IMG/VR virus record: IMGVR_UViG_3300006864_000001
Span: 1-58,659 of that record
Origin: a virus
DNA: 58,659 nt
Direction: 5' to 3' (one strand)
Shown here: in pieces, positions 1-58,659 of the stretch
How the letters are laid out: every line of letters begins with the position of its first letter
Numbering within the stretch: the first letter of the stretch is position 1
The notes under the pieces: model-generated
What the model was told of the DNA's origin: nothing
Database searches by the model: none
What the model saw: only the letters and a program-made list of their open reading frames with translations
Position numbers and translations under genes: made by a program

Positions 1-123
1 GCATTCTCAACGTCCTCATACTCACCCAGATTGTTCCAGCTGTCCACCTCCGGAAATATCGCTAGCAGTCTTGCCTCGGCCTGCCAGTCACCACTATCCC
101 GCTTCTTTGCTGTAGTGATGACA
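1..123. repeat. Direct terminal repeat copy 1 (assembly circularisation overlap or terminal redundancy)
   Basis: nt 1-123 recur verbatim at 58537-58659. Confidence 0.95.
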
Positions 124-263
124 ATCAAGCGCTCTACGGTTTCGTTGTCATTGTAGTAACTCAAGGCGGTAAACGTCTTCCCAGTTCCGACACCTCCTTT
201 GAGAATGCAGCCGTTGCGCATCTCACCGACTGCTTGTTTCTGGTGCGGCATGAGCTCGATCAT
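1..263 (-). CDS. SF2 (SNF2/DEAD-like) helicase, 5' part; continues through the circular junction into 57669..58536
   Basis: Minus-strand translation from ATG at 263: MIELMPHQKQAVGEMRNGCILKGGVGTGKTFTAL (Walker A). The frame is open to nt 1 and joins the ORF at the window end via the repeat (376 aa in total). Confidence 0.8.
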   Translation of the reverse strand, partial: MIELMPHQKQAVGEMRNGCILKGGVGTGKTFTALSYYNDNETVERLIVITTAKKRDSGDWQAEARLLAIFPEVDSWNNLGEYEDVEN

Positions 264-532
264 GGATCTAGTTTCATCATGGTTGACGCTGTGACGTGAA
301 ACTTATCTATAAGTCGACCGGCATCGACCTGAAGTATCATGTCTAGAGTAGCCAGGAACGATATATACGCCTCTTCACTCAAGTCTTCGGGACCAAGATA
401 AACTTCGTTTTTCCCGGTGTGTGTTTGGGTGATCAGAAGGAGTTCTTCAGATTCTTTGTGAATATCGATCGACCACTTAGCTGAGCTCCTGATCTTCGCG
501 AAAAACTCATCTTTGTCTAGGCGTTTTGGCAT
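260..532 (-). CDS. Small hypothetical protein, member of the ~80-aa EEFL-motif paralogue family
   Basis: 90-aa ORF. KDEFFAKI near the N-terminus and EVYLGPEDL..YISFL are shared with 517..753, 1383..1625 and 2832..3092. Its stop overlaps the helicase ATG (ATGA). Confidence 0.6.
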   Translation of the reverse strand: MPKRLDKDEFFAKIRSSAKWSIDIHKESEELLLITQTHTGKNEVYLGPEDLSEEAYISFLATLDMILQVDAGRLIDKFHVTASTMMKLDP

Positions 533-753
533 GCGCTCAGGAACTCCAGGTAACTAACCGGATCCGTTTCGGTTGGGTTTGGGCCGTAATAAGTTGTCGT
601 TTCGAGATCCCCGTCATCAAGAGTTACAAGTTTAGGCTCCAATCTCATGAAGTCCATCTTAATCTCGAATATCGGCTTTTTAAGCTCGAACGCAGAAGTA
701 GGCTCTATTCTGTTGAGAAACTCTTCGGCGGTTAGCCTCCGTAGCTCCACCAC
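517..753 (-). CDS. Small hypothetical protein, EEFL-motif paralogue
   Basis: 78-aa ORF with RLTAEEFLNRIEP and TYYGPNPTE..SYLEFL. Confidence 0.6.
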   Translation of the reverse strand: MVELRRLTAEEFLNRIEPTSAFELKKPIFEIKMDFMRLEPKLVTLDDGDLETTTYYGPNPTETDPVSYLEFLSACQNA

Positions 754-962
754 TGCACCTTCTTAAGCCAAGATGGTGGCAACATGGCGAACTGATTGAC
801 CTGTATCACAAACGCTAGGCCGTCCTCTTCGCTCATGTCACGGATCTTCGGTGAAACATAGATCGCCATATCAAACAAGCGATAGACATGCAGCTCGTAA
901 CGGCTGCGAGTGAAATCCTCGATGAGAATGCAGAATCCCTCTGGCTCCCAAATCTTCCGCAC
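732..962 (-). CDS. Hypothetical protein
   Basis: 76-aa ORF in the co-directional gene array; short overlaps with both neighbours. Confidence 0.5.
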   Translation of the reverse strand: MRKIWEPEGFCILIEDFTRSRYELHVYRLFDMAIYVSPKIRDMSEEDGLAFVIQVNQFAMLPPSWLKKVQWWSYGG

Positions 963-976
963 GAATGTTTCCGTGT

Positions 977-1243
977 CTACTTCTTGCTTTTCGATGCTCT
1001 CAATGCATCCATCCTTCGTTCGATGAGCCGGTTAATGTCGTCGGTTGAGTAGTTAGTAAAGTTTTCCCCTTCAAGCGCTGTGACCATGAGTAGCTTGTTA
1101 TCCGAAAGAAGCCCGTAGATCCTGTCTGTACCGCGAATCAAGAATTCGTCAGGATGTTCCTGAAGCCAGCTAAGTGTTTTAGAGAACTCCTCCTCAAACG
1201 AAGCTGGCTCGATATCGAACGGCGTGTAATGAAATTCGTCCAT
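977..1243 (-). CDS. Hypothetical protein
   Basis: 88-aa ORF with GAGGAG RBS just upstream of the ATG; contains PDEFLIRG, so possibly a distant EEFL-family relative. Confidence 0.6.
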   Translation of the reverse strand: MDEFHYTPFDIEPASFEEEFSKTLSWLQEHPDEFLIRGTDRIYGLLSDNKLLMVTALEGENFTNYSTDDINRLIERRMDALRASKSKK

Positions 1244-1251
1244 ATTTCTCC

Positions 1252-1386
1252 TCAGTGCAGGTGCAGATCCCGAAGTAGAGACTGCAAAGCGATTAGCAGA
1301 TTGTAAATGACATTCACCGATTCTGTCGGTGCGGCTAGCAGGATCAGCACACCGGTAATGATGATCTTCGTCTTGTGTTCCCTCAT
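1252..1386 (-). CDS. Small membrane protein (44 aa)
   Basis: Read by eye: MREHKTKIIITGVLILLAAP... The ATG overlaps the stop of 1383..1625. Below the ORF-track size cut-off. Confidence 0.35.
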   Translation of the reverse strand: MREHKTKIIITGVLILLAAPTESVNVIYNLLIALQSLLRDLHLH

Positions 1387-1625
1387 GCGTTTTCCTCTTT
1401 CTTGTGATAGTCGTATCTGAGTCGTCGAAGTTTGATCATGAAGTCTATGTATTCGTCTAGTGGAACTTCATCGCAAGCTGGATGCGTGTACTCGGTAATT
1501 ACATGCGAATCCTCGTTTTCGACAGCCAGCACAAATGCCTGAGTCTGCTTGTCGGTTGCGATCGCGAACATGCCGTCGTGTTTGTACATCTCGAGGAATT
1601 CATCTAGCGAAAGTTTTTCACGCAT
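1383..1625 (-). CDS. Small hypothetical protein, EEFL-motif paralogue
   Basis: ORF 1383..1646. Start moved to MREKLSLDEFLEMY, which is preceded by GAGAGG. C-terminal PLDEYIDFM matches the family pattern. Confidence 0.6.
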   Translation of the reverse strand: MREKLSLDEFLEMYKHDGMFAIATDKQTQAFVLAVENEDSHVITEYTHPACDEVPLDEYIDFMIKLRRLRYDYHKKEENA

Positions 1626-1872
1626 TGTTCGCCTCTCGAGCCGCATTAAAAGCGCAGCACGCCTAGGTTCCAGAGATTAAAGATGATTACGATGGCGAAT
1701 ATCCACCATGATGCGCATCGTTCACACAAACACATAGTTTTTACCGCAGAAGACCCGAGTAGAATACTGCCCAGATAAGCGCCCCGACAAGACCCCATCC
1801 TATGATGTAGAATCGTATCAGCCACAGAACATTTTTGTTGTACTCGGAGATTTGCATTCTTTGATTAGCCTT

Positions 1873-2106
1873 TCATTTTGTAGCAGGACAGTCAAAGCAT
1901 TTTTGCGTAACAACTCCGTCTACTGTCTCCCTCTCGAATTTGTGATTCGTCTTTGTTTCGTCTTGCACGTGCCCGCAGTTAATGGCGTCTTTGCAGTATC
2001 TGGTTCGAGTCTGAATGCAGTTGGCGTCCTTGAAGCCCCATGCAGACCAGTTATTCCAGTCATGTCTGTGAACGGAAGGGTCGGTACCCCATGAGAAAGA
2101 CATCAA
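1873..2106 (-). CDS. Cys-rich small protein
   Basis: 77-aa ORF with several Cys/His (CIQTRTRYCKDAINCGH, CFDC). Confidence 0.5.
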   Translation of the reverse strand: MMSFSWGTDPSVHRHDWNNWSAWGFKDANCIQTRTRYCKDAINCGHVQDETKTNHKFERETVDGVVTQKCFDCPATK

Positions 2107-2312
2107 TGGCCCCCGTCTCTAAACGCGATCCCGTCGTTCCAGCCATCTTCGTACATCTGCTGCTCTTCGCGCTTGCACTGGGCCTTTATCTCCTGGATCG
2201 TATTAGCCGCTTCGAGTGACCTGTTTCTGAGCATGCGGAAGAACATATGGAATACCCCGACGTAACCGATAGCCATGATGCCGATCACGGCGAACAAGAT
2301 TTCGTCTAGCAA
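2103..2312 (-). CDS. Small membrane protein
   Basis: 69-aa ORF with an N-terminal hydrophobic helix (ILFAVIGIMAIGYVGVF); ATGA overlap with the next gene. Confidence 0.5.
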   Translation of the reverse strand: MLDEILFAVIGIMAIGYVGVFHMFFRMLRNRSLEAANTIQEIKAQCKREEQQMYEDGWNDGIAFRDGGH

Positions 2313-2325
2313 GTTAATCGCCTAT

Positions 2326-2646
2326 CTAATCGTTTTGGATAAGAAAGAACTTACCCAATCTATAGAACTTAATTTTGTAATGACCCGGTTCCGTGATCAT
2401 CTTATCTCGTTCAAGATCGTTAAGAAGCATGAAGAACGTAAGATTCTTATAACTGAAACGTCCCCAAAATCCCACGCTTCGTTTGAACGTGATTGAGTAT
2501 GGTTCACTTGAACTATCGATTGTGAACGTCTTGACTATTCGCGGTTTCTTGTCATGACTTATTCTGATCAGATAAACCACTATGATGATACTGAGGATCG
2601 TAAAAACCCCAGCATACGTATAATACATTTGTAGTTGATAGGGCAT
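2326..2646 (-). CDS. Membrane-anchored hypothetical protein
   Basis: 106-aa ORF with an N-terminal TM helix (YAGVFTILSIIIVVYLI). Confidence 0.55.
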   Translation of the reverse strand: MPYQLQMYYTYAGVFTILSIIIVVYLIRISHDKKPRIVKTFTIDSSSEPYSITFKRSVGFWGRFSYKNLTFFMLLNDLERDKMITEPGHYKIKFYRLGKFFLIQND

Positions 2647-2647
2647 G

Positions 2648-2830
2648 TCACTCCCCGTTGTTCAGCACGTCATCGACACGAGCCAGATATCCGGCATTGT
2701 ACGAGTTATTGAGTTGTTCCTGCTTAGTCTTCCGCCAGTTACACTTAGCTTTGTAGAGGGCGCAGAGCACGCCAACATTGACTACGATACACCAGACTAG
2801 AATGATCTCGTAAATTTGCACCCAATGCAT
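2648..2830 (-). CDS. Small membrane protein
   Basis: ORF 2648..2899. Start moved to MHWVQIYEIILVWCIVVNVGVL, directly after the upstream stop. Confidence 0.45.
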   Translation of the reverse strand: MHWVQIYEIILVWCIVVNVGVLCALYKAKCNWRKTKQEQLNNSYNAGYLARVDDVLNNGE

Positions 2831-2831
2831 G

Positions 2832-3092
2832 TTAAACTCCGAACGTTCCGTTTGGTGAATCTGCAGCGACCTTCTCGAGATCTTCCAGGAACATGTCATA
2901 AACTTCCGGATTTGTATGAATAGGGCTCGGACCGAGATAGCTAATCGGGTTCTCGACCTCGTGCTGAACTATGAGCTCGATCTCGTTAATTTCTGTGTTG
3001 ATGATCAGCGCCCAGTGCGGTGCCTGAGCGACCTCGTTGAGGAATTCTTCGGCCGTTAGCCGCTTCATCTTGGGATTCTTTCGCTTAACCAT
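2832..3092 (-). CDS. Small hypothetical protein, EEFL-motif paralogue
   Basis: ORF 2832..3134. Start at MVKRKNPKMKRLTAEEFLNEV (TGATG overlap with the upstream stop). Contains ISYLGPSP..VYDMFLEDL. Confidence 0.6.
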   Translation of the reverse strand: MVKRKNPKMKRLTAEEFLNEVAQAPHWALIINTEINEIELIVQHEVENPISYLGPSPIHTNPEVYDMFLEDLEKVAADSPNGTFGV

Positions 3093-3325
3093 CAGTGCGC
3101 GTGCTCCTTGGTTCGGTACAACTCGTAGTCGCAATACCTTTTGATGATGAGCATGTAGACGCCCGGCTCATCAAAGCAGCCCTGGGCTTCATAGTTTTGG
3201 ATAGCCAGGAAAATTCGCAGATTGCGAAGACGCAGAAGCTGCTTGACTGTTAGAATTTTCAGAAACTGCTCGGAAACTGACGGGTCAAGCGTTCGTATTC
3301 TGAAAGTTTGCTTGATTTGCTTCAT
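3092..3325 (-). CDS. Hypothetical protein
   Basis: 77-aa ORF in the gene array. Confidence 0.5.
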   Translation of the reverse strand: MKQIKQTFRIRTLDPSVSEQFLKILTVKQLLRLRNLRIFLAIQNYEAQGCFDEPGVYMLIIKRYCDYELYRTKEHAH

Positions 3326-3335
3326 GACGTCCTTC

Positions 3336-3599
3336 CTAAAACTCTTCGATCATTTTGTTGAATTCCTGCTCGTCCTGTTGCCGCTGAGCTTCTGTTACCT
3401 GAGGCTCAAGAATATCGATACACAGATCCAGCACCTCGACAAGGTGGGCCCGGATGATAACGACTTTCAGTTCAAGGTCTCGCCGTTTTGCATCACGACG
3501 CTGCTTAATAGCGAGAAATGCGCAGGTCATCGTCGTAGATCCAGCAAACGCCCCGGCCAAAATTAGAGCGTTTGCCTGAGTTTTTGAAAGCTTTGGCAT
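3336..3599 (-). CDS. Membrane-anchored hypothetical protein
   Basis: 87-aa ORF with an N-terminal hydrophobic segment (ALILAGAFAGSTTMTCAFLAI). Confidence 0.55.
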   Translation of the reverse strand: MPKLSKTQANALILAGAFAGSTTMTCAFLAIKQRRDAKRRDLELKVVIIRAHLVEVLDLCIDILEPQVTEAQRQQDEQEFNKMIEEF

Positions 3600-3601
3600 A
3601 C

Positions 3602-3753
3602 TTAATCCTTCGAGTCGATTGGGTTGTCCGGACGTCGCAGACCGCGAAGAGACTGCTCATCGGTGAGATATCGGCAGATCGCAGTGTTCCAGCCTTCGTT
3701 GTACGACCGAGTCTTTTCCTCAGAGATTCTCCGATCAATGAATCGATTAGCAT
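3602..3753 (-). CDS. Small gene downstream of promoter-motif copy G; reading frame ambiguous (possible -1 shift)
   Basis: RBS AAAGGAAC plus ATG (MLIDSLIGE) lies about 27 nt after TATAAT. That frame runs 95 nt into the next gene. The -1 frame gives a protein-like ISEEKTRSYNEGWNTAICRYLTDEQ...SKD and stops 2 nt before the next ATG, but has no start codon. Confidence 0.3.
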
Positions 3754-3774
3754 AAGTGTTCCTTTCGTAGGGGG

Positions 3775-3803
3775 TTCATTATAGACCATGTTTTTCACGC
3801 GAA
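3775..3803 (-). promoter_or_regulatory. Conserved promoter-like motif, copy G
   Basis: Minus strand TTCGCGTGAAAAACATGGTCTATAATGAACCCC, matching the six other copies; sits right after hairpin 3804..3835. Confidence 0.5.
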
Positions 3804-3835
3804 TTTTAAGAGCCCCAGTCAAAGGGCTCTTAAAA
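3804..3835 (-). terminator. Stem-loop immediately downstream of gene 3838..4035 (I-shaped terminator candidate)
   Basis: 12-bp perfect stem ttttaagagccc / gggctcttaaaa with an 8-nt loop; no U-tract. Confidence 0.45.
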
Positions 3836-3837
3836 CG

Positions 3838-4035
3838 TCAGCCAGCTAACTTGACCGAACCGCAGTCGTCCGCTCCCAAAATGCAGTTCTTCGGTGGCTT
3901 ACCAGTTGACTCCTCGAGCCCAGCTAGGATCCTAGCTCGTGCCAATTTGTACTGAAGAATTTGAGACACGACGAGGAGTACGCCAAAGAAAATTACTACG
4001 GAGATAAAGAACCACCAGATCATGTTCCCTCGCAA
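3838..4035 (-). CDS. Small membrane protein
   Basis: 65-aa ORF with TM helix IWWFFISVVIFFGVLLVVSQIL. Confidence 0.55.
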   Translation of the reverse strand: MRGNMIWWFFISVVIFFGVLLVVSQILQYKLARARILAGLEESTGKPPKNCILGADDCGSVKLAG

Positions 4036-4085
4036 TACATAAGAGCCGAGGGGCAGGATCCGAAGACCCCACCCCTCAAACTCAC

Positions 4086-4286
4086 CTACGTAAGGCCGCC
4101 GATACCAGAGGGCGACGCATTCCGATGGACAGTGAAACCACGCCGCTCGAGCTCCGCGAGGAACTCCTCGGCCGTGTGCTTCTCGTTCCCGAACTTCGCG
4201 AGCACATCACGTGCGTGATCCCGAGGAGACTTCTCCTTTGAGGCCATGGCTCGCTTCGGTGCTTCCTGAATTCCGTCATCATTCAT
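4086..4286 (-). CDS. Hypothetical protein
   Basis: 66-aa ORF with AGAGGAG RBS; contains HTAEEFLAELERRGFTV. Confidence 0.55.
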   Translation of the reverse strand: MNDDGIQEAPKRAMASKEKSPRDHARDVLAKFGNEKHTAEEFLAELERRGFTVHRNASPSGIGGLT

Positions 4287-4332
4287 GATCGCTCCTCTGG
4301 CTTGTATCAGTTGAGCCTGGCGTTACTTGGTA

Positions 4333-4797
4333 CTACTTGCCGGACGCGTCGGTAGATGGCGTGACCGTGCTCGCGGGGACGACGGCGATACCATGCGCGA
4401 ATAGGTGAGCGAAGAACGCCTCCGCGTTGTGCACGCCGACGCCGATCTCCTCGAACACGGTCTTCACGTGGGCCACCATCGCCGGGTCGCCCTTGACCGT
4501 GGCCACGATCTGCTCGACGCCCGCAGCCGCCTCCTCCACCGTGGTGATGGTAAGCCCGTGCTGCGACAGGTTCGAGACGATCTGCTCGGCCTCCTTGACC
4601 GTGTAACCCGCGTCTGCCATCGCGGCCTTGAGCGGGTCCGTGACGACTGGAGTCGAAGCGCCGGTCACCGTGGTGCCCTCGGGCGGGTCCGCGGGAACAC
4701 CAACCAGCGTCTGCTCGACGGGGGCCTGCGCGACGTTCGACGCCTCGAACTCCTCGACGGTCTGTGCCGGCTTCGGGACCTCAACGTTTTCGGACAT
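4333..4797 (-). CDS. Acidic hypothetical protein
   Basis: 154-aa ORF with GAGGAG RBS. Locally GC-rich and Asp/Glu-rich, with internal AEQIVSNLSQHGLTI / AEAFFAHLFAHGIAV repeats. Confidence 0.65.
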   Translation of the reverse strand: MSENVEVPKPAQTVEEFEASNVAQAPVEQTLVGVPADPPEGTTVTGASTPVVTDPLKAAMADAGYTVKEAEQIVSNLSQHGLTITTVEEAAAGVEQIVATVKGDPAMVAHVKTVFEEIGVGVHNAEAFFAHLFAHGIAVVPASTVTPSTDASGK

Positions 4798-4844
4798 GAT
4801 TACTCCTCAGCGGTAGATGATGTTAGGGACAGCTACAACGCGTA

Positions 4845-4893
4845 TCCCACTATTGCGGCGTTTACTGTTGACATTAAGCTGCTCATCTCATGG
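4845..4893. repeat. ~50-nt intergenic element, copy 1 (about 48 nt upstream of the 4797 start)
   Basis: tcccactattgcggcgtttactgttgacattaagctgctcatctcatgg, roughly 80% identical to 5336..5386. Confidence 0.6.
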
Positions 4894-5020
4894 AATATCG
4901 CTTCCGCAAGGACGATATTCTTCTGATCTAAAGCCGCGAGCCAGTAGTGGTAGACTACGGGCATAGAATATAAAGCGACTTTGACGCAGCACAGCAATAC
5001 GCTCTGAGCCTAAGGGCTAT

Positions 5021-5293
5021 TTAGACTCGCTCAGACGAGTTAGTACTGTCCTTGTCGACGATCCAGATATAATTCGGCCGCCGGTCTTCCTCGTCTCCCC
5101 AGTCCAGCACGAAATATAGCCAGATCGTGTCCTCGATCCGGATGAACCCGATCACTTCCGTTTCCGCAACATGTCGCGGATCTGTCATGTTCTCGTTCCC
5201 GAAATGCGTCTTGGGAATCATCTCAGCGAATGCGAGCCGAGCCCAGATCGGCATCTCGCTGAGCGGCTGACGATCATGCGTGGGGGAAAGCAT
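5021..5293 (-). CDS. Hypothetical protein
   Basis: 90-aa ORF with AGGAG RBS. Confidence 0.6.
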   Translation of the reverse strand: MLSPTHDRQPLSEMPIWARLAFAEMIPKTHFGNENMTDPRHVAETEVIGFIRIEDTIWLYFVLDWGDEEDRRPNYIWIVDKDSTNSSERV

Positions 5294-5335
5294 GGGACTC
5301 CTATTTGAATTGGAGGTTGCTTAGGGATATAACCA

Positions 5336-5386
5336 CTCCCACTTTGGCGGCGATTTTCCGTTCGCATTAAGCTGCTCGGCTCGTGG
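5336..5386. repeat. ~50-nt intergenic element, copy 2 (about 43 nt upstream of the 5293 start)
   Basis: ctcccactttggcggcgattttccgttcgcattaagctgctcggctcgtgg. Confidence 0.6.
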
Positions 5387-5430
5387 ACCAAGACGATTTC
5401 GCAGCACCGCCAAACGCTCAAACGAGATCG

Positions 5431-5625
5431 TTACTTGTTCTTGTAGTACTCGACTGCTTCCAGAAATTCAGGAACAGTGACCATCATCAAGCTACGGCCA
5501 AGACAGACGTCCATGCCGAATGCCTCGGGATGATCTTTCAGCCACGCCACAGTCTCTTCGCGCGTTCCGTTGAACACTGGCATCATCTTGGCGTCGAGAA
5601 CCGCATCAAAGTACAATGCCGTCAT
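5431..5625 (-). CDS. Hypothetical protein
   Basis: 64-aa ORF with GAGGAG upstream; C-terminal VPEFLEAVEYY. Confidence 0.5.
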   Translation of the reverse strand: MTALYFDAVLDAKMMPVFNGTREETVAWLKDHPEAFGMDVCLGRSLMMVTVPEFLEAVEYYKNK

Positions 5626-5869
5626 CTCCCAGAATCTCCTCGACCCACGTGAGTGCCGGCGTTTCGGTCAGAGTTCTGCCGTCGACAACTACCCATGCAT
5701 AGCGTCTTGCGGTGATAGGATTGCGCATGATTGTCTGCACAATCTCGCTAGCCTCGGCCTCACTAACGATTCGACCAGTTTGATACTTAAGACAGAAACT
5801 CCACTGGACATCTTCCGCGTTGATGACGATCTTCTTGGTCGAGAAGTTGAATGGGTTAAAGAATTTCAT
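5606..5869 (-). CDS. Hypothetical protein
   Basis: ORF 5606..5875; start moved to the second ATG (AGGAG 6 nt upstream). Confidence 0.5.
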   Translation of the reverse strand: MKFFNPFNFSTKKIVINAEDVQWSFCLKYQTGRIVSEAEASEIVQTIMRNPITARRYAWVVVDGRTLTETPALTWVEEILGDDGIVL

Positions 5870-5913
5870 GTACATCTCCTGACTAGTCGCGCTTAGGCGC
5901 TATGTGTCTGAGG

Positions 5914-6108
5914 TTACTTGTCACGAAGATAATCGTCGACAGCTTTAGCTATATCGGCGACATACCTTTTAATTCGTTTTTCTGATTCAATCCTGCGGTG
6001 GCGTTCTTTGCAGAAGTCGATGCCGAAGATCACTACTCCGAACACAAAGGCTCCTGCATAGAACGCCAGCCATGCGAGATTGGCGAATCCGGTCCCGTTA
6101 ATCCGCAT
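5914..6108 (-). CDS. Small membrane protein
   Basis: 64-aa ORF with TM helix LAWLAFYAGAFVFGVVIFGI. Confidence 0.5.
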   Translation of the reverse strand: MRINGTGFANLAWLAFYAGAFVFGVVIFGIDFCKERHRRIESEKRIKRYVADIAKAVDDYLRDK

Positions 6109-6426
6109 CTATAATTCCGGAATTACGGCACTGCATTCGCAAACGCCTAGCGTTCCGAAGAAATGCTTCTGGACATCTCCCATCTTCGGATCGTAATGAC
6201 ATCGTCCACAGAATTTCCACTGCTCGTGCATGCCGTTCCCGACGTTATGCGGAGCACTCCACAACCAGTGTTTGTCGTGCGGGCAACTATCTTGATCGAC
6301 GTTATTTGGCTTTGGGACGTTACCGCTAGGCTTGCGCGGTTTGTCTTTAACAAAGTCGTTAACCATCGGACATTCACCAGGTCTATGGGTGGTCCCGCAT
6401 CGTTCGCAGTATGATGCTCTAGCCAT
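6109..6426 (-). CDS. Zinc-ribbon-like Cys-rich protein
   Basis: 105-aa ORF with CERCG...GECP and CGRCH...CEC pairs. Confidence 0.6.
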   Translation of the reverse strand: MARASYCERCGTTHRPGECPMVNDFVKDKPRKPSGNVPKPNNVDQDSCPHDKHWLWSAPHNVGNGMHEQWKFCGRCHYDPKMGDVQKHFFGTLGVCECSAVIPEL

Positions 6427-6433
6427 GATCAGG

Positions 6434-6724
6434 TTAGAACAGTTTGTCGTTGCTGGAAAATACGTCTGATTTATAGATCTTCTTCTTGCGCATAAAGCGC
6501 TTCTTGTCTGTGACTAGGTAGTAGTGCTTACCGGCATCGGTAGAAAATGCCCTGGAGTCGCGAGAGTTCTGCCAGATGCCCTCGCCGTTCTTGTCGCCCC
6601 AAACCTCAGGCGAATGATAGATCCACTCTTTCGGCTCATCTGTGAGCGGCGTAAGCGCGCCGTATCTGAGAAGCTGCTCGATAACCGGGATCGCGACTGA
6701 CGCTGATCCTCCAGAATGACCCAT
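6434..6724 (-). CDS. Hypothetical protein; possibly the 3' part of a gene starting at 6819 and joined by a -1 frameshift
   Basis: 96-aa ORF (MGHSGGSASVAIPVIEQLLRYG...) without an RBS. ORF 6514..6819 has a strong RBS (GGGGGTAATGATG) and a helical N-terminus, but turns Arg/Ser-rich exactly where this frame opens. Confidence 0.55.
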   Translation of the reverse strand: MGHSGGSASVAIPVIEQLLRYGALTPLTDEPKEWIYHSPEVWGDKNGEGIWQNSRDSRAFSTDAGKHYYLVTDKKRFMRKKKIYKSDVFSSNDKLF

Positions 6725-6829
6725 TCTTCGAAAAGCCTTAATGACTCGAAGATATCCGTCAATCGTCTCCGGGTCTTCTCGAGTTCGATTCTGGCGTGTA
6801 CTACGAGATTGCTCATCATTACCCCCTAA

Positions 6830-7633
6830 TTAGAACGGAGTATCGCCGCGAGTGATCGCCATCTGCTCGGACGCCTGATGAATCATGACTGGCTCAGGTT
6901 CTGTGAACATGGCGGATATCGCGCTGTCCGGCACGTCCATGTACTTCCTCTCGAGCTCGTCTTCGCGAATGGTTACGTAGATCGATTTGAGGTAGGCCTT
7001 CACGCCTGTCTTGCCACTGACCTCCCACTGGTGCGGTCGTATGATCATGTCGACGTTTTCGATCTCGGCCCAGTCGAGAATTGGTAGCATGCTCTCGTCA
7101 AGGGACGTCTTGCCCTTGGTGGTGATCATCACAACCCGTGGCGGCTGGCCGGCCCCGTAATGCACAGCCACTTCGAGTCGGGGCTGAGGCTTCGCGTCCT
7201 CTTCCTCAAGCCGTGGCTGAAGGTACTTAACGTTCCAGCCATCTTTGAGCATGGCGTCGGCGGTATCGTCGTCAAGGAGAACGTTGAAGTTGCGCTTGCC
7301 TTTGGCGTTGAATCGTCCTTCGGCGCCGGCGAAGTTGCGGAATATGATCCGAGCATCTTCGATGACTACTGGCTGCAGTCTGCTAACCATATTATTTCCT
7401 CTCAGCAAAGCGCGTAAACGCCAGCGTCCTTTTCCGGTCCCGCGACCGCATGATACGCAAGCATCGCCCACGATTTGATGTGCGTGCTTGCGTATTTCAA
7501 CCTGTGATTCTTGACATTTCGAGCAGGTCTGACCTTTGTGATCTTCTTCGTCAAACTTTCGTCCTTTGCCGAAGTATGACCAAGAGTCTTCGTCATCTAC
7601 CCAGTTATGACCGGTCAAACCGCAAGCCATCAT
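6830..7633 (-). CDS. ssDNA-binding protein candidate (T7 gp2.5 / DUF2815-like) with an N-terminal zinc ribbon
   Basis: CSKCQ..CVSCG at the N-terminus. ARIIFRNFAG...GKTGVKAYLKSIYV resembles the gp2.5-like OB fold, and the protein ends ...GDTPF (terminal aromatic residue as in gp2.5). ATGA coupling at 7633. An internal start at 7390 with GAGAGGAAA is also possible. Confidence 0.55.
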   Translation of the reverse strand: MMACGLTGHNWVDDEDSWSYFGKGRKFDEEDHKGQTCSKCQESQVEIRKHAHQIVGDACVSCGRGTGKGRWRLRALLRGNNMVSRLQPVVIEDARIIFRNFAGAEGRFNAKGKRNFNVLLDDDTADAMLKDGWNVKYLQPRLEEEDAKPQPRLEVAVHYGAGQPPRVVMITTKGKTSLDESMLPILDWAEIENVDMIIRPHQWEVSGKTGVKAYLKSIYVTIREDELERKYMDVPDSAISAMFTEPEPVMIHQASEQMAITRGDTPF

Positions 7634-7857
7634 CGCTCCTTAAGTCGGAAGGAGACACCGTCTTCCTGAATTCGTCTGATGATTAGCAGAGAGGTGCTGT
7701 GCATAAAACCGAGCCGACACAAACTGCCGTGCACCGAGTTATCAGCCAGCGCATTTTGATGCTCATCTTCTGCAGCCACTTCCGCATTTCGGGCCTTATA
7801 TTGCGCAAGGCCTTTTTCATTCCGCCGCTGGAGCTCTTGTGTCAGCCTCAGCGGCAT
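7630..7857 (-). CDS. Hypothetical protein
   Basis: 75-aa ORF; its stop overlaps the next ATG. Confidence 0.4.
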   Translation of the reverse strand: MPLRLTQELQRRNEKGLAQYKARNAEVAAEDEHQNALADNSVHGSLCRLGFMHSTSLLIIRRIQEDGVSFRLKER

Positions 7858-7875
7858 CGACCTATCACCATCTAG

Positions 7876-8034
7876 CTAAGGCCTTTCCCGAAATTCTATT
7901 CCGTCGTGTAGCATCTGATTAATCGCGGATCGGCAAGCGCTGTCGCTCAAGCCAGAACGCTTCAGGGATTCATACACCATGATGAGCGCGTTCTTGTCTT
8001 GGTCGACAGCGCTTGCCGACAGTTCCACTTTCAT
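7876..8034 (-). CDS. Small hypothetical protein (52 aa)
   Basis: Read by eye: MKVELSASAVDQDKNALIMVYESLKRSGLSD...; starts 2 nt after the upstream stop. Confidence 0.35.
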   Translation of the reverse strand: MKVELSASAVDQDKNALIMVYESLKRSGLSDSACRSAINQMLHDGIEFRERP

Positions 8035-8036
8035 CG

Positions 8037-8501
8037 TCAGACGAGCCCGAGCTCCGTCTTCATCTCAGCCTGCAGGGCAACGAACTTGCCCAGGAGCTGG
8101 CTGTACGAGATCGGGTTCACGTCCCGGATGATCCCGCTCTGCACCGACAGGAACGTCTCCTGCGCACGCGTGTAGGCCGGCACGTTGCCCGAAGACATGA
8201 AGGCCTGCTGCTCGGCGATGAATGCCCCCTGTGCACGTGCGTAAGCCGCGAGACTCACATCGACCTTGGTGTCTTCCGGCAGAACGTCGAAGCCACCGGC
8301 CGTCAGTCCGCGGTTAACGGCTTCCTTGAGGTGCTCCAGGTCATCGGCACCGTGGCGACGCGGCTTCGACAATGCCAAGCCGCTCAGACGAACACTGGGG
8401 TCATCGACGATTCGATCCCTGAGTCCTTCCTGTGCCGCAGGGTACGGGCCGCTGCCGTTGGTTGCGGCATGACGTGCAGCTTCTTCGATGGGCTGACCCA
8501 T
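8037..8501 (-). CDS. Hypothetical protein downstream of the receptor-binding protein genes
   Basis: 154-aa ORF with the same GC-rich composition as the fibre genes. Confidence 0.6.
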   Translation of the reverse strand: MGQPIEEAARHAATNGSGPYPAAQEGLRDRIVDDPSVRLSGLALSKPRRHGADDLEHLKEAVNRGLTAGGFDVLPEDTKVDVSLAAYARAQGAFIAEQQAFMSSGNVPAYTRAQETFLSVQSGIIRDVNPISYSQLLGKFVALQAEMKTELGLV

Positions 8502-8545
8502 GATCTTTCTCCCTCTAATTGTTCTTGGATTGGTAAGACTGTTGG

Positions 8546-10498
8546 TTAGCTGACGGTGACGGACATCCCGGCAAGAGAACCGGAGAAAGTGGGAACGAAC
8601 ACGTCACCCGGAACAAGCTTGAACCGGTAAAACACGCAACTTGCCGGGATCAACTGCGTGACACCATTGATCGTGAGCGCCGACAGCGTTCCGCCAGATA
8701 TCGCGAGTGTGACCTCGGCCTCACCGCCGTAAAGGTTGGTCCAGGTACCACCGGAAGCCGGCGGAGTGTGAACAGAAGACACCGGACCGCGGATACGCAG
8801 ACGGTCGTAGACTCGAACACCAGCGCCACCTGTGACCGGAACATTTCCGTAACCGTTGTTGGTGGTGCTGTCGTAGTTTCCGCCAGCGGTGATCGACCCT
8901 TCCATCAAGTTTCCAGGATCGTGAAGAACATCGGTGACACTCTCGTAGTCGATGCCAGAAATATCGCCCTTCACGACATTACCGCCAACGAATCCGGTGA
9001 CGCCAGACGGCATTGGCGAAACCGAGTAGCTGCAGTTCTCGGTCTTGATCTTGCTAAGGTCGAAGGAGTGCGCCATCGCCGTTCCGGAATATGGCCGAAT
9101 GGCGACGAAACAGTTGACCGCCGTTCCTTCAACACATGTCGCGTGCTCAGAAGGCATTGTTGCGTAAGGCAAGCCTTCTACAGACCATCGACCCATCTCT
9201 GCGATGGCGTTGTTGTTCGTATCCGGCATGCGACAACCACAAGCGGTCCTTGTGAGACTGCCGTAGTTCCCGAGCACCGGCCAAGCCGTTCCCGCAGGCA
9301 CCGTCGCCGCAGCCAGGTAACCCCAGTTCAGCATGGAGATCTCAGCCATGCCGAGCCAGTCGAAGCCCGTGAAACCGCAGTCCCTAGGCGCCATGATACC
9401 CACACCGTCAACACGAGTGTGCATGTTGCTGAACAGCGATGTGCCGCCACCGTATCCTGCGTAAGGACCACCGAAGACGCTGGGAGGACCGTAGGTGGAA
9501 TCGATGGTGCCGCCGCCAATTAGCACGACGATACCGCTACCATCCTCCTGCGGGTCTGTCTGCAGCCAGTGCGGAAGACTCGAAGCGTCGGAGTTCGTGA
9601 CGATAACGTTACGCCACTTGCGACTTGTCACCCCACGAGGAGCCATCGGGAACATCGCGTTGCCGGCAGTGCTTCCCCCAAGGACCGGAACGTCCGCAGC
9701 ACCGTAACCGTTCCCAAACAGGCAAAGCGCAGCTTCACGCCTTGAACCCGCCATGAATGTCCAGCTATCAGCTATCGCCGCTTTGATTGCCGGACTGGTG
9801 TTGGTACCGAACATGCAGCCGTGATTAGAGACGGTCGTACTGGCGTTGGCTGAGAGCACTGCTGTTGAATGGTCGGTTACGGAGACAATTGTGTGACCGT
9901 AGTAGTCACCGCCGCTTGGGCCGGCGCCGAAGATATAGACGAACTTGCCTCCCTCAATCGCTGTTGTGGTCAGTGGCTGAGTGGACGCGAATGACAAGAT
10001 GTTGCTACCAGCCGTGATCGACGCGTCACTGACGATAATCACATCGCCTTCGCCGTTGGGGTAATCCTCAGGCGCGAACTTGAAGTCCGATCGAAGAACG
10101 GCCGGCATGTTGAACTTCGTGACCGCACCACCTCCGCCACCAACACCGGCTTGCGGGGATGCCACAGCAAGATCCGACAGATTCTGATCGGGGCCATCCG
10201 TCGAAAGCAAGTTGAACGACCACGGCTGCGGGTTGCCGGGGCAATCATCGTAGTAGACGCGGTAGGACCAGCCCGGAGTCGCGTCATCGTTTTGTGGTCC
10301 GAGCAGGTCGTTCGGATATAGATTGACCACCGGCTTGCTGGTGCGATCGAACCAGACTGTCGCTTCAGTCATTTCGAGCAGCATGTGATTGACGGTATCA
10401 CTGACACGTTGCGATGGCACAAGCCGAATTCGGCCGGTCTTGAACTGGTTGCCGAATATATCGGCACTGTCAATTGTGACGGCGACCCTGTTTACCAT
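8546..10498 (-). CDS. Receptor-binding protein 1 (tailspike-like, Gly/Ser/Thr-rich C-terminal body; possible depolymerase)
   Basis: 650 aa. The N-terminal ~115 aa are paralogous to 11097..12278 (IDSADI..GR[IV]R[LI]VPS..LLEM..PNDL[LI]GPQ..PGW.Y..YYD[DE]CPG.P.PWSF). Confidence 0.7.
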   Translation of the reverse strand: MVNRVAVTIDSADIFGNQFKTGRIRLVPSQRVSDTVNHMLLEMTEATVWFDRTSKPVVNLYPNDLLGPQNDDATPGWSYRVYYDDCPGNPQPWSFNLLSTDGPDQNLSDLAVASPQAGVGGGGGAVTKFNMPAVLRSDFKFAPEDYPNGEGDVIIVSDASITAGSNILSFASTQPLTTTAIEGGKFVYIFGAGPSGGDYYGHTIVSVTDHSTAVLSANASTTVSNHGCMFGTNTSPAIKAAIADSWTFMAGSRREAALCLFGNGYGAADVPVLGGSTAGNAMFPMAPRGVTSRKWRNVIVTNSDASSLPHWLQTDPQEDGSGIVVLIGGGTIDSTYGPPSVFGGPYAGYGGGTSLFSNMHTRVDGVGIMAPRDCGFTGFDWLGMAEISMLNWGYLAAATVPAGTAWPVLGNYGSLTRTACGCRMPDTNNNAIAEMGRWSVEGLPYATMPSEHATCVEGTAVNCFVAIRPYSGTAMAHSFDLSKIKTENCSYSVSPMPSGVTGFVGGNVVKGDISGIDYESVTDVLHDPGNLMEGSITAGGNYDSTTNNGYGNVPVTGGAGVRVYDRLRIRGPVSSVHTPPASGGTWTNLYGGEAEVTLAISGGTLSALTINGVTQLIPASCVFYRFKLVPGDVFVPTFSGSLAGMSVTVS

Positions 10499-10514
10499 GT
10501 GTTCGTACCCTTCG

Positions 10515-11096
10515 TCAGACGATTGATGACATTAGCAGACCGGAGCTTATCGGAGTCGCGATAAGCTGTACTTCCGGGTCAAGCCAGTAGTTGCCGGCAT
10601 TGAATGAATCGACCGGACATCCTGGACTCGTACTGGGCAAGAAAGTGCATTGACCACCGTCTCCTGTGACACTAGCGTTGTTCGGTGCCGTAATCGGGCC
10701 ATTTGTGATGCCCGCAGAACCGTCGCCTGTGTCCCAGTAATGAGACGTTGCTGAATACCAAACCGTCGAAACGGGCTGATGAATCACAGCTTTGTAGTTG
10801 GTAGCTGCTGACAGAGTCGGCTTTGACGCAAACTCTGCACGAACTGAACCTGATCCTGCGGCTCCAGACCAAGTTGCTGTTTCGGTATGAACGAGCGTTG
10901 AATCTGAAGCCGTATAGAGGGCTATGTCTGAGGGAAGATCCGTTGCGCCAGATCCAGAATAGAACCAGATCGCATTCAGCTGACACGGATTGCTGACGCT
11001 GAATTCCACCGCAAAACTGTACGGTGAAGTGTCGCTGTTCTGAAGAGTTGGCAGCGCGACGAGCGGTTCGGGGAATAGAGTGTAGACGGTGGTCAT
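10515..11096 (-). CDS. DUF4082-like domain protein
   Basis: 193 aa. YSFAVEFSV..LNAIWFYSG..TATWSGAAGSG..ATNYKAVIH..GNYWLDPEV resembles the DUF4082 pattern. Confidence 0.6.
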   Translation of the reverse strand: MTTVYTLFPEPLVALPTLQNSDTSPYSFAVEFSVSNPCQLNAIWFYSGSGATDLPSDIALYTASDSTLVHTETATWSGAAGSGSVRAEFASKPTLSAATNYKAVIHQPVSTVWYSATSHYWDTGDGSAGITNGPITAPNNASVTGDGGQCTFLPSTSPGCPVDSFNAGNYWLDPEVQLIATPISSGLLMSSIV

Positions 11097-12278
11097 CTAG
11101 AAGCCCAGCGCAGGGCCGCGGTAAATCCATCCGCCAGCGCCACCATTTGCGTCGGCGTTATAGGCGAAGCCGACTTCGTCCACCTTGCCCGTTATAGATG
11201 TCCAGGCAGGCGGACCGGCCGTACCGAACTTGAATATAGCATTGAACAGCGGTGTGTATGCTCCGCCGTAAATGATCCTGAGAACGAAAACGTCGCCATC
11301 GACCGGATTTGACGGGGCGGCTAGCGTATGTGATGCGCCGCCGAGTGGCCAACGGTAAACGTTGCCCAAAGACGCGTCAAGCGCTACCGATGATCCGTCG
11401 GTGAGTGTCCGAACCTTTGGCGAGACACGATCGGGAAATGCGGTGTCGCCAGCCAAATTTGACGCAGTTGCTGCGTTTCCTGTGCCGACTGCATTCGTGG
11501 CGAATATCTCCGCGGTTGTCAGTGCGGTGGCTATCGCCGAAGCAGCGGCACTTGCCGCAGCAGTGGTAGCCGTAGTAACTGCGGCGCTAGCTGCATTAGC
11601 TGCGTATGTTTCCGCCGTAGTAATGGCGTTAGTCACCTGTGTTGGCGTTGCATAGTCAGTCCCGGCGGTTGCCGCTGAGACTGCCGTACCGTCACTCTTC
11701 AGGATTCCTGCGGCCGTCACTTCGAGTGTCACTGTCGGTGTCGTACTCGCACTAGCTACAGTTCCGGCAAAGCCGTTCGCACTGGCAATCGACATTCCGG
11801 TAACAGTGCCTGATCCACTGCCGGATTCATTACCCCAAACGGAGTTCTGAGATCCGTCGCCAATCGCCTTGGGGACCTGGTTAGCTGTCGGAATCCCTGC
11901 CGGCCGCGGCATAACCATCGTTCCCGGCTGAACCACCGGAGTCGCAGCGAGCGATCTCAATCGTTGTGGCGTGTTGTTCGTTGATAGCACATAGAACGAC
12001 CAAGGTCTGGGAGTACCTGGGCACTCATCGTAGTAGATGGTGTAGTACCATCCGGGAAGCGTGTCTCCCTGAGGCCCGATCAGGTCGTTTGGGAACAGAT
12101 CGACCTGCGGAGTTCCGATCTTGTCGAAACGCACTTCCGCGCCAGCCATTTCCAGCAACCCGCTATCTGCCGGATCCGGGATTCGCGTCGAGGGGACAAT
12201 GCGGACACGGCCGTAACGAAACGGCTTGTTCGTGATATCCGCACTGTCGAGGATCAGCGTTACCTTGGGTGTGGTCAC
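11097..12278 (-). CDS. Receptor-binding protein 2 (tail fibre)
   Basis: 393 aa. Shares the N-terminal anchor with 8546..10498 and has an Ala/Thr-rich fibrous segment (TAETYAANAASAAVTTATTAAASAAASA). Confidence 0.7.
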   Translation of the reverse strand: MTTPKVTLILDSADITNKPFRYGRVRIVPSTRIPDPADSGLLEMAGAEVRFDKIGTPQVDLFPNDLIGPQGDTLPGWYYTIYYDECPGTPRPWSFYVLSTNNTPQRLRSLAATPVVQPGTMVMPRPAGIPTANQVPKAIGDGSQNSVWGNESGSGSGTVTGMSIASANGFAGTVASASTTPTVTLEVTAAGILKSDGTAVSAATAGTDYATPTQVTNAITTAETYAANAASAAVTTATTAAASAAASAIATALTTAEIFATNAVGTGNAATASNLAGDTAFPDRVSPKVRTLTDGSSVALDASLGNVYRWPLGGASHTLAAPSNPVDGDVFVLRIIYGGAYTPLFNAIFKFGTAGPPAWTSITGKVDEVGFAYNADANGGAGGWIYRGPALGF

Positions 12279-12410
12279 GTGTTAACGTGCCTTTCTTAGT
12301 AATTCTTGTGGAACCGGATCTTCCCCTCAGAATCTACCGGTATTTCTGGCCTTACGGCGAGACTGTATGCGCCGTGATAACTTGTTCCACGCATAAGCGC
12401 TACTGCTTCT

Positions 12411-12632
12411 TCATTCGATGGATCGGAACGTCGATTCGATTTTCTGTTTGAAAATCTTCGCCGTTCCGATTACTTTGCGCGATCCACTAATATAAGTCGT
12501 TAGTGGAACTTCTATCGGCTCGTCGGACTCGCCAGCAACGGAATGCCAGAAATTGTTGCCTTCTGCAATTTCCTCACGAAGAACATCGAGACTAACTTCT
12601 TCTGGTGTAGGTAGTGGAACCTCGTTAGTCAT
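12411..12632 (-). CDS. Hypothetical protein
   Basis: 73-aa acidic ORF. Confidence 0.5.
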   Translation of the reverse strand: MTNEVPLPTPEEVSLDVLREEIAEGNNFWHSVAGESDEPIEVPLTTYISGSRKVIGTAKIFKQKIESTFRSIE

Positions 12633-12647
12633 TTCACTCCTTAACTA

Positions 12648-12688
12648 GAGCTCGGGGACATGACTCAAGCGGCCATGTCCCCGAGCTC
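12648..12688 (-). terminator. Strong stem-loop closing the GT2 module
   Basis: 15-bp perfect stem gagctcggggacatg / catgtccccgagctc with an 11-nt loop, about 30 nt after the stop at 12720; no U-tract. Confidence 0.45.
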
Positions 12689-12719
12689 AAAACCGACAGC
12701 GTGTTATTCCCGCGGGCTT

Positions 12720-13229
12720 CTAGTACTGAGAAGGCGTCTTCCCGTCAAGACCGGTTGGCTGCCCGTTCGGTCCGAGGAACCAAGACCAAGGGCGCGCATC
12801 CACCCGATAGGTCCACGCGTAGTCTGTGTTCGGCTTCGCTGCCGCCGGAACGATGATGTCCCAGCCGCTCCAGTCCACCGTGGCGAACCACTCAGGCGGC
12901 GGAGGCACGTCTTCCGGGGTGAGCTGTACGAACGGCTGCACCTTGTACGGCGTGGAGAACGTGACGTGGATGAGGCTGCCGGGCTCCGGATGCGAGCCAG
13001 TGTGGATGTGGATCTGGCCGATGGCGTCGTTGCCGTTGATCGAAGCCGTTCCGCCGCCGGTGCCGTTCATGGGCACGGCCTTGTCATTCAGCATCTGATA
13101 AACTCGTTGCTCGAAGGTGTCCTGAAAAGGTATCACAGACGTCCTGCTTTCGTGAATGTTGGTTCCGGGAAGAAACGCAACCGCGAGTGAGATAAGACAC
13201 AAGGTCGCGAGAATTACCAGCCTTCGCAC
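12720..13229 (-). CDS. Secreted protein of the GT2 module
   Basis: 169 aa, GTG start. Signal-peptide-like RRLVILATLCLISLAVAF. The start abuts the stop of the upstream mini-gene (TAAGTG). Confidence 0.65.
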   Translation of the reverse strand: MRRLVILATLCLISLAVAFLPGTNIHESRTSVIPFQDTFEQRVYQMLNDKAVPMNGTGGGTASINGNDAIGQIHIHTGSHPEPGSLIHVTFSTPYKVQPFVQLTPEDVPPPPEWFATVDWSGWDIIVPAAAKPNTDYAWTYRVDARPWSWFLGPNGQPTGLDGKTPSQY

Positions 13230-13385
13230 TTAGGACCGGCCGCGCCGCAACCTCTTTGCGGCCATGCCGGCAGCAGCGAGGGCAGCGAATCCCATGGCTA
13301 CCAAACCGGCCACCGTCCAATCTGAAAAAGTGGCTATGGTACCGAATGCTCCGAGTCCGCCGGCGATGTAATTGGGTGAGTACAC
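13230..13385 (-). CDS. Small membrane protein (51 aa) of the GT2 module
   Basis: Read by eye: (V)YSPNYIAGGLGAFGTIATFSDWTVAGLVAMGFAALAAAGMAAKRLRRGRS. GTG lies 3 nt after the GT2 stop. A hydrophobic helix is followed by a basic tail. Confidence 0.4.
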   Translation of the reverse strand: MYSPNYIAGGLGAFGTIATFSDWTVAGLVAMGFAALAAAGMAAKRLRRGRS

Positions 13386-13388
13386 GAG

Positions 13389-15059
13389 TTAATCCGTTTC
13401 TTGAAAGATATGGCCGCCGTCAGAATCATCCGATGGCTTGTCTCCAGCATTCATGACCGACAAATAGATGCCGAAGAATGCTGGAGTGATGATGAGAACC
13501 ACTGCGAAGACGCTCCCAGAAGCGGCGTCCACAAGTGCGGCCAGCACCACACTAGCTATGAGTTTGACTTTGTTCTGACGCAAAGCGCTTGCGAAGCTGA
13601 CCTTTCCCGCGGTCTTTGGCGTCACGTGGAACACACTTCCGCCAAATGTCGTCTTGAGCGACGCGAAGAGGCTGGCGAAATATACGGAACCGAACAGCGC
13701 CATCGAATGCAGAAGATAAGACACCAGCTTGCGTTTCGGCACGTGCCGCCACGTCAGGATGTCATTGAGCATTGGCGCAATCAGGAACGTCACTGTAGGA
13801 ATCAGCATCCACAACGGGAACTTGTTACTGAAATGCACCTCCGGGAATATGATGGCGTTGACGATAACGTACAAACTGAATACACCTGTCAACGGAAGGC
13901 TGAACGTGAAGAGGACGATGTCCAGCTTCTCGTACCATCTGAGTTGCTTGGAGAACAGAATCCGACCGGCATAAGTCCGGATGAATTCCATGTTGCCCTC
14001 GGTCCACTTCTTGTGGCGCTTCTCGAAGGCGAAGTAATCGACCGGGAATTCTTCACCGCAGAGAACGTCCTCCGCAAACTCCGTTCGGTAACCACCGCGC
14101 AGAGCATCGATGGCGAACCCGATGTCCTCGGCCACGATCTCTGGGAAACCACGAGCCGTCAGATATGCATCACGACTGACCATAGCACCGTGGCCTAGCA
14201 AAGACAGGAATCCGGCATGCGCCTTGACCTTCTGATATACAGGCCAGTGCGAATTCACTCCCGGAGCGAACATCTTCATGAATGATGTCCGATTACGTGT
14301 AGCAATGTGGTTTGCCTGGACGATACCGACACTTGGATCCTGGAAGTAGTCGAGGCAACGATCGATGAAGTTCGGCGGCAGCACCTCATCGGAGTCGACG
14401 ATGACGAAGTGATCCAGTCGTTGCCCAGCAGGGGACTGGAGGAAGTTATTCAAGTTTCCAGCCTTGAACCCCTTTGGCCGATTCGTTCGACGAATAACCG
14501 GGATTTTGTACATCCAAGCGAACCGATCAACACGTGCCTGGAACTCCGCCTTCGAGCTATCATCCAGGGCATAAACCTCGAAGTTTGGGTAGTTCTGCCT
14601 GATAGACAATCGAAGCGATTCTTCGCTAATGTCATTGCAGGTCACGTACAGCAGACCCACGAGCGGGCTACGACCTTGTGGACGTCGAGGAACCACTTGC
14701 TTCTTCCACGACGTGGCACGATAAGCGATTGGATATACTACGTCCTTCATACCATTGAGCCAGAAGTACATGATGAAGAGCGTCGTGGAAGAGACCGTAG
14801 CGCCGAGCAAGTCGCTTCGATTGAATGCTCCGCTGATGATTGGCGCCGCAGCCATCAGCATTGGGACGCATAGCAACGCCCACAAACCAACGATGCACCA
14901 GTACATGGTCGATGTTCGAGTTCGTACCCTAAACGCTTCCCGCGATATAGCGGGACGGGGCGTGAAGGTGGGACGCTGCAGTTCAGAAATGTTCCTGAGC
15001 TCTTTCAGCCCTTCGAATGGATCGTTTCTTACAGCCTCAAAAGGTCGGGTATTCGGCAC
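13389..15059 (-). CDS. Integral-membrane family-2 glycosyltransferase, processive synthase type (cellulose synthase / OpgH / PgaC-like)
   Basis: 556 aa. Motifs: YVTCNDI, LDDSS, RRTNRPKGFKAGNLNN, VDSDE, VAEDIGFA, RHKKWTEGN (plus QLRW downstream). TM helices flank the catalytic domain on both sides. Confidence 0.8.
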   Translation of the reverse strand: MPNTRPFEAVRNDPFEGLKELRNISELQRPTFTPRPAISREAFRVRTRTSTMYWCIVGLWALLCVPMLMAAAPIISGAFNRSDLLGATVSSTTLFIMYFWLNGMKDVVYPIAYRATSWKKQVVPRRPQGRSPLVGLLYVTCNDISEESLRLSIRQNYPNFEVYALDDSSKAEFQARVDRFAWMYKIPVIRRTNRPKGFKAGNLNNFLQSPAGQRLDHFVIVDSDEVLPPNFIDRCLDYFQDPSVGIVQANHIATRNRTSFMKMFAPGVNSHWPVYQKVKAHAGFLSLLGHGAMVSRDAYLTARGFPEIVAEDIGFAIDALRGGYRTEFAEDVLCGEEFPVDYFAFEKRHKKWTEGNMEFIRTYAGRILFSKQLRWYEKLDIVLFTFSLPLTGVFSLYVIVNAIIFPEVHFSNKFPLWMLIPTVTFLIAPMLNDILTWRHVPKRKLVSYLLHSMALFGSVYFASLFASLKTTFGGSVFHVTPKTAGKVSFASALRQNKVKLIASVVLAALVDAASGSVFAVVLIITPAFFGIYLSVMNAGDKPSDDSDGGHIFQETD

Positions 15060-15169
15060 TTCTATGATTCTCCGTTCTTATCGGATGATGAATGCCGAGA
15101 CTTAACGACATAGTCCGGAATATGATCTGGACAATATGACTGGATTATCGGAGGCGTAGCTCATGCGTG

Positions 15170-15442
15170 TTAAACCGGCGTGTGACAGTCTGTTTCTCCG
15201 CAGGCGATTGATGCGTTGGCCCACATAACAGTCTCACGAAGCTTAAGAATGGCCGTTGAACGATCACCGGTATCCGGACAGATTCGCAAGATCAGATCGG
15301 CGAAATGAGCTCCGACACTTCTGATAGCCTCATAACGCGCGGTCTGAGTTCCCTGAGGGGGATGATAAGAGAACTGATTTTTGATCATCGCTATATCGAA
15401 AGAATCAGGTTCAGATACTTGCAATTCTGGAATAATATTCAT
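15170..15442 (-). CDS. Small helical phage protein (Y.HPP...R...L.L.E..MWAN family)
   Basis: ORF 15170..15568. Start moved to MNIIPELQ (AGGGG RBS). Contains FSYHPPQGTQTARYEAIR...DRSTAILKLRETVMWANASIA. Confidence 0.55.
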   Translation of the reverse strand: MNIIPELQVSEPDSFDIAMIKNQFSYHPPQGTQTARYEAIRSVGAHFADLILRICPDTGDRSTAILKLRETVMWANASIACGETDCHTPV

Positions 15443-15453
15443 TTTGCCCCTAA

Positions 15454-15678
15454 CTATTTTCTTGATTTGACCCGGAATTTTTTCGGATTCAGTCCGGCCA
15501 TGATGATCTCGTCTAGTGTGGGCATTGCGCAGAACGCATCGCAATGATGATGAATTGTCCACGGACAATCACCACTTCCCAAACCGAGATGTTCACCGGC
15601 ATGCCCGAACTGTTGATTGCCAAACTCAAGCCGATCGATCCGGTATTTGCGGAAACCTCTTTCTAGTGGTTCGGTCAT
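15454..15678 (-). CDS. Hypothetical protein
   Basis: 74-aa ORF, His/Cys-containing (HHHCDAFC). Confidence 0.5.
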   Translation of the reverse strand: MTEPLERGFRKYRIDRLEFGNQQFGHAGEHLGLGSGDCPWTIHHHCDAFCAMPTLDEIIMAGLNPKKFRVKSRK

Positions 15679-15684
15679 GTTGCG

Positions 15685-15840
15685 TTAGTCATTCTCCTGG
15701 CACTTGCTAAGCCAGAGCTCGGCTTCTTCGATCTTGGTTAGCGCGAGCGAACGCTCGCGTCCAGGCTTGATCTCTTCCTCGATACCCTCTCGCAGCTGTG
15801 ACAGATTCGTCTTGAACCAGGGAATATAATCCTTAGCCAT
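15685..15840 (-). CDS. Small helical protein (51 aa)
   Basis: Read by eye: MAKDYIPWFKTNLSQLREGIEEEIKPGRERSLALTKIEEAELWLSKCQEND, with an AGGGG RBS. Confidence 0.4.
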   Translation of the reverse strand: MAKDYIPWFKTNLSQLREGIEEEIKPGRERSLALTKIEEAELWLSKCQEND

Positions 15841-15850
15841 TGTTTATCCC

Positions 15851-16132
15851 CTAGTCCGGAATGCAGACGTTGTCGAACTTCTTGTACGCGTCGAGATAAG
15901 ACTCGGCCTTGTCGCCGTTGTAGGTGACCTCGTAGTACATGCCATCCGGAAGAGTCGTACTGATGAGCGCCTTCCAGTTTTGCAGGGTCTTCGAGAACCA
16001 GACGACATAGACCTCGTCGAAGGCGAATGTGACATGCGTGTCGGTCTTCTCAAGGCGCTTCTTGATGTACTCGAAGGCGATCAGCTTCGCCTTGACGATG
16101 ATTCGTTGCTCGGGCATTTCTATTTCCGCCAT
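15851..16132 (-). CDS. Hypothetical protein, paralogue of 25365..25811
   Basis: ORF 15851..16201. Start at MAEIEMPEQ (AAGGAG RBS). VVWFSKTLQNWKALISTTLPDGMYYEVTYNGDK aligns with ILWFTRTSDDWQAICTSSVARGILWEVSFDGET. Confidence 0.6.
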   Translation of the reverse strand: MAEIEMPEQRIIVKAKLIAFEYIKKRLEKTDTHVTFAFDEVYVVWFSKTLQNWKALISTTLPDGMYYEVTYNGDKAESYLDAYKKFDNVCIPD

Positions 16133-16314
16133 CTTGGCGTCTCCTTTGCGTAGAGCATCACACGTTAGACAAGCACCTGGAACGTGAAGATAACTATCCA
16201 TCTTATTCCTAACTGGCTCGCTCGATCATCATCCGCTCACCGTTAACGTAAATAGTGAGCGGAACGTCTTTCATCGGCGTAGAGAGATTAGGCATTTCAT
16301 TCCTGAGTATTCAG

Positions 16315-16575
16315 CTACGGGCGCATGCCTTTCGCCATCGATTCCGCGCTCTCCACCTCAGCGACGCATTCCTCAAGATGAAGGTAGAACTGCGTAAGCT
16401 TCTGGCAAAGAACGCCGAGAGTTACGGAAGATATGTCGCCCGGAATGACTCGAAGACGCAAGACCCTGTCCGAAAGTTGATCGTTCATCGCCTGCGCTTG
16501 GGCGATTGCTTTTGAATTGGCTTCCAGGATCTTCCAGATTTCGTTCAGCGATTCGCGCTGCTTTGAGGTGGGCAT
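16315..16575 (-). CDS. Hypothetical protein
   Basis: 86-aa ORF. Confidence 0.5.
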   Translation of the reverse strand: MPTSKQRESLNEIWKILEANSKAIAQAQAMNDQLSDRVLRLRVIPGDISSVTLGVLCQKLTQFYLHLEECVAEVESAESMAKGMRP

Positions 16576-16638
16576 TCCTGTCCCTAACTGATTCTTATTT
16601 CGAATCTAATTTATTTTGTATCGTTTGATTTGAAGCGA

Positions 16639-16932
16639 TTAACTCTTATCCGGATATCTTCCGATCCATCGCCAGTCATGTGCGTCCACGAGAGTATGCT
16701 TTTCGCGAAGAACGTCAGGATTTCCGGTTTTCACCGGCTCCAGAGAGACTATCACGCGACCATCAGCCATGAATGTTGTATCTTTGACGCATCTCGAAGC
16801 CCAACCATCGGCCAGTTCGATCTGGTCACCTGGCCGCGGAACCGCCATCAGCCAGCGTCTGATACGAATACACCAGATACCCGCCTCAGCTGGAGGATTG
16901 GAGTAGATGTTGAGATCGATAATGACATACAT
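16639..16932 (-). CDS. Hypothetical protein
   Basis: ORF 16639..16959; start at MYVIIDLN (TAGGAG RBS, right after the replicase stop). Confidence 0.5.
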   Translation of the reverse strand: MYVIIDLNIYSNPPAEAGIWCIRIRRWLMAVPRPGDQIELADGWASRCVKDTTFMADGRVIVSLEPVKTGNPDVLREKHTLVDAHDWRWIGRYPDKS

Positions 16933-16943
16933 CGATGATACTC

Positions 16944-19900
16944 CTAGCTGGTGAACCATTCAAAGTCACCGTAATTGGAGATATTCGTGACAGCCGCATC
17001 CACGAGCTTCGTGAAATATGACATGTCGATTGATTCTTCTAGCTCCTCATCAATCCCGAACTTCAGGACGTGAGCTTCCTTCCAGAAGTGACCCTTGGTG
17101 CCGGAAGCCGCGTGGAATGCGCCGTCCTTACCCCGGAGTAGAGTGCCTCCGCCGGTTCCCGCGAGGACAGGAACGAATGCGCCCGCTCGTCCGACGAAGC
17201 GAGGCTCTCCATCGCCGAAATCAAGGTAGAGAGCAGTCGTGACAGTCTTTGTCTCAGTGAAGTCATGATAATTCAGAGGTTCCTTACTGAATAGAGTTTT
17301 GAAGACGTAAGGGTGCTGGAACTGTGCTCCGGTTGCCGTCCAAGTGCCATCGTGCTTCTTGGCGACGTAGACGGCGTCATTGACGAGACAGAACTTGGAA
17401 TATGTCTCTTCATGTTCAAAGTCGTAGCCATATTGTTGGCCGAATTCCATTACGAAGTTGACGATCTCCGGCGTTGCATCGGGGATCTTGATCGAATCGG
17501 TCTTAATATGAACGACCTTGAAGCCCTGCTTCTGGACCGCCTCTTTCAAGTCGATCATGAACAGGGCACCGCGCTTGGCGACGATGTTGTCTTTGTTACG
17601 CGGGTCACGGAACGGGTTGTCGAAGCTTGCTGATGTGAGACCGTAGACGATGTTGATTACGATCTTCAGCGCATAGGATAGCGCTGTGGCATCGTCTTCC
17701 GAATTGAGGTAAGGTTCGAGGGCACCGGAGAGCATTTTTCGAGCTGCAGTGTAATCCTTACGCTTGATGGCGATGCGAGCGGCCTTGAGATCTGCGAAAT
17801 TCTTCGTATAAGGACCGAATAGATCCAGCAGTTCAATCGACGTCGGGTGCATTGACGCAACGTCCAGCACGGCGACGTTTGAGTACATGCCAGGTTCGGC
17901 ATAAACATAGCCGCCCTCGCCTGTGATCTCACCCTTATACTCGCTCTTCCCGAATCCGTACGTATACCCCGGAAATAGCTCTGATAGATCTGTGTAGTTG
18001 AACTTCTCCTGCGGTCGCCTGTCGTCACCGAATATGATCCTCGCTGTGAGTTTCTGAGTGGTGTCGTTGACGGACATGCCGGCCATGTCTGCCAGGATCT
18101 GACGCGCTACGAAATCCTGCTTGCGGTCCTCGAAGACCTGTTCGGTTGTGATGACGTCGTTTGCGCAGTAGTCGAGCACATCAACCCACAAAGGCTCATC
18201 GACTGGACAGTCCCAGGGATGTCCGAGCTCCTTGTGGTTGAGTCCGAGCTCGATTTGGAATCTCTTCAGACCCTGCTTCTTGCTTGAGAAGTCGTAAATA
18301 TCGGCATACGACAATCCATACGCATCGCCGAACATCGACCCTTGCTCGCCATTGATGATCCGCTGGCTGAGTTTGAAGAGGGCCTCGTTGCTGTACCCCA
18401 TCACTCGAGCGTACAAAATATGGTTGTCGTACTTGCGGTTGTTGAATCCCACGAGCTTGAACTTGCAGAGATCCTCGATAGCAGGGCCGCTAGGATTGAG
18501 CATTTTGACGACGTTGGCATCGCCCGCGTACTTCCAGCACACCACGAAGAGATTTGGAAATACCTCAACGTCGTAGAACACAAGCCGTTCGTCCATCGGC
18601 TCAGGCTCTACCGACTTCTGAGCTGACTCCGACGCGAACTTCATGGCCATGACCGTCTTGACGCAGTACAACGAATGGTTCGTCGAGTTGTTGGCGAATG
18701 CCAGAATTCGCCCGCGCATGTCTGTCACGTCGTACGGAAGGCCGGAATTGAACGCGTCTTCGAGGATTTTCCAGATGAAGTCAACGCTTGACTTCGTTCC
18801 CGGATGAATTTCCTTCCGGAGGTTTTTCAGGATCAAAGCCCGCAAACCCTGCTCACTCTGGATAACTTTTGAATCGAGCATCTTCTCTTCCTTGATCGGC
18901 AAGCCTCCGGTGATGAGGGCGACTGGAATATCATTGCACTTGGTCAGCTTGCGTCGAAGTGAGGCTTCTCCCGTGAAGATTTTGACTTCGATTCCTTCGG
19001 CAAAGACACGACCAAGTTTCGAGACATCTCCATCATACAGGTAATGAAGGTGTATTCCTGCCTCGCCCTTACTGAATTCTGCATACGTTGCTGGCCAGAG
19101 GCTAGCTGCCTCAAGGTTTTTCTCGAGACTTTTAGCACCATTGTCTCCTTTCAGGTCAAAATCTATAACGACGTGCTGCTCGCCAGGCTTGACGTAGTGA
19201 ATCTTAGAGGTGTCAAGCTCTGCGAGCGTCGTCTTAACATTAGACCATTTCCGACCAGGAGTTTCATCCTCATTGGCATACTGCGCCGGCATATCAGCCA
19301 GCAGAGTATCGAGCAGGGAAGTCTCGACGTCCATGACTAGTGACGGCTCAGACTTGATCATCATAAGGTTAGGTCCTAGCTTATCGTGCTTGAATCCGGA
19401 GAACCAGCTGCGAATAAGAACGCCGTCGACACGCGCTCGCTCTTCGAATTTGTCGAAGTAGTTCCGCAATTCATCACGAAACTTAGACCGGTTAAGCGTC
19501 CAGTCGTAACCGCTTTCCTCACAGAACGCTTTGTATAGATTCCAGGCCTGAAGGAGCGTAGTGCCGTCTTGCTCCTTGAACAGGTCAAATTGTGACAGCA
19601 TGAAGTTATAGAATATGTCGCTTCTGAGGATCATATCGACAGGTCGATAAGTCGAGTAGTAGTTCTTTCCTAGTCGACGATATAGACGCAGGCAGTGATA
19701 TGCAATTGCGCCGAGTTCGAATCCAATTTGCGCCGTTGTTGCCGCATATTCTTCCGCCGGGATTTTTTCGCCCGTGGGGTGTACGTCGATCAAGCGCCTG
19801 ATGAGACCCGATTTTGCATCCGTAATGCGAACCGACTGGTTAGAGCCGATAAACAAGAACGCAAATATCTTGCTTGTGTAGGTGGTCTTGTACTTCTCGT

Positions 19901-20660
19901 TGATGACCAAATCTTCGTGGGATATGATCGAGTTAAGACGAGTGTTATCTTCGATCTTCGACAAGTCACCATCATGCTGAATTGCAACGAGCGGATTACC
20001 CCTAAACGCTTCCGTGGCAAACGGATTATTCGCGGTAGTTATAGCTTTCGCGTCGAACGCGGCGTAGTAACCGACGAACAACTGCTGCAGAATATTTAGG
20101 AACGTCGACTTGCCTGTCCCGGCCTCACCATACAACACGAAGAATTTCTGAATATGCCTAGAGTCGCCTGCTAGTATTGCACCGATTCCCCATTCGAGCT
20201 TACGACGCTCTTCGACAGAATATAGCACACTCATCAGACGATCGTACGCCACGATCGATCCATCTTCGATGGAATACGGCAAACGCTTTGAACTGTAATC
20301 CGCCTTCCTTGGCGGCGTATTTGCGAAGGCTAGCTTCGCGTCTAGATGATGGTTCGAATCCGGCAAGTTTCCGCAATAACTGCGAAATTCCTGCCATAGC
20401 TTGCTCCTGTAGCTCCCGAGAGTCCGAACGTGGACCGACACATCCGGACTCTCGAGTTCGTCAGCACGCTTGTAGAGATCGGCGTCAAGCAGTCGTTGGA
20501 CATCAAATTCATCCGTTGACCACAGGCCCGCTTCTTCATCCCAGATTGCATAGAAAGAGCCACCGCGAACCATCAGGTCGGACGAGCGGCGAACCGTAAA
20601 GTCTGGGTAAACCTCGACTCCACTCTTCGTCACCCGGTCTCTGACCTGATAGAAGTCCAT
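16944..20660 (-). CDS. Fusion replicase: SF3 (D5-like) helicase + AEP primase-polymerase + family B DNA polymerase with 3'-5' exonuclease
   Basis: 1238 aa. Walker A YGEAGTGKST. AEP motifs VVIDFDLK and EAGIHLHY. Exo I FYDVEVF, Exo II GFNNRKYDNHIL, Exo III YCANDV. PolB motif A LDVASMHPT, motif B KIVINIVYG, motif C HIKTDSI. Confidence 0.85.
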   Translation of the reverse strand: MDFYQVRDRVTKSGVEVYPDFTVRRSSDLMVRGGSFYAIWDEEAGLWSTDEFDVQRLLDADLYKRADELESPDVSVHVRTLGSYRSKLWQEFRSYCGNLPDSNHHLDAKLAFANTPPRKADYSSKRLPYSIEDGSIVAYDRLMSVLYSVEERRKLEWGIGAILAGDSRHIQKFFVLYGEAGTGKSTFLNILQQLFVGYYAAFDAKAITTANNPFATEAFRGNPLVAIQHDGDLSKIEDNTRLNSIISHEDLVINEKYKTTYTSKIFAFLFIGSNQSVRITDAKSGLIRRLIDVHPTGEKIPAEEYAATTAQIGFELGAIAYHCLRLYRRLGKNYYSTYRPVDMILRSDIFYNFMLSQFDLFKEQDGTTLLQAWNLYKAFCEESGYDWTLNRSKFRDELRNYFDKFEERARVDGVLIRSWFSGFKHDKLGPNLMMIKSEPSLVMDVETSLLDTLLADMPAQYANEDETPGRKWSNVKTTLAELDTSKIHYVKPGEQHVVIDFDLKGDNGAKSLEKNLEAASLWPATYAEFSKGEAGIHLHYLYDGDVSKLGRVFAEGIEVKIFTGEASLRRKLTKCNDIPVALITGGLPIKEEKMLDSKVIQSEQGLRALILKNLRKEIHPGTKSSVDFIWKILEDAFNSGLPYDVTDMRGRILAFANNSTNHSLYCVKTVMAMKFASESAQKSVEPEPMDERLVFYDVEVFPNLFVVCWKYAGDANVVKMLNPSGPAIEDLCKFKLVGFNNRKYDNHILYARVMGYSNEALFKLSQRIINGEQGSMFGDAYGLSYADIYDFSSKKQGLKRFQIELGLNHKELGHPWDCPVDEPLWVDVLDYCANDVITTEQVFEDRKQDFVARQILADMAGMSVNDTTQKLTARIIFGDDRRPQEKFNYTDLSELFPGYTYGFGKSEYKGEITGEGGYVYAEPGMYSNVAVLDVASMHPTSIELLDLFGPYTKNFADLKAARIAIKRKDYTAARKMLSGALEPYLNSEDDATALSYALKIVINIVYGLTSASFDNPFRDPRNKDNIVAKRGALFMIDLKEAVQKQGFKVVHIKTDSIKIPDATPEIVNFVMEFGQQYGYDFEHEETYSKFCLVNDAVYVAKKHDGTWTATGAQFQHPYVFKTLFSKEPLNYHDFTETKTVTTALYLDFGDGEPRFVGRAGAFVPVLAGTGGGTLLRGKDGAFHAASGTKGHFWKEAHVLKFGIDEELEESIDMSYFTKLVDAAVTNISNYGDFEWFTS

Positions 20661-20675
20661 AGAAGTCCTCTCTCG

Positions 20676-21221
20676 CTAATACATCATGTTTTCTGTCATG
20701 TAAGCGCTCATCTGGAGCCAAAGCTCGACGTTACGCTGATCTTGATTCGGAATCTCGAGTGGGAATATTCCTCCTCGGCCAGACGGTCCATACGCACGAT
20801 CATTGAAGCGATTGAGCTTGCGCTCTATTCGCCACATGTCAGTAGGAAGTATGCGTTTATCGTTAAGATGAACTAGACCGAGGTTAATCAAGAATTGCTT
20901 AAACCACCAGCCAACAGTTCGATCAACCATGAAATCGGCTCTTTTGGAAATTCCGATCAGCACCTCAAATATAGAAGCGTCTGAGGCGAGAAGTTCATCC
21001 CAAGTAGCCAGGCCTGTAACGACATCCATTTCTTTGATGAATTCGTTACGAAGCTCGCTACCATCCGCATTTCGATTAATGTCCTGCGGAATGATAGCGT
21101 TGAAGAGTTTCTGATGCATAATGTCACATAGCTTCAAATATGACAACTGCGAATCCGAGTCCCGAACAGTAAATACTTGATCGTAAAGCCAGCAGAAATA
21201 TCGCTGGCTCAGATCTCGCAC
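20676..21221 (-). CDS. Conserved phage protein of unknown function
   Basis: 181 aa. Motifs DINRNADGSELR, GRGGIFPL and DQRNVELWLQM recall a widespread family often adjacent to phage replication genes. Confidence 0.6.
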   Translation of the reverse strand: MRDLSQRYFCWLYDQVFTVRDSDSQLSYLKLCDIMHQKLFNAIIPQDINRNADGSELRNEFIKEMDVVTGLATWDELLASDASIFEVLIGISKRADFMVDRTVGWWFKQFLINLGLVHLNDKRILPTDMWRIERKLNRFNDRAYGPSGRGGIFPLEIPNQDQRNVELWLQMSAYMTENMMY

Positions 21222-22081
21222 TTCTCACCTCTTTTCTTAGAGTTAGGATTGCCGTAATTGAGAACGGCTTCCACGTATTCCGTTCGATTCAGGACGATGT
21301 CGAAATCAGCTTCCAGCTTGTGATTCCGCACGTACTGAATATACGGATCGAGTGAGACCCCGCCAAAGTCTTCGATCCTAAGCGGTCCGGTAATTCCGTC
21401 AAAGGTCCGGATCGGATCATCCTTATCGTCGACTAGGACGTTGTCGCCAGCGTAGTAAGTTACACTGATTTTGTTGTAGTGTTCGTAGGCCTCTTCGTTG
21501 AATTCGGCACTATCTATTCGGAAGGGTCTGGATTCGTCTCGGTCTGCGGGAGGCCAGATGATGACTCCGTCGAGACCATCTCGATTTCGTCCCTGGATGG
21601 ATCCTTCTGCCACCGTTCGATGGATTCCTGAATTTGAGCGAACCGAACTTTCTGCGCGGTAGTTTTCGGAAAGTGATATCCCATCTCTCTCGCGAATTCC
21701 CTCAGTCGTACCGGGCCAAGCGGGATCGGATCCAAGATCGGATTCGTCGTTGTTTCCGCCAGCGCCCTCACCTTCCACGCGTCCGTCTTCGTCGGGTCCA
21801 TATTCTCCGGAAGGATCACCGTATCCCAGTTCAGCGGCTCGTGCGAGCCCTGCTCGGTAAGCGAGGTATCCTGAGTCATTGGTGCCAAGCTTGGCCAGGT
21901 CGGCATCTGCTCGAAGACGGTAATGTTGCCGGACGGATTCAATTTCGGCATCAGCGGAAGCCTGAACTCGGTTGCGTAGAAGTAGATAACCGAGAATACC
22001 CCCAGCAACACAGCCACCCACAGCACCGAGAACAAAAGAGGGTGCATGCATATGACGGACATTGATTTTCACGCCTTTCAT
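21209..22081 (-). CDS. Membrane-anchored hypothetical protein
   Basis: 290 aa with an N-terminal TM helix (FVLGAVGGCVAGGILGYLLL) and an acidic low-complexity middle. Confidence 0.6.
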   Translation of the reverse strand: MKGVKINVRHMHAPSFVLGAVGGCVAGGILGYLLLRNRVQASADAEIESVRQHYRLRADADLAKLGTNDSGYLAYRAGLARAAELGYGDPSGEYGPDEDGRVEGEGAGGNNDESDLGSDPAWPGTTEGIRERDGISLSENYRAESSVRSNSGIHRTVAEGSIQGRNRDGLDGVIIWPPADRDESRPFRIDSAEFNEEAYEHYNKISVTYYAGDNVLVDDKDDPIRTFDGITGPLRIEDFGGVSLDPYIQYVRNHKLEADFDIVLNRTEYVEAVLNYGNPNSKKRGEKCEI

Positions 22082-22082
22082 A

Positions 22083-22955
22083 TCAGATCCGGATTACGCC
22101 GTCGACATTGAAGTCGAGGAGGATGCTGGCCTCTAGCCCGTTAACGAACTCACGAGCGCTTTCGTTGTACCGATCGTAAAGACCGAAGTCAACGAAGCCG
22201 TCACCAGTTTCGCTGTCCCTCTTCCAGCCCACGACCTGACCGGACTGCGTACGCTCCAGACCGAGGGACTCATAGATCTCGTTCAGAAATATGTAACCGT
22301 AGGCGTTAAGACGGTTGTTCGCCCACTCCTGCTGACTGCGCAGGAATATGTGATTGTACTCCGCCGTGTTGGTCCAGTTACGCGAAGTTGCGTCGAAGAA
22401 TCGCGCGTATGGTGACGGGATCTGATCACTCAAATCGATGACTTCGCCGGTCTCTTTGCCTTCGGCGTCAAATATGCGCATCTTCTTGACACCGCGATAG
22501 AGCTCGAGTTCCTTCTCCTCACCGATCTCGTCCTGAACGCGCTTGCGGTAGGCCTTGTAGCCCGCGTCGAGGACGCCATACGCTGCAACGAGTGCGGACT
22601 GACGCTTGAGCATGATGCCGTGGCCAGCCAGCACGCAGGATATGGATACGGCACCGAGAACGATTGCTGGTCCGTAGTTCTTGGCGAGCTCGGCGCCGGC
22701 CTCGATCCAGATTTCTCCGGTCTTCTTAGCAAGCTCGTTCTTGGTTAGCTCCTGACCGCCATCATTGGTTAGCGTGTCAACACGCTCCTTGGCGGAACTG
22801 GCGATGCCCTGAGACTTGAGAGCCGCCTTTCCGACGAAAATCGCGGTCGCGACGAAACCGACTACGCCGGCGCCCGTCAAGATTGTTGGTGCATTCTGCT
22901 TCAACGCACCTCGCACGGAGCCTAGAGCTCGCGTACTGAGTTTCGAGATGTTCAC
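22083..22955 (-). CDS. Membrane-anchored protein (DUF6353-like), paralogue of 26256..27071
   Basis: 290 aa, GTG start with a TAAGGA RBS. NAPTILTGAGVVGFVATAIFVGKAALK aligns with NSPTILSGMAVAGVVGTVVLAVKATPK. Confidence 0.6.
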   Translation of the reverse strand: MNISKLSTRALGSVRGALKQNAPTILTGAGVVGFVATAIFVGKAALKSQGIASSAKERVDTLTNDGGQELTKNELAKKTGEIWIEAGAELAKNYGPAIVLGAVSISCVLAGHGIMLKRQSALVAAYGVLDAGYKAYRKRVQDEIGEEKELELYRGVKKMRIFDAEGKETGEVIDLSDQIPSPYARFFDATSRNWTNTAEYNHIFLRSQQEWANNRLNAYGYIFLNEIYESLGLERTQSGQVVGWKRDSETGDGFVDFGLYDRYNESAREFVNGLEASILLDFNVDGVIRI

Positions 22956-22965
22956 GAATATGTCC

Positions 22966-23355
22966 TTACAGAGTTGTTTTGACGTTGTCGATGGATGGGT
23001 AAGCTACCCAGGTTGACGCTTCCCATTTTGGAACGACGCCATGCGTCTCGGTCATGTTGAGCCAGGCGTTGCGAACTTCTTCAGTGGTGAATGTATCGAT
23101 CGCGTACTTTTCGCCATCTTTGTAGCAGATTGCATGATCGACCACACCACCTAGTGGCACGGAACCAAGATCTTGAACACGACCGCAGTCGATTTGTCTG
23201 GCTACGTCCACAGCAGACATGGTCTGCGCCACGTATGTGTACGTACCATTTCCGGATTTTGGTGCCGCCTGATAGCTGGCGTACCCTACACCCAGAAGAC
23301 CCAGAGTTAGAAGAACTGAAGCGAATGCCTGGAGTCGAGTTTTGCGGGCGTCCAT
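22966..23355 (-). CDS. Secreted or membrane-anchored hypothetical protein
   Basis: 129 aa with a signal-like N-terminus (LQAFASVLLTLGLLGVGYA). Confidence 0.6.
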   Translation of the reverse strand: MDARKTRLQAFASVLLTLGLLGVGYASYQAAPKSGNGTYTYVAQTMSAVDVARQIDCGRVQDLGSVPLGGVVDHAICYKDGEKYAIDTFTTEEVRNAWLNMTETHGVVPKWEASTWVAYPSIDNVKTTL

Positions 23356-23372
23356 GATCCTTTTCTTTCTTG

Positions 23373-24029
23373 TTATGTTATCGGTTGAGTGCGGGGAAGA
23401 ATTAGCAGATATCCGCCGCGAATTGCGCGAACGCTAGCGCTGCGAAGGTCGTACCATCCCCACTTGTCGTCGGTGAATTCCCCTGAAATACCGACTAGGT
23501 CGTAGAGATCGTTGACCGTAGCAACATCGTACTTGTCGATCAGAAATCGAAGACGATCTAGAACATCTTCGGCATCCCCTCGAGATTCAAGGATAATGTC
23601 ACTGAAGTCATGCGTAGTTCGTGCTTGACGAGTCATCGTGCGTTGTGGTGTTGACTGCGGTTGAGCACGACTGTGGTTAGTGTATCCGGGTCGACTGCCT
23701 TGTGTTGCCCGAGGCCGAATATCGCCAAACATGAGTCGTTCAACGCCCTGACTGACAGCGTCGCTGATCATGTTTTTGGCCGCTGGAACGAGAACTTCCA
23801 TGACGACATATTGAACGACCGAGTTTGAACTTTCGCTGAAGAACGTTTCGTAAATCTTCGAACCGACGCCCTTTTTACGGGTAACGACATCACCGGTGAC
23901 GATTTTTTCTTGCTTCGGCTTGTCTTCCTCAGGGTCGATTCTAGCCCGCTTGGAGTTTGACGGATAGTCGACCTTGACTGTTCGTTGGCGACCCCCGCCC
24001 ACGTCAACATTCATCATTCCATCAGTCAT
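23373..24029 (-). CDS. Hypothetical protein
   Basis: 218-aa ORF; the C-terminal RGDAEDVLDRLRFLIDKYDVATVNDLYDLVG...GGYLLILP segment looks conserved. Confidence 0.6.
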   Translation of the reverse strand: MTDGMMNVDVGGGRQRTVKVDYPSNSKRARIDPEEDKPKQEKIVTGDVVTRKKGVGSKIYETFFSESSNSVVQYVVMEVLVPAAKNMISDAVSQGVERLMFGDIRPRATQGSRPGYTNHSRAQPQSTPQRTMTRQARTTHDFSDIILESRGDAEDVLDRLRFLIDKYDVATVNDLYDLVGISGEFTDDKWGWYDLRSASVRAIRGGYLLILPRTQPIT

Positions 24030-24231
24030 TGTCGTTCTCCATCGTCAGATATTCCTCGATTTCTTGGGCCATCTGATGACAGGTCTCCACGGCTTCTCGT
24101 TCATTAGAAGTAGTGGGCTCTGCTGACTTTAGCATTGGCCGCAACTCTTCTTCAAGAGTAGCCCTGGCGTAAGCGAATGATCCGTAGTTCTCACGCAGTT
24201 CTTCAAACCTGCTTGGAGGTGTTATCTTCAT
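24022..24231 (-). CDS. Small acidic protein, tandem paralogue of 24228..24428
   Basis: PSRFEELRENYGS aligns with KSRFQLLKHRYGS; both end in EY.(L/T). Confidence 0.5.
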   Translation of the reverse strand: MKITPPSRFEELRENYGSFAYARATLEEELRPMLKSAEPTTSNEREAVETCHQMAQEIEEYLTMENDND

Positions 24232-24428
24232 CGTTGCTCCCCAAGCTCCAGATATTCGTTAAGCTCGTCACGAATAACCTTTGCGCGAGATATATCGTCG
24301 GAATTAAGTTCTTCATCCTCGGGGTTAGCGATCTGGCCGTTCAGCTCAGATCTATAGCTCGAGGCATCCGAAAGCGAACCGTAACGATGCTTCAGAAGCT
24401 GAAACCTAGATTTTGTTACGTCGTCCAT
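24228..24428 (-). CDS. Small acidic protein, tandem paralogue
   Basis: ORF 24228..24452; start at MDDVTKSRF (TTAGGAG RBS). Confidence 0.5.
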   Translation of the reverse strand: MDDVTKSRFQLLKHRYGSLSDASSYRSELNGQIANPEDEELNSDDISRAKVIRDELNEYLELGEQR

Positions 24429-24509
24429 CGTTCTCCTAAATATGAGGGGCACATTTATCTTTGTCGTTTGAGATCTAGCGAGGCGCTGATCCCCCTCAAG
24501 AATATGGAT

Positions 24510-25361
24510 CTAGCTATCCTGCGGATGCCAGTTCAGGTTGGTCCTGCGGTGATAAACCTCCCGTAGCTGAAGAGCGCTCATCTGCTCCAGTTCGATCAAC
24601 GTCGGTTCGCGATACGCCCAGGGAAGGAGTTCACCATTGTCATCGAAGGGGTGCGACAAGCCGTTCGCCATGTCACGCTGGGGCATGACCGATGCAGACC
24701 AACCGCTGTTCTTGCGCCTGAACGCGTCGTGCATCCTGACCTTAGACATCTGCGCGAGCTCGATACTCGTTGGCTCGCGGAACGCCCAGGGAAGGAACTG
24801 ACCGTTGCCGTCACGTGGATTGTCGAGGCCGGTCGTCATGTCACGCGGATCACCGGCTGGCCAGGAACCATTGGGCCCGTCAAGACCGTTCGGGTCTGGA
24901 AGTTCCCGAATCTGACCCACAACCACGCCCTTGACGTTCGAGATCGTTGGCTCCGGCAACCCCGCCTCCAGAACCGCCTTCTTGATGTCGGCCTCGCTCG
25001 CCAGATCCTTTGGTATGATGCCGACGATGAACTCCACTGCAAGCCGCGGATCAGTAGCGAGTTCCATGAGCAACGCGTCGAAGGCGGGCGAACTCGCGAA
25101 CGCGTCTCGAATTTCGTCGGTCTTGTCAAATCGCGCACCGTCAGGCGACTTGGCTCCGTAGGAACGAAGAATGAAATCGCTGATCGCGGCGATGATCTTC
25201 GCGCCGTTCTTGGACTCGGCGATCTGGGCGAGCATCTTGCTCATACCGCCCTCGATTTCGACATCCATCCTAACAAGCTCCATCTTAGACAGATGGAAGT
25301 AATGCGTCTCAGTCTTCGGCTCATCGTTGAAGTCGGTGAAGCTGATAGTCTTCTTGATCAT
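24510..25361 (-). CDS. Hypothetical protein with a C-terminal tandem ~45-aa repeat
   Basis: 283 aa with an AAGGAA RBS. Repeats: GLDNPRDGNGQFLPWAFREPTSIELAQMS / GLSHPFDDNGELLPWAYREPTLIELEQMS. Confidence 0.65.
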   Translation of the reverse strand: MIKKTISFTDFNDEPKTETHYFHLSKMELVRMDVEIEGGMSKMLAQIAESKNGAKIIAAISDFILRSYGAKSPDGARFDKTDEIRDAFASSPAFDALLMELATDPRLAVEFIVGIIPKDLASEADIKKAVLEAGLPEPTISNVKGVVVGQIRELPDPNGLDGPNGSWPAGDPRDMTTGLDNPRDGNGQFLPWAFREPTSIELAQMSKVRMHDAFRRKNSGWSASVMPQRDMANGLSHPFDDNGELLPWAYREPTLIELEQMSALQLREVYHRRTNLNWHPQDS

Positions 25362-25364
25362 TGT

Positions 25365-25811
25365 TCACATTTCCTTGCTGATGGTGACGGTGTTGAGTCG
25401 CTTGTAGATATTGAGATGGATCTCGTCGGTCTCTCCGTCAAACGAAACTTCCCAGAGAATTCCTCGAGCGACGGAAGATGTACAGATGGCCTGCCAATCA
25501 TCGCTCGTACGCGTGAACCAGAGGATGTCCACCGCACTGGGCAGTAGCGACGGGAGACGACTCTTGTCGCGGTGCTGGTTGTAGTTGTCGCATACGACTT
25601 CTTTGGCCCGGGTCAAGAACTTGTCCGGGTCGTGTCCCTTGCGGATCCTCACCGGAGGCTTCTTAAGCGAAGTCTTCGACTTGGCGGTCACCCTGGCCGC
25701 TTTACGAATCGAATCCTCCGGTGCCGGCGACATGCCCGGCTCGGCAAACGCGATCTGGCTTCCTTCCCCGACGTGCACGACGCCGTTGGGGATCTGAATC
25801 TGCTCGGTCAC
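25365..25811 (-). CDS. Hypothetical protein, paralogue of 15851..16132
   Basis: ORF 25365..26003; start at GTG (VTEQIQIPNG), preceded by AAGGAG. Confidence 0.6.
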   Translation of the reverse strand: MTEQIQIPNGVVHVGEGSQIAFAEPGMSPAPEDSIRKAARVTAKSKTSLKKPPVRIRKGHDPDKFLTRAKEVVCDNYNQHRDKSRLPSLLPSAVDILWFTRTSDDWQAICTSSVARGILWEVSFDGETDEIHLNIYKRLNTVTISKEM

Positions 25812-25897
25812 GTAAATCTCCTTGCTGAAAATATGAGACCTCGAGTTTTGGTTATTATCTCGGGGTCTCACAAGCCGATCTGGCTGATGGGTGTTAC

Positions 25898-26248
25898 TTA
25901 GCGGGGCTTGGAAACGAATCGCTTCAGGTCCTTCGGGACGCGGAAGGCAGCGTTTAGTATGGCGATGGCAGCGACTGCGCCAAGGACCACACCAGCGCCA
26001 CATGCCGCGGCTACGATGACCGTGTTAGTGACTTTCCTGGGCTTGGCCATGGGTGGCTCCTTATCAGGTGGATTGGGGTTCATTATACCCCTTGTAATTC
26101 TCGCGAGTTCGCGCCGAAGCTTTGCATGCTGCGTCTTTGGGAGGGGCTTTCCAGTGAACCGCAAATATGCACGTCCGACAATCCGCGTGATGATGTACGG
26201 CCAGATTAGCCAGAATATGAATGCCCCAACGGTCGGGAACAGCTTCAC
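25898..26248 (-). CDS. Membrane protein (two TM segments); start uncertain
   Basis: Only the 3' third of ORF 25898..26707 looks coding (FPTVGAFIFWLIWPYII..., VIVAAACGAGVVLGAVAAIAIL). An alternative start is MAKPRK at 26050, which has an AAGGAG RBS. Confidence 0.4.
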   Translation of the reverse strand: MKLFPTVGAFIFWLIWPYIITRIVGRAYLRFTGKPLPKTQHAKLRRELARITRGIMNPNPPDKEPPMAKPRKVTNTVIVAAACGAGVVLGAVAAIAILNAAFRVPKDLKRFVSKPR

Positions 26249-26255
26249 AATCCAG

Positions 26256-27071
26256 CTAGAGCTTGGAGTACGCCTCGATTGGAAGACCAGCGTATCCCAC
26301 AGCCAGACACGGGCGGTTGTCTGCAGAGATGTGGCTCGAGAAGACAATCTGGACCGTATGCTCGATGTTGAATCCAAGTGCATCGCCGAGAGTTGTCGAA
26401 TCCAGCCCCAGAAGTCTCCAGAACTCGTTGAGGGAAGCATACAGGTCCTGAAATATGCTCGCGTTGATGTCATTCGCGCAACGCCGGATCGTCTCTGCGT
26501 CACTTTTGAAATACCGACCTGACAACGTCTCGTAGCATAGTTGATCACCCCCGCTGGTGATGATGACCTGCGAGTCCTTGACCGGATTCTCCTCGATGTG
26601 CCTCTGCACCACCGCATCGTGGACCTTCCCCGCTTTGGTGACGCCGATCTGCTTGACGACCTCGTCCTTGTATTCCCGGAAAGCTGTGTCGGCGAGGGTA
26701 TAGGCACCCAGCAGTGCCGCGTTGCGCCTCAAGCCGATCTGGTTCGCGCCGATGATGCAAGCGATGGTTGCTGTGCCGGAGATTGCGGCTGGCAAATATA
26801 GCTTCCAGGTTGCCTGTACGATCTCCTTACTCGTTAGAGGAACATAATCGTCGACAGGGATGCCTTTTGTATGTGCATCTGCCTGAGCTTCAGTCCAGAC
26901 GTTCTTCGAGATCTCTGCTTCGCTGACGGAAACCGTAGCCTTCGGAGTCGCCTTGACCGCTAGGACAACAGTACCGACAACACCGGCCACGGCCATTCCT
27001 GAGAGAATCGTCGGCGAATTCATGCCGATCGAACGCGCGATTCGACGCGCTAGTATTGGAATTTGCATCAT
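26256..27071 (-). CDS. Membrane-anchored protein (DUF6353-like), paralogue of 22083..22955
   Basis: ORF 26256..27191; start at MMQIPILARR (GGAGAA RBS). Confidence 0.6.
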   Translation of the reverse strand: MMQIPILARRIARSIGMNSPTILSGMAVAGVVGTVVLAVKATPKATVSVSEAEISKNVWTEAQADAHTKGIPVDDYVPLTSKEIVQATWKLYLPAAISGTATIACIIGANQIGLRRNAALLGAYTLADTAFREYKDEVVKQIGVTKAGKVHDAVVQRHIEENPVKDSQVIITSGGDQLCYETLSGRYFKSDAETIRRCANDINASIFQDLYASLNEFWRLLGLDSTTLGDALGFNIEHTVQIVFSSHISADNRPCLAVGYAGLPIEAYSKL

Positions 27072-27175
27072 TTCTCCATGAATTTGACTAGCTTGTCGAA
27101 CTTGGAAATCGCTTCCCAGAACCTGTCGGCGTCGTGGTCTGCTACTTCGACGTCCATCTCGACTGAGAATTTCAT
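27068..27175 (-). CDS. Tiny acidic protein (35 aa)
   Basis: Read by eye: MKFSVEMDVEVADHDADRFWEAISKFDKLVKFMEK; overlap-coupled at both ends. Confidence 0.3.
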   Translation of the reverse strand: MKFSVEMDVEVADHDADRFWEAISKFDKLVKFMEK

Positions 27176-27312
27176 GACACTTCGTACCCATCCCAGTCGA
27201 TGAGACCGTTCAGGTACGCCTCGGATAGCGCGTAGCAGCCAAAATGCTCGTCGACATTTTCGCGGTTGGTTCGAAGGGCGGCGAGGCTGTCTTCATTCAT
27301 GGCGATGTACAT
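27172..27312 (-). CDS. Small protein (46 aa)
   Basis: Read by eye: MYIAMNEDSLAALRTNRENVDEHFGCYALSEAYLNGLIDWDGYEVS, with a GAAGGAG RBS. Confidence 0.4.
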   Translation of the reverse strand: MYIAMNEDSLAALRTNRENVDEHFGCYALSEAYLNGLIDWDGYEVS

Positions 27313-27364
27313 AATTGCTCCTTCATGAAACTATGAGCCCTTGTTTAAGGGCTCTGATAGCTTG

Positions 27365-27553
27365 TTACTCGTTCTCGTTCTCGGGTGCGATGGACTGCTT
27401 GACGTGGTTGTGGATGCGGTCGATGAGGACGCTCGCGACTCCGGCCAGCACGATAGACACGACTGTTGCGGTAACAGCAGCTGTGACTTCGCGCTTGCGG
27501 GAGTTGGCGGGGATTTCCTCGACGACGGTTCCTTCAACGGTATCTTCGGGCAT
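27365..27553 (-). CDS. Small membrane protein
   Basis: 62 aa with an AGGAGAG RBS, about 40 nt downstream of promoter-motif copy A; TM helix AAVTATVVSIVLAGVASVLI. Confidence 0.55.
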   Translation of the reverse strand: MPEDTVEGTVVEEIPANSRKREVTAAVTATVVSIVLAGVASVLIDRIHNHVKQSIAPENENE

Positions 27554-27583
27554 GTGAATCTCTCCTAAAATACGGTGACGGGT

Positions 27584-27612
27584 TTCATTATAGGCCGTGT
27601 AAAAGCTGCGAG
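27584..27612 (-). promoter_or_regulatory. Conserved promoter-like motif, copy A
   Basis: Minus strand CTCGCAGCTTTTACACGGCCTATAATGAAACCC, followed by an RBS and ATG. Confidence 0.6.
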
Positions 27613-27613
27613 G

Positions 27614-27775
27614 CTAGATGGGCTTGGTCTCCTTCAGCTTCTCGGTGAACTGCTGAATGGACGGCGTTACGGCCTTGGCGACAGCGGCGCACACGAGCCT
27701 GGTCGCGTAGATCGAAACTACGACCTTGATTACAGTCTTCGCTTTGATTGTGATGATTATCTTTTCTGTGTACAC
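27614..27775 (-). CDS. Possible small protein (53 aa) downstream of copies B and C
   Basis: Read by eye: (V)YTEKIIITIKAKTVIKVVVSIYATRLVCAAV...; weak RBS. Confidence 0.25.
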   Translation of the reverse strand: MYTEKIIITIKAKTVIKVVVSIYATRLVCAAVAKAVTPSIQQFTEKLKETKPI

Positions 27776-27887
27776 GACGTTACTCACTTTCTAGAAGTTA
27801 AAATAAGAAGCCAAGTCGTGAACTTGGGTGCATCTTCGTACTCCTCATGGGAGTCCAGTCGTGAGCTGGAATGCGGCTATGTACTTC

Positions 27888-27916
27888 TTCATTATAAGCC
27901 GTGTAAAAGCTGCGAG
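27888..27916 (-). promoter_or_regulatory. Conserved promoter-like motif, copy B
   Basis: Minus strand CTCGCAGCTTTTACACGGCTTATAATGAAGAAG. Confidence 0.55.
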
Positions 27917-27999
27917 CTTATAATGAAACCCACATAATCGTTAACTCCTCTAAAGAGGTGATCGACCTTCCCTAAAGGGATGATCGCGATTATATGGGC

Positions 28000-28028
28000 T
28001 TCATTATAGGCCGTGTAAAAGCTGCGAG
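28000..28028 (-). promoter_or_regulatory. Conserved promoter-like motif, copy C
   Basis: Minus strand CTCGCAGCTTTTACACGGCCTATAATGAAGCCC; abuts the stop of 28030..28407. Confidence 0.55.
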
Positions 28029-28029
28029 C

Positions 28030-28407
28030 TTATTCTGATACTACAGCCTTACCCAACTTCTTGAAAATGCGGCCTTTTACGTCAGGAAGTTTTCCAGCCA
28101 AATTTTCTGAAATTCTAGCTGGAGAAACTTTTAGTTCACGTGCGGCTTGTCCCTGACTAGCGTAAATAATTCCCGTAGTCATGTCCTGAATGATGTTCCC
28201 CGGATCACCCAGAGCTTCCACGAACACTTCAACCGTTTGCTTAGACTTCCAAGTAAGAACCTGAAACTGACGAACATTGGAAAGGGACGTCTTCGGTGCT
28301 ATAAGCAGCGTTACTCCAGCGCATACTGCTCCAGTTATCACGCATGAAATGTAAATTCTCTTGTTTTCGTCGAAGTACTTTTTGATTTTTTCAAGATGTG
28401 TTTTCAT
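28030..28407 (-). CDS. Membrane-anchored protein with a C-terminal NUMOD1-like HTH
   Basis: 125 aa. TM helix IYISCVITGAVCAGVTLLI, then IYASQGQAARELKVSPARISENLAGKLPDVKGRIF, which resembles the NUMOD1 pattern. Confidence 0.55.
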   Translation of the reverse strand: MKTHLEKIKKYFDENKRIYISCVITGAVCAGVTLLIAPKTSLSNVRQFQVLTWKSKQTVEVFVEALGDPGNIIQDMTTGIIYASQGQAARELKVSPARISENLAGKLPDVKGRIFKKLGKAVVSE

Positions 28408-28476
28408 TTTGCCCTCGAGTTCTCTGACTGAAATATGAAAACCTTAAGCCCGTGTTAGGGGCTGTTGGATTAACTG

Positions 28477-28650
28477 CTACTTAGTAATCTTGTTCTTTCG
28501 GTTGCGAAGGGTGCGAATTCCTTCAACACTCCAGTCGTAGCCGAGCTTGCCGATTCCGTAGACGCCATATGATAGGGCGACTCCGGCAGCGACGAGCACG
28601 ACAACTTCTTGAGCGCTGATTTTATTAGCTTGCTCTTCGGTTTCGTCCAT
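28477..28650 (-). CDS. Small membrane protein (57 aa)
   Basis: Read by eye: MDETEEQANKISAQEVVVLVAAGVALSYGVYGIGKLGYDW... AAGGAG RBS about 12 nt after copy D. Replaces the spurious ORF 28470..28763. Confidence 0.5.
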   Translation of the reverse strand: MDETEEQANKISAQEVVVLVAAGVALSYGVYGIGKLGYDWSVEGIRTLRNRKNKITK

Positions 28651-28670
28651 GACGTTCTCCTTAGTAGGGG

Positions 28671-28699
28671 TTCATTATACCCCATGTAAATCCTGCGAG
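28671..28699 (-). promoter_or_regulatory. Conserved promoter-like motif, copy D
   Basis: Minus strand CTCGCAGGATTTACATGGGGTATAATGAACCCC. Confidence 0.6.
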
Positions 28700-28800
28700 A
28701 CAAACTCTTAGACCCCACGTAAAACAGTACCCCGTGTCTGCAATGGAGGGACATAGCAGACACGGGGTACTGGTTCGAGGGCCGCGGTTAGGCGGTGGTG

Positions 28801-29106
28801 TCAGATCTTGATCTTCGGGATGAAACTCAGGCCTTTGGAGGTGATCACGTTGGCCTTCTCAAATCCGAGGATCAGAAGTACGCCGACGATACTGCCGCCC
28901 ACGGAGAGCATCGTGTCTGCGCTCAATCGGTTAGGTGCATCGGTAGCTTCATCAAGCTGCCGAGCCTCGACGAGCACTTTCAAGTTGCTCACCATGGTGG
29001 TGTATTCTTCGGTATCTGGGTTCTGATCGCTCATCAATGAGATGACGCGAGTGATCTCATCTTCGAGATCTGAGGGTGTATCGTTCTTGGATTCGCGATT
29101 AAACAC
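28801..29106 (-). CDS. Membrane protein (C-terminal TM helix)
   Basis: 101 aa, GTG start, with an AAAGGAAAA RBS directly after copy E. Confidence 0.6.
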   Translation of the reverse strand: MFNRESKNDTPSDLEDEITRVISLMSDQNPDTEEYTTMVSNLKVLVEARQLDEATDAPNRLSADTMLSVGGSIVGVLLILGFEKANVITSKGLSFIPKIKI

Positions 29107-29126
29107 GGTTTTCCTTTCGGTTAGCT

Positions 29127-29155
29127 CTCACTATACGCCGTGTTTTTCTCGCGAA
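29127..29155 (-). promoter_or_regulatory. Conserved promoter-like motif, copy E (divergent, TATAGT)
   Basis: Minus strand TTCGCGAGAAAAACACGGCGTATAGTGAGAGC. Confidence 0.5.
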
Positions 29156-29282
29156 TATAAGTCTCTATGCACGGGACACGCTAGATCCCGAATAATCACC
29201 CATTTGCCATTCGCCCAAGTCGCATCGCCACACGTGCAGTTTGCTGGCCTGCTCGGCGGCAAAGTTGTCGGTTCGCTGTCAG

Positions 29283-29609
29283 TCATGAGGGCTTCACCTC
29301 GAGAGTGATAACGCTTTTCCCAGCGATCTCGCTGATTGGCGTCGTAAGCTCCAGACTGTAGAGATCCTTGATCGGGTGACTTTTGTCGACGACGAGATTT
29401 CCATCTGTCACCGGCGAAAAACCCGAACTCGAGATCGCCAGCACGGCGCCCAGAAACGTGTCGAGTGCGCCAATGGACCCGATTACTTGCGTGGTGTCGT
29501 GGAATCCCCAGATAGACGCCACTGTGAAATATAGCGTGCCCAACGCCGGGAGCCAGACCTGCGCGATGCTTTTGAGCACATCGTAAAATGGGCTGCTGAA
29601 TTTGATCAT
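29283..29609 (-). CDS. Holin, Dp-1 family-like
   Basis: 108 aa. FYDVLKSIAQVWLPALGTLYFTVASIWG...GSIGALDTFLGAVL resembles the Dp-1 holin signature. Confidence 0.7.
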   Translation of the reverse strand: MIKFSSPFYDVLKSIAQVWLPALGTLYFTVASIWGFHDTTQVIGSIGALDTFLGAVLAISSSGFSPVTDGNLVVDKSHPIKDLYSLELTTPISEIAGKSVITLEVKPS

Positions 29610-29628
29610 GATTTTCCTTGAATATGAG

Positions 29629-30006
29629 TTATCCGTGACGTAGACTTATCAGCCACGTAATCAACGCTGATACCGCGACGGCAGCGCTGAGCATGATGGC
29701 CACGCGAGACAACGGAGACCATCGTTTTTCTGTCGTATCGCGAAGGGTCGTTCGCTGATTCTCCACTGCTTCTGCGGTGGATTTGCGTTCAGCTTCAACG
29801 GCCATAGCTGTAGTAGCTACGATTCTTTGATTCGAATCGACCGCATCCGTCAAGCGTTGCAAGTCCATTCGAAGACCGACGAGCTCAGCTTTAACCAAAG
29901 TCAATTGACGCGCGACTTCAGCTTGCGAGCCGTTGATTTTCTCGAAGTGATCATCGTGTCCTTGCAGACGCTGATCTTGAATTCCCCGATCATATTCGTC
30001 GCTCAC
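29629..30006 (-). CDS. Coiled-coil protein with a C-terminal TM anchor (lysis-associated candidate)
   Basis: 125 aa, GTG start with an AGAGAGG RBS; C-terminal helix VAIMLSAAVAVSALITWLI. Confidence 0.55.
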   Translation of the reverse strand: MSDEYDRGIQDQRLQGHDDHFEKINGSQAEVARQLTLVKAELVGLRMDLQRLTDAVDSNQRIVATTAMAVEAERKSTAEAVENQRTTLRDTTEKRWSPLSRVAIMLSAAVAVSALITWLISLRHG

Positions 30007-30050
30007 GCACGCCTCTCTAGCAACCTAAAAATGCTCAGTTTGACGACGTT

Positions 30051-30233
30051 TTACTGAGGTTTTCCGGTTACTAGACGAAGGCATTCTGACATAGAAATGA
30101 GCGTAACGTCAGATACTACTTGGCAAATCTTATGATTGTTAAGATTAACCTCGTTCGTGAACTTCAGATCGTTAACGTTGATTTCCCTTATTGTAAACAG
30201 GATCGCAAACGTCGTGAGAATGATTGAAATCAT
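30051..30233 (-). CDS. Small membrane protein; start uncertain
   Basis: 3' part of ORF 30051..30398 (MISIILTTFAILFTI...). Confidence 0.3.
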   Translation of the reverse strand: MISIILTTFAILFTIREINVNDLKFTNEVNLNNHKICQVVSDVTLISMSECLRLVTGKPQ

Positions 30234-30528
30234 CACCAGCGTGATGTAACTTTTCCTTTCCTTCACCAGTGTCCCCGGAGACAGATGGCGGTGAATGCGG
30301 CTGCTCCGGTGGTTGAGAAGATTCCGAGGATTGCCCAGGAACGGACAAGATTGTAGAAATGGCCGACCTGGCCGACGGGAACATGCAACCGAACCCAACG
30401 AATGCGAGATACGGGTTTGGGGTTGCTGCGTACACCTGTTTCCAGATAATCCATGCTCCGAAACCTAGGAGCAGAACGTCTCGAATGCTTTGGCGAATAA
30501 GCGACAGCCATTTGGCCTCTTTTCTCAT
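30172..30528 (-). CDS. Two-TM membrane protein
   Basis: ORF 30172..30648; start at MRKEAKWLSL, directly after the upstream stop. TM segments VLLLGFGAWIIW and YLAFVGFGCMF. The 3' end overlaps the next ORF. Confidence 0.4.
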   Translation of the reverse strand: MRKEAKWLSLIRQSIRDVLLLGFGAWIIWKQVYAATPNPYLAFVGFGCMFPSARSAISTILSVPGQSSESSQPPEQPHSPPSVSGDTGEGKEKLHHAGDDFNHSHDVCDPVYNKGNQR

Positions 30529-30530
30529 TA

Positions 30531-31349
30531 CTAGCTGGTTAGTTTCCACGTACCGCCGGAGCGAACGTATGGCACAGCTAGCTTCCACACCCCTCCCGTA
30601 CGGACGTATGGTACGACTTGTTTCCAGGTCCCGCCGCTTCTTATCCACGCGCCGCCAAACATCTGTATCGTGGCAGTTCCTGATGGATTAGAATATCCCC
30701 CGTTATCAGCGGCGTTGTTTTTAGCTAGGACCTCGAATGTGTAAACTCCTCCGGGGGTAAGATCAGTAAGATTTCGACTCAAGTTCAAGGCGAAACTACT
30801 GGAATATGTACCGGATGTATCTGGACCCTTGTAGATCCTAAGCTGATAGCCCGTAAGTAGGTTTCCCTCATTATTAGGAGACCCAGCCCACGATACAGTC
30901 AAGCTTGTCGGGAGTTCATTTGAGAAGGTGGGCAAACCGGGCGGCGCGGGACGTCTCGGAATTCGAATAAGCGTTAGAACTACGCTTACCGTTTGCTCGC
31001 TTCCGAAATATGCCGTTCCAGTCGAGCCGTAATGCACGTCGAACGTTACGACTTTGTTTCCGTCAAGCCCATGGCTAACGGTAAACGTGTGCTCGATGAA
31101 GGTTAGGGAATCGCCGGGGGCTAGGGCAAATCCGAAATGCGGCCCGGTGAAACTCGCTTCTCCGCCAATGTCGCAAAGGATGTTTTTACTGGAGGAAGTT
31201 GATCCACCACTTCCAACATTCCCGATACGACCCGTAACGGTGACTTGAGAGGTGTTGTCTGGCCAGTTTGAAGACTCCTGGGTGACGATTATCTCAAGAT
31301 TACCACCACTGCTGACAGATATCGTGTGCGAATTCTGGGCTAGTGACAT
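30531..31349 (-). CDS. Minor tail protein with a fibronectin type III domain
   Basis: 272 aa. PPGLPTF..LTVSWAG...GYQLRIY...GGVYTFEVLAKN is an FN3 pattern. The C-terminus carries GGTWKQVVPYVRTGGVWKLAVPYVRSGGTWK repeats. Confidence 0.65.
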   Translation of the reverse strand: MSLAQNSHTISVSSGGNLEIIVTQESSNWPDNTSQVTVTGRIGNVGSGGSTSSSKNILCDIGGEASFTGPHFGFALAPGDSLTFIEHTFTVSHGLDGNKVVTFDVHYGSTGTAYFGSEQTVSVVLTLIRIPRRPAPPGLPTFSNELPTSLTVSWAGSPNNEGNLLTGYQLRIYKGPDTSGTYSSSFALNLSRNLTDLTPGGVYTFEVLAKNNAADNGGYSNPSGTATIQMFGGAWIRSGGTWKQVVPYVRTGGVWKLAVPYVRSGGTWKLTS

Positions 31350-31352
31350 CGG

Positions 31353-31637
31353 CTATAGAATCTTGAAGTAAACGGAGCCGTTGACATTGTTTGCGACACC
31401 GTCAGAAGGCGCCGCCGTCCCGGAATATATGCCTAGCCCCTGTCTTCCTTGGGCCGGCGTTGTGCCTCCGGTGCCACCACGGGTAACTGGCCAGGTAGTG
31501 AGAATCAGCGCTTTAACCTGAGCGACGAAGTCTCTTGTGCGATTTATCTCCTGGCCGCCAAGGCGTACCAGGGCATCATCCCCAGTGTTGGGGACCAGCG
31601 GGTATCCTGCCGCTGCAGCATCATCTCCTACGGCCAC
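31353..31637 (-). CDS. Minor tail protein (small)
   Basis: 94 aa, GTG start with a GAAAGGAA RBS; assigned by position in the tail module. Confidence 0.5.
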   Translation of the reverse strand: MAVGDDAAAAGYPLVPNTGDDALVRLGGQEINRTRDFVAQVKALILTTWPVTRGGTGGTTPAQGRQGLGIYSGTAAPSDGVANNVNGSVYFKIL

Positions 31638-31652
31638 GAATATGATTCCTTT

Positions 31653-32822
31653 CTAGATGGTTCCCCAATACTCTGACGGATCGACAGTATTCCAAACAGC
31701 TCCGGCATCCCAAGCCAGCCAAGTGCCTGGAGTGATGGTCTGGACCAGCGTCAGTGTCGGGTAAGACTTCTCGCCAGTGTTATCCGAGGAGAATATTTGT
31801 TCAGTCACGATCATCTGATTGCCGAGACCGTTTTCGGTTCGTTCTTCGACAATATCCCCAAGCACGTAGTCTACTCCGTATACATACGGGAGATTTTGCG
31901 GCATGGTTCCGTCGAATTGATAAACCGGACGATATGACGCTAGAGCAACAAGTCCTTCTTGCTGCAAAGCTGCGGTCAAAGCCGTCCCAGCAACCGTTGT
32001 GTTGTTCGAATTGACTAGCAAAATACGACGATCTGCGCCATTTGCAGTCTGATCAGCGGTTGGTGAATACACAACGGCTGTTCCATTTTGAGCGAACACA
32101 TACGCAACGGTTTTGACGTTGGCCATTGACGTGAGGGTCGTCACGTCCTCTAGCGTTTCGAGATTCGGATCAAATATTACCGGAGGAAGAAGCGTTTGGG
32201 TGGAGGTGCGATCGCTTCCGGTATATACCTCGAAGTAAACTAGACCTTTTTCTCCATCCTTGACTAGACGAAACCCGAGCGCGTACATGTCGCAAATCTT
32301 CTTGACCGAATTGTACACGGTGTCGGGCGTAAAAGCTACCGAGATGATGTCTGTCGGTTCCGGTATTGAGCCCGAACCAATAAGTGTTCCGAAAGCGTAA
32401 TACGGCATCACGTCGAGTTGATTAAGTGCCGCAGTAACGCAAACAACGTTAAATATCTGTCTTGCGATGTTTGCGGGGTTTCCGGTAATGACCCAGTACG
32501 GCGCTGTGATCGTGGCCGTGAGCGATGGCATGGCAACGCGATCTTCGAGCAATGCCTCAAACGATCTACCCACAATCGTGAGAGTTTTGGTTCCATCTTG
32601 CGCGATACTGTCAGTGACAGTTTCGATAGTCGCTACACGATACGAATTATTTCTCGTGACTCGAATGCCTGGGGTGAACAATCGCCGATTATTAGAATTC
32701 GACGGCATCACTATCTGAAAATCACCCCAGGCTGAATAACGTTCTGTCCAAATAATCGAAATGTAATTCTGGATCAGAAAATCGCGCCTAAGTAGATCGT
32801 CAAGAACATAGTATTCCATCAA
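31653..32822 (-). CDS. Minor tail protein, siphovirus Gp37-like
   Basis: 389 aa. N-terminal YYVLDDLLRRDFLIQNYISIIWTERYSAWGDFQIV fits the remembered Gp37-like pattern. Lies downstream of Dit. Confidence 0.6.
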   Translation of the reverse strand: MMEYYVLDDLLRRDFLIQNYISIIWTERYSAWGDFQIVMPSNSNNRRLFTPGIRVTRNNSYRVATIETVTDSIAQDGTKTLTIVGRSFEALLEDRVAMPSLTATITAPYWVITGNPANIARQIFNVVCVTAALNQLDVMPYYAFGTLIGSGSIPEPTDIISVAFTPDTVYNSVKKICDMYALGFRLVKDGEKGLVYFEVYTGSDRTSTQTLLPPVIFDPNLETLEDVTTLTSMANVKTVAYVFAQNGTAVVYSPTADQTANGADRRILLVNSNNTTVAGTALTAALQQEGLVALASYRPVYQFDGTMPQNLPYVYGVDYVLGDIVEERTENGLGNQMIVTEQIFSSDNTGEKSYPTLTLVQTITPGTWLAWDAGAVWNTVDPSEYWGTI

Positions 32823-33685
32823 ATCGCCCCGTATTTAGGCGTATAGGTTAGAGTGAACGGAAGCGGGCTTCCGTCGTAGAACGAAAATATGTTCGGAATT
32901 CCGACGTAGAATACTCGGAAATCATTGTCGCCCTTAGCAAGGCTTATCCAGGTTGACTTCGGATCCAAATATGAATGCATTGAGGTTACGACCCCAGCAC
33001 GATTAAGCGTTACCGATTTGGATCCGGGTATCGTAGAAACTGATAGAACATCGCCATTAACAAGAATGGGCAAGTTTGGAAATGACATGATCTGAACGGT
33101 TCCATCGGACTGAGTGCAGTAAATGCTGAAACTCGCGCCAACGGCGATCGTCGCATTCAGATTAAGATTAAACAGCACGCCGGCGTCTGACGATCCGGGA
33201 TAAGATATCGTCGTGACATTCGTATTGGGCACCGTGAGCGTACTAAGAACTGAAGACGTCGGTGCATAGAAATCTGGATCATAGCAAATGATCGAAATAT
33301 CTACTTCTGGATCAGCTGAGAAAAGTACGTTGTCAAAGCTTTCAACTTGACCGGACGTAATCGCGTAAAGGGTATCGTCCAAATATAGTCCAACTTGTAC
33401 GTTCGACTTCGGCATGAAGTAATCATACAGATCGGATCTTAGTGATTGGACGTCGTTCGTTACATAATCAGGCTCAAGGCCGATTTTAAGCAGAATGTTC
33501 CTAGTTGTGCGGGTGGCGTTTTGGGGCTGAGCCCCGTCTTCTTGCGCCATTGACGACGAAGTCAATGTTGCCTTAACGGGACTCAGCCCTTCCACATCAC
33601 GAACCACATAGCCAGCGGAAGCATCGAGAAGAGGAAGCTGTAGTGTTCCGTTTCGCTGATTCGTGATCTCGACCATTGTTAGCAT
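32819..33685 (-). CDS. Distal tail protein (Dit) candidate
   Basis: 288 aa, immediately after the tape measure gene and overlap-coupled to it. Confidence 0.6.
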   Translation of the reverse strand: MLTMVEITNQRNGTLQLPLLDASAGYVVRDVEGLSPVKATLTSSSMAQEDGAQPQNATRTTRNILLKIGLEPDYVTNDVQSLRSDLYDYFMPKSNVQVGLYLDDTLYAITSGQVESFDNVLFSADPEVDISIICYDPDFYAPTSSVLSTLTVPNTNVTTISYPGSSDAGVLFNLNLNATIAVGASFSIYCTQSDGTVQIMSFPNLPILVNGDVLSVSTIPGSKSVTLNRAGVVTSMHSYLDPKSTWISLAKGDNDFRVFYVGIPNIFSFYDGSPLPFTLTYTPKYGAI

Positions 33686-36600
33686 TATCCGGGCAGCGCT
33701 CCTCTCACGATCGATAGCTGGTTTTTTGTCTGACGATAGATGGTTGCGTCTGAAAGCGCCACCGGAGAAGTGTTGTACTGATTAAACGTCAAGCTCTTAC
33801 CTATGGACGCTGTCTGACTAGCTGCAATCGCTGCTGATGCAGCCGCGTTACTCGCAGATATAGACGACGCCGTAGAGCTTGATGCCGTCGCATTGATGAT
33901 CTGCGACTTGGAGAGGTTATTCAGGGCATTGAAACCCTTAGTTGCCTCAGTTAGATCGATTACTGGAGTGATCTTTGGACTGAGATTAAGACTGTCGTTG
34001 ACCACGCCATCAAGGCCCGAGAGACTCTGTTGTATGGCACTTAGCGCGGACGATCCGACAGCTGCAGCAGAATCGCTTACGCGCTGCACTTTGTTATCTA
34101 GACCGATCGCGAACCCTTCACCGGAGAATTCACCAACATCAATGAACTTCTTTGCCGGTGAGGCAGCGCCTACAGCATGCATCGCGGCGTGCCAAGCGCT
34201 TGTTCCGAGATTCGCTGCTGCCGAAACTATGGTTCCGACACCGTTAGCGAGCCCTATAGCCATGCCCTGGATGATCGCGGTTGCCAGATTACCGCCAGCA
34301 GCCCCTAGCCTTGGGCCGTCCTTGCGGATTTCCGCAGCGAGTCCGTTGATGAAGTTAATGATCATGTTTGCGCCAGCGCGAATAATAGCTAGCTCGGAGA
34401 CGCCTATTGCCGTGATGAACGCGACGACAACCCTGACTGCAGCCGCTGCTATTTTGGGTATGTTATTAGCAAGCCCATTAAGCAGGTTCTCGATCAAGTG
34501 CAGCCCGGCTACGATGAATTGCGGATAGTACTTCGCGACCGCTTCAAGCAATCTTAGCACGAGATTGCCTATTGTAGCGATGATCTTCGGCGCGTATTTG
34601 TCAACGGCAGTGATGATCGCCGTGAGGACTGTACCGAAAGCCTTTGCTGCGAGCGGAACCACCTTGATGATCGCTGTCAACAGCGCAGTCAAAATCGCCT
34701 GAACTGCTCTAGCTATCGCGGGGCCGCCCTTACCGATGACGTCGGCGAATGCGATGACGCCAGCGCCAAGCTGCTTGAGTACGGCAGGTATCAGGCCGAG
34801 AATGCTAGTGACAAACGAGAGAATTGCCGCACCAGATGCTGTGACAGCGACGGCAAGAGCAGTTAGCCCAATCGCGAACAGGGCAACGCCGGCTCCAGCA
34901 GCCAATATACCTACGCCAAGAAGCGTGATGGCAAGGCCGAGTCCAAGCAGTGTTGGGATGAGAGGCGTAAGAATGATACCCGCTGCTGCAATTACGAGGA
35001 ATACCCCAGCCAGCGTCAAGAGCGCTTTAGCAATACCTTCCCAGGAAAGTTCACTGAACACCTTAAGAACTGGCGCTAGCAGGGAAAGAGCTGCGGCAAC
35101 GACGACCAGTGCTGCTGCTCCGGGAAGAGCTTCGGTCATCAAGATCATGGCTACTGCGATGAGTGCCAGCGAACCAGCGAGCAACACAAGCGATCGCGCA
35201 ACTGCACTCCAGGACAAAGCGCCCATGGTGGTAAGCGCTTTGGATAGCAACACCAAAGCTCCCGCTACCAGAAGCAGCGCTACTGATGTAGCGATCATCG
35301 TCGGCGGCATCAAATTCATCGCAAGAGCAATGATAAGTAGTGCTGCAGCGACAGAGATTAGTCCCTTTGCGAGCGTGTCCGTAGACATAGAGCCGAGAGT
35401 TTCCACGGCCTTAGCGATGACATTAAGTGCCACGCCAAGCACAAGCATTGCTGCAGCAGTGGATACGAGTCCGACTCCGCCACCGAACTTATTGAATGCG
35501 CCTAGTATGAGCAGAAGCGCAGCTATAGCGCCAATGCCCTTGGCTAGGGAAGCGAATGGAATCTTCGACAAACGCTCTACGGCTAGTGCCAGAACGTTCA
35601 ACGCGATGGCCATAACTTGCATAGAATAGGCCGAAGCCACAAGACCCTTGACGTTGGTCGCCATCAAGTTCGTAGCGCCCACAAGAAGCGTGAGAAGAAT
35701 GGCTATAGCACTTAGACCCTTGGCCAGTTGAGTCCAGCTGAATTGAGCTAGTATTGCAACTGCTCCGGAAAGTATAAGGATCGCAGTAGCAAGCAAGTTA
35801 AGGGCTACCCCCACCGCTGCCATTTTGAGGACTCCGGCTGAACCAGCGATTCTGGTTACGACGGCTAGCGCCAACATCAATTCGCCGAACAGAATCGTGA
35901 TCGCGCCGATGCTCTTGGCCAGATTCTTGACGTCGATGAACGACAACGCCACGATTGATGCCACCAGAAGCGCCACCGCAATAGCGATATTCTCGAGCGT
36001 CTCCGACTTGAGCGCAGTTTGCATGCTCTTCAAGGCGCCAGTCAGACTTTCGAACGACTCCTTGATCGTGTCGAATAGACCTGGTTTATCTGCGGCACCG
36101 CCCTTGCCTAGGCTGCTGATGAACTTCCGAATAGAGAGAAGAACACCGCCAAACAAAAGCTGGTTCAGAAGATTTACAACGTTTGAGAACCCGCCACTCG
36201 AGATGCCCTTGGCAATGGCGTCGCCGAGCTTACTAAATTCTGAGCCGATCTGTTGAATGAATGGCTTAATGAACCCAGTGACCTTGCTGATCACTCCGCT
36301 TAGGCCACCAAGCGATCCCGTGATCTTCTCGATGCCCTTGAATGGCAACTCGAGAATGTTTCCTAGAACATCGAAGAACTTGTTTAGTGCTCCGCCGGAT
36401 TCAATCACTTTCCGGATGTTCGTAAGAAAATCTCCGAGTCGCGCAGTCAGAGACAGAATTCCGCCGCCGCTTGTCGCTGCTCCGCCAGCTGCCCCAAACA
36501 CCTTACCCAGAGCACTTCCGACTCCGCCGAGAACGTCAAGGACAATCTTTACGACCGAGAAGAGACCATCGAAAGTCTTACGCAGTTCTTTTCCGCCAGC

Positions 36601-37905
36601 AGCACTAAGTTGAAGCCGATTCGCAAGCGCAAAGAGGCCTTCGACAAATCCCAGCAACGCGTTAGCCGACGCCGGAGGAAAGATGTCTTGGAAAGCTTTC
36701 TTGATAGGCTCGAAGATTAGCCCTAGATCTTTCCAAGCTTGCGTCATCGCTTGGATAAGTACTGTACGACCACCCAAAGCATCAAATGCCTTGAGGAAAT
36801 TGGCCAGAGCGTAAACTGGCTTAGTGAACAAGCTCTCAAGAACGTTGTGAACGCTCGTCAAGAGCGTCGTTGCCGTACCGATGTTGCCGATGATCGCTTC
36901 CCAGACCTGCGACCAGGCAGTAGCAACTTCTTCCTTCAAAGCTGCTTGAAGTTGAGTAATCGTCCTTATCTGGGTAGCGGAGTTAACCGCCGCCTTAGCT
37001 TGCGCCAAAATCGCTTCAGTTTGTTGCTTCGTGTATCCAAGACTCCTAAGCTGTGCCGCGCTCATATCACCCGTGAAGGTGTTTAGCGTGTCAGTCAGAA
37101 TCTTGGATGTCAACCAGCCATTTTGAAGCGTGTTTCGAAATCCGCCGTCCTTCTTGATCATGGCGTCAATCGCAACACCATGAACTCGGGCATCTTCGAT
37201 CAAAGCGTTCTGGAAAACCTTACCGCCAAGACCGGCGTTAACGACAGAGTTCCAGTCCTGCAGTTTCACTCGACCGGCTGCAATTGCCTGTGAAAGCTGA
37301 TACATCGCAGTTGATGCTTGTTCAGCACTTGACCCAGACAGAGCTGCCAGGTTTGCGATGCCCTTAATCGAGGATACTGCAGTGTTCAGTCCAACGCCTG
37401 CGGCGGTGAAGGTACCGATGTTCTGAGCCATCTGACCGAAATTATATACCGTTTTGTTGGCATACGTATTTAGATTAGCCAGAGCAGCAGTTACCTGATT
37501 CAGCGTTGTTCCAGCAGCTTTCGTGTTGGAAAGTACAACCTGAATCGCGTTTAGCTTTGTTTCATAAACGCTAAATCCGGCTTTAATCGGGTCAATCGTC
37601 AAAGCCTTCAGCATGCTTATGCCGGCGTTTACAGCTCGGTTGGTCAGATTTGACAGAACTGTGAGTCCGACAACACCCATACCGGTAAATTTAGAGGCGA
37701 TCGAGTCGACTCCAGAGGCAATATTGCCAAGCGAGAACTTCTTACCCGCGGCATCTAGATTGTTGATCGCTGACTCGGAACCGCTAAGTCCGTTCAACTT
37801 TTCTTTCAACAGCCCAAGACCCGTAACAGTTCTTCTGACTCCATCAGCAAACGTAGAATCGTTGAACTTCATCTCGACAATACGTTCGTCGATTGTCGCA
37901 CTCAC
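33685..37905 (-). CDS. Tape measure protein
   Basis: ORF 33685..37926. Start at GTG after GGAAGGAGGTGA (GTGA overlap with the upstream stop). 1406 aa, with long Ala/Leu/Gly-rich periodic repeats. Confidence 0.9.
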   Translation of the reverse strand: MSATIDERIVEMKFNDSTFADGVRRTVTGLGLLKEKLNGLSGSESAINNLDAAGKKFSLGNIASGVDSIASKFTGMGVVGLTVLSNLTNRAVNAGISMLKALTIDPIKAGFSVYETKLNAIQVVLSNTKAAGTTLNQVTAALANLNTYANKTVYNFGQMAQNIGTFTAAGVGLNTAVSSIKGIANLAALSGSSAEQASTAMYQLSQAIAAGRVKLQDWNSVVNAGLGGKVFQNALIEDARVHGVAIDAMIKKDGGFRNTLQNGWLTSKILTDTLNTFTGDMSAAQLRSLGYTKQQTEAILAQAKAAVNSATQIRTITQLQAALKEEVATAWSQVWEAIIGNIGTATTLLTSVHNVLESLFTKPVYALANFLKAFDALGGRTVLIQAMTQAWKDLGLIFEPIKKAFQDIFPPASANALLGFVEGLFALANRLQLSAAGGKELRKTFDGLFSVVKIVLDVLGGVGSALGKVFGAAGGAATSGGGILSLTARLGDFLTNIRKVIESGGALNKFFDVLGNILELPFKGIEKITGSLGGLSGVISKVTGFIKPFIQQIGSEFSKLGDAIAKGISSGGFSNVVNLLNQLLFGGVLLSIRKFISSLGKGGAADKPGLFDTIKESFESLTGALKSMQTALKSETLENIAIAVALLVASIVALSFIDVKNLAKSIGAITILFGELMLALAVVTRIAGSAGVLKMAAVGVALNLLATAILILSGAVAILAQFSWTQLAKGLSAIAILLTLLVGATNLMATNVKGLVASAYSMQVMAIALNVLALAVERLSKIPFASLAKGIGAIAALLLILGAFNKFGGGVGLVSTAAAMLVLGVALNVIAKAVETLGSMSTDTLAKGLISVAAALLIIALAMNLMPPTMIATSVALLLVAGALVLLSKALTTMGALSWSAVARSLVLLAGSLALIAVAMILMTEALPGAAALVVVAAALSLLAPVLKVFSELSWEGIAKALLTLAGVFLVIAAAGIILTPLIPTLLGLGLAITLLGVGILAAGAGVALFAIGLTALAVAVTASGAAILSFVTSILGLIPAVLKQLGAGVIAFADVIGKGGPAIARAVQAILTALLTAIIKVVPLAAKAFGTVLTAIITAVDKYAPKIIATIGNLVLRLLEAVAKYYPQFIVAGLHLIENLLNGLANNIPKIAAAAVRVVVAFITAIGVSELAIIRAGANMIINFINGLAAEIRKDGPRLGAAGGNLATAIIQGMAIGLANGVGTIVSAAANLGTSAWHAAMHAVGAASPAKKFIDVGEFSGEGFAIGLDNKVQRVSDSAAAVGSSALSAIQQSLSGLDGVVNDSLNLSPKITPVIDLTEATKGFNALNNLSKSQIINATASSSTASSISASNAAASAAIAASQTASIGKSLTFNQYNTSPVALSDATIYRQTKNQLSIVRGALPG

Positions 37906-38297
37906 GAAGAGGTCACCTCCTTCCAAACGCTAGCTGCAATCTGGTCAAATATCGGCCGAATTGCTGGATTGATGTAATCTTTCCCCTGCACATATCCACC
38001 GGTGCCAGTTCCGTGCCCATACTGCAGCAATATGGCTACCGGCGTACTGCCATTGTCCAGATGCGTATTCGTCCACCTGATCGTACGAGATCGACCTGAG
38101 ATATCAATCTCATAACCCCACGAAGCCGCCGTGACACCAGTGTTTTCGGGTGTTGCCGCTGACAAAGCTTCAACGCCTTGTTGCGCATAGCCTTCAAGCG
38201 ATCGGTAAATGTCGCCTCTGGATATGTGATTCAGGAAATTGTCGGTGTTCTGAAAGGAACCTGTCGATTTTATCTGAAGCACACAGGCTCCTTTCAA
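37902..38297 (-). CDS. HK97 gp10-like tail/neck protein
   Basis: 131 aa. TGVTAASW...VAILLQYGHGTG...YINPAIRP resembles the gp10 family. Confidence 0.6.
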   Translation of the reverse strand: MKGACVLQIKSTGSFQNTDNFLNHISRGDIYRSLEGYAQQGVEALSAATPENTGVTAASWGYEIDISGRSRTIRWTNTHLDNGSTPVAILLQYGHGTGTGGYVQGKDYINPAIRPIFDQIAASVWKEVTSS

Positions 38298-38298
38298 A

Positions 38299-39024
38299 CT
38301 AGATCTTAATGATGAAGTTGACGTTGGTGAACGGTGGTTGATTGTCTGTTACCGAGCCGGTTACGGTCGTGCCGCCAGCTGCGCTATTACCGGTAACTCT
38401 CGCGCCAACGCCGACAGCGTGCGTACTAGTCCCAACCGCAGTCGCATCGCCCTGAAAGTTTGCCGTCCAGGTTCCGCCGGAGGAAACTCGTTCCATGTAC
38501 GCGTTCGGAGCAGCGCCAGACTCAAGTTCTATATGTGCCGTGGCTTGAGGGCTACCACCATCAAGATTGTGCGCGTGAGTGGCAATCGAATGCGTGTGTG
38601 TAGTATTGCCGCCCGTAACACCTAGATTAGCCTGATTTGCGTCCATCCGCGGATAGTGATTCCGCATGTCAGGCAACCCGAATGTGGTGGTTCCATTGCC
38701 GATGCCGTAAGTCGTGCCTATCGCAGCGAAAAGTGCAGCATAAGTCGTTCTTGAAACGAGCGTGTTGTCGCACAGAAGCCAACCGGTCGGCGGGATTGAT
38801 GCGCCAAACATGACAATCGTACCCGAGGGCATGATGCCAGATGCCCCTTGCAGACCAGTGAGACCTGTTGGGCCTGTTGGGCCCTGAACGCTTCCCGCAT
38901 CGACCGTTCCTCCGCCACTCTTCGTGAGGATCAAATGGCCCGAACCGTTAACGGTGCCACTAACAATACTCGCGTCAGCGATAGTTTGCATTGCCGTGGC
39001 GGTCTTACCTGTTACTGTCGACAT
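38299..39024 (-). CDS. Tail fibre protein with a short collagen-like stretch and a phage tail-collar domain
   Basis: ORF 38299..39090; start at MSTVTGK (GGAGGA RBS). Contains GPTGPTGLTGLQGASG, then GTIVMFGASIPPTGWLLCDNTLVSRTTYAALFAAIGTTYG..TTFGLPDMR. Confidence 0.75.
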   Translation of the reverse strand: MSTVTGKTATAMQTIADASIVSGTVNGSGHLILTKSGGGTVDAGSVQGPTGPTGLTGLQGASGIMPSGTIVMFGASIPPTGWLLCDNTLVSRTTYAALFAAIGTTYGIGNGTTTFGLPDMRNHYPRMDANQANLGVTGGNTTHTHSIATHAHNLDGGSPQATAHIELESGAAPNAYMERVSSGGTWTANFQGDATAVGTSTHAVGVGARVTGNSAAGGTTVTGSVTDNQPPFTNVNFIIKI

Positions 39025-39035
39025 TGGTCCTCCAT

Positions 39036-39770
39036 TCAGAGTGATCGAATCGTGTATGTGTTCGCATCTATGAACACCGCAGATTCCCAATTAATCTGGA
39101 AAGTGGTTGCGTCGATCATCGAAACCGCACTGTCCGGTCCAGTCGCGGTCCAGGTTCCGTCTCCGTTGTCAGTGATTCTGACAACAGTATAGGCCTCAAA
39201 TATGTCGAGCACCGAAGCTGGATCTGGAAGAGATGGATCATCTGCGTCGTCGCCATAAAGAAGCGCCTCAAGATCGTTCAAAGCATTCACGTTTGCCTGA
39301 TCAAGCAAAATGACCAAATGCGCAGAAGGCCTACTCACGGGAATATCAACCGGCACAGTAGTGAAACCCCACTGAAATGTCACAGGGGTTGCGCTCAGTC
39401 CTACCGAAACATACTGATCGTTTGATGGAGTAATGAGCGCGTTGTATACGATGTGCAGTTCGTTGTTCGTTCGGTATGAAAACCCAAACGGAATCCTTGA
39501 TTGTCCCATCACATTGCCCGACTGACCGTTGTACGGTTCGAATTCATCGGGATATGTAAACGCCGAGATAGTTCCAGAGAAATTCCCAGGAAGGACTCGA
39601 TTCCTGAACTTATTACCGTCGAGATAAACAGCATCCTGAGATGCGTCGCCTTTCTCGAGAACGGAGACAAGTCCGTTCCAAGCTACCCCCGGGGAATTTT
39701 GCGGATAGAAGACGCCCTGACTAATTCCCGATGAGTAAGCTGGATCAGTGCTGTCCCAAGATATGCGCAC
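39036..39770 (-). CDS. Tail tube protein paralogue 3
   Basis: 244 aa, GTG start with a TAGGAG RBS. Shares WD...G[IV]..GV[FL]Y...AWNGL.SV.E, FGFSYRT..LH.VYNAL and LE.LLYGDD with 39778..40413 and 40970..41833. Confidence 0.6.
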   Translation of the reverse strand: MRISWDSTDPAYSSGISQGVFYPQNSPGVAWNGLVSVLEKGDASQDAVYLDGNKFRNRVLPGNFSGTISAFTYPDEFEPYNGQSGNVMGQSRIPFGFSYRTNNELHIVYNALITPSNDQYVSVGLSATPVTFQWGFTTVPVDIPVSRPSAHLVILLDQANVNALNDLEALLYGDDADDPSLPDPASVLDIFEAYTVVRITDNGDGTWTATGPDSAVSMIDATTFQINWESAVFIDANTYTIRSL

Positions 39771-39777
39771 GATGCTC

Positions 39778-40413
39778 CTAGGAAGTAAGAGTCAAGAACT
39801 CTTGAGCCGATAGAAAACGAGGACCATTCGAGTCATCTCCGTAGAGAATTGCTTCTAGCTCACTCAAGACGGTTGGGTCCATAGTTCTGCTGTCAGCAAC
39901 AAAGTGTGACGCGGGCTTGTAGCCAGTAACAATTACCGGAATTGTTGTGATCGCCCATGAATATGTCGACACGTTAGCTGTATTAGTGGTCGTTCCGTGT
40001 GTGAAATCGGAAATTTGCGCAAGAGCATTATAAACAAGATGCACCTTGTACGCGAAATCCACACCAGAAACATCATTGCCGATCATTGTTCGATATGAGA
40101 AACCGAAACTTTGTCGAGGCTGATCGGCAATGTAAAACGCTGGTGAGATCTCGCTTCTGCCCGCACAAGGAGCGAATTCCAATGGACTTGCGAAGCTTTC
40201 GATCTTTGCTGTGAATTCTTCGGAGGAGGAAACACTAAGAATTTTCCTGCCGTCCAAGAAGTAATCTTGTGGTGTGCCACCGGTGGGCGCCTCTGTGACA
40301 CTCGTGAGACCACTCCACGGCACAGCGACGTTAGCGCCAACATAGAGCATACCGCGATCTACGCCTGCGTGGAACAAACGTGTTCCCGCGTCATCCCACG
40401 TCGCTCTCGGCAT
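39778..40413 (-). CDS. Tail tube protein paralogue 2
   Basis: 211 aa; same shared motifs (TWDDAGTRLFHAGVDRGMLY, FGFSYRT, HLVYNAL, LEAILYGDD). Confidence 0.6.
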   Translation of the reverse strand: MPRATWDDAGTRLFHAGVDRGMLYVGANVAVPWSGLTSVTEAPTGGTPQDYFLDGRKILSVSSSEEFTAKIESFASPLEFAPCAGRSEISPAFYIADQPRQSFGFSYRTMIGNDVSGVDFAYKVHLVYNALAQISDFTHGTTTNTANVSTYSWAITTIPVIVTGYKPASHFVADSRTMDPTVLSELEAILYGDDSNGPRFLSAQEFLTLTS

Positions 40414-40424
40414 GCCTATCCTTT

Positions 40425-40958
40425 CTACTTTAGTTCGGCTCGACGTTGCGCGTTTAGTGCTCGGTTCTGCGCCGCAAGTTCCTGGGGACTGAGTTGTTTC
40501 TCAGGAGCATTCTTGAGATTGCAGACTTTGATTAGCGTGAGTAGACGATTAAGATGCCAATCTTGGCACTCGAACGGAATACCAAGAGCGATCATCCAAT
40601 AATAAATCAACTCCGCCGTTATTATCTCTTGTGTTTGTGTTTTCTTTTCGCTGTCGCTAAACCATGTCGCTGACATCTTAGCATTTATGTAGTTGTTAAT
40701 GTCTACGTAGTTCTGCTCTGAAATACGAGCGAAGACCTCCTGGGCCGGTGACTCACCGAGAATCATCATCCGGACATAATCCGTAGTATGTTCTTCGGTT
40801 TTGTCACCGGTACCCAGAAACGGCTTCTCCCACTTCGCCTCCCATTTTGACAGAGAGACGAGGGAATGCTCGAGCTTCAGAGTGACAACGTCCGTAGAGA
40901 CGAACTCACTTGTCTCTTCGTTGAACCCATCGCCCAACGACACTATTAGCTCGAGCAT
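40425..40958 (-). CDS. Tail assembly chaperone-like protein (by position)
   Basis: 177 aa, immediately after the major tail gene. No slippery-site product identified. Confidence 0.4.
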   Translation of the reverse strand: MLELIVSLGDGFNEETSEFVSTDVVTLKLEHSLVSLSKWEAKWEKPFLGTGDKTEEHTTDYVRMMILGESPAQEVFARISEQNYVDINNYINAKMSATWFSDSEKKTQTQEIITAELIYYWMIALGIPFECQDWHLNRLLTLIKVCNLKNAPEKQLSPQELAAQNRALNAQRRAELK

Positions 40959-40969
40959 TCCTAGCCCTA

Positions 40970-41833
40970 TCAGGTGTGGGGGAAGAACCAGCGGTCGACG
41001 GAGACGACCGGGAAGATGTAACCCGCCGCCGGAACCGCGTTGACGACCGTGTTGACGGTGATGGTGACCGTGCCGGTCTTGGTGACGCCGTTGATCTTGT
41101 AGACCACGCCGGTGACGGTCGGGATCGTGATGACGTCGCTGGAGATGGTAGGCGCTGTCGGAACGGCAGTGGTAGTGACCGTGCCGGAGAAGAGCGCCAA
41201 GACTTCATCGGGCAAGGGCAGACGCGGATTGACACCGACGGTGCCATACAGCAGCTGCTCGAGAGCCGCGAGGGCGGTAGCATCGACCTTGGTGCTGTCG
41301 AGGGTGAGAAGGGAACACGGCGCGTATCCCGAGACGTTTACCGGTGTACTAGTGAACGTCCACGAGAAACCGACTGCCGCAGATGAAGCGTTGACCGAAA
41401 CGAAGGCACGCTGCGAAGGTGACGCAAGCAAACCGTAAGCCAGATGGGTCTTGTGACCGAGGTTCTGCGAGACGTCGTTACCGACGTTGGTCTGATACGA
41501 CAACCCGAACGTCTTTCGAGTCTGCTGTCCGATGACCACGCCGGCCTCAGGTGACTCGGTACCGTCCATCAGAGCGAACTGATCGGGATAGGTGAATGCC
41601 TGAATGTCACCACCGAAAGTCTCGGCGGAAAGAAGGTCGAGATACTTGATGTTGTCCGCGTACTGCGGGTTGCTCGCAGCGCCGGCCGGCGTCTCGGTGA
41701 CGGTGGTAATGCCGTTCCAAGCGTAACCGGTGTCATACGCGGAAGTTCCGGTGTTAAGCGGGTAGATGACACCTTTGTCAACGCCCTGCTCAAACCGCTT
41801 GTTGCCTGTGTCATCCCAGACAAGCGCAGTCAT
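40970..41833 (-). CDS. Major tail (tube) protein with a C-terminal Ig-like domain
   Basis: 287 aa with a GAGGAG RBS. N-terminal VWDDTGNKRFEQGVDKGVIYP...YAWNGITTVTE. C-terminal PTISSDVITIPTVTGVVYKINGV... Confidence 0.7.
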   Translation of the reverse strand: MTALVWDDTGNKRFEQGVDKGVIYPLNTGTSAYDTGYAWNGITTVTETPAGAASNPQYADNIKYLDLLSAETFGGDIQAFTYPDQFALMDGTESPEAGVVIGQQTRKTFGLSYQTNVGNDVSQNLGHKTHLAYGLLASPSQRAFVSVNASSAAVGFSWTFTSTPVNVSGYAPCSLLTLDSTKVDATALAALEQLLYGTVGVNPRLPLPDEVLALFSGTVTTTAVPTAPTISSDVITIPTVTGVVYKINGVTKTGTVTITVNTVVNAVPAAGYIFPVVSVDRWFFPHT

Positions 41834-41843
41834 GTACTTCTCC

Positions 41844-42164
41844 TCAGAAGTAGATGTCGAATATGTCGTGATTCAAGTTTTCGGTCGTGTAATGCCGGAG
41901 ATACGTCGTCAACGGCAATTCAGCGACCTTGTCTGGTATGAGACTGTCGGGATCTGGATCAATCACCGTAACCTGCCATCGCCATTGCCTAGAATACGGA
42001 TTATTATCGGCAAAATGCACCGACTGATAATCCCGGTTGTAAACAATGGCAGGAAAGAGCATCGTTATGCTTGGCGGTGGCTGATAATAAACGTTGACAT
42101 CATCTTGAAGACTCTTGAGCAGGGTATGAAGGTCAAGCCGTGCGCCCATCCCACCGATCTCCAA
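41844..42164 (-). CDS. Head-tail joining / neck protein (by position)
   Basis: 106 aa; VYYQPPPSITMLFPAIVYNRDY...VTVIDPDPDS pattern between the capsid and tail genes. Confidence 0.5.
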   Translation of the reverse strand: MEIGGMGARLDLHTLLKSLQDDVNVYYQPPPSITMLFPAIVYNRDYQSVHFADNNPYSRQWRWQVTVIDPDPDSLIPDKVAELPLTTYLRHYTTENLNHDIFDIYF

Positions 42165-42465
42165 TCGTCAAGATAAGGCGTGGCCGGTGGACCTCAACAT
42201 TAGTGATGATCCAGTTAATCCCTTGCCAGTTGACATATCTCATGTTAAGGAAATTGTCGTAGGCTTCGGCGTCCGCCATTATGCTGAACGAGTTCGAAAG
42301 ACCGACGTTGGCATTCAGCGTAGGGGGGACTTGCGGTGGTGTCTCCAGGCGTCTGGAGTTTCGAATGACATCACCGTAATAGTTTCTTTCGGTAATAACA
42401 TCCACCCAGACGCCTGGAGTTTCTTCCACACTGGTCGCATAGCCTACGGCTCCGTAGAACCGCAT
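42133..42465 (-). CDS. Head-tail joining / neck protein (by position)
   Basis: 110 aa with an AAGGGAG RBS. Confidence 0.5.
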   Translation of the reverse strand: MRFYGAVGYATSVEETPGVWVDVITERNYYGDVIRNSRRLETPPQVPPTLNANVGLSNSFSIMADAEAYDNFLNMRYVNWQGINWIITNVEVHRPRLILTIGDRWDGRTA

Positions 42466-42516
42466 TAATGCTCCCTTATCATGGGAGTAGATCGATTGCT
42501 CGAGCTCCCATTTTGA

Positions 42517-44583
42517 CTATGACCTGGTGAACTTCCAGTCCTGACTGGCGTCATCCGCGAAGGAGTACGTGGAGGCGGCCAGGGCCCGGATGTGAATCGT
42601 GGCACCGGACGCGATCGCGGTCTGCGCACCTGCGGTCAGAGCGCTGCCCACGGTGCCGTCGGTGTCGTTGACGACCACGTAGGTCACGTGAGTCGTGGTC
42701 GGGATGGTGACAACGCCCGTGGTTGTCACAAAGGTCGGAACGGTCGGGTTCGGAAGCATGCCACCGGCACCGGTGAACTCGGTGAGCGTGAGCGCGCCCT
42801 TGTACTTGGTCATGGCGCCCGACACGCGGGTCTCCATCAAGTACTTGAACTGGTTGTAATCGATGTCGAAGAAGTCGAACATCGACACTTCGCCGCCCTT
42901 GTCAGCGCCGATGGTGTAGTCGGTGAGGTTGACGATGATGCCGATGAGACCGACCGTCGACTCAAGTGCTTCGCACGCGATGATGTCGGTGACGCCCATC
43001 GCGGCCGCCAGTTCCTGCTTGGTCGGGTAGAGACGCCGGCCGAGCGTGTCCTTGGTCAGCAGCATCCGACTGATGTACGGCAACGTGCTGTACAGGATCG
43101 GGTTCCCGGAGCCTCGGTAGTTGCGCATTCCGAGAACCACCGCGTCGACGATCTCGTCCGTGGTGCTGCTGGCGTCGGTCAAGTCGACGTTGAGCGCCGT
43201 AACGTACAGCTCGTCATCGCCATAGATCGGGCGAACGTTGCTCGGGCTGATCTTGTCCGAGTCGTCGACCTCGCGGCCATCACCGACCAGGATCGCGCGC
43301 GCGAGCTCCTCGTCCAGCATGACCCGCATCTCGGTCTGAAGCCAGGTCACCACGTCGAAGTCGGTAATGTCCAGGATGTCGTCGCGGTCCAGCTTCTGCT
43401 TCTTGTAGATGGTCTGCGGAGTCGTGATGCGCCGCGCAACCGCGAAGTACTGCTCCTTCTTCAGGTTGGTCTTGACGTAACCCTTGGCGCGAGCCTCGTC
43501 GAGGGTCAGGTCGGCGGTCCAGCTCCTGATTCGAGCAAACGGGGTCTTCCGAGTTCCGGCCAGTACGGAAGCCACCCACTCCATCCTCCGAGAAATCCAC
43601 TCGGGGGTGTCGGTGACAGCCTGGTCATACGGGAACAGCGTGGAGATGTCGTCGATGCCGTGGGCCAGCGCATATTCCTCAACGGCGCCGCGAAGTGAAC
43701 CGGTCTTGTGCGCGGACGCGAAAATGCTTCCAACGTCAGAGTGGGTGAGCGTGCTGCCCGGCTTCTTCTTGTCGGCGTCGCCCTGGTCGAATGCGTTACG
43801 GGACACTGAGCCCTCGCCCTTCTGAGTAGTGGTTGAACCGTCCTGGTCATCGCCCAGTCCGTCTTGCTTCATGGCCGCACCAACAAGGGCGTACATGACG
43901 TTTTTCTGCTCAGGCGTCATCGTGTCGACGACTTGCTGAACAGTGGCGTCCGGGCCAAGACCGCCATCTGCCGGATCGAACAGATCGTTGTCTCCGTCGC
44001 CATCCGGGTCAGGGTTGTCAGCGGTGGGCGTAGGCATCTTGCCCTTCTCCATGTCCATGCCGGCCTTTGGGGCAGCAGGCTTGGGCATGGAGACCTTCTT
44101 CGCACCGGTGACGTTGGTCGAAGCATGCACGAGCTCATCGTCCGTGTAGATCACGACTTCGTCGGGAGAATCGACCCAGTCTCCATCACCATGCTGGATG
44201 TTCACGTTGTCTATCAGAGCGCCCGGGTTTGCTCCGGACAAGACAAGACTGCCCTCGACGAGGTTTCCGTGAGTGACAATCGAACCATTCTGTTGCAGAG
44301 CGTTCGCATAGATGCTGAGATTCTTGACATCCTTGTGCTTGACGAGAGCCTTGCCGTTCTGACCCTGCTCTGTGTCGTTGAAGAAGCCCTGAGCGTAGAC
44401 ACCATCTTCGCGGTGCTGAAGAATCAGGTGACCGAGAACGTTAGTCGCTTCCTTGTGCTGGTGCTGCCACACAAGCGGGATCTGAGCGCCATCCTCGTGC
44501 GCGAAGGCGTGGGCGCGAATCGTCCGGCCATCGGAGCACTTGATCCCGTACTTGGTGACGTACCCGGTGAAATCAGGTACCAT
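42517..44583 (-). CDS. Prohead protease (HK97 / S78-like) fused to an HK97-fold major capsid protein with a C-terminal Ig-like domain
   Basis: 688 aa with an AAGGAG RBS. N-terminal PLVWQHQH..LSIYANAL..EGSLVLSGANPGA is a protease pattern. An acidic linker follows, then a capsid-like body, then a C-terminal ...VVTIPTTTHVTYVV... domain. Confidence 0.8.
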   Translation of the reverse strand: MVPDFTGYVTKYGIKCSDGRTIRAHAFAHEDGAQIPLVWQHQHKEATNVLGHLILQHREDGVYAQGFFNDTEQGQNGKALVKHKDVKNLSIYANALQQNGSIVTHGNLVEGSLVLSGANPGALIDNVNIQHGDGDWVDSPDEVVIYTDDELVHASTNVTGAKKVSMPKPAAPKAGMDMEKGKMPTPTADNPDPDGDGDNDLFDPADGGLGPDATVQQVVDTMTPEQKNVMYALVGAAMKQDGLGDDQDGSTTTQKGEGSVSRNAFDQGDADKKKPGSTLTHSDVGSIFASAHKTGSLRGAVEEYALAHGIDDISTLFPYDQAVTDTPEWISRRMEWVASVLAGTRKTPFARIRSWTADLTLDEARAKGYVKTNLKKEQYFAVARRITTPQTIYKKQKLDRDDILDITDFDVVTWLQTEMRVMLDEELARAILVGDGREVDDSDKISPSNVRPIYGDDELYVTALNVDLTDASSTTDEIVDAVVLGMRNYRGSGNPILYSTLPYISRMLLTKDTLGRRLYPTKQELAAAMGVTDIIACEALESTVGLIGIIVNLTDYTIGADKGGEVSMFDFFDIDYNQFKYLMETRVSGAMTKYKGALTLTEFTGAGGMLPNPTVPTFVTTTGVVTIPTTTHVTYVVVNDTDGTVGSALTAGAQTAIASGATIHIRALAASTYSFADDASQDWKFTRS

Positions 44584-44601
44584 TTTGACGTACTCCTTGG
44601 G

Positions 44602-45918
44602 CTAGTTGTTGTTGAGCACTGACGGAACGGGGTCGTTGCTCGGGACAGCCGGAATCTGCAGGAAAGGCGACTTCGGCGGTAGTTTTGGTCTCGTGAGATT
44701 GACACCGTCTGATGGAAGCGCGCCGTACGCGGCCGGGATGTTCTTGTTAAGCAGAAGATCGGCCTTGGCATCCTTGGATGGCTGGAAGCCTATGATGCTG
44801 CGCATGTCGTTAGACGAGAGAACCTCGTTACGAGTAAACTTGTCAGCGATCTCAGCAAGGTCCTTGACCGGAACAAGCTTGAACGGATTCCTGATGTAAA
44901 CGATCGACTGGCCTTGTGACCTAGCCGTCTTAGTCAGGAATGTTCTTGACATGGCTTCACAAACCGCTGTCAGAATCGGTTCGATAGTTCGGTTATAATA
45001 CCCGAGCATCGCTTCTTCTGGCGCCATACCATTCATGATCTCCTCGGTCAGCCCGAGTTGACTATACAGAAGGTTCGTGAGGTAGGTGATCTGATCCATC
45101 AAGTTGTTAGTCGCCGGCCGATTCAGCTGGGTAATCTTCTCAGTACCGTCAGTATAGGCGATACCATACTGAGAACCTTTCAGCTGGAACTCAATCTCCT
45201 TAAGGCGTTTATCAGCCTCTGCTCGGCGCGCTTCAGTCTTGATGACGTACGGAAGTTGAATGATCAAATCAAGCTGACCAGAAGCACTCTGCTCATCGAC
45301 CGCATCGAGAAGCGAAAGTTTTCTTAGAAGACGCTGAAGAGTGGAGCTTGGCTCGTTCATGACCGAGTACAGCGGATTCTCGACGATAGCCACCATGCTT
45401 TTTGGCATAGTTACGTCTTGATGAATGCCCTTGGCATCGTTGTACGCACGAATACGAACATGCTGAGGAAACCACTGCAAAATCCGACCGACACGCATCG
45501 AGTTGATGTCGTATCCGCCCGTAGAAATGGGGTTCAGCGTGGTATCAACTGGCAGGATCGCAACAACGCCCTCGTCAAAGAGTGTCTGAATAAGATCTTG
45601 GCGAAACATTGTTCCGCCCTGATCGATGTTCGCTTCTACCATCAGGCAGTCGTTAAGTCCACTCGACATGTCCTGCTGATATTGCCGGTTATTGTCAAGA
45701 CGAACGTGCTTAATAGGAACAGCCGCAGCGTCAATGGCCATTCGATTATAAATTGCCGTGACAATAGTTCGCTCATTAGTGAATCTGAGTCGAGTTTTCT
45801 GCGGACGATATGAAGACGATGGCCCCAGATTCATCGCCGAGGTTATAGTCTGCGGATTTTGCTCTTGAAATGCGAACGCGTTCCAGGCGTGCTTGATCCG
45901 GTCCATGAATTTACCCAA
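44602..45918 (-). CDS. Portal protein
   Basis: 438 aa, TTG start after GAAAGGGGGTGA. Assigned by size and by synteny between terminase and capsid. Confidence 0.7.
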   Translation of the reverse strand: MGKFMDRIKHAWNAFAFQEQNPQTITSAMNLGPSSSYRPQKTRLRFTNERTIVTAIYNRMAIDAAAVPIKHVRLDNNRQYQQDMSSGLNDCLMVEANIDQGGTMFRQDLIQTLFDEGVVAILPVDTTLNPISTGGYDINSMRVGRILQWFPQHVRIRAYNDAKGIHQDVTMPKSMVAIVENPLYSVMNEPSSTLQRLLRKLSLLDAVDEQSASGQLDLIIQLPYVIKTEARRAEADKRLKEIEFQLKGSQYGIAYTDGTEKITQLNRPATNNLMDQITYLTNLLYSQLGLTEEIMNGMAPEEAMLGYYNRTIEPILTAVCEAMSRTFLTKTARSQGQSIVYIRNPFKLVPVKDLAEIADKFTRNEVLSSNDMRSIIGFQPSKDAKADLLLNKNIPAAYGALPSDGVNLTRPKLPPKSPFLQIPAVPSNDPVPSVLNNN

Positions 45919-45965
45919 TACGTCACCCCCTTTCTAATATCGTTGGGCTTTTACTCGTGTCAGGA

Positions 45966-46298
45966 CTACGGAACCTTCTTAGAGAGCTGGTACGCAGTAT
46001 TTCCCGCTATTCTGTACACTACGACCGTTCCGACAACAGCGAGTGCGATTTTAGCGGCTTTCCTACCATTCACTTGATGTCCAGCGATAATTGTACTCGA
46101 AGAACTTTCTTTGCCTAGCTTATCGATAGTGCTAAGCGCGGCTTTCTTTCCGGAGATCACAGCAGACGAGCTAAGTTTAGCTTCGTGCCTACCGCTCGAA
46201 CCTTTTTCCTCTTCAGTGGTGCTCCGATTGTGAACACCCCACTTCATGCCCCTGATGCCATGGTGAGCGAGGAATTCGTCAACTGTTTGTTCCGACAT
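45966..46298 (-). CDS. Virion-module protein with an N-terminal HHG(I/V)(R/K)GMKWGV motif
   Basis: 110 aa; MSEQTVDEFLAHHGIRGMKWGVHNRS; C-terminal hydrophobic segment. Confidence 0.6.
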   Translation of the reverse strand: MSEQTVDEFLAHHGIRGMKWGVHNRSTTEEEKGSSGRHEAKLSSSAVISGKKAALSTIDKLGKESSSSTIIAGHQVNGRKAAKIALAVVGTVVVYRIAGNTAYQLSKKVP

Positions 46299-46332
46299 GA
46301 CACCTTCTTCCGAGATCCGATCCTATAGAATA

Positions 46333-46917
46333 CTAACCGGACTTTGTTTTCAGTTTGGCGGATTTCCGGTTTTCTTTAGCGATAAGATCGAGGTGTCGCT
46401 GTATTTCACTCTGCTTGTAGTGCAAACCTTCGACGGTTTTAGCCTGATGAAGAGAATTCAACTGGCTAATTCGCATAGCGCCATTTGTTGCGAGAATAAG
46501 CAATGTTACTTTTTTCGCGAGAACTACATTTTTTGTCTGAACGTGTTGAGAGGCAAGATTCCCACCAGCCAGAATCAATGCGGTTTCCGCAGCCCCTCTA
46601 GTCACCACCGATCTAGTGGCTATCCGATAGGACTTCTTGTCATACGCTCGTCTAGCTTCGGGCGAAAGTTTCTTGTACTCGAAACTTGGATCTCGTTTGA
46701 TGGCCTTGTCGTACTGCTTTGCTCCAGCCCAACCCTTCAGACCGTAGCCAGCAACGACATGACTTCCACTTTTCTTATCTAGTTTCGCGTGTACCTTATC
46801 GAGGCTTCGCTTCAGATCTGCCGAGGTTTCCGCAGTAGATTTTTCCTCGTGTACGCCCCACTTCATGCCTTTGACGCCATGATGAGCAAGGAATTCGTCT
46901 ACACTTAGTTCTGGCAT
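46333..46917 (-). CDS. Virion-module protein with an N-terminal HHG(I/V)(R/K)GMKWGV motif
   Basis: 194 aa with a GAGAGGAGGTGA RBS; MPELSVDEFLAHHGVKGMKWGVHEEKS. Confidence 0.6.
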   Translation of the reverse strand: MPELSVDEFLAHHGVKGMKWGVHEEKSTAETSADLKRSLDKVHAKLDKKSGSHVVAGYGLKGWAGAKQYDKAIKRDPSFEYKKLSPEARRAYDKKSYRIATRSVVTRGAAETALILAGGNLASQHVQTKNVVLAKKVTLLILATNGAMRISQLNSLHQAKTVEGLHYKQSEIQRHLDLIAKENRKSAKLKTKSG

Positions 46918-46949
46918 TTCACCTCCTCTCTAAGATACGTTTCGGCTGA

Positions 46950-47219
46950 CTACTTGGAGGGCTTGACGTTCGCTTCCAGCTCTGCGATCCTCGCTTCGAG
47001 CTTGGCGAAAGCCGCGTTGGCCGTGTCCTCTGACGAGATGTTGTCGGGATGTTCCGTCAGCGACGATTCGTAGCCGGTCAGGAGCAATGTCTCGCCGGTG
47101 TCGGAGGTCGGGCCGATGGGCGTGCCGTCCGGGTTGAAGAGAGCGATGCGTTCGGTCTTCTGGTGCTGCTTGAACTTCTCCGTGGGAAGAACGATCGCCT
47201 GCGTGATACCCTGGTTCAT
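46950..47219 (-). CDS. Hypothetical protein
   Basis: 89 aa; ATGA overlap with the terL stop. Confidence 0.55.
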   Translation of the reverse strand: MNQGITQAIVLPTEKFKQHQKTERIALFNPDGTPIGPTSDTGETLLLTGYESSLTEHPDNISSEDTANAAFAKLEARIAELEANVKPSK

Positions 47220-48961
47220 TCGAATTGCTCCTTGTTGAGCTTGTACGCCACGTAAGCGTCAAGCATGGCTGCAACGTTGTCGATCTTCTGCTCTTGCCGC
47301 TTCTTGTAAAGCTTCCGGTTGCCGTTCGTGTCCTCGATCGTGATGGCGTTGCCCATCGCGAAGGTCATAAGCGCTTGATCGAAAATCAACATCCGCTCAC
47401 CAGACAAAGCCTTAAGCTCGCCCAGCGGGACCGATTCTGTTCGAGCACCCTGAATGACCTTTTCGATTCCGAACGGACCGTTCTCAGACTCCCAACGGGT
47501 CACGAATTCTTTGGCGTTGTACGGGTCGAAACCGAATGCCCGCACATCGAACTCGTTCGCCAATATGAAGCGCTCGAGATCGTCATAGACCTCCATCATG
47601 TCTAGGACAACGCCCTCTAGTACATGAAGACTGCCTTCCTCGATGAACTCCTCATACTTCTGGCGCATGGCGCCGGGAAGTTTCATCATTGTCAGGCTGG
47701 AGATATAGCTTCGAGTCTTGAGGCCAAACATGCCATCCCGAATCGGGAAGAGGAACGTGAATGCTGTGAAGTCGTCGCCTTGCGAGAGGTCAGCACCCAT
47801 CGCACAGGGCATCTTCCAGAATTCGCGTTTGCGATGCGGGAGCGTTTCCTCATACGTGAAGAAATACGTGAACCCTTCCATCGGGATCCCGAACCGCTTA
47901 GCGAGAATATCGTTCCGTGAGGCTGGCGCTTTTTCAGCACGCTCGACATCGAGCTGATATGTCTCGTAGCTTACAGTGATCCCGATGTTCGGATTAGCCT
48001 TCGGCCACATCGCTGGGTCCGCGACTTCTTCCAGCTCATCAAGTTTGTAATGCCAGATCGAAACGTGCGGATTGATGTAGTCGCCCTTGAGAATGTCGGC
48101 AAGTTCCAACTTGATCGTGTCGCCAGAACCATTCCGTACAGTTCCTTCGGAACTTGTAGCGACAATGATGTAGTCGTCGAGTTTAGAAGCCCCCTGCTCG
48201 ATGGCGCCGATTACATCCTCGCGAAGATCCCCGGAAAGCCACTCGTCGACCGACGAAACCTTAGGGCGCAAGCCCTGCAGTTTGTTGATCGCCATGGGAC
48301 GTACTTCAAGCATCGACCCGGTCAGGAAATTCTCGATGCCCTTCTTAGTTGACGCCAACTTGACTCGGTTGGCTCTCGATCCAGTCGTGTTCTGGAGAGA
48401 ACCTTCGGTCAAGAACTGAAACAATGGCCCGCGAGATCGCGTGATCGCTGTCCTGAACGGTGCCATCACTTCTTCGGCTTGTTTCATAGTCGGCGCTGTT
48501 GCGATTTGATGCGTCGTCTGTGTATCAACGACAAGAAAGTAACTTTGAATGCATTCGGCATACATGGATTTAGCCGAACCACGAGCCACAATCAAGTACT
48601 GCTTGTTAATGAGTCGCTTGCAGATGGTCTTTCGCTCGTAATGACCGCCATGACCATCTTTGCTCGGAACGTAAACGCTTCGCTCGATGAAGTAGAACCA
48701 AGCGAGAAGATCTTCGGCCCAGAGTTTGAAGCTTTCTAGCAGATAGAAATCGCTGCCATCCGTAAGTGTTAGTTCAGCTTCGCAATACTTAACGAAACCG
48801 TCAATCGCAGAGTCATCGTAATAGAAATTCGGATCGGCAATGAGCTCATCGATGAGGTTCATCCGAAGCGAGACTTCCCGGTTAACAGGTATCTCTCCGC
48901 GTAGAACCGCAGCACGGAAGGCACCGTAGTACTTTGGTGTCGCCGTGTTCGATAGCGTCAC
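47216..48961 (-). CDS. terL: Terminase large subunit
   Basis: 581 aa, GTG start after GAAAGGAGG. Walker A-like VARGSAKS, Walker B VSSVDEW, and a C-terminal nuclease region (GFDPYNAKEF). Confidence 0.9.
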   Translation of the reverse strand: MTLSNTATPKYYGAFRAAVLRGEIPVNREVSLRMNLIDELIADPNFYYDDSAIDGFVKYCEAELTLTDGSDFYLLESFKLWAEDLLAWFYFIERSVYVPSKDGHGGHYERKTICKRLINKQYLIVARGSAKSMYAECIQSYFLVVDTQTTHQIATAPTMKQAEEVMAPFRTAITRSRGPLFQFLTEGSLQNTTGSRANRVKLASTKKGIENFLTGSMLEVRPMAINKLQGLRPKVSSVDEWLSGDLREDVIGAIEQGASKLDDYIIVATSSEGTVRNGSGDTIKLELADILKGDYINPHVSIWHYKLDELEEVADPAMWPKANPNIGITVSYETYQLDVERAEKAPASRNDILAKRFGIPMEGFTYFFTYEETLPHRKREFWKMPCAMGADLSQGDDFTAFTFLFPIRDGMFGLKTRSYISSLTMMKLPGAMRQKYEEFIEEGSLHVLEGVVLDMMEVYDDLERFILANEFDVRAFGFDPYNAKEFVTRWESENGPFGIEKVIQGARTESVPLGELKALSGERMLIFDQALMTFAMGNAITIEDTNGNRKLYKKRQEQKIDNVAAMLDAYVAYKLNKEQFE

Positions 48962-48976
48962 TGCCGATCCTCCTTT

Positions 48977-49717
48977 CTAGCCTGCTGCGGCTTTCGCTGC
49001 CGCCTTAGCTGCGGCTTTCGCTAGAGCCTTGTCGATCCCCTTAGCAGCGTACTTGTTTGCGTAGCTGGTAGCTTGTTGTTTCCCAACGTTACCGCCGATA
49101 CCAAGGAGCTCGTTCGCGAACTTCTTGCCAGCGCTGACATGCTCCGGATTTAGTCGAGCATGTTGCGATTCGAGATTCTGCCGCTCAACTAGAAGCTTCA
49201 GATCCTCATTGCTGAGTGCAGCCGTACCGTGCTTGCCGACAACCCTCTTGAGTTCTGAGGCTCTTGCGTGATCTTCCGAAACGTTGGATCCCGAATCACC
49301 ACGATTCTTGCGGACGCCCCACTTCATACCTCGGACGCCAAAGTGTTCGATGTAATCACGAGTCGAGCGGTCTAGCTGCTCGTAAGCAATCTCGGCTTTC
49401 TGAACCTGAACTCGATCTTCGACTATTGTGTCAATCCCGAGCCGAGAAAGAAGTACGTCGAGGTTCCCGTGCTTCAGCGATCCATCAGGACCCCAAGTGT
49501 CAGGAATCTTGTCTTCCATATGAAGAGACTTCGCCCTGGCGATAATATGACGCCGAATCCCGGATCCGCTATCGCCGGCGTTCTCGCCTCTGCCGACAGA
49601 CATGATCGCGTCTTGCAGATCTGTGCCGTTCCTGACATAAAATGATCCGTCAGGCATCGCTATGCCCATCTTCGCAAACATCTTGCGCTGGGCAGCCGTG
49701 ACCGACGCCATAGTCAC
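48977..49717 (-). CDS. Virion-module protein with an AMPDGSF motif and an internal HFGVRGMKWGV motif
   Basis: 246 aa. MGIAMPDGSFYVRNGTDLQDAI... is followed by DYIEHFGVRGMKWGVRKNRG. Lys/Ala-rich C-terminus. Confidence 0.6.
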   Translation of the reverse strand: MTMASVTAAQRKMFAKMGIAMPDGSFYVRNGTDLQDAIMSVGRGENAGDSGSGIRRHIIARAKSLHMEDKIPDTWGPDGSLKHGNLDVLLSRLGIDTIVEDRVQVQKAEIAYEQLDRSTRDYIEHFGVRGMKWGVRKNRGDSGSNVSEDHARASELKRVVGKHGTAALSNEDLKLLVERQNLESQHARLNPEHVSAGKKFANELLGIGGNVGKQQATSYANKYAAKGIDKALAKAAAKAAAKAAAG

Positions 49718-49747
49718 CGCCTTTCTATGCTTGGTTGGTGACGACGT

Positions 49748-50029
49748 TTAGTCGAAGAACCACTGCATGGTCGGCGCCGCGGAACCGATCCAGGCGATCG
49801 TGCTGCCGGGACGCACGCTGAACGAGCCGCTGGTTCGCGCTCCGACAGTCACGCCATCGACCTTGACGCCAGTCACGGTACCACCGGTGACCTCGACGCG
49901 CATCTTGTGCGGGGTTGTGTTCGTCATGGCGACGGTGGTTGCCGCAACGGCAGGCTTCGCCGTCCAGTCACCAAGCGGCTTCTGCTTCTCGGCAACTGCG
50001 ATCAGGGTGTTGTACTCGTCGAGATCCAT
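49748..50029 (-). CDS. Hypothetical protein
   Basis: 93 aa with an AGAAAGG RBS. Confidence 0.5.
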   Translation of the reverse strand: MDLDEYNTLIAVAEKQKPLGDWTAKPAVAATTVAMTNTTPHKMRVEVTGGTVTGVKVDGVTVGARTSGSFSVRPGSTIAWIGSAAPTMQWFFD

Positions 50030-50044
50030 GATGGACCTTTCTGT

Positions 50045-50497
50045 TTAGCGTTCTAGGTTGAAATCTAGCGCAAGTTCACGTGCGATTTCACTGTATGAAT
50101 CTTCGATGCCAAACGGATTATGCTTCTGCAGATGCCGCGGCGAGCCTGGCGGGTTAATCGTTTCGGCCGCATGGTTGATCCGCCATTCGAGATCTTTGAT
50201 CTGCTCCTGAATTGCCTGAAGAACGAAACGCGAATCTGACGGATCGAACGCTAGACGGCACTTCATGTAAACGTAATTTTGAACTAGCCCAAGAAGCAAC
50301 TTCTCGGATGTTAGTTCGGCCCAGAGCGTCGTGTTGTCCTGAACGAAAACACCTTCGACTGGGCCAACGCCCAACTGCTGGAGAGCACCCATGGACGAGT
50401 TGACAAATATAGTGACGTCGAGATCGAACGCGGTAAAATCCGCCTCAAGCCCAAGAACCTTCTTAACCGAATCAAGAATGCTATCGGGGTTTGCCAT
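50045..50497 (-). CDS. Head-tail connector / DNA-packaging (gp6-like) protein candidate
   Basis: 150 aa; ILDSVKKVLGLEADFTAFDLDVTIFVNSSMGALQQLGV...LEWRI pattern. Confidence 0.5.
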   Translation of the reverse strand: MANPDSILDSVKKVLGLEADFTAFDLDVTIFVNSSMGALQQLGVGPVEGVFVQDNTTLWAELTSEKLLLGLVQNYVYMKCRLAFDPSDSRFVLQAIQEQIKDLEWRINHAAETINPPGSPRHLQKHNPFGIEDSYSEIARELALDFNLER

Positions 50498-50639
50498 GGG
50501 GGCTCTCCAGAGTCAGTTAGTGATTGTCGTTCCCGGGAAGCGATGGGATTGGATCGCCGCCAACTTCCGATTGATTTACTCGATCGTAACGCGAGGCGCC
50601 GTGAGATCGCGTTCGAGAATCTCACGCTCGGTCTCGTCA

Positions 50640-51524
50640 TCAGTCATGGCATGCCGCTCGAGCCTGAACGAATGCCTTGTTGCTGTTGACTACCCAGTCG
50701 CCGTCCACACCCTTCGGGTCAAACCCCATGGCCTTGAGCGCCGTTTGGGCGTTGCGAACTGTGGCGGCGAGAGCCGTCTTGGACTTGAGCCCCCAGACCC
50801 CGTCCTGAGTGGCGCCGACTACGGACTGAGCGAACGCGACACCGTACGGAAACGTGTAATCGCCGAACGCCGTGGCCGAAATCAGAGCCTGGGCATGCTT
50901 GTCGGTGTTGCTCCCCCAGTCGTTGTCCGGCGTAGTGCGGATCGCGATCTGGAACGAACCACAATCCGGCTTGCCCGAACCTGAGGGCGTACCACCGAGC
51001 GTCTTGAAGTGGGCATTGACTCGACTGAGAAACTCCGTCCAAGGGAAGTTCGGGCCTGGGTCGGTGTGATCACCATCCTGGAAAACGCGGTTGACGTCGA
51101 CATGACCAGCGAGACCCTTTTCGCCAGCGGCGATCTGTGAGTCGGTCAGATGCCGAACGGGGATGTCGTACTTCTTGCACCACTCAGCGACGCAAAGAGC
51201 TGCATTGTCGAGCGTGAGGATCGAGTACGCATCGTTCCACTCACCAGGAGTCTGACCGGCGTAACCGGCCATATCCACATTGAGCGAGTAGTCGTTGGTC
51301 GGAGGCATCGTCCAGGCGGTGTCCTCGTCGTAGACAACTCGCACTCGGGTCTTGTCGTCGACGCACCAGTGAGACGAAGCCTGAACCGTCTTGAAATAGT
51401 TCGCGACCGCCATGGCAACGCCCTCATTCTCGGGCGCCTCCATCGTGTGAATACCGATCAGAGTAATGCCGCGTGAACGACCGGACTGATACTGATTCGT
51501 GAGATTTGTCAGGGTGTTAACCAT
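50640..51524 (-). CDS. Endolysin: N-acetylmuramoyl-L-alanine amidase (amidase_2 / PGRP-like) with a C-terminal wall-binding repeat region
   Basis: 294 aa with a TAGGAG RBS. Contains GIHTMEAP, LAGHVDV and HTDPGPNFPW. C-terminal GVWG..T..AV...Q / GVDGDW repeats. Confidence 0.8.
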   Translation of the reverse strand: MVNTLTNLTNQYQSGRSRGITLIGIHTMEAPENEGVAMAVANYFKTVQASSHWCVDDKTRVRVVYDEDTAWTMPPTNDYSLNVDMAGYAGQTPGEWNDAYSILTLDNAALCVAEWCKKYDIPVRHLTDSQIAAGEKGLAGHVDVNRVFQDGDHTDPGPNFPWTEFLSRVNAHFKTLGGTPSGSGKPDCGSFQIAIRTTPDNDWGSNTDKHAQALISATAFGDYTFPYGVAFAQSVVGATQDGVWGLKSKTALAATVRNAQTALKAMGFDPKGVDGDWVVNSNKAFVQARAACHD

Positions 51525-51531
51525 CGTTCTC

Positions 51532-51948
51532 CTACCAGAGTTTTGTGTCTCCAGGTCGTCTAAGGATCAACGGCTTGGCTAGAAGATTTGCGTCACCGTA
51601 ATGAACGGCGTTATGCGTAGTATGTGTAACCGCGATCAGAAATTCAGGATCGAGGATGTTTTCATTACCCGAGTCAATGTCTTCGACGGTCATCGGGTTC
51701 ATGTGATGAATGATGATGCGATCGTTAATCTCGTAGCCTTCGACACCCAGATCACAGCCACGATCTCTTACGATCACTTCATTGCGAACGTGTCTCCATT
51801 GGGCGGACGTGTAGAAACGTTGATTGACGTAACGTTCAAAGCCGAACGTAGCAACGCCAACTTCCGACCTAAGTCTTAGATAATCGTATCGCTCAACAAA
51901 GCCTCGAATTCGAGACAGTTCGGTATACGTTTTACTGATCATACTCAT
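51532..51948 (-). CDS. HNH endonuclease
   Basis: ORF 51532..52038; start at MSMISKTY. Contains RDRGCDLG...IIIHHMNP...HNAVHYG. Confidence 0.8.
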   Translation of the reverse strand: MSMISKTYTELSRIRGFVERYDYLRLRSEVGVATFGFERYVNQRFYTSAQWRHVRNEVIVRDRGCDLGVEGYEINDRIIIHHMNPMTVEDIDSGNENILDPEFLIAVTHTTHNAVHYGDANLLAKPLILRRPGDTKLW

Positions 51949-52264
51949 CAGGCTCAGCTTGCCCGGAGTAAGATCGCATTGCAGCAAGAGCTTTCTTGTA
52001 AAGTTCTTCGGTTCGTTCTGCAGAAGATAGTGAGTCAACCTTTGCCTGAAGAAGTTTGTTCTCCTGACGAAGTTTATCTCGCTCTAGTTCCTCACGACCT
52101 GACCCCAGCTTGAGGAAGTGAGTGAGGACTTGAGATGTTGCTGTGCCATCGGCGATCTGCTTCTCGGCTAGATCGATCGCGGAAGCGATCAGTTGGTTCT
52201 CACGTTGCCGAGGAGTTGTGGCCGGCGGACGTCTAGTTCTTGGTCTCCCCTCAGAAGAAGCCAC
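51932..52264 (-). CDS. Basic coiled-coil protein; small-terminase / packaging-accessory candidate (weak)
   Basis: ORF 51932..52333; start at GTG after GGGGGTGA. Basic N-terminus RPRTRRPPATTPRQ, then ENQLIASAIDLAEKQIADGTATSQVLTHFLKLGS. Sits directly upstream of the HNH gene. Confidence 0.4.
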   Translation of the reverse strand: MASSEGRPRTRRPPATTPRQRENQLIASAIDLAEKQIADGTATSQVLTHFLKLGSGREELERDKLRQENKLLQAKVDSLSSAERTEELYKKALAAMRSYSGQAEPDEYDQ

Positions 52265-52487
52265 GAGTTCACCCCCAGTTACAAGGACTTTCGGAGTAGT
52301 TACAGATTGGCCCAGTAAGAGGCGCGGGAACATCTTGTGCCTGCAGTGCTGGGGTGCTGGCGAAGCTAGCGACGAAACGGGGTCGGCAAGTCACTAGCCC
52401 AAGGGAAATCCCGCTCCTCCTACTGAGGCAACCTGTAACCTCGCATGAGAAACATGGACTCTAGTAGAACCTACCAAAGGAGAAGCT

Positions 52488-52697
52488 ATGGCTATGCCCA
52501 CAGAATGTCAAACTCCTGGCGCGCAGTTCCACACAATCACCAGCGATGAAAAGCTACTTGTGTCAGTCGACTTTGGGAGACGTCTCAACCTCAGCGAGGA
52601 AGAGGCCGTCCTTCTGGAGACGAATGTCCACAACGCTTTGGAGTTGGTGCTTGCCCGGTACTACACCAAGAGTTACCGTTCTGGCCGAACCACGTAG
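52488..52697 (+). CDS. Hypothetical protein; the only plus-strand gene
   Basis: 69 aa with an AAGGAG RBS 5 nt before the ATG, followed by its own rho-independent terminator. Confidence 0.55.
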   Translation: MAMPTECQTPGAQFHTITSDEKLLVSVDFGRRLNLSEEEAVLLETNVHNALELVLARYYTKSYRSGRTT

Positions 52698-52717
52698 ACC
52701 CGAAGCCGGTTAAGAGT

Positions 52718-52745
52718 TAGAGCCCGACATGGGCTCTAATTTTTT
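52718..52745 (+). terminator. Rho-independent terminator of the plus-strand gene
   Basis: Stem tagagccc / gggctcta with loop gacat, followed by attttttc. Confidence 0.7.
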
Positions 52746-52756
52746 CGTGTGTCAAG

Positions 52757-52805
52757 CTTGAGTGGTCCTGTGAGCCTACTCCGGTTAACTCCAGGACCAC
52801 TCAAG
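52757..52805. other. Large stem-loop in the structured non-coding stretch
   Basis: 14-bp perfect stem cttgagtggtcctg / caggaccactcaag. Further hairpins (ggccgaccttcggcc; G7...C7) follow up to about 52905. Confidence 0.6.
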
Positions 52806-52922
52806 CGGCTCCAGGTGGGCCGACCTTCGGCCAATTTTTCCGCCGGGGCATTTTTGTGGACAGCGGCGATGCATAGGGGGGGAGCTGTTTTGCGATAGGC
52901 CCCCCCTCTACCCTTCAACGAC

Positions 52923-53183
52923 TCACACTGTTGCTGCGATAGGATTAGTCGCCTTAGTGTACAGTCCATTCACGTTAAGCTTGCAGATCTCATCGATCGC
53001 TTGCTCAATCGCTAGTGCTTGATCGGCTTCGGACAAGTCAAACGATGTATTGACAACACGAGCGAGGTAGCCAGGTGTGTCGTACCCGTGTGCACGATCC
53101 CATTGCCACCATTCATCGTAGTTAGTCCACGGATTCCACGGGTTGTCGATCGTCGTCAAGAGATGTTCTTCGCCGTCATCCAT
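52923..53183 (-). CDS. Conserved small phage protein of unknown function
   Basis: 86 aa with an AAAGGAGG RBS; TTIDNPWNPWTNYDEWWQWDRAHGYDTPGYLARV pattern. Confidence 0.6.
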   Translation of the reverse strand: MDDGEEHLLTTIDNPWNPWTNYDEWWQWDRAHGYDTPGYLARVVNTSFDLSEADQALAIEQAIDEICKLNVNGLYTKATNPIAATV

Positions 53184-55862
53184 CTAGCCTCCTTTACGAT
53201 GAAGAGCAGCATCTAGTGTGCTGACTGGAATACCCAGTGAATCGGCTACTTCGGCCTGCGTAAAGCCAGACGCGAGCCGTGCTTCTGCTAGCGCTAGCTT
53301 AGAAGGAGTTACTTCTAGAGTGGCGCGAGGTGTTGCTAGTTCTCTAATTCGTTCCGTGTTTGCGTTCTCGAGAATGCTACGCAGCCTGCTAGTTGTAATA
53401 GCGCCAGCCTGTATAGCAGCCCATTGTTGATCGGTTATGTGGATCTCTTGCTTCTTAGCGCCAACGCGATCGCGAGCAGTGTTTAGTGCCTGACCTTTAA
53501 TCTTTTTAAGGTTGGCGTTCTCCATGCCCGGGTTGTCCCTGATCTTCGCTGCCACCATGGCATTGGCTAGCAACTGCGCTTGCCGTTCTAGTGGCTTGTT
53601 CTTGAGCGCTAGATTAAGGGCGCTATTCAGTTGTGCCACTTCATGCTTGTACGTTAGCGCTGCACTATTCGAGTAATCGATGCGACCTGTAGCGAGTGCT
53701 TCTTTACGAGCAGAGTTGGCCAACGCTTTCAACCTGTTAGAGTGGTTAGCGTAGACCTCTTCTATGGGCATGCCTGACGACAAGGTGTGCGCGTTGTTAG
53801 TCTCGAGCAAAGGCTTGGACGTTGTCAACTTAACAACTGTTTTGCCAGTGTTCTTGTTAACATAACTAGCGCCAGTCTGGACATAGATCTTCTCACCAGA
53901 CTTGGGGTCCACGGATCCGCCTTGTGAGGCCTTACGCAGAACCTTCTCAGGAACCTTAATTGCAGCGTTACCTGATCTGGAGATGATAGTTGATGCGCCT
54001 GCTAGACGACCAGACTTGCCTCGTCCTTGATAGGTCTCTTTGAGCGAGGCTATGCCGTTGTCTACGTATGACTGCCGATAGTTAAGATTGTGTTTCTCGG
54101 CATCGATGACGACCATCGAATGACGAACGGCTCGAGCGAGCTCGTCATTCCTGGCGCCCTTGATTGTCATATCCGTGATAAGGTTTGAGACGTCGCCCAT
54201 TTGCTGCTGCTTAGCTCTTGCCGTCATCGGTACCATACCGGGGTACTCTTTATACGCCTCTTTAGGGTCGAAGTTTTCTAGCCCTTTAAGTGGCGATGTA
54301 GTTTTTAGTTCTCGCTTATCGTTGGGAATGACGAGCACTGTGTCCCCGTCGAAGTCCGCACCAGATAGGCGTTCTGCTACCTTAGGATGAATACCGATAG
54401 CGTCACGAGCTTCGCCGATAGTTGATCTTGATTCGGCATGCTTATTATTTACTCGCACTTCAGGGATCTCAAAAGTTCCCCCATGCGGGAAACGCACCAA
54501 AGCGACAGTAGTACCGTTCCTGAAGTTGGGCGCGTAAACCTCATTTTCTTTCAGCGATTCGATAGGTAGAATAACTCGAGTCGCTTGACCCGGCAAAGCC
54601 GCAGCCTTAAGATGAACAGACGCAGACTCTGCCCCATCAGCAAAAGACTCCAAGAGTTTCTGCTTGACAACGGGGTTTGTCAGCTTTGATATTTCATCGA
54701 ACTCATCTACTCTTGATTTGTAGGCGAGATCGAGTTGTCGTTTTGCTAGACCGGTACTCTGCTTCGCCAAGACCTGACTTGACAGTGAACGAGACCAATC
54801 GTTCCAATCGCCTTCTTCGTTAACGACATTCATCGGTGACTGATGTTGTTTACCATCTTTACCGAGATACGTTTTCTGCCGAACAGTTGCGCCGAACGGG
54901 TTCTCTTCGTCCGACTGCTTCTTCATGGTGTCGAGCTTGTTGCCCGTGTCATGCTTGTTCGTGTTGAACTGAAGGTCGACTCCTGCTGGGAGACCATCTT
55001 TGTACATGGCCATACCTTTAAGGTAATGTGTGCCATCGACAGCGATTCGAACTTGTGCATATCTGGATGTCCCAAGTGAAATATCGGGAACACCAGGACG
55101 AACATAGATAACGCCGTCGGCATTTGTGCCGCCTTGTTCTGCGTAGCGAATTCCGATTCTCTTGGAATCCACGTTGACCGGAGGTTTGACACCGATATAT
55201 GAAAGACCACCATCTTCGCTGTATGCGGCAACGGTCTTGATCTTGTCTGGGTTCTTTACGATGTCCACATATTTAGTTCCTGGTGGAGCAAGAACTTTAA
55301 TTGTGGTTTTCTTATTACCGCCAACCCCAACGTTCGGCGCCTGAATTTTGTGAACTTCGTAACCTCGCTCTTGAAGCAAAGCGACGGCGGTTGAAAGTTT
55401 AGTCTTGCTGATCGCTAGATGATTTTCGGTTCCTTCGCCGATATCGAGATAGCTGCCATCAGCAAGCTTGTCCTTAAGCATGTTCGACGTCGACATCAGA
55501 ACATTGCGCTTCTCCGTAAGCGCTGGATTAAGCAAAGAACGAACCGAAGACTCGTTGATGCCCATTCGTTCGCCAATGGCGACATTGGACATACCTTTAT
55601 TCTTCAGCCGTAGCGCTTGTGCGGCATCGGCTTTCTGCGTTTCGTTCTTAGCGATCGATTTGGCAGCACGAAGTTGCGTGGTAGTGATGCCAAGACCTTT
55701 GGCGATATTGGTGTCTGTCACGCCTTTGGTTTTGAGCTCTGCTACGTAGCCCAAGAAACCGCGATTATGTTCTTGTGGTTCGAGACCCGACCCCCACGGA
55801 TATCGGCCAGATCGGCGAAGGACGCCATAGTGAAGCAGTTCGTCAGCAGCAGCGTCAGCCAT
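53184..55862 (-). CDS. Candidate single-subunit two-barrel RNA polymerase (YonO / RdRP-like) with N- and C-terminal HTH domains
   Basis: 892 aa. LKGMAMYKDGLPAGVDLQFNTNK (beta-like barrel), VALVRFPHGG and SGADFDGDTVLVIPND (DxDGD metal loop). HTHs at VTDTNIAKGLGITTTQL, MSNVAIGERMGINESSV and FTQAEVADSLGIPVSTL. N-terminal LLHYGVLRRSGRYPWGSG. The CDS itself is certain; the confidence refers to the function. Confidence 0.6.
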   Translation of the reverse strand: MADAAADELLHYGVLRRSGRYPWGSGLEPQEHNRGFLGYVAELKTKGVTDTNIAKGLGITTTQLRAAKSIAKNETQKADAAQALRLKNKGMSNVAIGERMGINESSVRSLLNPALTEKRNVLMSTSNMLKDKLADGSYLDIGEGTENHLAISKTKLSTAVALLQERGYEVHKIQAPNVGVGGNKKTTIKVLAPPGTKYVDIVKNPDKIKTVAAYSEDGGLSYIGVKPPVNVDSKRIGIRYAEQGGTNADGVIYVRPGVPDISLGTSRYAQVRIAVDGTHYLKGMAMYKDGLPAGVDLQFNTNKHDTGNKLDTMKKQSDEENPFGATVRQKTYLGKDGKQHQSPMNVVNEEGDWNDWSRSLSSQVLAKQSTGLAKRQLDLAYKSRVDEFDEISKLTNPVVKQKLLESFADGAESASVHLKAAALPGQATRVILPIESLKENEVYAPNFRNGTTVALVRFPHGGTFEIPEVRVNNKHAESRSTIGEARDAIGIHPKVAERLSGADFDGDTVLVIPNDKRELKTTSPLKGLENFDPKEAYKEYPGMVPMTARAKQQQMGDVSNLITDMTIKGARNDELARAVRHSMVVIDAEKHNLNYRQSYVDNGIASLKETYQGRGKSGRLAGASTIISRSGNAAIKVPEKVLRKASQGGSVDPKSGEKIYVQTGASYVNKNTGKTVVKLTTSKPLLETNNAHTLSSGMPIEEVYANHSNRLKALANSARKEALATGRIDYSNSAALTYKHEVAQLNSALNLALKNKPLERQAQLLANAMVAAKIRDNPGMENANLKKIKGQALNTARDRVGAKKQEIHITDQQWAAIQAGAITTSRLRSILENANTERIRELATPRATLEVTPSKLALAEARLASGFTQAEVADSLGIPVSTLDAALHRKGG

Positions 55863-56418
55863 TGTATCCTTCCGCCTTGAGCGATTCTATGTATCTGTCG
55901 AAGACGATGATCTTACTCATGATGTGAGCGATCGTATCTACTTCAGGAATGCTCATTATTATTTCATCGTTTTGATACATGCGAAGCTCTATCTCGATTT
56001 CCCCAGGCTTAACGCCGTATTCGAGACAATACAAAGCCGCATAGATCTCCAGCTGGTGGATTGACCCAGGAATCACGCCAGTTTTGAGATCGTGAATTCG
56101 CAGAAAATCTTTCTTGAATCCGATGGTGTCGGCTGTTCCGTAGCTATTATCCGAGTAATACAGAATTTGTTCGGTAATCATACGAAAGCCAATACCATCG
56201 TTCACGTACATATTAAGCGTCTTACTTGTACGTGGAAGTTTGATTCCGAGTTTAATTGCGTTGTGGGCGAACTCGTGGAGTTCCGTGCCCCGACGCGCCG
56301 CTTGGGCGTTGCGGAAGACTGTCGCCAGTTTCTCGTCGTCGTAGTTTATCCAATGATAGTTGCTGGCGCTGAGAAATGCGTGACGCCCCACAAGATCCGA
56401 ATGCGAGTTGAAGTTCAC
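55855..56418 (-). CDS. PD-(D/E)xK nuclease (RecB/Cas4-like fold)
   Basis: ORF 55855..56460; start at GTG after AAGGAAG. Contains GTADTIGF...LRIHDLKTG (D...D-x-K). Confidence 0.6.
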   Translation of the reverse strand: MNFNSHSDLVGRHAFLSASNYHWINYDDEKLATVFRNAQAARRGTELHEFAHNAIKLGIKLPRTSKTLNMYVNDGIGFRMITEQILYYSDNSYGTADTIGFKKDFLRIHDLKTGVIPGSIHQLEIYAALYCLEYGVKPGEIEIELRMYQNDEIIMSIPEVDTIAHIMSKIIVFDRYIESLKAEGYNG

Positions 56419-56686
56419 GGAGGACGTCTTCCTTGTTTTGCGGATGGATAAAGGCCGCAAAAGACATCGCGTTCATCAGGTCAACGTAGTATTCCTGGTT
56501 TGGCTGTCTGACGGCTGTCGCGGAAGCTTTGCATTCGAGAACGGCCCACTTATCTCCCCAGAGAATCAGTCGGTCCGGTATGCCTTGAACTAGGTTCGGA
56601 TCTAGTTTCTGAATTATGCAGCCAGGGAACATGACGCGAAGTTCGATGACAAGATTTTTTTCAAATTCAGTTTCTATGCGAGCCAT
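56252..56686 (-). CDS. VRR-NUC-like nuclease
   Basis: AAAGGAGG RBS. GIPDRLILWGDKWAVLECK matches the PD-(D/E)xK motif. The last ~50 aa are Arg/Ser/Gly-rich and overlap the next gene by 167 nt. Confidence 0.65.
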   Translation of the reverse strand: MARIETEFEKNLVIELRVMFPGCIIQKLDPNLVQGIPDRLILWGDKWAVLECKASATAVRQPNQEYYVDLMNAMSFAAFIHPQNKEDVLRELQLAFGSCGASRISQRQQLSLDKLRRRETGDSLPQRPSGASGHGTPRVRPQRN

Positions 56687-56701
56687 CGAACCTCCTTTTT
56701 A

Positions 56702-56869
56702 TCAGTCCTCAGTCAGAAAGAATTCGGCGGCCGGATGACGACTTTCGACATCGCCCATCTTGAGGATGACGGTGTTGCCGAAATCTTTAACTCCCTGAAC
56801 CGTGTGCTTACCGCCGGGATCGATGATGACATCGTTCTGCTTAATCTGACTAGCTTCTTTCCAGGGCAT
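56702..56869 (-). CDS. Small protein (55 aa)
   Basis: Read by eye: MPWKEASQIKQNDVIIDPGGKHTVQGVKDFGNTVILKMGDVESRH..., with an AAGGAG RBS. Confidence 0.45.
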   Translation of the reverse strand: MPWKEASQIKQNDVIIDPGGKHTVQGVKDFGNTVILKMGDVESRHPAAEFFLTED

Positions 56870-56936
56870 GGCTATCTCCTTTTGTAGAATTTAAACTGCG
56901 AAATTTAGAACACGAATTCATTACGCGTTCGTGTTG

Positions 56937-57242
56937 TTATGTGGGACTATCCGCCCAGATTCTATTGCCGCATGAGCACTCCCATCGATGCGTGTGCAAT
57001 CCGGCGTCGTAACCTTTATAGACGGTGTGCGAATGAGAATGCGTTGAGGGCTTCACTGGTTCAGCAGGCTTTGCGTTGGGATCTGGGTTTGGATTAGGTC
57101 GTCTGTGTTTTGGCTGTTTGATGACAAAACCAATCGGTTCGATAAACTTAGAGAATGAGCTCAAAATGAGCAAGCATTCTCTATCTTCTATTATAGGCCA
57201 TGTAATTCCTGCGAGGACTCGACCATGGTCGACTATGTACAA
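56937..57242 (-). CDS. Possible His/Cys/Pro-rich protein; 5' end doubtful
   Basis: ORF with a TTG start and no RBS. Promoter-motif copy F lies inside its 5' third, so the true start (if any) is probably downstream of 57180. Confidence 0.3.
   Translation of the reverse strand: MYIVDHGRVLAGITWPIIEDRECLLILSSFSKFIEPIGFVIKQPKHRRPNPNPDPNAKPAEPVKPSTHSHSHTVYKGYDAGLHTHRWECSCGNRIWADSPT
57186..57215 (-). promoter_or_regulatory. Conserved promoter-like motif, copy F (head of the nuclease/RNAP operon)
   Basis: Minus strand CTCGCAGGAATTACATGGCCTATAATAGAAG. Confidence 0.55.
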
Positions 57243-57270
57243 AGTAGGACAAAAGGGTGTGTGCCACTTT

Positions 57271-57297
57271 GTGCCACTTTTGTTTTAAAAGTGGCAC
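57271..57297. promoter_or_regulatory. 27-bp palindromic site (11-5-11), GTGCCACTTTT half-sites
   Basis: gtgccacttttgttttaaaagtggcac; an extra direct half-site lies at 57261-57270. Confidence 0.7.
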
Positions 57298-57308
57298 AGT
57301 GTTTTTAG

Positions 57309-57330
57309 GGTGTTTCCGCAGGTCAGAGCC
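57309..57330. repeat. Left arm of a 22-nt inverted repeat
   Basis: ggtgtttccgcaggtcagagcc, versus the reverse complement of 57479..57500. Confidence 0.8.
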
Positions 57331-57420
57331 TTGTGTGACACTTTTTGTGCCACTTTTCCACTTTTTTTGCTAAACTTTAAAAATCTGAGTTTTTTGAGAC
57401 ATTTATCCATTCCCCCTTAT

Positions 57421-57438
57421 ATTATTATTATTATTATT
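57421..57438. repeat. (ATT)6 microsatellite in an AT-rich core
   Basis: attattattattattatt, within the AT-rich stretch at about 57350-57470. Confidence 0.85.
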
Positions 57439-57478
57439 TAAAAAGTTATAAGAAAAAAGTGGTAAAGTGGCACAAACA

Positions 57479-57500
57479 GCCTCTGACCTGCGGAAACACC
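57479..57500. repeat. Right arm of the 22-nt inverted repeat
   Basis: gcctctgacctgcggaaacacc. Confidence 0.8.
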
Positions 57501-57527
57501 GTGCCACTTTTGTTCAAAAAGTGGCAC
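57501..57527. promoter_or_regulatory. Second 27-bp palindromic site (11-5-11)
   Basis: gtgccacttttgttcaaaaagtggcac. Further half-sites AAAAGTGGCAC lie at about 57347, 57465, 57537 and 57655. Confidence 0.7.
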
Positions 57528-57590
57528 AACTTAATCAAAAAGTGGCACAAAATCGCTCGAGCAAGCAAAATTTAGATCCCGAGTTGCTCC

Positions 57591-57626
57591 CGCCACTCAG
57601 ATCAAACTTGCGAGATCTGAGTGGCG
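57591..57626 (-). terminator. Stem-loop downstream of the helicase gene (end of the long minus-strand transcription unit)
   Basis: 13-bp perfect stem cgccactcagatc / gatctgagtggcg with a 10-nt loop; no clear U-tract. Confidence 0.45.
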
Positions 57627-57668
57627 TTTAGTCAATGTCCAAAATGTCTGATTCAAAAGTGGCACACA

Positions 57669-58659
57669 TCATGCGGCAGATCGAAGGTATTCGGTTTGAT
57701 TGAAGTTCCGTTTAGCACAGAGTGACTTCCAGATAGCCACATCAATCATCGCCGAACTTCTAATCACGTAGTACTTCAAATCTGTGAACGATGTATTTAG
57801 GCGATCAGTTCGTCCTTTCGCTTGCTCGAACATTCTGTAAGAGTACGTCAGCGAATAGAAAACCATCGCGTCCGTCTCAATGCAATTCCAGCCCTCTGCC
57901 CCTGAGGCGTATTGTACTAGATACACCCACTCAAGCTGATCGGGAATCGGCTCATGCTTGTGCCCGTTCCATTCGCCGATGTGCGTATCAAGCTGCCTGA
58001 GTATCTCGAGTTCGTAGTCGTAGTTGTAGAAGATGATCAACCTAGGATGCTTGATCATCAGATCCCGAATCGCCAAGATTCTGCTAAGATCGCTATTGAC
58101 GATCCTCCGCATCAAGGCGAACAATTCGCTCACATGCCGGATCGGTCGATTCTCGAACGGATTCCATCGTCTTCGCCAGACAGTGTCAAAAAGCTCTCTG
58201 TCGTATTCCGCGAAAACGTCCACAGTATGCCGGGTCGTGTGTTTCTGGAACGGCATCTCCACAAGAATACTGCGGAGTTCCCGTACAAGCCGCTCCGTCC
58301 CAACATACCGATCCACTTTCGGGTACTTTGCGAAACGCGAGAAAACGACATGCTCGCGCAAGAACTCGGTTCTGTTCTTGTAGAACCCGTTTGCGATGAA
58401 GACTGGAATATAGTCGAGCCAGGTGTCCCCAGGTGTAGCACTCAAGAGCACCCACTGATTCTTCTTGACTATCTTCAGGAACGCCTGTACCCATACGCCC
58501 GATCCCACCACTCTCTGCTCGTCGAAGATGAAGAACGCATTCTCAACGTCCTCATACTCACCCAGATTGTTCCAGCTGTCCACCTCCGGAAATATCGCTA
58601 GCAGTCTTGCCTCGGCCTGCCAGTCACCACTATCCCGCTTCTTTGCTGTAGTGATGACA
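57669..58659 (-). CDS. SF2 (SNF2/DEAD-like) helicase, 3' part (frame open at the window end; continues at 263..1)
   Basis: ORF 57669..58583 extends without a stop to 58659. Motif II FIFDEQRVVG, C-terminal lobe YASGAEGWN, motif VI QAKGRTDR. Confidence 0.85.
   Translation of the reverse strand, partial: VITTAKKRDSGDWQAEARLLAIFPEVDSWNNLGEYEDVENAFFIFDEQRVVGSGVWVQAFLKIVKKNQWVLLSATPGDTWLDYIPVFIANGFYKNRTEFLREHVVFSRFAKYPKVDRYVGTERLVRELRSILVEMPFQKHTTRHTVDVFAEYDRELFDTVWRRRWNPFENRPIRHVSELFALMRRIVNSDLSRILAIRDLMIKHPRLIIFYNYDYELEILRQLDTHIGEWNGHKHEPIPDQLEWVYLVQYASGAEGWNCIETDAMVFYSLTYSYRMFEQAKGRTDRLNTSFTDLKYYVIRSSAMIDVAIWKSLCAKRNFNQTEYLRSAA
58537..58659. repeat. Direct terminal repeat copy 2
   Basis: Identical to nt 1-123. 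Confidence 0.95.

Follow-up and report, generated by a model that had tools for sequence, protein, structure and literature searches.

The window analysed here, a 58,659-nt stretch of viral DNA (IMG/VR record IMGVR_UViG_3300006864_000001), raises the question of what a phage does with a polytopic family-2 glycosyltransferase (GT2) and whether the two small genes encoded directly behind it belong to the same machine. On balance, we favor the reading that the three genes form a portable synthase-dependent polysaccharide cassette, borne as an accessory operon by a Gordonvirus-like siphovirus and used to coat the infected cell. All three ORFs lie on the minus strand where the initial annotation had placed them, each with a GTG start: the GT2 synthase gene (13389..15059, 556 aa), the gene of a 51-aa peptide (13230..13385), and that of a 169-aa protein referred to below as the partner (12720..13229), for a total cassette size of 2.3 kb. 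The junctions are tight: 3 nt separate the synthase TAA from the peptide GTG, and the peptide TAA directly abuts the partner GTG (TAAGTG). The public gene call for the contig omits the 51-aa ORF and places the partner start at V32 (138 aa); homologues favor the longer 169-aa form with its N-terminal TM helix. Because homology and purifying selection (dN/dS 0.11-0.33 for the peptide and 0.1-0.5 for the partner) back all three ORFs, they are not products of chance, and the reality of the genes is directly supported.

The cassette is flanked by candidate regulatory signals on both sides. The upstream spacer, previously given as ~110 nt, measures exactly 110 nt (15060..15169, minus strand) and carries GGAG ~10 nt 5' of the synthase GTG. 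Our promoter scan identified a sigma-70-like match, TTAACA-18-GATAAT (15173..15144; 10/12 positions), which is only suggestive as a promoter for the cassette because the region holds two such matches against 2.8 expected from shuffles, i.e., not above chance. Downstream, the perfect 15-bp stem-loop reported earlier is fully borne out (12648..12688, minus strand): its two 15-nt arms (12648-12662 and 12674-12688) are 100% complementary around an 11-nt loop, and the RNA folds at -43.8 kcal/mol (z = -5.35), with 0/200 shuffles folding equally well. The hairpin lies 31 nt beyond the stop of the partner gene, and the RBS of the next ORF follows after another 10 nt. It has no U-tract and was therefore missed by a simple terminator scan; we consider it a candidate U-tract-less terminator or RNA-stabilizing element. 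Perfect hairpins of this kind are few in the genome: scanning all 58.7 kb (seed 10, maximum arm distance 20) listed only three others with a stem of ≥12 bp, in a run that did not itself re-list the hairpin at 12648..12688.

Sequence and structural modeling identify the 556-aa protein as a membrane-embedded processive-type GT2 synthase. It matches Pfam PF13632 (6e-23) and also PF13641, and its AF2 model (pLDDT 87.7, pTM 0.86) comprises two N-terminal TM helices, ~5-6 C-terminal helices, and additional interface helices, with the C-terminus ending ~20 residues beyond the last TM helix. A single-sequence PDB search was weak, returning only chondroitin synthase and DPMS, and profile and fold searches were needed to place the protein. 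Using Foldseek, the best PDB matches were BcsA (E 1e-17), Cgs (TMq 0.60), HAS, CesA, and chitin synthase, and full-length fold matches were obtained to channel-forming synthases only. Among the 50 best structural matches, nearly every one is a polymer synthase that forms a channel and aligns over ~500-620 columns, the exception being the mannosyltransferase PcManGT at ~400 columns. The original description of a polytopic processive-type enzyme thus holds, the best structural matches being membrane synthases and not soluble GT2s.

We judged motif conservation on a 42-sequence family alignment. The motif series listed in the initial annotation is present in full, and most of it is invariant in the 42 sequences (D166 D167, K199-AGNLN204, D222xD224-E225, E311-D312, and R348-H349..W352-T-x-G-N356). 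No catalytic Asp is missing: all are invariant, with D166, DxD, and E311-D312 aligning to LDDG / DCD / TED of E. coli BcsA, to which the KAGN box also aligns, and the same Asp set aligning to D143 / D198 / D200 / AED of Gtf. The Q(Q/R)xRW position reads R348-H-K-K-W352 on helix 342-368; compared with QxxRW, the Trp is kept and invariant, Arg to Lys is conservative, and Gln is replaced by Arg, and acceptor handling may therefore differ from that of BcsA. The separate downstream QLRW is present as letters, yet it is not conserved (only W375 is invariant), ruling it out as a displaced QxxRW. The synthase also has an FxVTxK gating loop (motif definitions in PMC10374906 and PMC8892547), overlooked on first reading, in the form F477HVTPK482, of which F, V, T, P, and K are all invariant. 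By sequence, the closest characterized relative is a stand-alone Gtf/Dps/Tts β-glucan synthase, neither BcsA nor OpgH: BLASTP against P. damnosus pF8801 Gtf/Dps gave 31% identity and 50% positives (E 6e-71) between synthase residues 94-546 and Gtf residues 65-541. OpgH, PgaC, NodC, HpnI, and EpsE were rejected as the class of the synthase, all scoring far below their NCBIfam equivalog cut-offs. Family assignment, fold, and motifs are in this way directly supported.

The 51-aa peptide has a conserved MY..Y start, a GW.VAG motif, a strong TM segment at ~residues 24-44, and a basic C-terminal tail, and it finds no match in Pfam, NCBIfam, PHROG, or PADLOC. Its homologues are equally placed in L086, L087, L089, L091, L094, and L095, with HMM E-values of 1e-20 to 1e-29 in most loci and 4.7e-07 in L095, and we regard it as a candidate small subunit of the synthase. 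The hydrophobic segment, the basic tail, and a sortase neighbor in another locus, L005, led us to consider a sortase substrate, a role rejected since the peptide has neither an LPXTG/LAXTG motif nor a signal peptide. The partner, previously described as a secreted protein with a signal peptide, does have an N-terminal TM segment (signal anchor or signal peptide) but is better called N-terminally membrane-anchored than clearly secreted. The helix is followed by an eight-stranded β-sandwich outside the membrane (~residues 50-144) and, at the C-terminus, by a conserved tail, ARPWS..L..G.P....G.P.QY, in a model of pLDDT 85 (AF2). Neither Pfam nor NCBIfam contains a match to the partner, and its search against PDB folds gave no significant match (best E 0.03), so that it was not assigned as a lectin or CBM; glycan binding is a guess, because the look-alikes (tail-fiber tips, H-type lectin, CBMs) are weak. 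A word-index search gave only four relatives and missed known ones, and both an exhaustive profile search and local HMMs were needed; the exhaustive search revealed that the core domain is homologous to a C-terminal domain of 850 proteins. This domain is common to the C-terminal tips of surface and tail-fiber-like proteins.

Across loci, the genes travel together. The order GT2→peptide→partner occurs in 7 distinct loci, including unrelated phage-like contigs and cellular actinobacterial loci, and GT2→partner without the peptide in 4 further loci; partner orthologues, 47-55% identical, lie directly behind the GT2 or the peptide in at least 10 loci. In 80 cellular loci that carry other members of the wider GT2 family, neither peptide nor partner is present. 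The proposal that the trio is a unit is thus upheld, with co-inheritance directly supported. The three genes might nevertheless not form one machine, if the synthase acted alone like Tts, the partner were an independent surface factor (e.g., a fiber-tip domain turned receptor decoy or mask), and the peptide were an unrelated membrane protein (e.g., one linked to sorting). Gtf and Tts indeed need no partner, the partner domain does recur in surface and fiber-like tips, the peptide is missing from four loci, and L005 has a peptide homologue upstream of a sortase and a GT2 with the partner absent. We nonetheless consider this arrangement improbable, as gene order is strict and junctions overlap or abut across divergent loci, and, among the loci examined, both small genes occurred only in the company of this GT2 clade.

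The cassette is not confined to phages. One complete copy is flanked by housekeeping genes (L089) and another lies inside a polysaccharide gene cluster (L094), both in cellular loci, and a transposase adjoins the copy in L086. The flanks of L003, L086, and L087 have no genes in common with the window; L086 and L087 are only phage-like, with replication and HNH genes and no structural genes within the fetched flanks. In an NJ tree without support values and with Gtf as outgroup, phage-like and cellular copies interleave. These sequence comparisons identify the cassette as portable and point to actinobacterial cell-envelope loci as its origin, and mobility is directly supported. The original notion of a phage-borne cassette therefore stands as to its carrier and fails as to phage specificity, given the full copies in cellular actinobacterial loci. 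That no such operon had been recognized in a siphovirus agrees with our searches: the 50,697 deposited phage genomes contain no close relatives, only distant (25% identity) 'putative cellulose synthase'/'pgaC' genes in Synechococcus S-CBWM1 and Acinetobacter MD-2021a. Scanning IMG/VR gave one contig with the GT2 only for the GT2 profile and nothing for the partner profile, and none of the three proteins matched a PHROG family. Our literature search, of partial coverage and thus weak as evidence of absence, found nothing relevant on phage-borne Tts/Gtf/cellulose-type synthases.

Within its carrier, a Gordonvirus-like siphovirus that is probably lytic, the cassette belongs to an accessory block of ~8 kb (7700..16900, minus strand) that is absent from the Gordonvirus-like backbone. 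The block is bounded by the primase/polymerase and the ssDNA-binding genes; in the related Arthrobacter phage MediumFry, which lacks the cassette, a gap of 1.4 kb separates them. The block also encodes two Acb2/Tad1-hairpin ORFs, which the cassette adjoins, and ORFs of 73, 393, 193 (DUF4082), and 650 aa, and GC reaches 0.57-0.61 at 8-13.4 kb vs a genome mean of 0.52. The 393-, 193-, and 650-aa neighbors have only 4 relatives in a large protein database and lie ~18 kb from the tail module; no PHROG family, deposited phage, or PDB match was found for them, and they are at most putative receptor-binding proteins. None of the PADLOC defense models matched the trio or 7 neighbors. Absence from the related phage, cellular homologues, raised GC, and the hairpin mark the cassette as a moron-type accessory element, with the promoter suggestive, in agreement with the moron-like layout first proposed; accessory status is directly supported.

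An accessory element of this kind could instead be a lysogenic-conversion or host-benefit trait, one that supplies a lysogen, or a host in the carrier state, with capsule or biofilm matrix and has no part in the lytic cycle. The classic phage glycan-modifying cassettes, Gtr and TarP, are prophage-borne, which counts for such a role, as does the presence of a promoter-like site and hairpin of its own. Gtf/Tts-type glucans, moreover, protect cells and promote adhesion (PMC6131198). Other observations speak against it: the phage backbone is Gordonvirus-like, no integrase-sized or repressor-type gene was recognized in the window, where no ORF of integrase size is left unannotated, and other phage-like contigs bear the cassette among replication or early-type genes. 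We regard such a trait as unlikely.

Less likely still is a lipid glycosyltransferase making a glycosyl-diacylglycerol, a ceramide-type glucoside, or a lipid-linked primer, by which the phage would remodel membrane lipids. The strongest homology of the synthase is full-length to the polymer-making Gtf/Dps, as against a Pfam match to Glyco_transf_21, the ceramide glucosyltransferase family, at 1.3e-07 and weak HpnI and DPM-synthase matches. The degenerate QxxRW of the synthase (R-H-x-K-W) would suit such an enzyme, a (Q/R)xxRW variant being also used by GT21 enzymes, but the protein combines the FxVTxK gating loop with a C-terminal TM bundle, its closest structural matches are the channel-forming synthases described above, PcManGT excepted, and one cellular copy of the cassette lies within a polysaccharide cluster. 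That misassembly or contaminating cellular DNA had placed the cassette on a phage contig can be dismissed with near certainty, for although the window is a metagenome assembly with locally higher GC at 12.6-13.2 kb, same-strand genes flank the cassette on both sides within a coherent phage genome, the 650-aa neighbor gene is identical on 58.7 kb contigs from JGI and ENA, and several other phage-like contigs bear the same cassette.

As a plausible mechanism for the polysaccharide cassette, the cytoplasmic GT-A domain of the synthase would take a UDP-sugar, most likely UDP-glucose, elongate a β-glycan, and thread the polymer through its own transmembrane channel, the polymerize-and-export mode of its closest characterized relatives, Gtf/Dps/Tts, and also of BcsA. 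Peptide and partner would be subunits of the same machine, the peptide packing against the synthase TM bundle, like IcaD/PgaD with IcaA/PgaC, and the partner β-sandwich lying over the channel exit, where, in the manner of BcsB, it may bind the emerging polymer, guide it, or hold it back at the surface. With its own signals driving expression in infection, the cassette would surround the infected cell with a layer of new glucan and so could mask wall receptors, thereby excluding superinfecting phages and/or sparing progeny loss on infected cells and debris. We infer envelope cloaking during infection as the role; substrate and product, the physical complex, expression timing, and the benefit to the phage are likewise our readings of these data. 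A more ambitious statement, that actinobacterial tailed phages carry a self-contained mobile capsule-making machine (synthase, 51-aa micro-subunit, and anchored glycan-handling β-sandwich) that cloaks the cell in a new glucan in lytic infection, we put forward only tentatively.

If true, no tailed phage would have been shown before to encode a synthase-dependent exopolysaccharide pathway, and the trio would represent a new type of three-component Gram-positive polysaccharide synthase complex, with both accessory proteins from unannotated families. Decoration of host surface glycans is an established phage strategy (Gtr, TarP), and giant viruses make hyaluronan or chitin; a complete polymerase-exporter in a tailed phage would be a different and stronger rewriting of the host surface than decoration, as a common nucleotide sugar could suffice to build a new wall or capsule layer without help from the polysaccharide genes of the host. 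Such an enzyme would matter for superinfection exclusion, for the loss of progeny to debris, and for capsule-type spread among actinobacteria, and the cassette flags two unannotated families (the ~50-aa peptide and the β-sandwich domain) as likely components of polysaccharide secretion. Its small size suits it to heterologous expression, as achieved earlier with gtf.

The nearest known systems are the Gtf/Dps/Tts enzymes, stand-alone β-(1,3)/(1,2)-glucan synthases of Pediococcus (pF8801/pPP2), Levilactobacillus brevis, Oenococcus, S. pneumoniae type 37, and Propionibacterium freudenreichii, for which one gene, Gtf or Tts, is enough to direct formation of a β-glucan capsule/EPS (PMC6131198, PMC2195575). 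The phage synthase resembles them in end-to-end homology and length (556 vs 567 aa), in TM helices on both sides of the GT2 domain (2+4 in Gtf; PMC6131198), in the common motifs KAGNLNN, DSDE, LGHG, AEDx, and VTPK, and in mobility, Gtf/Tts genes being plasmid-borne or inserted outside the cap locus. The phage clade is separate, because only 31% identical; it keeps the Trp (RHKKW vs RSSKF in Gtf), is phage-carried, and, unlike Gtf and Tts, which work alone, co-inherits two conserved accessory genes. In structure, the phage synthase is matched best by BcsA (9b8v_E, 1e-17; 4p00_A, TMq 0.56), which shares the D, DxD, TED-like, and FxVTxK motifs and the KAGN box, and the encoding of a membrane-anchored extracytoplasmic partner beside the synthase recalls BcsA-BcsB in concept. 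In contrast to BcsA, the phage synthase has no PilZ domain (Pfam) and no c-di-GMP module and is only 15-16% identical, and the N-terminally anchored 169-aa partner has no detectable similarity to BcsB; there is no BcsC counterpart, the host being probably of Gram-positive type. IcaA-IcaD and PgaC-PgaD, each a GT2 membrane synthase with a small membrane protein, offer the best functional analogy for the peptide, although it is half the size of IcaD without detectable homology, the synthase scores 35.3 bits against the TIGR03937 cut-off of 422.3, and no deacetylase is encoded. OpgH/MdoH models are the top NCBIfam matches, but partial and at 22-44 bits vs cut-offs of 328-884 (best 43.8 vs 550); OpgH is larger and proteobacterial, and its motif at the QxxRW position also begins with R, followed by W-x-x-G-N. 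The initial BcsA/OpgH-type label is thus replaced by Gtf/Dps/Tts. Among viral proteins, the only full-length fold matches in the BFVD structure library are giant-virus synthases, phage proteins matching the GT-A domain only (TMq < 0.3, with GtrB ranking 50th). Like GtrABC, prophage TarP, and the chlorovirus hyaluronan/chitin synthases, the cassette provides a virus-encoded glycosyltransferase for the surface glycans of the infected cell, here predicted from sequence, and it shares with Gtr the form of an accessory set of three genes; however, Gtr and TarP decorate existing polymers via small/soluble GT2s, whereas the phage cassette encodes a complete predicted polymerase-exporter.

Three consecutive minus-strand ORFs, encoding the 556-aa family-2 glycosyltransferase (GT2; 13389..15059), a 51-aa peptide (13230..13385) and a 169-aa partner protein (12720..13229), lie exactly where the initial annotation had placed them. 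The TAA stop of the GT2 gene is separated by 3 nt from the GTG start of the peptide gene, as read from the sequence, and the TAA of the latter directly abuts the GTG of the partner gene. The spacer ahead of the GT2 gene is 110 nt long and contains a sigma70-like match (TTAACA-18-GATAAT), such matches being no more numerous in the region than expected by chance. The 15-bp perfect inverted repeat described 3' of the partner gene is likewise present, with arms at 12648-12662 and 12674-12688 around an 11-nt loop. This hairpin (12648-12688; -43.8 kcal/mol, z = -5.35 vs shuffles) has no U-tract, and only three other perfect hairpins of at least 12 bp were listed in a genome-wide scan of the 58.7 kb. 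A 73-aa acidic ORF (12411-12632, minus strand), with a strong AAGGAG ribosome-binding site and no family match, starts 16 nt past the hairpin.

The GT2 matches PF13632 (6e-23) in Pfam, together with PF13641, PF00535 and PF13506. Membership of the OpgH/MdoH, PgaC/IcaA, NodC and HpnI families was rejected, since the partial NCBIfam equivalog matches score far under the cut-offs. The AlphaFold2 model, for which 42 homologues were used, is of high confidence (pLDDT 87.7, pTM 0.86); a pair of long N-terminal helices, a GT-A domain, interface helices and a bundle of C-terminal helices can be made out in it. Its Foldseek matches in the PDB, over about 500-620 aligned columns, are almost all membrane-integrated processive synthases: bacterial cellulose synthase BcsA (E 1e-17), cyclic beta-1,2-glucan synthase (TMq 0.60), the chlorovirus and Xenopus hyaluronan synthases, plant CesA and chitin synthases. 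The best matches are thus membrane synthases rather than soluble, non-processive GT2s, which bears out the original proposal of a processive membrane synthase. Invariant in the family alignment are D166/D167, KAGNLN, D222xD224, E311-D312 and R348-H349..W352-T-x-G-N, and the KAGN, DxD and TED motifs line up with those of E. coli BcsA in a profile alignment. The family alignment supports RHKKW as the equivalent of QxxRW, whereas the downstream QLRW, also pointed out earlier, is not conserved. Previously missed was F477-H-V-T-P-K482, matching the signature of the FxVTxK gating loop, which coordinates UDP in BcsA (PMC10374906, PMC8892547). No PilZ domain was found in the GT2.

Among plasmids, the best tblastn matches are the GT2s of Pediococcus damnosus pF8801, P. 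claussenii and Levilactobacillus brevis beer-spoilage plasmids, pF8801 carrying only rep, mob and the GT2 gene. Pairwise BLASTP aligns residues 94-546 of the phage GT2 with 65-541 of the pF8801 enzyme (31% identity, E 6e-71), and KAGNLNN, DSDE, LGHG, AEDx and VTPK are common to both. This plasmid relative is a Gtf/Dps enzyme, with two TM segments on its N-terminal side and four on its C-terminal side; Gtf/Dps has homologues in pneumococcal Tts and the Gtf of Propionibacterium freudenreichii, and its product, including upon heterologous expression in Lactococcus lactis, is a 2-substituted (1,3)-beta-D-glucan (PMC6131198). The type 37 capsule is directed by a single gene, Tts (PMC2195575). The phage GT2 thus belongs, as a distant member, to the Gtf/Tts branch of cellulose-synthase-like beta-glucan synthases and is predicted to work alike. 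The earlier label "BcsA/OpgH-type" does not apply to the enzyme, which is neither BcsA nor OpgH, Gtf/Tts being closer. One rival reading, that the GT2 is a glycolipid-forming enzyme, has to be weighed against the fold matches and motifs of processive synthases.

Hundreds of GT2 homologues were found at 40-74% identity. In a taxonomic scan of one genome per species, they occur in Actinoplanes and other Micromonosporaceae, in very many Saccharibacteria MAGs and in Clostridia, with a few in Enterococcus, Streptococcus, Gardnerella, Chloroflexia and Dormibacteria. The homologue stands alone in most genomes of this wider family, and ABC/FtsX genes lie near it in Saccharibacteria. Saccharibacteria (TM7) MAGs carry the family strikingly often, at 42-53% identity (many loci among L006, L013 and L016-L056), as do Actinomycetota, a spread that could stem from genes exchanged between epibionts and their actinobacterial hosts. 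In Actinoplanes and relatives (L007-L012, L014, L015, L017, L021, L024, L039), a conserved, divergent lipoprotein-like neighbour of ~350 aa, with no Pfam match, lies ~390 bp upstream of the GT2 gene on the opposite strand and may be a glycan-processing partner in the Actinoplanes lineage.

The window is a siphovirus-type genome, with genes for the large terminase (47216-48961), portal (44602-45918), protease/capsid (42517-44583), major tail protein (40970-41833), tape measure (33685-37926), Dit (32819-33685), minor tail proteins (30531-32822) and amidase (50640-51524). Its replication genes resemble those of the Arthrobacter phage MediumFry (Gordonvirus; primase/polymerase and helicase each 57% aa identity, SSB 46%), and the distance from primase/polymerase to SSB grows from 1.4 kb in MediumFry to 9.3 kb here. 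The extra block contains two ORFs with an Acb2/Tad1 hairpin, the cassette, the 73-aa ORF and ORFs of 393, 193 (DUF4082) and 650 aa; GC content is raised to 0.57-0.61 in its 8-13.4 kb part, the genome mean being 0.52. The last three ORFs (8546-12278, minus strand), only putatively the receptor-binding protein genes of the initial annotation, lie ~18 kb away from the tail module and are orphan genes of the accessory block. The 393- and 650-aa proteins have a ~110-aa N-terminal domain in common and flank the DUF4082 protein; searches of PHROGs, 50,697 phage genomes and the PDB matched none of the three, and 5.8 billion proteins yielded just four relatives for the 650-aa protein. Directly upstream of the cassette, the Acb2/Tad1 ORFs (15170-15568 and 15685-15840, both minus strand; PF24729 at 1e-13, the second match weak), with no sequence match in the PDB, are candidate sponges for cyclic-nucleotide immune signals. 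Elsewhere, an 892-aa protein (53184-55862, minus strand) matches phrog_4291, annotated 'RNA-dependent RNA polymerase' (E = 0), and may be the phage's own RNA polymerase, in which case transcription of the cassette would be affected. Alternatively to a role in infection, the cassette could be a lysogenic-conversion or host-benefit trait; no integrase-sized ORF in the window was left unannotated.

Both accessory proteins are membrane proteins. The peptide begins with a conserved MY..Y, contains a GW.VAG motif and a single strongly hydrophobic stretch, and ends in a basic tail that the positive-inside rule predicts to be cytoplasmic. In the partner, an N-terminal TM helix is conserved across orthologues, and since the AxA cleavage site is not conserved among them, a signal anchor seems more likely than a cleaved signal peptide. 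The AF2 model of the partner (pLDDT 85) shows an eight-stranded beta-sandwich (residues 50-144) followed by a conserved C-terminal tail. In an exhaustive profile search, the sandwich proved homologous to a ~95-aa domain found at the very C-terminus in 850 proteins (100-2900 aa; hits P0128-P0273 among them), many with an N-terminal TM segment (about half of the top 149) and beta-helical repeats, and at least one with a tail-fibre-like N-terminus; weak, sub-threshold bactofilin-like repeats occur in 3 of 10 scanned carriers. This unannotated domain is a candidate new surface or adhesin family. A fold search returned no significant PDB match, its weak look-alikes being pyocin and tail-fibre tips, an H-type lectin and carbohydrate-binding modules; a glycan-binding role is therefore no more than plausible.

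We scored gene arrangements by local HMM searches over all fetched loci. The order GT2, peptide, partner recurs in seven distinct loci (the window, L086, L087/L088, L089, L091, L094 and L095), GT2 is followed by the partner in L002, L003, L092 and L097, and the other 80 cellular loci have neither small gene. Partner orthologues (47-55% identical) lie directly 3' of the GT2 or peptide gene in other contigs; peptide orthologues are 37-49% identical, one being an uncalled 52-aa ORF in L089. For each of the three genes pN lies far under pS, dN/dS being about 0.1-0.33 wherever dS is unsaturated (for the peptide, L086 vs L087, dS 0.79 and dN/dS 0.30). In an NJ tree, built without support values, the GT2s that come with the cassette group in one clade, to which L005 is sister and which is nested within the actinobacterial/Saccharibacteria family. 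Both small genes are genuine and accompany a single GT2 clade, and this co-inheritance confronts the rival view that the three genes are functionally independent. L005, from an uncultured Actinomycetes MAG, encodes in order a peptide homologue, a sortase (PF04203, 6e-22) and GT2 (7177-9761), with no partner gene. We also considered the peptide as a sorting signal, which its hydrophobic segment and basic tail resemble, and rejected this for want of LPXTG or LAXTG.

Phage-like carriers comprise L003 (50.8 kb; ParB, SNF2, PD-(D/E)XK, AAA_24), a 60-kb JGI contig, L097 (62 kb; WhiB, ERF, RNR, SLT/LysM), L086 (135 kb; Prim-Pol, helicase) and L087/L088 (133 and 122 kb). The fetched flanks of L003, L086 and L087 have no genes in common with the window, so that the cassette must have entered unrelated genomes independently. 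In L086, a transposase (6401-7384; phrog_4285, 7e-57) is the immediate upstream neighbour of the cassette and suggests one route of mobility. Cellular carriers include L089 (250 kb; enolase, DivIC, Ppx, UDG) and L094, where the trio lies among CapD-like, GT4, epimerase and C-methyltransferase genes. With so many carriers, an assembly artefact is the weakest explanation. The cassette is rare: 50,697 deposited phage genomes gave only four matches, distant at 25% identity, and the partner profile found 0 loci in IMG/VR and 5 in 241 million JGI metagenome records.

Our data show a complete, intact processive-synthase gene that selection maintains, along with two membrane proteins inherited together with it, in a cassette of cellular envelope-locus origin that serves as an accessory operon in several phage-like genomes. 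The enzyme class and the alteration of host glycans by phages are already known. New are a full polymerase-exporter cassette in tailed phages, its three-component organisation with two unannotated accessory families and the way it evidently moves between cells and unrelated phages; a literature search of partial coverage found no description of such a cassette.

As a plausible mechanism, the synthase would polymerise a beta-glucan from UDP-glucose and export the chain through its own channel, substrate and product being suggested by homology to Gtf/Tts, CrdS and BcsA, all users of UDP-glucose. The operon would be expressed by the phage during infection, yielding a new glycan coat that masks receptors; a role in infection rather than virion building would fit the company of the cassette, anti-defence-like genes here and early/replication genes in other carriers. 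The peptide would be a small TM subunit of the synthase, proposed to work like IcaD or PgaD, and the anchored beta-sandwich would handle or retain the polymer at the outer face, much like BcsB, the partner of BcsA.

Follow-up and report, generated by a model that had tools for sequence, protein, structure and literature searches.

The locus at positions 16944..20660 raises the question of whether one viral polypeptide can carry a helicase, a primase and a DNA polymerase together, and whether such an arrangement is new. The gene lies on the (-) strand of the viral record IMGVR_UViG_3300006864_000001. The whole 58,659-nucleotide stretch was analyzed (the window), and this 58.7-kb record is a complete phage genome with direct terminal repeats. 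The position and length of the open reading frame (P0001) agree with a preliminary description of the sequence: it is uninterrupted and encodes 1238 aa. It begins with ATG, has zero internal stops, and is preceded by a ribosome-binding site, GAGAGAGGA, approximately 5 nt upstream of the start. The encoded chain is ordered as a D5-type SF3 helicase, an AEP, a small helical domain, and a family B polymerase (PolB) with a 3'-5' exonuclease. A match to PHROG 4210 spans residues 1-1237 (E = 0), and BLASTP against GP55 of Lactococcus phage 1706 (YP_001828703) showed 39% identity over residues 1-1232 (E = 0). Judged from this homology, the gene product is very probably the replicase of the phage itself and orthologous to GP55, the four-in-one enzyme.

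The fusion of SF3, AEP and PolB in GP55 was first noted by Kazlauskas et al. (NAR 2016, PMC4889955). Zhang et al. (NAR 2025, "A four-in-one replicase", PMC12205980) demonstrated its helicase, RNA primase, polymerase and exonuclease activities. The helicase-primase-polymerase order, which the preliminary description had implied to be novel, was thus already published, and the 1238-aa gene is an ordinary member of the known GP55-type family (PHROG 4210). GP55 and the 1238-aa protein are collinear from end to end, both having the order SF3 helicase, PriS-like AEP, alpha-helix domain (aHD), and PolB with exonuclease. The latter has 79 fewer residues, mainly through the lack of a GP55 insertion of roughly 50 residues near the C-terminus (near residue 1183). 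Conservation was scored in 110 full-length relatives, each from a different 50%-identity cluster. All of the residues at which mutation abolishes a GP55 activity are present in the 1238-aa protein and are kept in 105-110 of the 110 relatives. K189 of GP55 is equivalent to K184, D509 to D502, Y655 to Y643, and F667 to F655; in PolB, D712/E714 are equivalent to D697/E699, and D949 to D933.

The motifs that were initially read from the sequence are all found in the chain. They are YGEAGTGKST (K184) and RRLIDVHP (R288/R289) for the helicase, VVIDFDLK (D500/D502) and EAGIHLHY (H537) for the AEP, FYDVEVF (D697/E699), NNRKYDNHIL (D745) and YCANDV (Y831/D835) for the exonuclease, and LDVASMHPT (D933), KIVINIVYG (K999) and HIKTDS (K1053/D1055) for the polymerase. 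Since the motif positions vary little or not at all among the 110 relatives, the motifs are not chance matches. The unusual length of the frame, and nothing else, favors an assembly or frameshift artefact that joined separate genes. Against this, 79 of 80 independent IMG/VR contigs carry the single frame uninterrupted, and the one exception is cut by the contig end. The same frame is present in 108 of the best 150 50%-cluster representatives, and 252 isolated phage genomes each cover at least 80% of the query at a single place. An artefact is effectively refuted by these counts, and its probability is close to nil. The three enzyme modules therefore do reside in a single open reading frame.

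The helicase module is N-terminal. Residues 1-150 (20211..20660, (-)) precede the ATPase and may form a D5_N-like collar; a Pfam scan of this isolated piece identified no family, and in the family profile these residues align just ahead of the 7ola helicase core. The SF3 (D5-type) ATPase core, residues 151-310 (19731..20210, (-)), matches Pfam DUF5906 on residues 176-289 at an E of 1.5e-13, which exceeds the cut-off. It contains Walker A K184, Walker B D230, sensor-1 N274, and the Arg finger R288/R289. The helical C-terminal part of the D5-type helicase follows at residues 311-430 (19371..19730, (-)), as indicated by the 7ola alignment and by a match to Pfam Pox_D5 on residues 365-416, also over the cut-off (E 3.8e-05). 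Family profile positions 36-434 align to residues 378-778 of 7ola_A, the helicase half of a primase-helicase (E 6e-17), and the profile also matches the NrS-1 helicase (E 1.4e-06). The SF3 assignment is supported by the two Pfam families and the 7ola match.

Membership in the family could be accompanied by the drift or loss of function of one module in the actinophage branch. For example, the helicase might only oligomerise or load, and unwinding would fall to the separate SF2 helicase or to a helicase of the host. GP55 itself lends some credence to this idea, as its unwinding is weak and needs the polymerase domain, and it is a dimer by SEC-MALS as opposed to the hexamer usual for SF3 helicases (PMC12205980). 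In addition, a conserved SF2 helicase accompanies the replicase in both phages. However, K184, N274 and R288/R289 are kept in 109-110 of the 110 relatives, which argues for a working ATPase; D230 is also conserved. The GP55 K189A mutant, altered at the equivalent of K184, loses helicase activity (PMC12205980). We therefore regard a drifted helicase or other module as improbable, and a complete GP55-type replicase is preferred.

The AEP (PriS-like) primase catalytic domain occupies residues 445-591 (18888..19328, (-)), with motif I at D500/D502 and motif II at H537. The searches with curated profiles divided the two assignments: SF3 was supported, with Pfam matches over the cut-offs, but AEP was not. 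Pfam identified no family on residues 430-690 even at E <= 10, and PHROG 3022, a primase family, matched the replicase only weakly (E 0.0014). As Pfam gave nothing significant on the isolated pieces, AEP and PolB were judged by fold comparison, which showed that the central domain has the AEP catalytic fold. In 107-110 of the 110 relatives, D500/D502 and G535-x-H537 do not vary; other invariant residues are E528, E558 and R569/R570. In the family profile, the motif I-II stretch aligns to DID...SGTGLH of the 7ola primase domain. The acidic candidates for motif III are E558 (109 E and one D among the 110 relatives) and D545 (103 of 110). The AEP assignment holds on the invariant motifs I and II, the fold comparison, and the homology to GP55. 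The domain is followed by the aHD at residues 594-683 (18612..18881, (-)). The aHD is required for priming by GP55, where Y655 and F667, the equivalents of Y643 and F655, were mutated (PMC12205980).

The same helicase and AEP modules are found in poxvirus D5 and the PDB 7ola primase-helicases, but in the opposite order: the replicase starts with the helicase, and the AEP follows. According to Kazlauskas 2016 (PMC4889955), 94% of primase-helicase fusions have the primase at the N-terminus. The replicase further differs from the D5-type enzymes by the addition of PolB, and its AEP has the unrelated aHD instead of a PriL or helix-bundle domain. The prim-pol of phage NrS-1 (PDB 6a9w) and ORF904 of the plasmid pRN1 share a sequence identity of only 11-14% with the replicase. 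In these enzymes one active site primes and elongates, whereas the replicase splits the two functions between AEP and PolB. Pas55 of Actinoplanes phage phiAsp2, an SF3 helicase-DnaG primase-PolA protein, is the sole other such fusion in Kazlauskas 2016 (PMC4889955). It has an analogous helicase-primase-polymerase logic, but its DnaG and PolA modules, compared by description, are non-homologous to AEP and PolB.

The PolB module comprises an exonuclease and a polymerase subdomain. The 3'-5' exonuclease subdomain, residues 690-880 (18021..18593, (-)), has Exo I at D697/E699, Exo II at D745, and Exo III at Y831/D835. The polymerase subdomain, residues 881-1238 (16947..18020, (-)), has motif A at D933, motif B at K999/N1003/Y1006/G1007, and motif C at K1053-T-D1055. 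All of the exonuclease residues and those of motifs A and B are present in 110 of 110 relatives. A Pfam scan of the isolated PolB piece found nothing significant, and phmmer aligned motifs A-C to E. coli Pol II (E 1.6e-05). The PolB model has a pLDDT of 95.5, and Foldseek matched it to 9N, KOD, Pol alpha and Pol II at E values of 1e-16 to 1e-13. These matches, together with the conserved Exo I-III and motifs A and B, uphold the assignment of a family B polymerase with an exonuclease. In GP55, polymerase activity is gone in D949A (the equivalent of D933), and exonuclease activity is lost in the D712A/E714A double mutant (PMC12205980). The AEP and PolB assignments are thus based on homology to GP55, on the comparison of folds, and on weak matches in sequence.

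The PolB could also prime alone, by protein priming or in a primer-independent manner (phi29 and piPolB are examples), which would leave the AEP-like domain as a structural relic. The compact size of the PolB (about 560 aa) and its non-canonical motif C would fit this, and the GP55 paper aligned PolB with phi29 polymerase (PMC12205980). The best structural matches, however, are the RNA/DNA-primed polymerases named above. In a fold ranking, the domain groups with RNA/DNA-primed PolBs and is closest to compact stand-alone phage PolBs. The invariance of D500, D502, H537 and R569/R570 also speaks against a relic. The GP55 D509A mutant loses RNA primer synthesis and yields extension products only when mixed with a primase-proficient, polymerase-deleted mutant (PMC12205980). 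Self-priming is therefore very improbable, and a division of labor between AEP and PolB is favored. In a study of PolB diversity (PMC7544198), neither 1706, Lactococcus, Rhodococcus nor AEP is mentioned, and consequently it offers no published clade placement.

The polymerase active site departs from the canonical form at two positions. The motif C sequence DTDS is replaced by KTDS, as the preliminary description correctly remarked, with K1053 opposite the first Asp of GDTDS in the Pol II alignment. In motif A, SMHP is found instead of the tyrosine-containing SLYPS, and H938 is aligned there to the Tyr. In other PolBs, the motif A tyrosine is the steric gate for the sugar. K1053 and H938 are traits of the entire family, being found in 108 and 110 of the 110 relatives. 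GP55 has the same KTDS Lys and motif A His, and with those residues it is an active polymerase (PMC12205980). The main text of that paper leaves the active-site oddity unmentioned under the terms KTD, DTD and motif C. The His/Lys polymerase site of the family is one small remaining novelty. As a speculative and rather doubtful proposal, the His and Lys changes could help PolB to take over the very short RNA primers made by the neighboring AEP, or could shift its selectivity for sugar or metal. The family would in that case be a PolB subclass with a mechanism of its own and not a standard PolB fused to partners.

The probable working of the replicase can be drawn from GP55. The N-terminal D5-type SF3 ATPase would unwind duplex DNA and confer strand displacement; the SF3 part of GP55 runs on UTP/dTTP and mediates dimerisation (PMC12205980). 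The central AEP and the four-helix aHD would make short RNA primers de novo. GP55 primers start with GTP, and 5'-CCAAC-3' is preferred (PMC12205980). The C-terminal PolB would extend primers down to 4 nt with dNTPs and proofread by its 3'-5' exonuclease, and the primase and polymerase may cooperate in trans inside a dimer. The activities, nucleotide preferences and dimer state of GP55 would be expected to carry over, but with an identity of only 39%, this protein may depart from GP55 in its NTP preference, its priming site and its oligomeric state.

No PolA, DnaB-type helicase (DnaB_C) or Toprim domains were found in the complete 58.7-kb genome, and no other replicase was found among roughly 30 larger ORFs scanned with PHROGs. 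The two partners initially proposed, an SSB-like protein and an SF2 helicase, proved to be homologues of 1706 GP66 and GP67. The ssDNA-binding protein (6830..7633, (-)) is a probable replisome partner; it matches Pfam PF24083 Phage_ssDNA_bind (E 5e-65) and PHROG 4787 and is 37% identical to GP66 (E 3e-33). The C-terminal 329 aa of the SF2 helicase (57669..58658, (-); PHROG 62, DNA helicase) are 39% identical to GP67 (E 2e-91). Its N-terminal part (3..263, (-)) contains a GVGTGKT P-loop and is 35% identical to GP67 residues 9-104 (E 2e-14). The gene spans the terminal repeat, and the sequence at 3..263 overlaps the start of the 57669..58658 piece. Adjoining the helicase, as in phage 1706, is a nuclease pair (55855..56686, (-)), identified by tblastn to the 1706 genome as homologues of orf69 (exonuclease) and orf68 (endonuclease). 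The pair matches PHROGs 3953 (exonuclease, E 1e-76) and 93 (endonuclease, E 1e-11).

The 58.7-kb phage is a distant relative of phage 1706. GP66, GP67, the nuclease pair and a phage RNA polymerase are common to both genomes. In contrast, phage 1706 has 33.7% G+C and a Lactococcus host, whereas the 58.7-kb genome has approximately 52% G+C, and the cultured phages closest to it infect Actinomycetota. Because the same small partner set accompanies the replicase in both phages, the comparison supports the idea that the replicase, ssDNA-binding protein, SF2 helicase, nuclease pair and RNA polymerase form a portable, largely host-independent replication module. Little is added by the 1238-aa gene on its own. 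It shows that the GP55-type single-chain replicase, characterized in one dairy phage, occurs also in an uncultured phage with actinobacteria-infecting relatives. Practical interest in the family lies in primer-free, proofreading, strand-displacing DNA synthesis, and this orthologue, from a genome of higher G+C, is a further candidate enzyme.

The family is widely distributed. About 250 isolated phages, with hosts in Gordonia, Arthrobacter, Streptomyces, Rhodococcus and Lactococcus, carry the full-length protein under the annotation "DNA primase/polymerase". Full-length orthologues with 48-59% identity and 100% coverage are present in Gordonia phage Petito, Arthrobacter phage MediumFry, Rhodococcus phage ReqiPoco6 and Streptomyces phage HotFries. 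The 1238-aa protein does not differ in kind from these actinobacteriophage proteins (PHROG 4210) and is a further, uncultured member. Near-identical DNA in cultured phages was sought and rejected, as megablast gave only four short matches in the gene, at 77-79% identity. Some representatives of the family are short, at about 930-1050 aa, and may be split or intron-interrupted genes; when their end points were mapped, several stopped at the equivalent of residue 892-893. The closest metagenomic relative of the replicase is 87% identical.

The replicase is encoded by one open reading frame (16944..20660, minus strand) of 1238 codons that runs uninterrupted from ATG to stop, exactly where the preliminary description had placed it, and all of the motifs quoted there are found in its translation. 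A purine-rich ribosome-binding site (GAGAGAGGA) lies a few bases upstream, 15 nt past the preceding gene. The two genes directly upstream (20676..22081, minus strand) encode proteins of 181 aa (phrog_4678) and 290 aa (phrog_4695), both from phage families of unknown function. Neither had a match in Pfam, and neither matched phage 1706 in a tblastn comparison.

The replicase aligns over residues 1-1232 with GP55, the four-in-one replicase of Lactococcus phage 1706, at 39% identity (E = 0). [quoted passage not shown] The residues whose mutation abolishes GP55 activity can be mapped onto the replicase: K189 of the helicase corresponds to K184, D509 of the primase to D502, Y655 and F667 of the aHD to Y643 and F655, D712/E714 of the exonuclease to D697/E699, and D949 of the polymerase to D933. 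Across an aligned set of 110 full-length relatives, made up of GP55 and members of different 50%-identity clusters, these positions and the other motif residues show no or almost no variation. The primase is N-terminal in 94% of primase-helicase fusions (Kazlauskas et al. 2016, PMC4889955), whereas in the replicase the order is reversed and the helicase precedes the primase. The single-chain fusion had been put forward as unusual. The observation is confirmed and its reading supported, but not its novelty, since this kind of replicase is already known from a bioinformatic description in 2016 and a biochemical characterization in 2025. It is also routinely annotated across hundreds of phage genomes.

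The PHROGs family phrog_4210 ("DNA polymerase", 1304 positions) covers residues 1-1237 (E = 0). A tblastn search of 50,697 phage records returned 389 matching records, and 252 of them contain 80% or more of the query in a single place. The top match is Gordonia phage Petito (59% identity), followed by Arthrobacter, Rhodococcus (ReqiPoco6), Streptomyces and Curtobacterium phages; almost all are annotated "DNA primase/polymerase". Identity falls to 38-41% in Lactococcus phages CHPC971 and P078. Metagenomic proteins matching at E <= 1e-10 fall into at least 8000 clusters, of which the nearest shows 87% identity.

The SF3 helicase assignment is borne out by Pfam matches above the curated cut-offs to DUF5906 (residues 176-289, E 1.5e-13) and Pox_D5 (residues 365-416), and by a match of the family profile to the PDB primase-helicase 7ola (residues 378-778, E 6e-17). 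The profile also matches the NrS-1 helicase (E 1.4e-06). The AEP assignment holds as well. No Pfam family was found in this region, which is one of the outcomes named beforehand as refuting it. In its favor, the ten best Foldseek matches of an AlphaFold2 model (residues 430-690, 96 sequences, mean pLDDT 93.2) are all pRN1 or NrS-1 prim-pols, and the family profile puts the motif I-II stretch onto the AEP domain of 7ola. For the helical tail (model residues 165-254) the sole matches were generic helical repeats, in line with the aHD as described in PMC12205980.

The family B DNA polymerase (PolB) assignment also held. A model of residues 680-1238 (pLDDT 95.5) matches archaeal 9N/KOD polymerases, Pol alpha and E. 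coli Pol II (E 1e-16 to 1e-13), and phmmer lines up motifs A-C with Pol II (E 1.6e-05). Beyond same-family fragments, the closest viral models are compact phage PolBs of 600-760 aa, such as that of Lactococcus phage P087. The alignment with Pol II places H938 (17847..17849) at the motif A tyrosine of the PolB consensus (SLYPS), and K1053 (17502..17504) where DTDS has its first Asp. Aligned with the stand-alone PolB of Enterococcus phage IME-EFm1, the replicase differs at these positions too, as that polymerase reads SLYP and NTD. The His is invariant (110 of 110 relatives) and the Lys nearly so (108 of 110). GP55 carries both substitutions and is active; the terms KTD, DTD and motif C are absent from the main text of PMC12205980.

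Against an assembly artefact joining separate genes, the whole gene is one open frame in 79 of 80 IMG/VR contigs carrying the protein; in the exception, the gene is cut by the contig end. When 1.84 billion cluster representatives were searched with the AEP and aHD piece by itself, 428 proteins came up at E <= 0.001. Among the 150 listed, 108 have a length of 1200 aa or more, with the match at about residues 430-750, so among the matches listed the AEP-aHD piece is essentially confined to the replicase architecture. Some relatives are shorter. In seven (P0133, P0140, P0146, P0224, P0264, P0268 and P0272) homology stops at the equivalent of residue 892-893, three of them terminating in TGEQ[ST][VI]GR, and three others (P0125, P0167 and P0209) start at residue 310-312. 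Break points shared in this way suggest that the truncation is not random but falls at conserved interruption sites, for example those of an intron or homing element.

At 58,659 bp, and with direct terminal repeats, the window represents a complete virus record; it is distantly related to phage 1706 (Fremauxvirus) genome-wide. The two have matches in about 25 genes, among them the terminase (63% identity), portal, capsid, tail genes, tape measure, and homologues of orf43, orf51 and orf70, as well as the RNA polymerase and a small gene downstream of it. The two phages have a replication and transcription set in common: an ssDNA-binding protein (6830..7633; PF24083, E 5e-65; 37% identity to GP66 of 1706), an SF2 helicase (39% identity to GP67), an exonuclease and endonuclease pair (55855..56686), and a large single-subunit RNA polymerase (53184..55862; 38% identity to 1706 orf75). 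The SF2 helicase is split over the record ends (3..263 and 57669..58658, both minus strand), and its two pieces share overlapping sequence (VITTAKKRDSGDW...), the mark of the direct terminal repeat. Searches of the window for PolA, DnaB-type helicase and Toprim domains found none, and a PHROGs scan of its larger ORFs found no second replicase. Together with the shared partners, this fits the proposed "minimal replisome", which matches the statement on phage 1706 in PMC12205980; the conserved nuclease pair would be a further member. Elsewhere, the proteins of 22083..22955 and 26256..27191 (both minus strand) are paralogues, as both match phrog_2152 (E about 1e-71), and the former additionally matches 1706 orf51 (26% identity).

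Follow-up and report, generated by a model that had tools for sequence, protein, structure and literature searches.

A conserved, gene-oriented motif in a siphophage genome as a candidate promoter for its two-barrel RNA polymerase

That a phage polymerase may have promoters of its own is known from other systems. In Thermus phage P23-45, gp96 and gp64 are single-polypeptide two-barrel polymerases, each tied to a conserved motif of its own, and both start sites and ChIP-seq occupancy have been measured (Chaban et al. 2024, PMC10770324). YonO of the Bacillus prophage SPbeta, a single-chain two-barrel phage polymerase of about 100 kDa with a DxDGD loop, initiates at a single mapped site ahead of one late operon, and the promoter sequence there is undefined (Forrest et al. 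2017, PMC5467207). A further polymerase family exists as a bioinformatic proposal only: it is the signature of a whole phage group and the only transcription-type protein conserved across that group, and HHpred supports its two-barrel assignment (Koert et al. 2021, bioRxiv 10.1101/842583). In the literature that we searched, no promoter is reported for this family, nor are 5'-end, enzyme-assay or binding data for any of its members. Nothing relevant came up there for cluster AM promoters, actinobacteriophage two-barrel polymerases, phage 1706 or literal motif strings, and an RNA-seq study of Rhodococcus phage WC1 concerns an unrelated cluster. We describe here a candidate promoter for this common family.

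The window, that is, the whole stretch of 58,659 nt that we analyzed, is a complete, permuted, cos-type siphophage genome belonging to the lineage of Arthrobacter clusters AM/AU, Streptomyces BI, Gordonia DJ and the Lactococcus 1706-like phages. Megablast of positions 26000-30000 against GenBank phages gave no match, so that there is no close cultured relative. The genome contains nine copies of a signal of about 35 bases, eight on the minus strand and one on the plus strand. A first-pass annotation had listed seven (27584-27612, 27888-27916, 28000-28028, 28671-28699, 29127-29155, 3775-3803 and 57187-57215); all seven are present on the minus (gene) strand, but the count was too low, copies at 26079-26107 (minus) and 52440-52468 (plus) having been overlooked. 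Scanning both strands bears out the strand bias while raising the number to nine. The motif is real and far beyond chance: a 20-nt core pattern allowing up to 3 mismatches finds six matches against 0.02 expected from 100 shuffles, and a position-weight scan returns eight minus-strand sites at 35.6-46.4 and one plus-strand site at 17.8, with no further site in the window scoring 10 or more. The copies and the units that follow them are listed below.

29127..29155, minus strand: motif copy TTCGCGAGAAAAACACGGCGTATAGTGAG, 23 nt before the GTG start of a 101-aa membrane protein
28801-29106, minus strand: 101-aa membrane protein gene with GTG start, downstream of copy 29127
28721..28772, minus strand: terminator-like hairpin read from the sequence, 17-bp stem at 28725-28772 followed by TTTT at 28721-28724
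28671..28699, minus strand: motif copy CTCGCAGGATTTACATGGGGTATAATGAA, directly 3' of the terminator-like hairpin and 23 nt before a 57-aa membrane protein
28477-28650, minus strand: 57-aa membrane protein gene, downstream of copy 28671
28000..28028, minus strand: motif copy CTCGCAGCTTTTACACGGCCTATAATGAA; a structured non-coding RNA lies downstream
27924..28002, minus strand: 79-nt candidate small RNA, its start being the first base after the hexamer
27888..27916, minus strand: motif copy CTCGCAGCTTTTACACGGCTTATAATGAA, followed by a leader of about 100 nt and then a 57-aa ORF
27811-27827, minus strand: leader hairpin and T-run after copy 27888, at the end of the leader
27614-27787, minus strand: 57-aa ORF beyond the leader of copy 27888
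27584..27612, minus strand: motif copy CTCGCAGCTTTTACACGGCCTATAATGAA, 33 nt before a 62-aa membrane protein
27365-27553, minus strand: 62-aa membrane protein gene, downstream of copy 27584
26079..26107, minus strand: motif copy CTCGCGAGAATTACAAGGGGTATAATGAA, newly recognized, 31 nt before a 50-aa membrane protein
25898-26050, minus strand: 50-aa membrane protein gene, downstream of copy 26079
3775..3803, minus strand: motif copy TTCGCGTGAAAAACATGGTCTATAATGAA, 24 nt before an 82-aa ORF
3505-3753, minus strand: 82-aa non-membrane ORF, downstream of copy 3775
57187..57215, minus strand: motif copy CTCGCAGGAATTACATGGCCTATAATAGA, head of the nuclease/exonuclease/RNA-polymerase operon
53184..55862, minus strand: 892-aa two-barrel single-subunit RNA polymerase (from catalytic loop and fold comparison), proposed reader of the motif
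52440..52468, plus strand: diverged ninth copy CTCGCATGAGAAACATGGACTCTAGTAGA (hexamer TCTAGT); an AAGGAG ribosome-binding site follows after 14 nt
52488..52697, plus strand: 69-aa ORF, the only plus-strand gene of the window, downstream of the ninth copy
52859..52906, minus strand: cos junction of the physical genome ends at about 52859/52860, from alignment to the right/left ends of Circum and Scap1

Every copy is oriented into genes, and seven lie 23-33 nt before start codons or before compact RNAs. The clustered copies had each been said to precede a small membrane-protein gene; this holds for copies 29127, 28671 and 27584, and likewise for the new copy 26079, but non-coding sequence follows copies 28000 and 27888, and a non-membrane ORF follows the isolated copy 3775. 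At the four copies heading membrane-protein genes, the hexamer lies 23-33 nt from the start codon, and the encoded proteins reach a maximum 19-residue hydropathy of 1.8-2.5. The hairpin-then-promoter layout proposed earlier does exist once the copy labels are corrected: it is clearest at copy 28671, where the hairpin at 28721..28772 separates the 101-aa gene from the next motif copy, and a 14-bp hairpin lies about 55 nt upstream of copy 57187. The latter copy is indeed the one at the head of the polymerase operon; it is followed by a conserved leader hairpin and is the positional orthologue of the copy that relatives carry some 900 nt ahead of the polymerase gene. The 69-aa ORF downstream of the plus-strand copy has no Pfam match and is followed by an intrinsic-terminator-like hairpin (52717-52739) with a T6 run (52740-52745). 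According to the motif scan of the window, no copy lies in or before the structural gene block of about 23 kb.

Conservation extends without a break over some 35 nt and holds across host phyla. The parts of the block, in order, are a yTCGCr box lying some 15 nt before the hexamer, a run rich in A, an ACA, a G/C spacer of 5 nt, the TATAAT-like hexamer itself and a run of purines. Among the conserved features are ACA, the G/C character of the spacer, which persists in a genome of 33% GC, and a stretch of 8 nt after the hexamer made up of purines only. Eight of the nine window copies, and most copies in relatives, have TATAAT or TATAGT. Changes at the second position of the hexamer recur: besides TCTAGT in the ninth window copy, we observed TGTAGT twice in Streptomyces phage Scap1, TCTAAT in three positional orthologues and TTTAAT in one, and YTTTAT in the five copies of Faecalibacterium phage FP_oengus with a readable ACA register (CTTTAT four times, TTTTAT once). 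All seven FP_oengus copies contain TTTATGG, and position 2 is never A there. Across copies the hexamer does not conform to the sigma-70 TAnnnT pattern with its near-invariant A2 and T6, and position 2 is dispensable in well-placed copies.

Comparison with a sigma-70/sigma-A promoter (-35 TTGACA, 17 nt, -10 TATAAT) reveals a shared commonest hexamer and a G/C-rich flank. No -35 element is present 16-19 nt upstream of the hexamer, where bases are not conserved; the single copy reported by a sigma-70 consensus scan is a chance one (TTGTCT), and scan totals do not exceed those of shuffled sequences. The TTTACA-like element sits only 5 nt from the hexamer and, as the first-pass annotation correctly stated, is no -35 element. 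Neither is there an extended -10 (TGn), since the spacer reads yGGss or yACCC and the conserved T-G-G lies two positions too far upstream.

The layout resembles that of the T7, T3 and SP6 promoters, which are likewise single contiguous conserved blocks (about 23-35 bp), strictly oriented and repeated through the genome, with a TATA-like AT-rich melting segment, a purine-rich initial sequence and no -35/-10 spacing. The T7 promoter starts right after TATA (TATA, then GGGAGA), and here the start would fall right after the hexamer. Differences are that those phages use a Pol I-fold enzyme and not a two-barrel relative of QDE-1, YonO and cellular polymerases, and that the present motif is longer, has a separate upstream TCGC box and is unrelated in sequence; a 9-nt identity between TATAGTGAG and the T7 promoter complement is in the wrong orientation and we regard it as coincidence. 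An N4-like hairpin promoter (GGGG...CCCC around the hexamer) was rejected as well, the stems being 3-4 bp with loops of 9-11 nt and missing in many copies. Cluster A stoperators and cluster K start-associated sequences are also short, many-copy, single-orientation intergenic motifs of actinobacteriophages. However, stoperators are 13-bp repressor sites of temperate phages and start-associated sequences abut start codons, whereas our motif has a melting hexamer, can precede non-coding RNAs in addition to genes, and accompanies a polymerase gene among lytic phages.

Some copies precede non-coding RNAs without a ribosome-binding site. The 79-nt candidate RNA of copy 28000 is predicted to fold into a three-way junction closed by a 16-bp stem that involves nucleotides 1-16 (minimum free energy -39.4 kcal/mol, z = -7.45) and has no Rfam match. 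In nine such units, drawn from five genomes, the predicted RNA has a closing stem whose first base directly follows the hexamer, and a T-run follows the 3' half of the stem in all except copy 28000 and the unit at 1730 of metagenomic relative L002 (7 of 9). These RNAs would thus provide a hint to the start site, which is weakened by the fact that the inverted repeat reaches into the hexamer in at least the unit of copy 28000. An Rfam search of 27500-28100, encompassing copies 27584, 27888 and 28000 and the RNA, returned nothing at E <= 1, and the sole gathering-level match in the rest of the window is an unrelated Pistol ribozyme. The RNAs following the motif in Lactococcus phage P092 contain D-arm-like and T-arm-like strings, but ARAGORN finds no tRNA among them.

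The 892-aa protein is truly an RNA polymerase of the two-barrel kind. It matches phrog_4291 (E = 0) and, weakly, the Pfam RdRP domain, and its GADFDGD loop (residues 501-507) is invariant in 49 homologues. A search of PDB sequences with the family profile yielded only weak helix-turn-helix (HTH) matches, which made a fold comparison necessary. Foldseek searches with the AlphaFold model (pLDDT 79.7) return QDE-1 (E = 1.5e-9), the non-virion phage polymerases gp64/gp62 (E = 5e-7) and RDR2 as best PDB matches, with large subunits of cellular polymerases ranking next. The protein combines two double-psi beta-barrels with a DxDGD metal loop, as do enzymes of the QDE-1/YonO/gp64 kind, although sequence similarity to YonO is undetectable by simple search. 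A T7-type right-hand fold is absent: Foldseek matches two-barrel enzymes only, and there is no Pfam T7-RNAP domain. The chain also carries an N-terminal HTH at about 78-115 and a C-terminal HTH resembling sigma-70 region 4 at about 858-889. The family counts 250 cultured-phage records and no fewer than 8000 metagenomic proteins, including a metagenomic cluster 100% identical to the polymerase of the window.

A phage polymerase with an intact catalytic site is thus encoded in a motif-bearing genome, and the association extends to relatives. An exact scan of IMG/VR for TCGC-N8-ACAYGG-N2-TATAATGA gave no match, the motif being too variable, and relatives were therefore reached through the polymerase protein. 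Every polymerase-carrying relative examined has the motif architecture on its gene strand: Scap1, Arthrobacter phage Circum, Gordonia phage Untouchable, P092 (33% GC), FP_oengus and the metagenomic relatives L001 and L002. Motif and polymerase further co-occur in 80 IMG/VR loci (31-58% GC), where we counted 43 strict motif matches on the plus strand versus 5 on the minus strand. A copy is present at -820 to -1060 from the polymerase start in 24 of 53 loci with enough flank, as compared to 0 on the reverse strand and 1 in shuffled sequence, using a weight matrix for which some of these very sites had served as input. When the window is aligned with relatives that have polymerases of 87% and 76% identity, the block is nearly invariant and its flanks have diverged; for copy 3775, the orthologous copy of L001 is nearly identical between diverged flanks. 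We found no close relatives lacking the polymerase. The whole motif, beyond the hexamer alone, is co-inherited with the polymerase across phages of Actinobacteria and Firmicutes. The same comparative argument, a motif present where the polymerase is present, applies to P23-45, whose gp64 family is among the best Foldseek matches. Here, however, motif sequences differ, the pairing of motif and enzyme is proposed from sequence, the enzyme has HTHs fused at both termini, and its gene lies at the extreme right genome end. Unlike YonO with its one late operon, the present polymerase would be served by a nine-copy motif located before non-structural genes.

The first-pass annotation had left a choice between a phage-specific promoter and a host sigma-A -10 element embedded in an operator, and the evidence favors the former: the polymerase is genuine, the whole motif is co-inherited with it, position 2 is dispensable in well-placed copies, and -35 and TG elements are lacking. 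The motif with its strand bias and positions, its co-inheritance, the fold and catalytic loop of the polymerase and the missing sigma-70 features are observed here, and from them we infer the reading enzyme, the start site and the role of the HTHs; the polymerase is proposed as the reader by elimination, being the only transcription-type protein conserved across the phage group. The motif is thus probably (we estimate about 0.6) a promoter peculiar to this lineage and recognized by the 892-aa two-barrel, single-subunit polymerase that the phage itself encodes. One or both of the fused HTH domains would dock upstream, on the yTCGCr box and the A-rich run with ACA; the G/C-rich 5-nt spacer would act as a clamp and the AT-rich hexamer (TATAAT or TATAGT) as the melting region. 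RNA synthesis would begin on, or immediately beside, the purine that comes first after the hexamer (GAA, GAG or AGAAG), in a compact geometry that is T7-like rather than sigma-70-like. Copies downstream of the tail genes would drive small membrane-protein genes and short structured RNAs, and the others one later gene, the nuclease/exonuclease/polymerase operon and the reverse-oriented gene at the left genome end.

The main rival is use by host sigma-A: the copies would be strong early -10-only promoters, the TCGC box, A-run and ACA would be an operator or activator site, possibly for the HTHs of the 892-aa protein, and the phage polymerase would use another promoter, for instance for late genes, as YonO does. 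The commonest hexamer is a perfect sigma-70 -10 consensus and, a missing -35 element being frequent among actinobacterial sigma-A promoters, host recognition of many copies is plausible. The small membrane-protein arrays resemble early or host-takeover genes, the structural block has no motif, and YonO, the one bacterial relative that has been studied, relies on a single late promoter, which by analogy may also speak against a multi-copy promoter here. Moreover, the motif heads the polymerase operon itself, which fits a "host enzyme first" scheme and poses a bootstrapping problem for the phage enzyme, requiring a virion-borne enzyme, read-through or weak host recognition. We nevertheless consider sigma-A use unlikely. 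Position 2, the key A(-11) of sigma-70, is C, G or T in well-conserved and correctly placed copies; no -35 or TG extension is found even in P092, from a Lactococcus host in which sigma-A normally requires one; and sigma-A does not explain the cross-phylum conservation of the spacer, ACA and purine run, nor predicted RNAs starting at the base after the hexamer, sigma-70-type starts lying 6-8 nt further downstream of it.

A combination of both enzymes might solve the bootstrapping problem that arises from the conserved copy located some 900 nt before the polymerase gene: sigma-A would fire weakly early on, bootstrapping the polymerase from copy 57187, and the polymerase would then take over through the upstream box, with positive feedback. 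This would also explain why host-like hexamers predominate although position 2 is not strictly required. The scheme is purely inferential, however, and the FP_oengus copy upstream of the polymerase operon, TTTTAT, offers no usable -10 element. We know of no precedent for two polymerases sharing one site with different start-site geometries, and we hold such dual use to be improbable. Finally, the motif might not be a promoter at all, and instead be a repeated protein-binding or RNA-level element, such as a pure operator, a recombination or mobile repeat, or a leader akin to the cluster K start-associated sequences. The block does run into the 5' leader (ACCCCTACGAAAGGA) in many copies, and its TCGCAA box has a counterpart at the right genome end. 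Yet the copies are strictly oriented with genes, intergenic and often right after terminator-like hairpins, they precede RNAs devoid of a ribosome-binding site, and an AT-rich hexamer set between G/C is a typical melting site. The known mobile repeat that the first-pass annotation had allowed for is not seen either: the 27500-28100 stretch matches no curated Rfam family, and there are no target-site duplications, inverted or otherwise transposon-like termini. A non-promoter role is thus very improbable.

A defined candidate promoter of about 35 nt, with clade-specific variants and a predicted start site, makes the activity and specificity of this polymerase testable. It also bears on a question left by the YonO work, that is, whether a minimal two-barrel polymerase recognizes a promoter unaided, and may yield small orthogonal parts for gene expression in Actinobacteria and lactic acid bacteria. 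More speculatively, and with some doubt on our part, the 892-aa protein could be a self-sufficient "one-polypeptide holoenzyme", whose fused sigma-region-4-like HTHs would read a bipartite promoter (yTCGCr box plus ACA-N5-hexamer) and start right after the hexamer, the pair having long been co-inherited by siphophages of Actinobacteria and Firmicutes. In that case, core and specificity functions would be naturally fused in a single chain, which would make for a new orthogonal transcription system.

The right genome end, adjacent to the cos junction, carries a conserved element made of a G-run, TCGCAA and a C-run (52876-52906), so that the TCGCAA box of the motif also occurs at this end of the genome.

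The five clustered motif copies described in the first-pass annotation were recovered exactly on the minus strand of positions 27400-29400. Its count of seven was too low: unreported copies stand at 26079 (minus strand) and 52440-52468 (plus strand). The former came to light in a search with a 20-nt core pattern, which, at up to three mismatches, returned 6 sites in the window where shuffled sequence would give 0.02. A weight matrix built from aligned motif copies scored eight minus-strand sites at 35.6-46.4 (27584, 27888, 28000, 28671, 29127, 26079, 3775 and 57187) and a single plus-strand site, 52440-52468, at 17.8; all other window positions scored below 10. The window consensus is yTCGCrnGwwwwwACAyGGnnTATAATGAA. 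Since the minus strand holds all large ORFs, the eight strong copies are co-oriented with the genes, as had been proposed for the reported ones. The ninth faces the opposite way, 14 nt upstream of AAGGAG and the sole plus-strand gene. The structural gene block has no copy.

Features near motif copies in the window
52488-52697, plus strand: sole plus-strand gene, a 69-aa ORF with a hairpin plus T6 at its end
28721-28772, minus strand: 17-bp hairpin plus TTTT, between copy 28671 and the gene putatively driven by copy 29127

That each clustered copy precedes a membrane-protein gene, as first suggested, holds for 29127, 28671 and 27584, and also for the new 26079: start codons of 50-101-aa proteins, each with one strongly hydrophobic segment, lie 23-33 nt downstream. 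It does not hold for 27888, which is followed by a leader of about 100 nt with a terminal hairpin and T-run and then by a 57-aa ORF, nor for 28000, which is followed by no ORF and instead by a 79-nt sequence (27924-28002, minus strand; predicted fold -39.4 kcal/mol, z = -7.45) whose closing stem is predicted to begin at the first base past the hexamer. Copy 3775 stands before the gene of a soluble protein of 82 aa, and copy 57187 heads the operon containing an exonuclease (55855-56460) and the 892-aa polymerase. The conserved leader downstream of copy 57187 may be a regulatory 5' structure: it forms a hairpin (57100-57186, minus strand; z = -3.6), and its sequence, AGAAGATAGAGAATGCTTGCTCAT..., is shared with two metagenomic relatives (L001, ~9117-9200; L002, ~8910-9000).

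Profile matches and a predicted structure identify the 892-aa protein as an RNA polymerase. It matches phrog_4291 (E = 0) and, weakly, Pfam RdRP PF05183, carries an HTH at each end (HTH_23 at 78-110, Sigma70_r4_2 at 864-889) and contains GADFDGD, invariant in 49 homologues. Fold comparison of its AlphaFold model (pLDDT 79.7) found QDE-1 (E = 1.5e-9), the non-virion polymerases gp64/gp62 from phages of the P23-45 type (E = 5e-7) and plant RDR2, with cellular polymerase large subunits next; the family profile, run against PDB sequences, returned HTH matches only. That this protein is a putative polymerase, and that it is the signature of a supercluster of actinobacteriophages together with phages of Lactococcus and Faecalibacterium, was earlier put forward by Koert et al. 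(bioRxiv 10.1101/842583), in whose work no analysis of promoters is reported. The family comprises 250 GenBank phage records and at least 8000 metagenomic proteins.

We compared the motif across polymerase-carrying genomes and loci only. It is present in metagenomic relatives whose polymerases are 87% and 76% identical, where orthologous copies are near-invariant against diverging flanks, and in the phages listed below.

Motif copies in polymerase-carrying phages
Streptomyces phage Scap1 (61% GC): five copies, cTCGCAAgTTTTACAnnnnnT(A/G)TAGTGAGACCCC
Arthrobacter phage Circum (45% GC): about 10 copies, TCGCGTAAATTACAnGGGsTATAAT
Gordonia phage Untouchable: nine copies, CTCGCAnnnATTACACryCCTATAATGAGACCCCTAyGAAAGGA
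Lactococcus phage P092 (33% GC): twelve copies, TTTTACAyACCCTATAATGA, without the TCGC box
Faecalibacterium phage FP_oengus: seven copies, ACGCGAAAAAtACAnnnnnYTTTATGGAAG

Every genome has its copies concentrated in the array of small genes behind the tail genes, with sporadic ones in the replication region; copies also lie ahead of the nuclease-polymerase operon. Of the strict matches in 80 IMG/VR loci (31-58% GC), 43 lie on the gene strand and 5 on the opposite one. Among the 53 loci with enough flank, 24 have a copy 820-1060 nt upstream of the polymerase start (reverse strand 0, shuffled 1), and FP_oengus likewise has one at about -900. The string TATAGTGAG, found in Scap1 (23780-24100) and in window copies, coincides over 9 nt with the T7 promoter read in reverse complement; its orientation is opposite to that of the genes, and we set the likeness aside as coincidence.

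We regard the motif as probably the promoter of the phage polymerase (probability about 0.62), a reading drawn from sequence comparison and predicted structures. The HTH-fused polymerase is the only transcription-type protein common to all these phages (Koert et al., bioRxiv 10.1101/842583) and so, by elimination, would be the reader. The hexamer TATAAT is nevertheless the host consensus. Actinobacterial promoters, moreover, often lack a -35 element. A host sigma-A promoter combined with a conserved phage operator still seems unlikely: neither a -35 nor a TG extension is found, the Lactococcus phage included, and conservation runs continuously through the TCGC box, A-run, ACA, a 5-nt spacer rich in G/C and, past the hexamer, an 8-nt stretch of purines only. 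Sigma-70-type factors flip out the A at hexamer position 2 (-11), yet some otherwise excellent copies have C, G or T there: TCTAGT in the window, TGTAGT in Scap1, and TCTAAT and TTTAAT among the copies at the conserved -900 position. In FP_oengus this base is never A. What is most stable across phyla is the upstream elements and hexamer T3/A4, which are not sigma-70 determinants.

The polymerase-promoter reading has its weak points. The structural block lacks copies, and the polymerase operon would be transcribed from the polymerase's own putative promoter, which calls for a virion-borne enzyme, for read-through or for weak recognition by the host. Because of these weaknesses we rate that reading no higher, and grant that host and phage polymerases might both use the motif, which is improbable, or that it is a non-promoter element, which is very improbable.

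Some copies appear to drive short non-coding RNAs with very stable predicted folds.

Putative motif-driven short non-coding RNAs
Window: 27924-28002, minus strand
Gordonia phage (L087): 21317-21395 and 27669-27755
Lactococcus phage P092 (L006): 20092-20174 and 20480-20562
Further locus L038: ~3115-3206

Most have paired 5' and 3' ends followed by a T-run. Strings resembling a tRNA T-arm, GGTTCGA(G/T)(T/C)CC, occur in the Gordonia and Lactococcus RNAs; ARAGORN called no tRNA among these RNAs, and Rfam gave no match for them. In nine non-coding units past the motif (window copy C, 28000-28028; Gordonia 21303 and 27655; P092 20078, 20466 and 24332; L038 3101 and 3401; L002 1730), the closing helix of the predicted RNA starts with the base that directly follows the hexamer, and a T-run follows its 3' half in all except window copy C and L002 1730 (7/9). 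Such a helix at the hexamer edge is rare where coding sequence lies downstream. A transcript starting 6-8 nt further downstream could not form the predicted P092 terminator stem; this need for a start near the hexamer points to a T7-like geometry that would place the hexamer at about -6 to -1, with the caveat that at window copy C the inverted repeat reaches into the hexamer too.

In function the motif is like T7-class promoters and like the pairs of motif and polymerase in P23-45 (Chaban et al. 2024, PMC10770324); unlike T7, the enzyme here is two-barrel with fused HTH domains. The promoter of YonO (Forrest et al. 2017, PMC5467207) is undefined, whereas here a multi-copy motif is available. 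The literature searched neither prints the motif strings nor discusses promoters of this phage group. The main value of the motif is that it opens a widespread but uncharacterised family of polymerases to direct testing.

The window is a whole siphophage genome encoding terminase, portal, tape measure, primase-polymerase, helicase and a fused protease-capsid protein, in the layout of Arthrobacter clusters AM and AU, from which the fused capsid-protease and the small membrane-protein array after the tail genes are known (Klyczek et al. 2017, PMC5513430).

42517-44583, minus strand: fused prohead protease (Peptidase_S78) and major capsid protein (Phage_capsid), a single 688-aa gene, as in AM/AU

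Relatives carry the polymerase gene at the right end, as their last large gene. Window segment 52935-52790 aligns over the right-end/left-end junction of Circum and Scap1, which indicates that the window is a circular permutation; by this alignment, the physical genome ends lie near 52859/52860. Adjoining this cos junction (52876-52906, minus strand) are a G-run, (C)TxTCGCAA and C-run element and then TGCATCGCCG; the window, Circum and Scap1 share this conserved element at the right end of the genome. With its TCGCAA core it looks like the upstream box of the motif, and the same HTH protein might possibly bind the genome end. A perfect TTGACA, 17-nt spacer and TAGCTT (52483-52511, minus strand), directed at the structural genes from the divergent left-end region, may serve the motif-less structural block as a host-type promoter; statistically it is not separable from chance. 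The replication/non-structural arm encodes a 556-aa family-2 glycosyltransferase (13389-15059, minus strand) with no match in PHROG. Between two small minus-strand ORFs, the sequence at 4989-5040 (minus strand) matches the Pistol self-cleaving ribozyme (RF02679) at Rfam gathering level (42.6 bits; threshold 34.5) over the full model.
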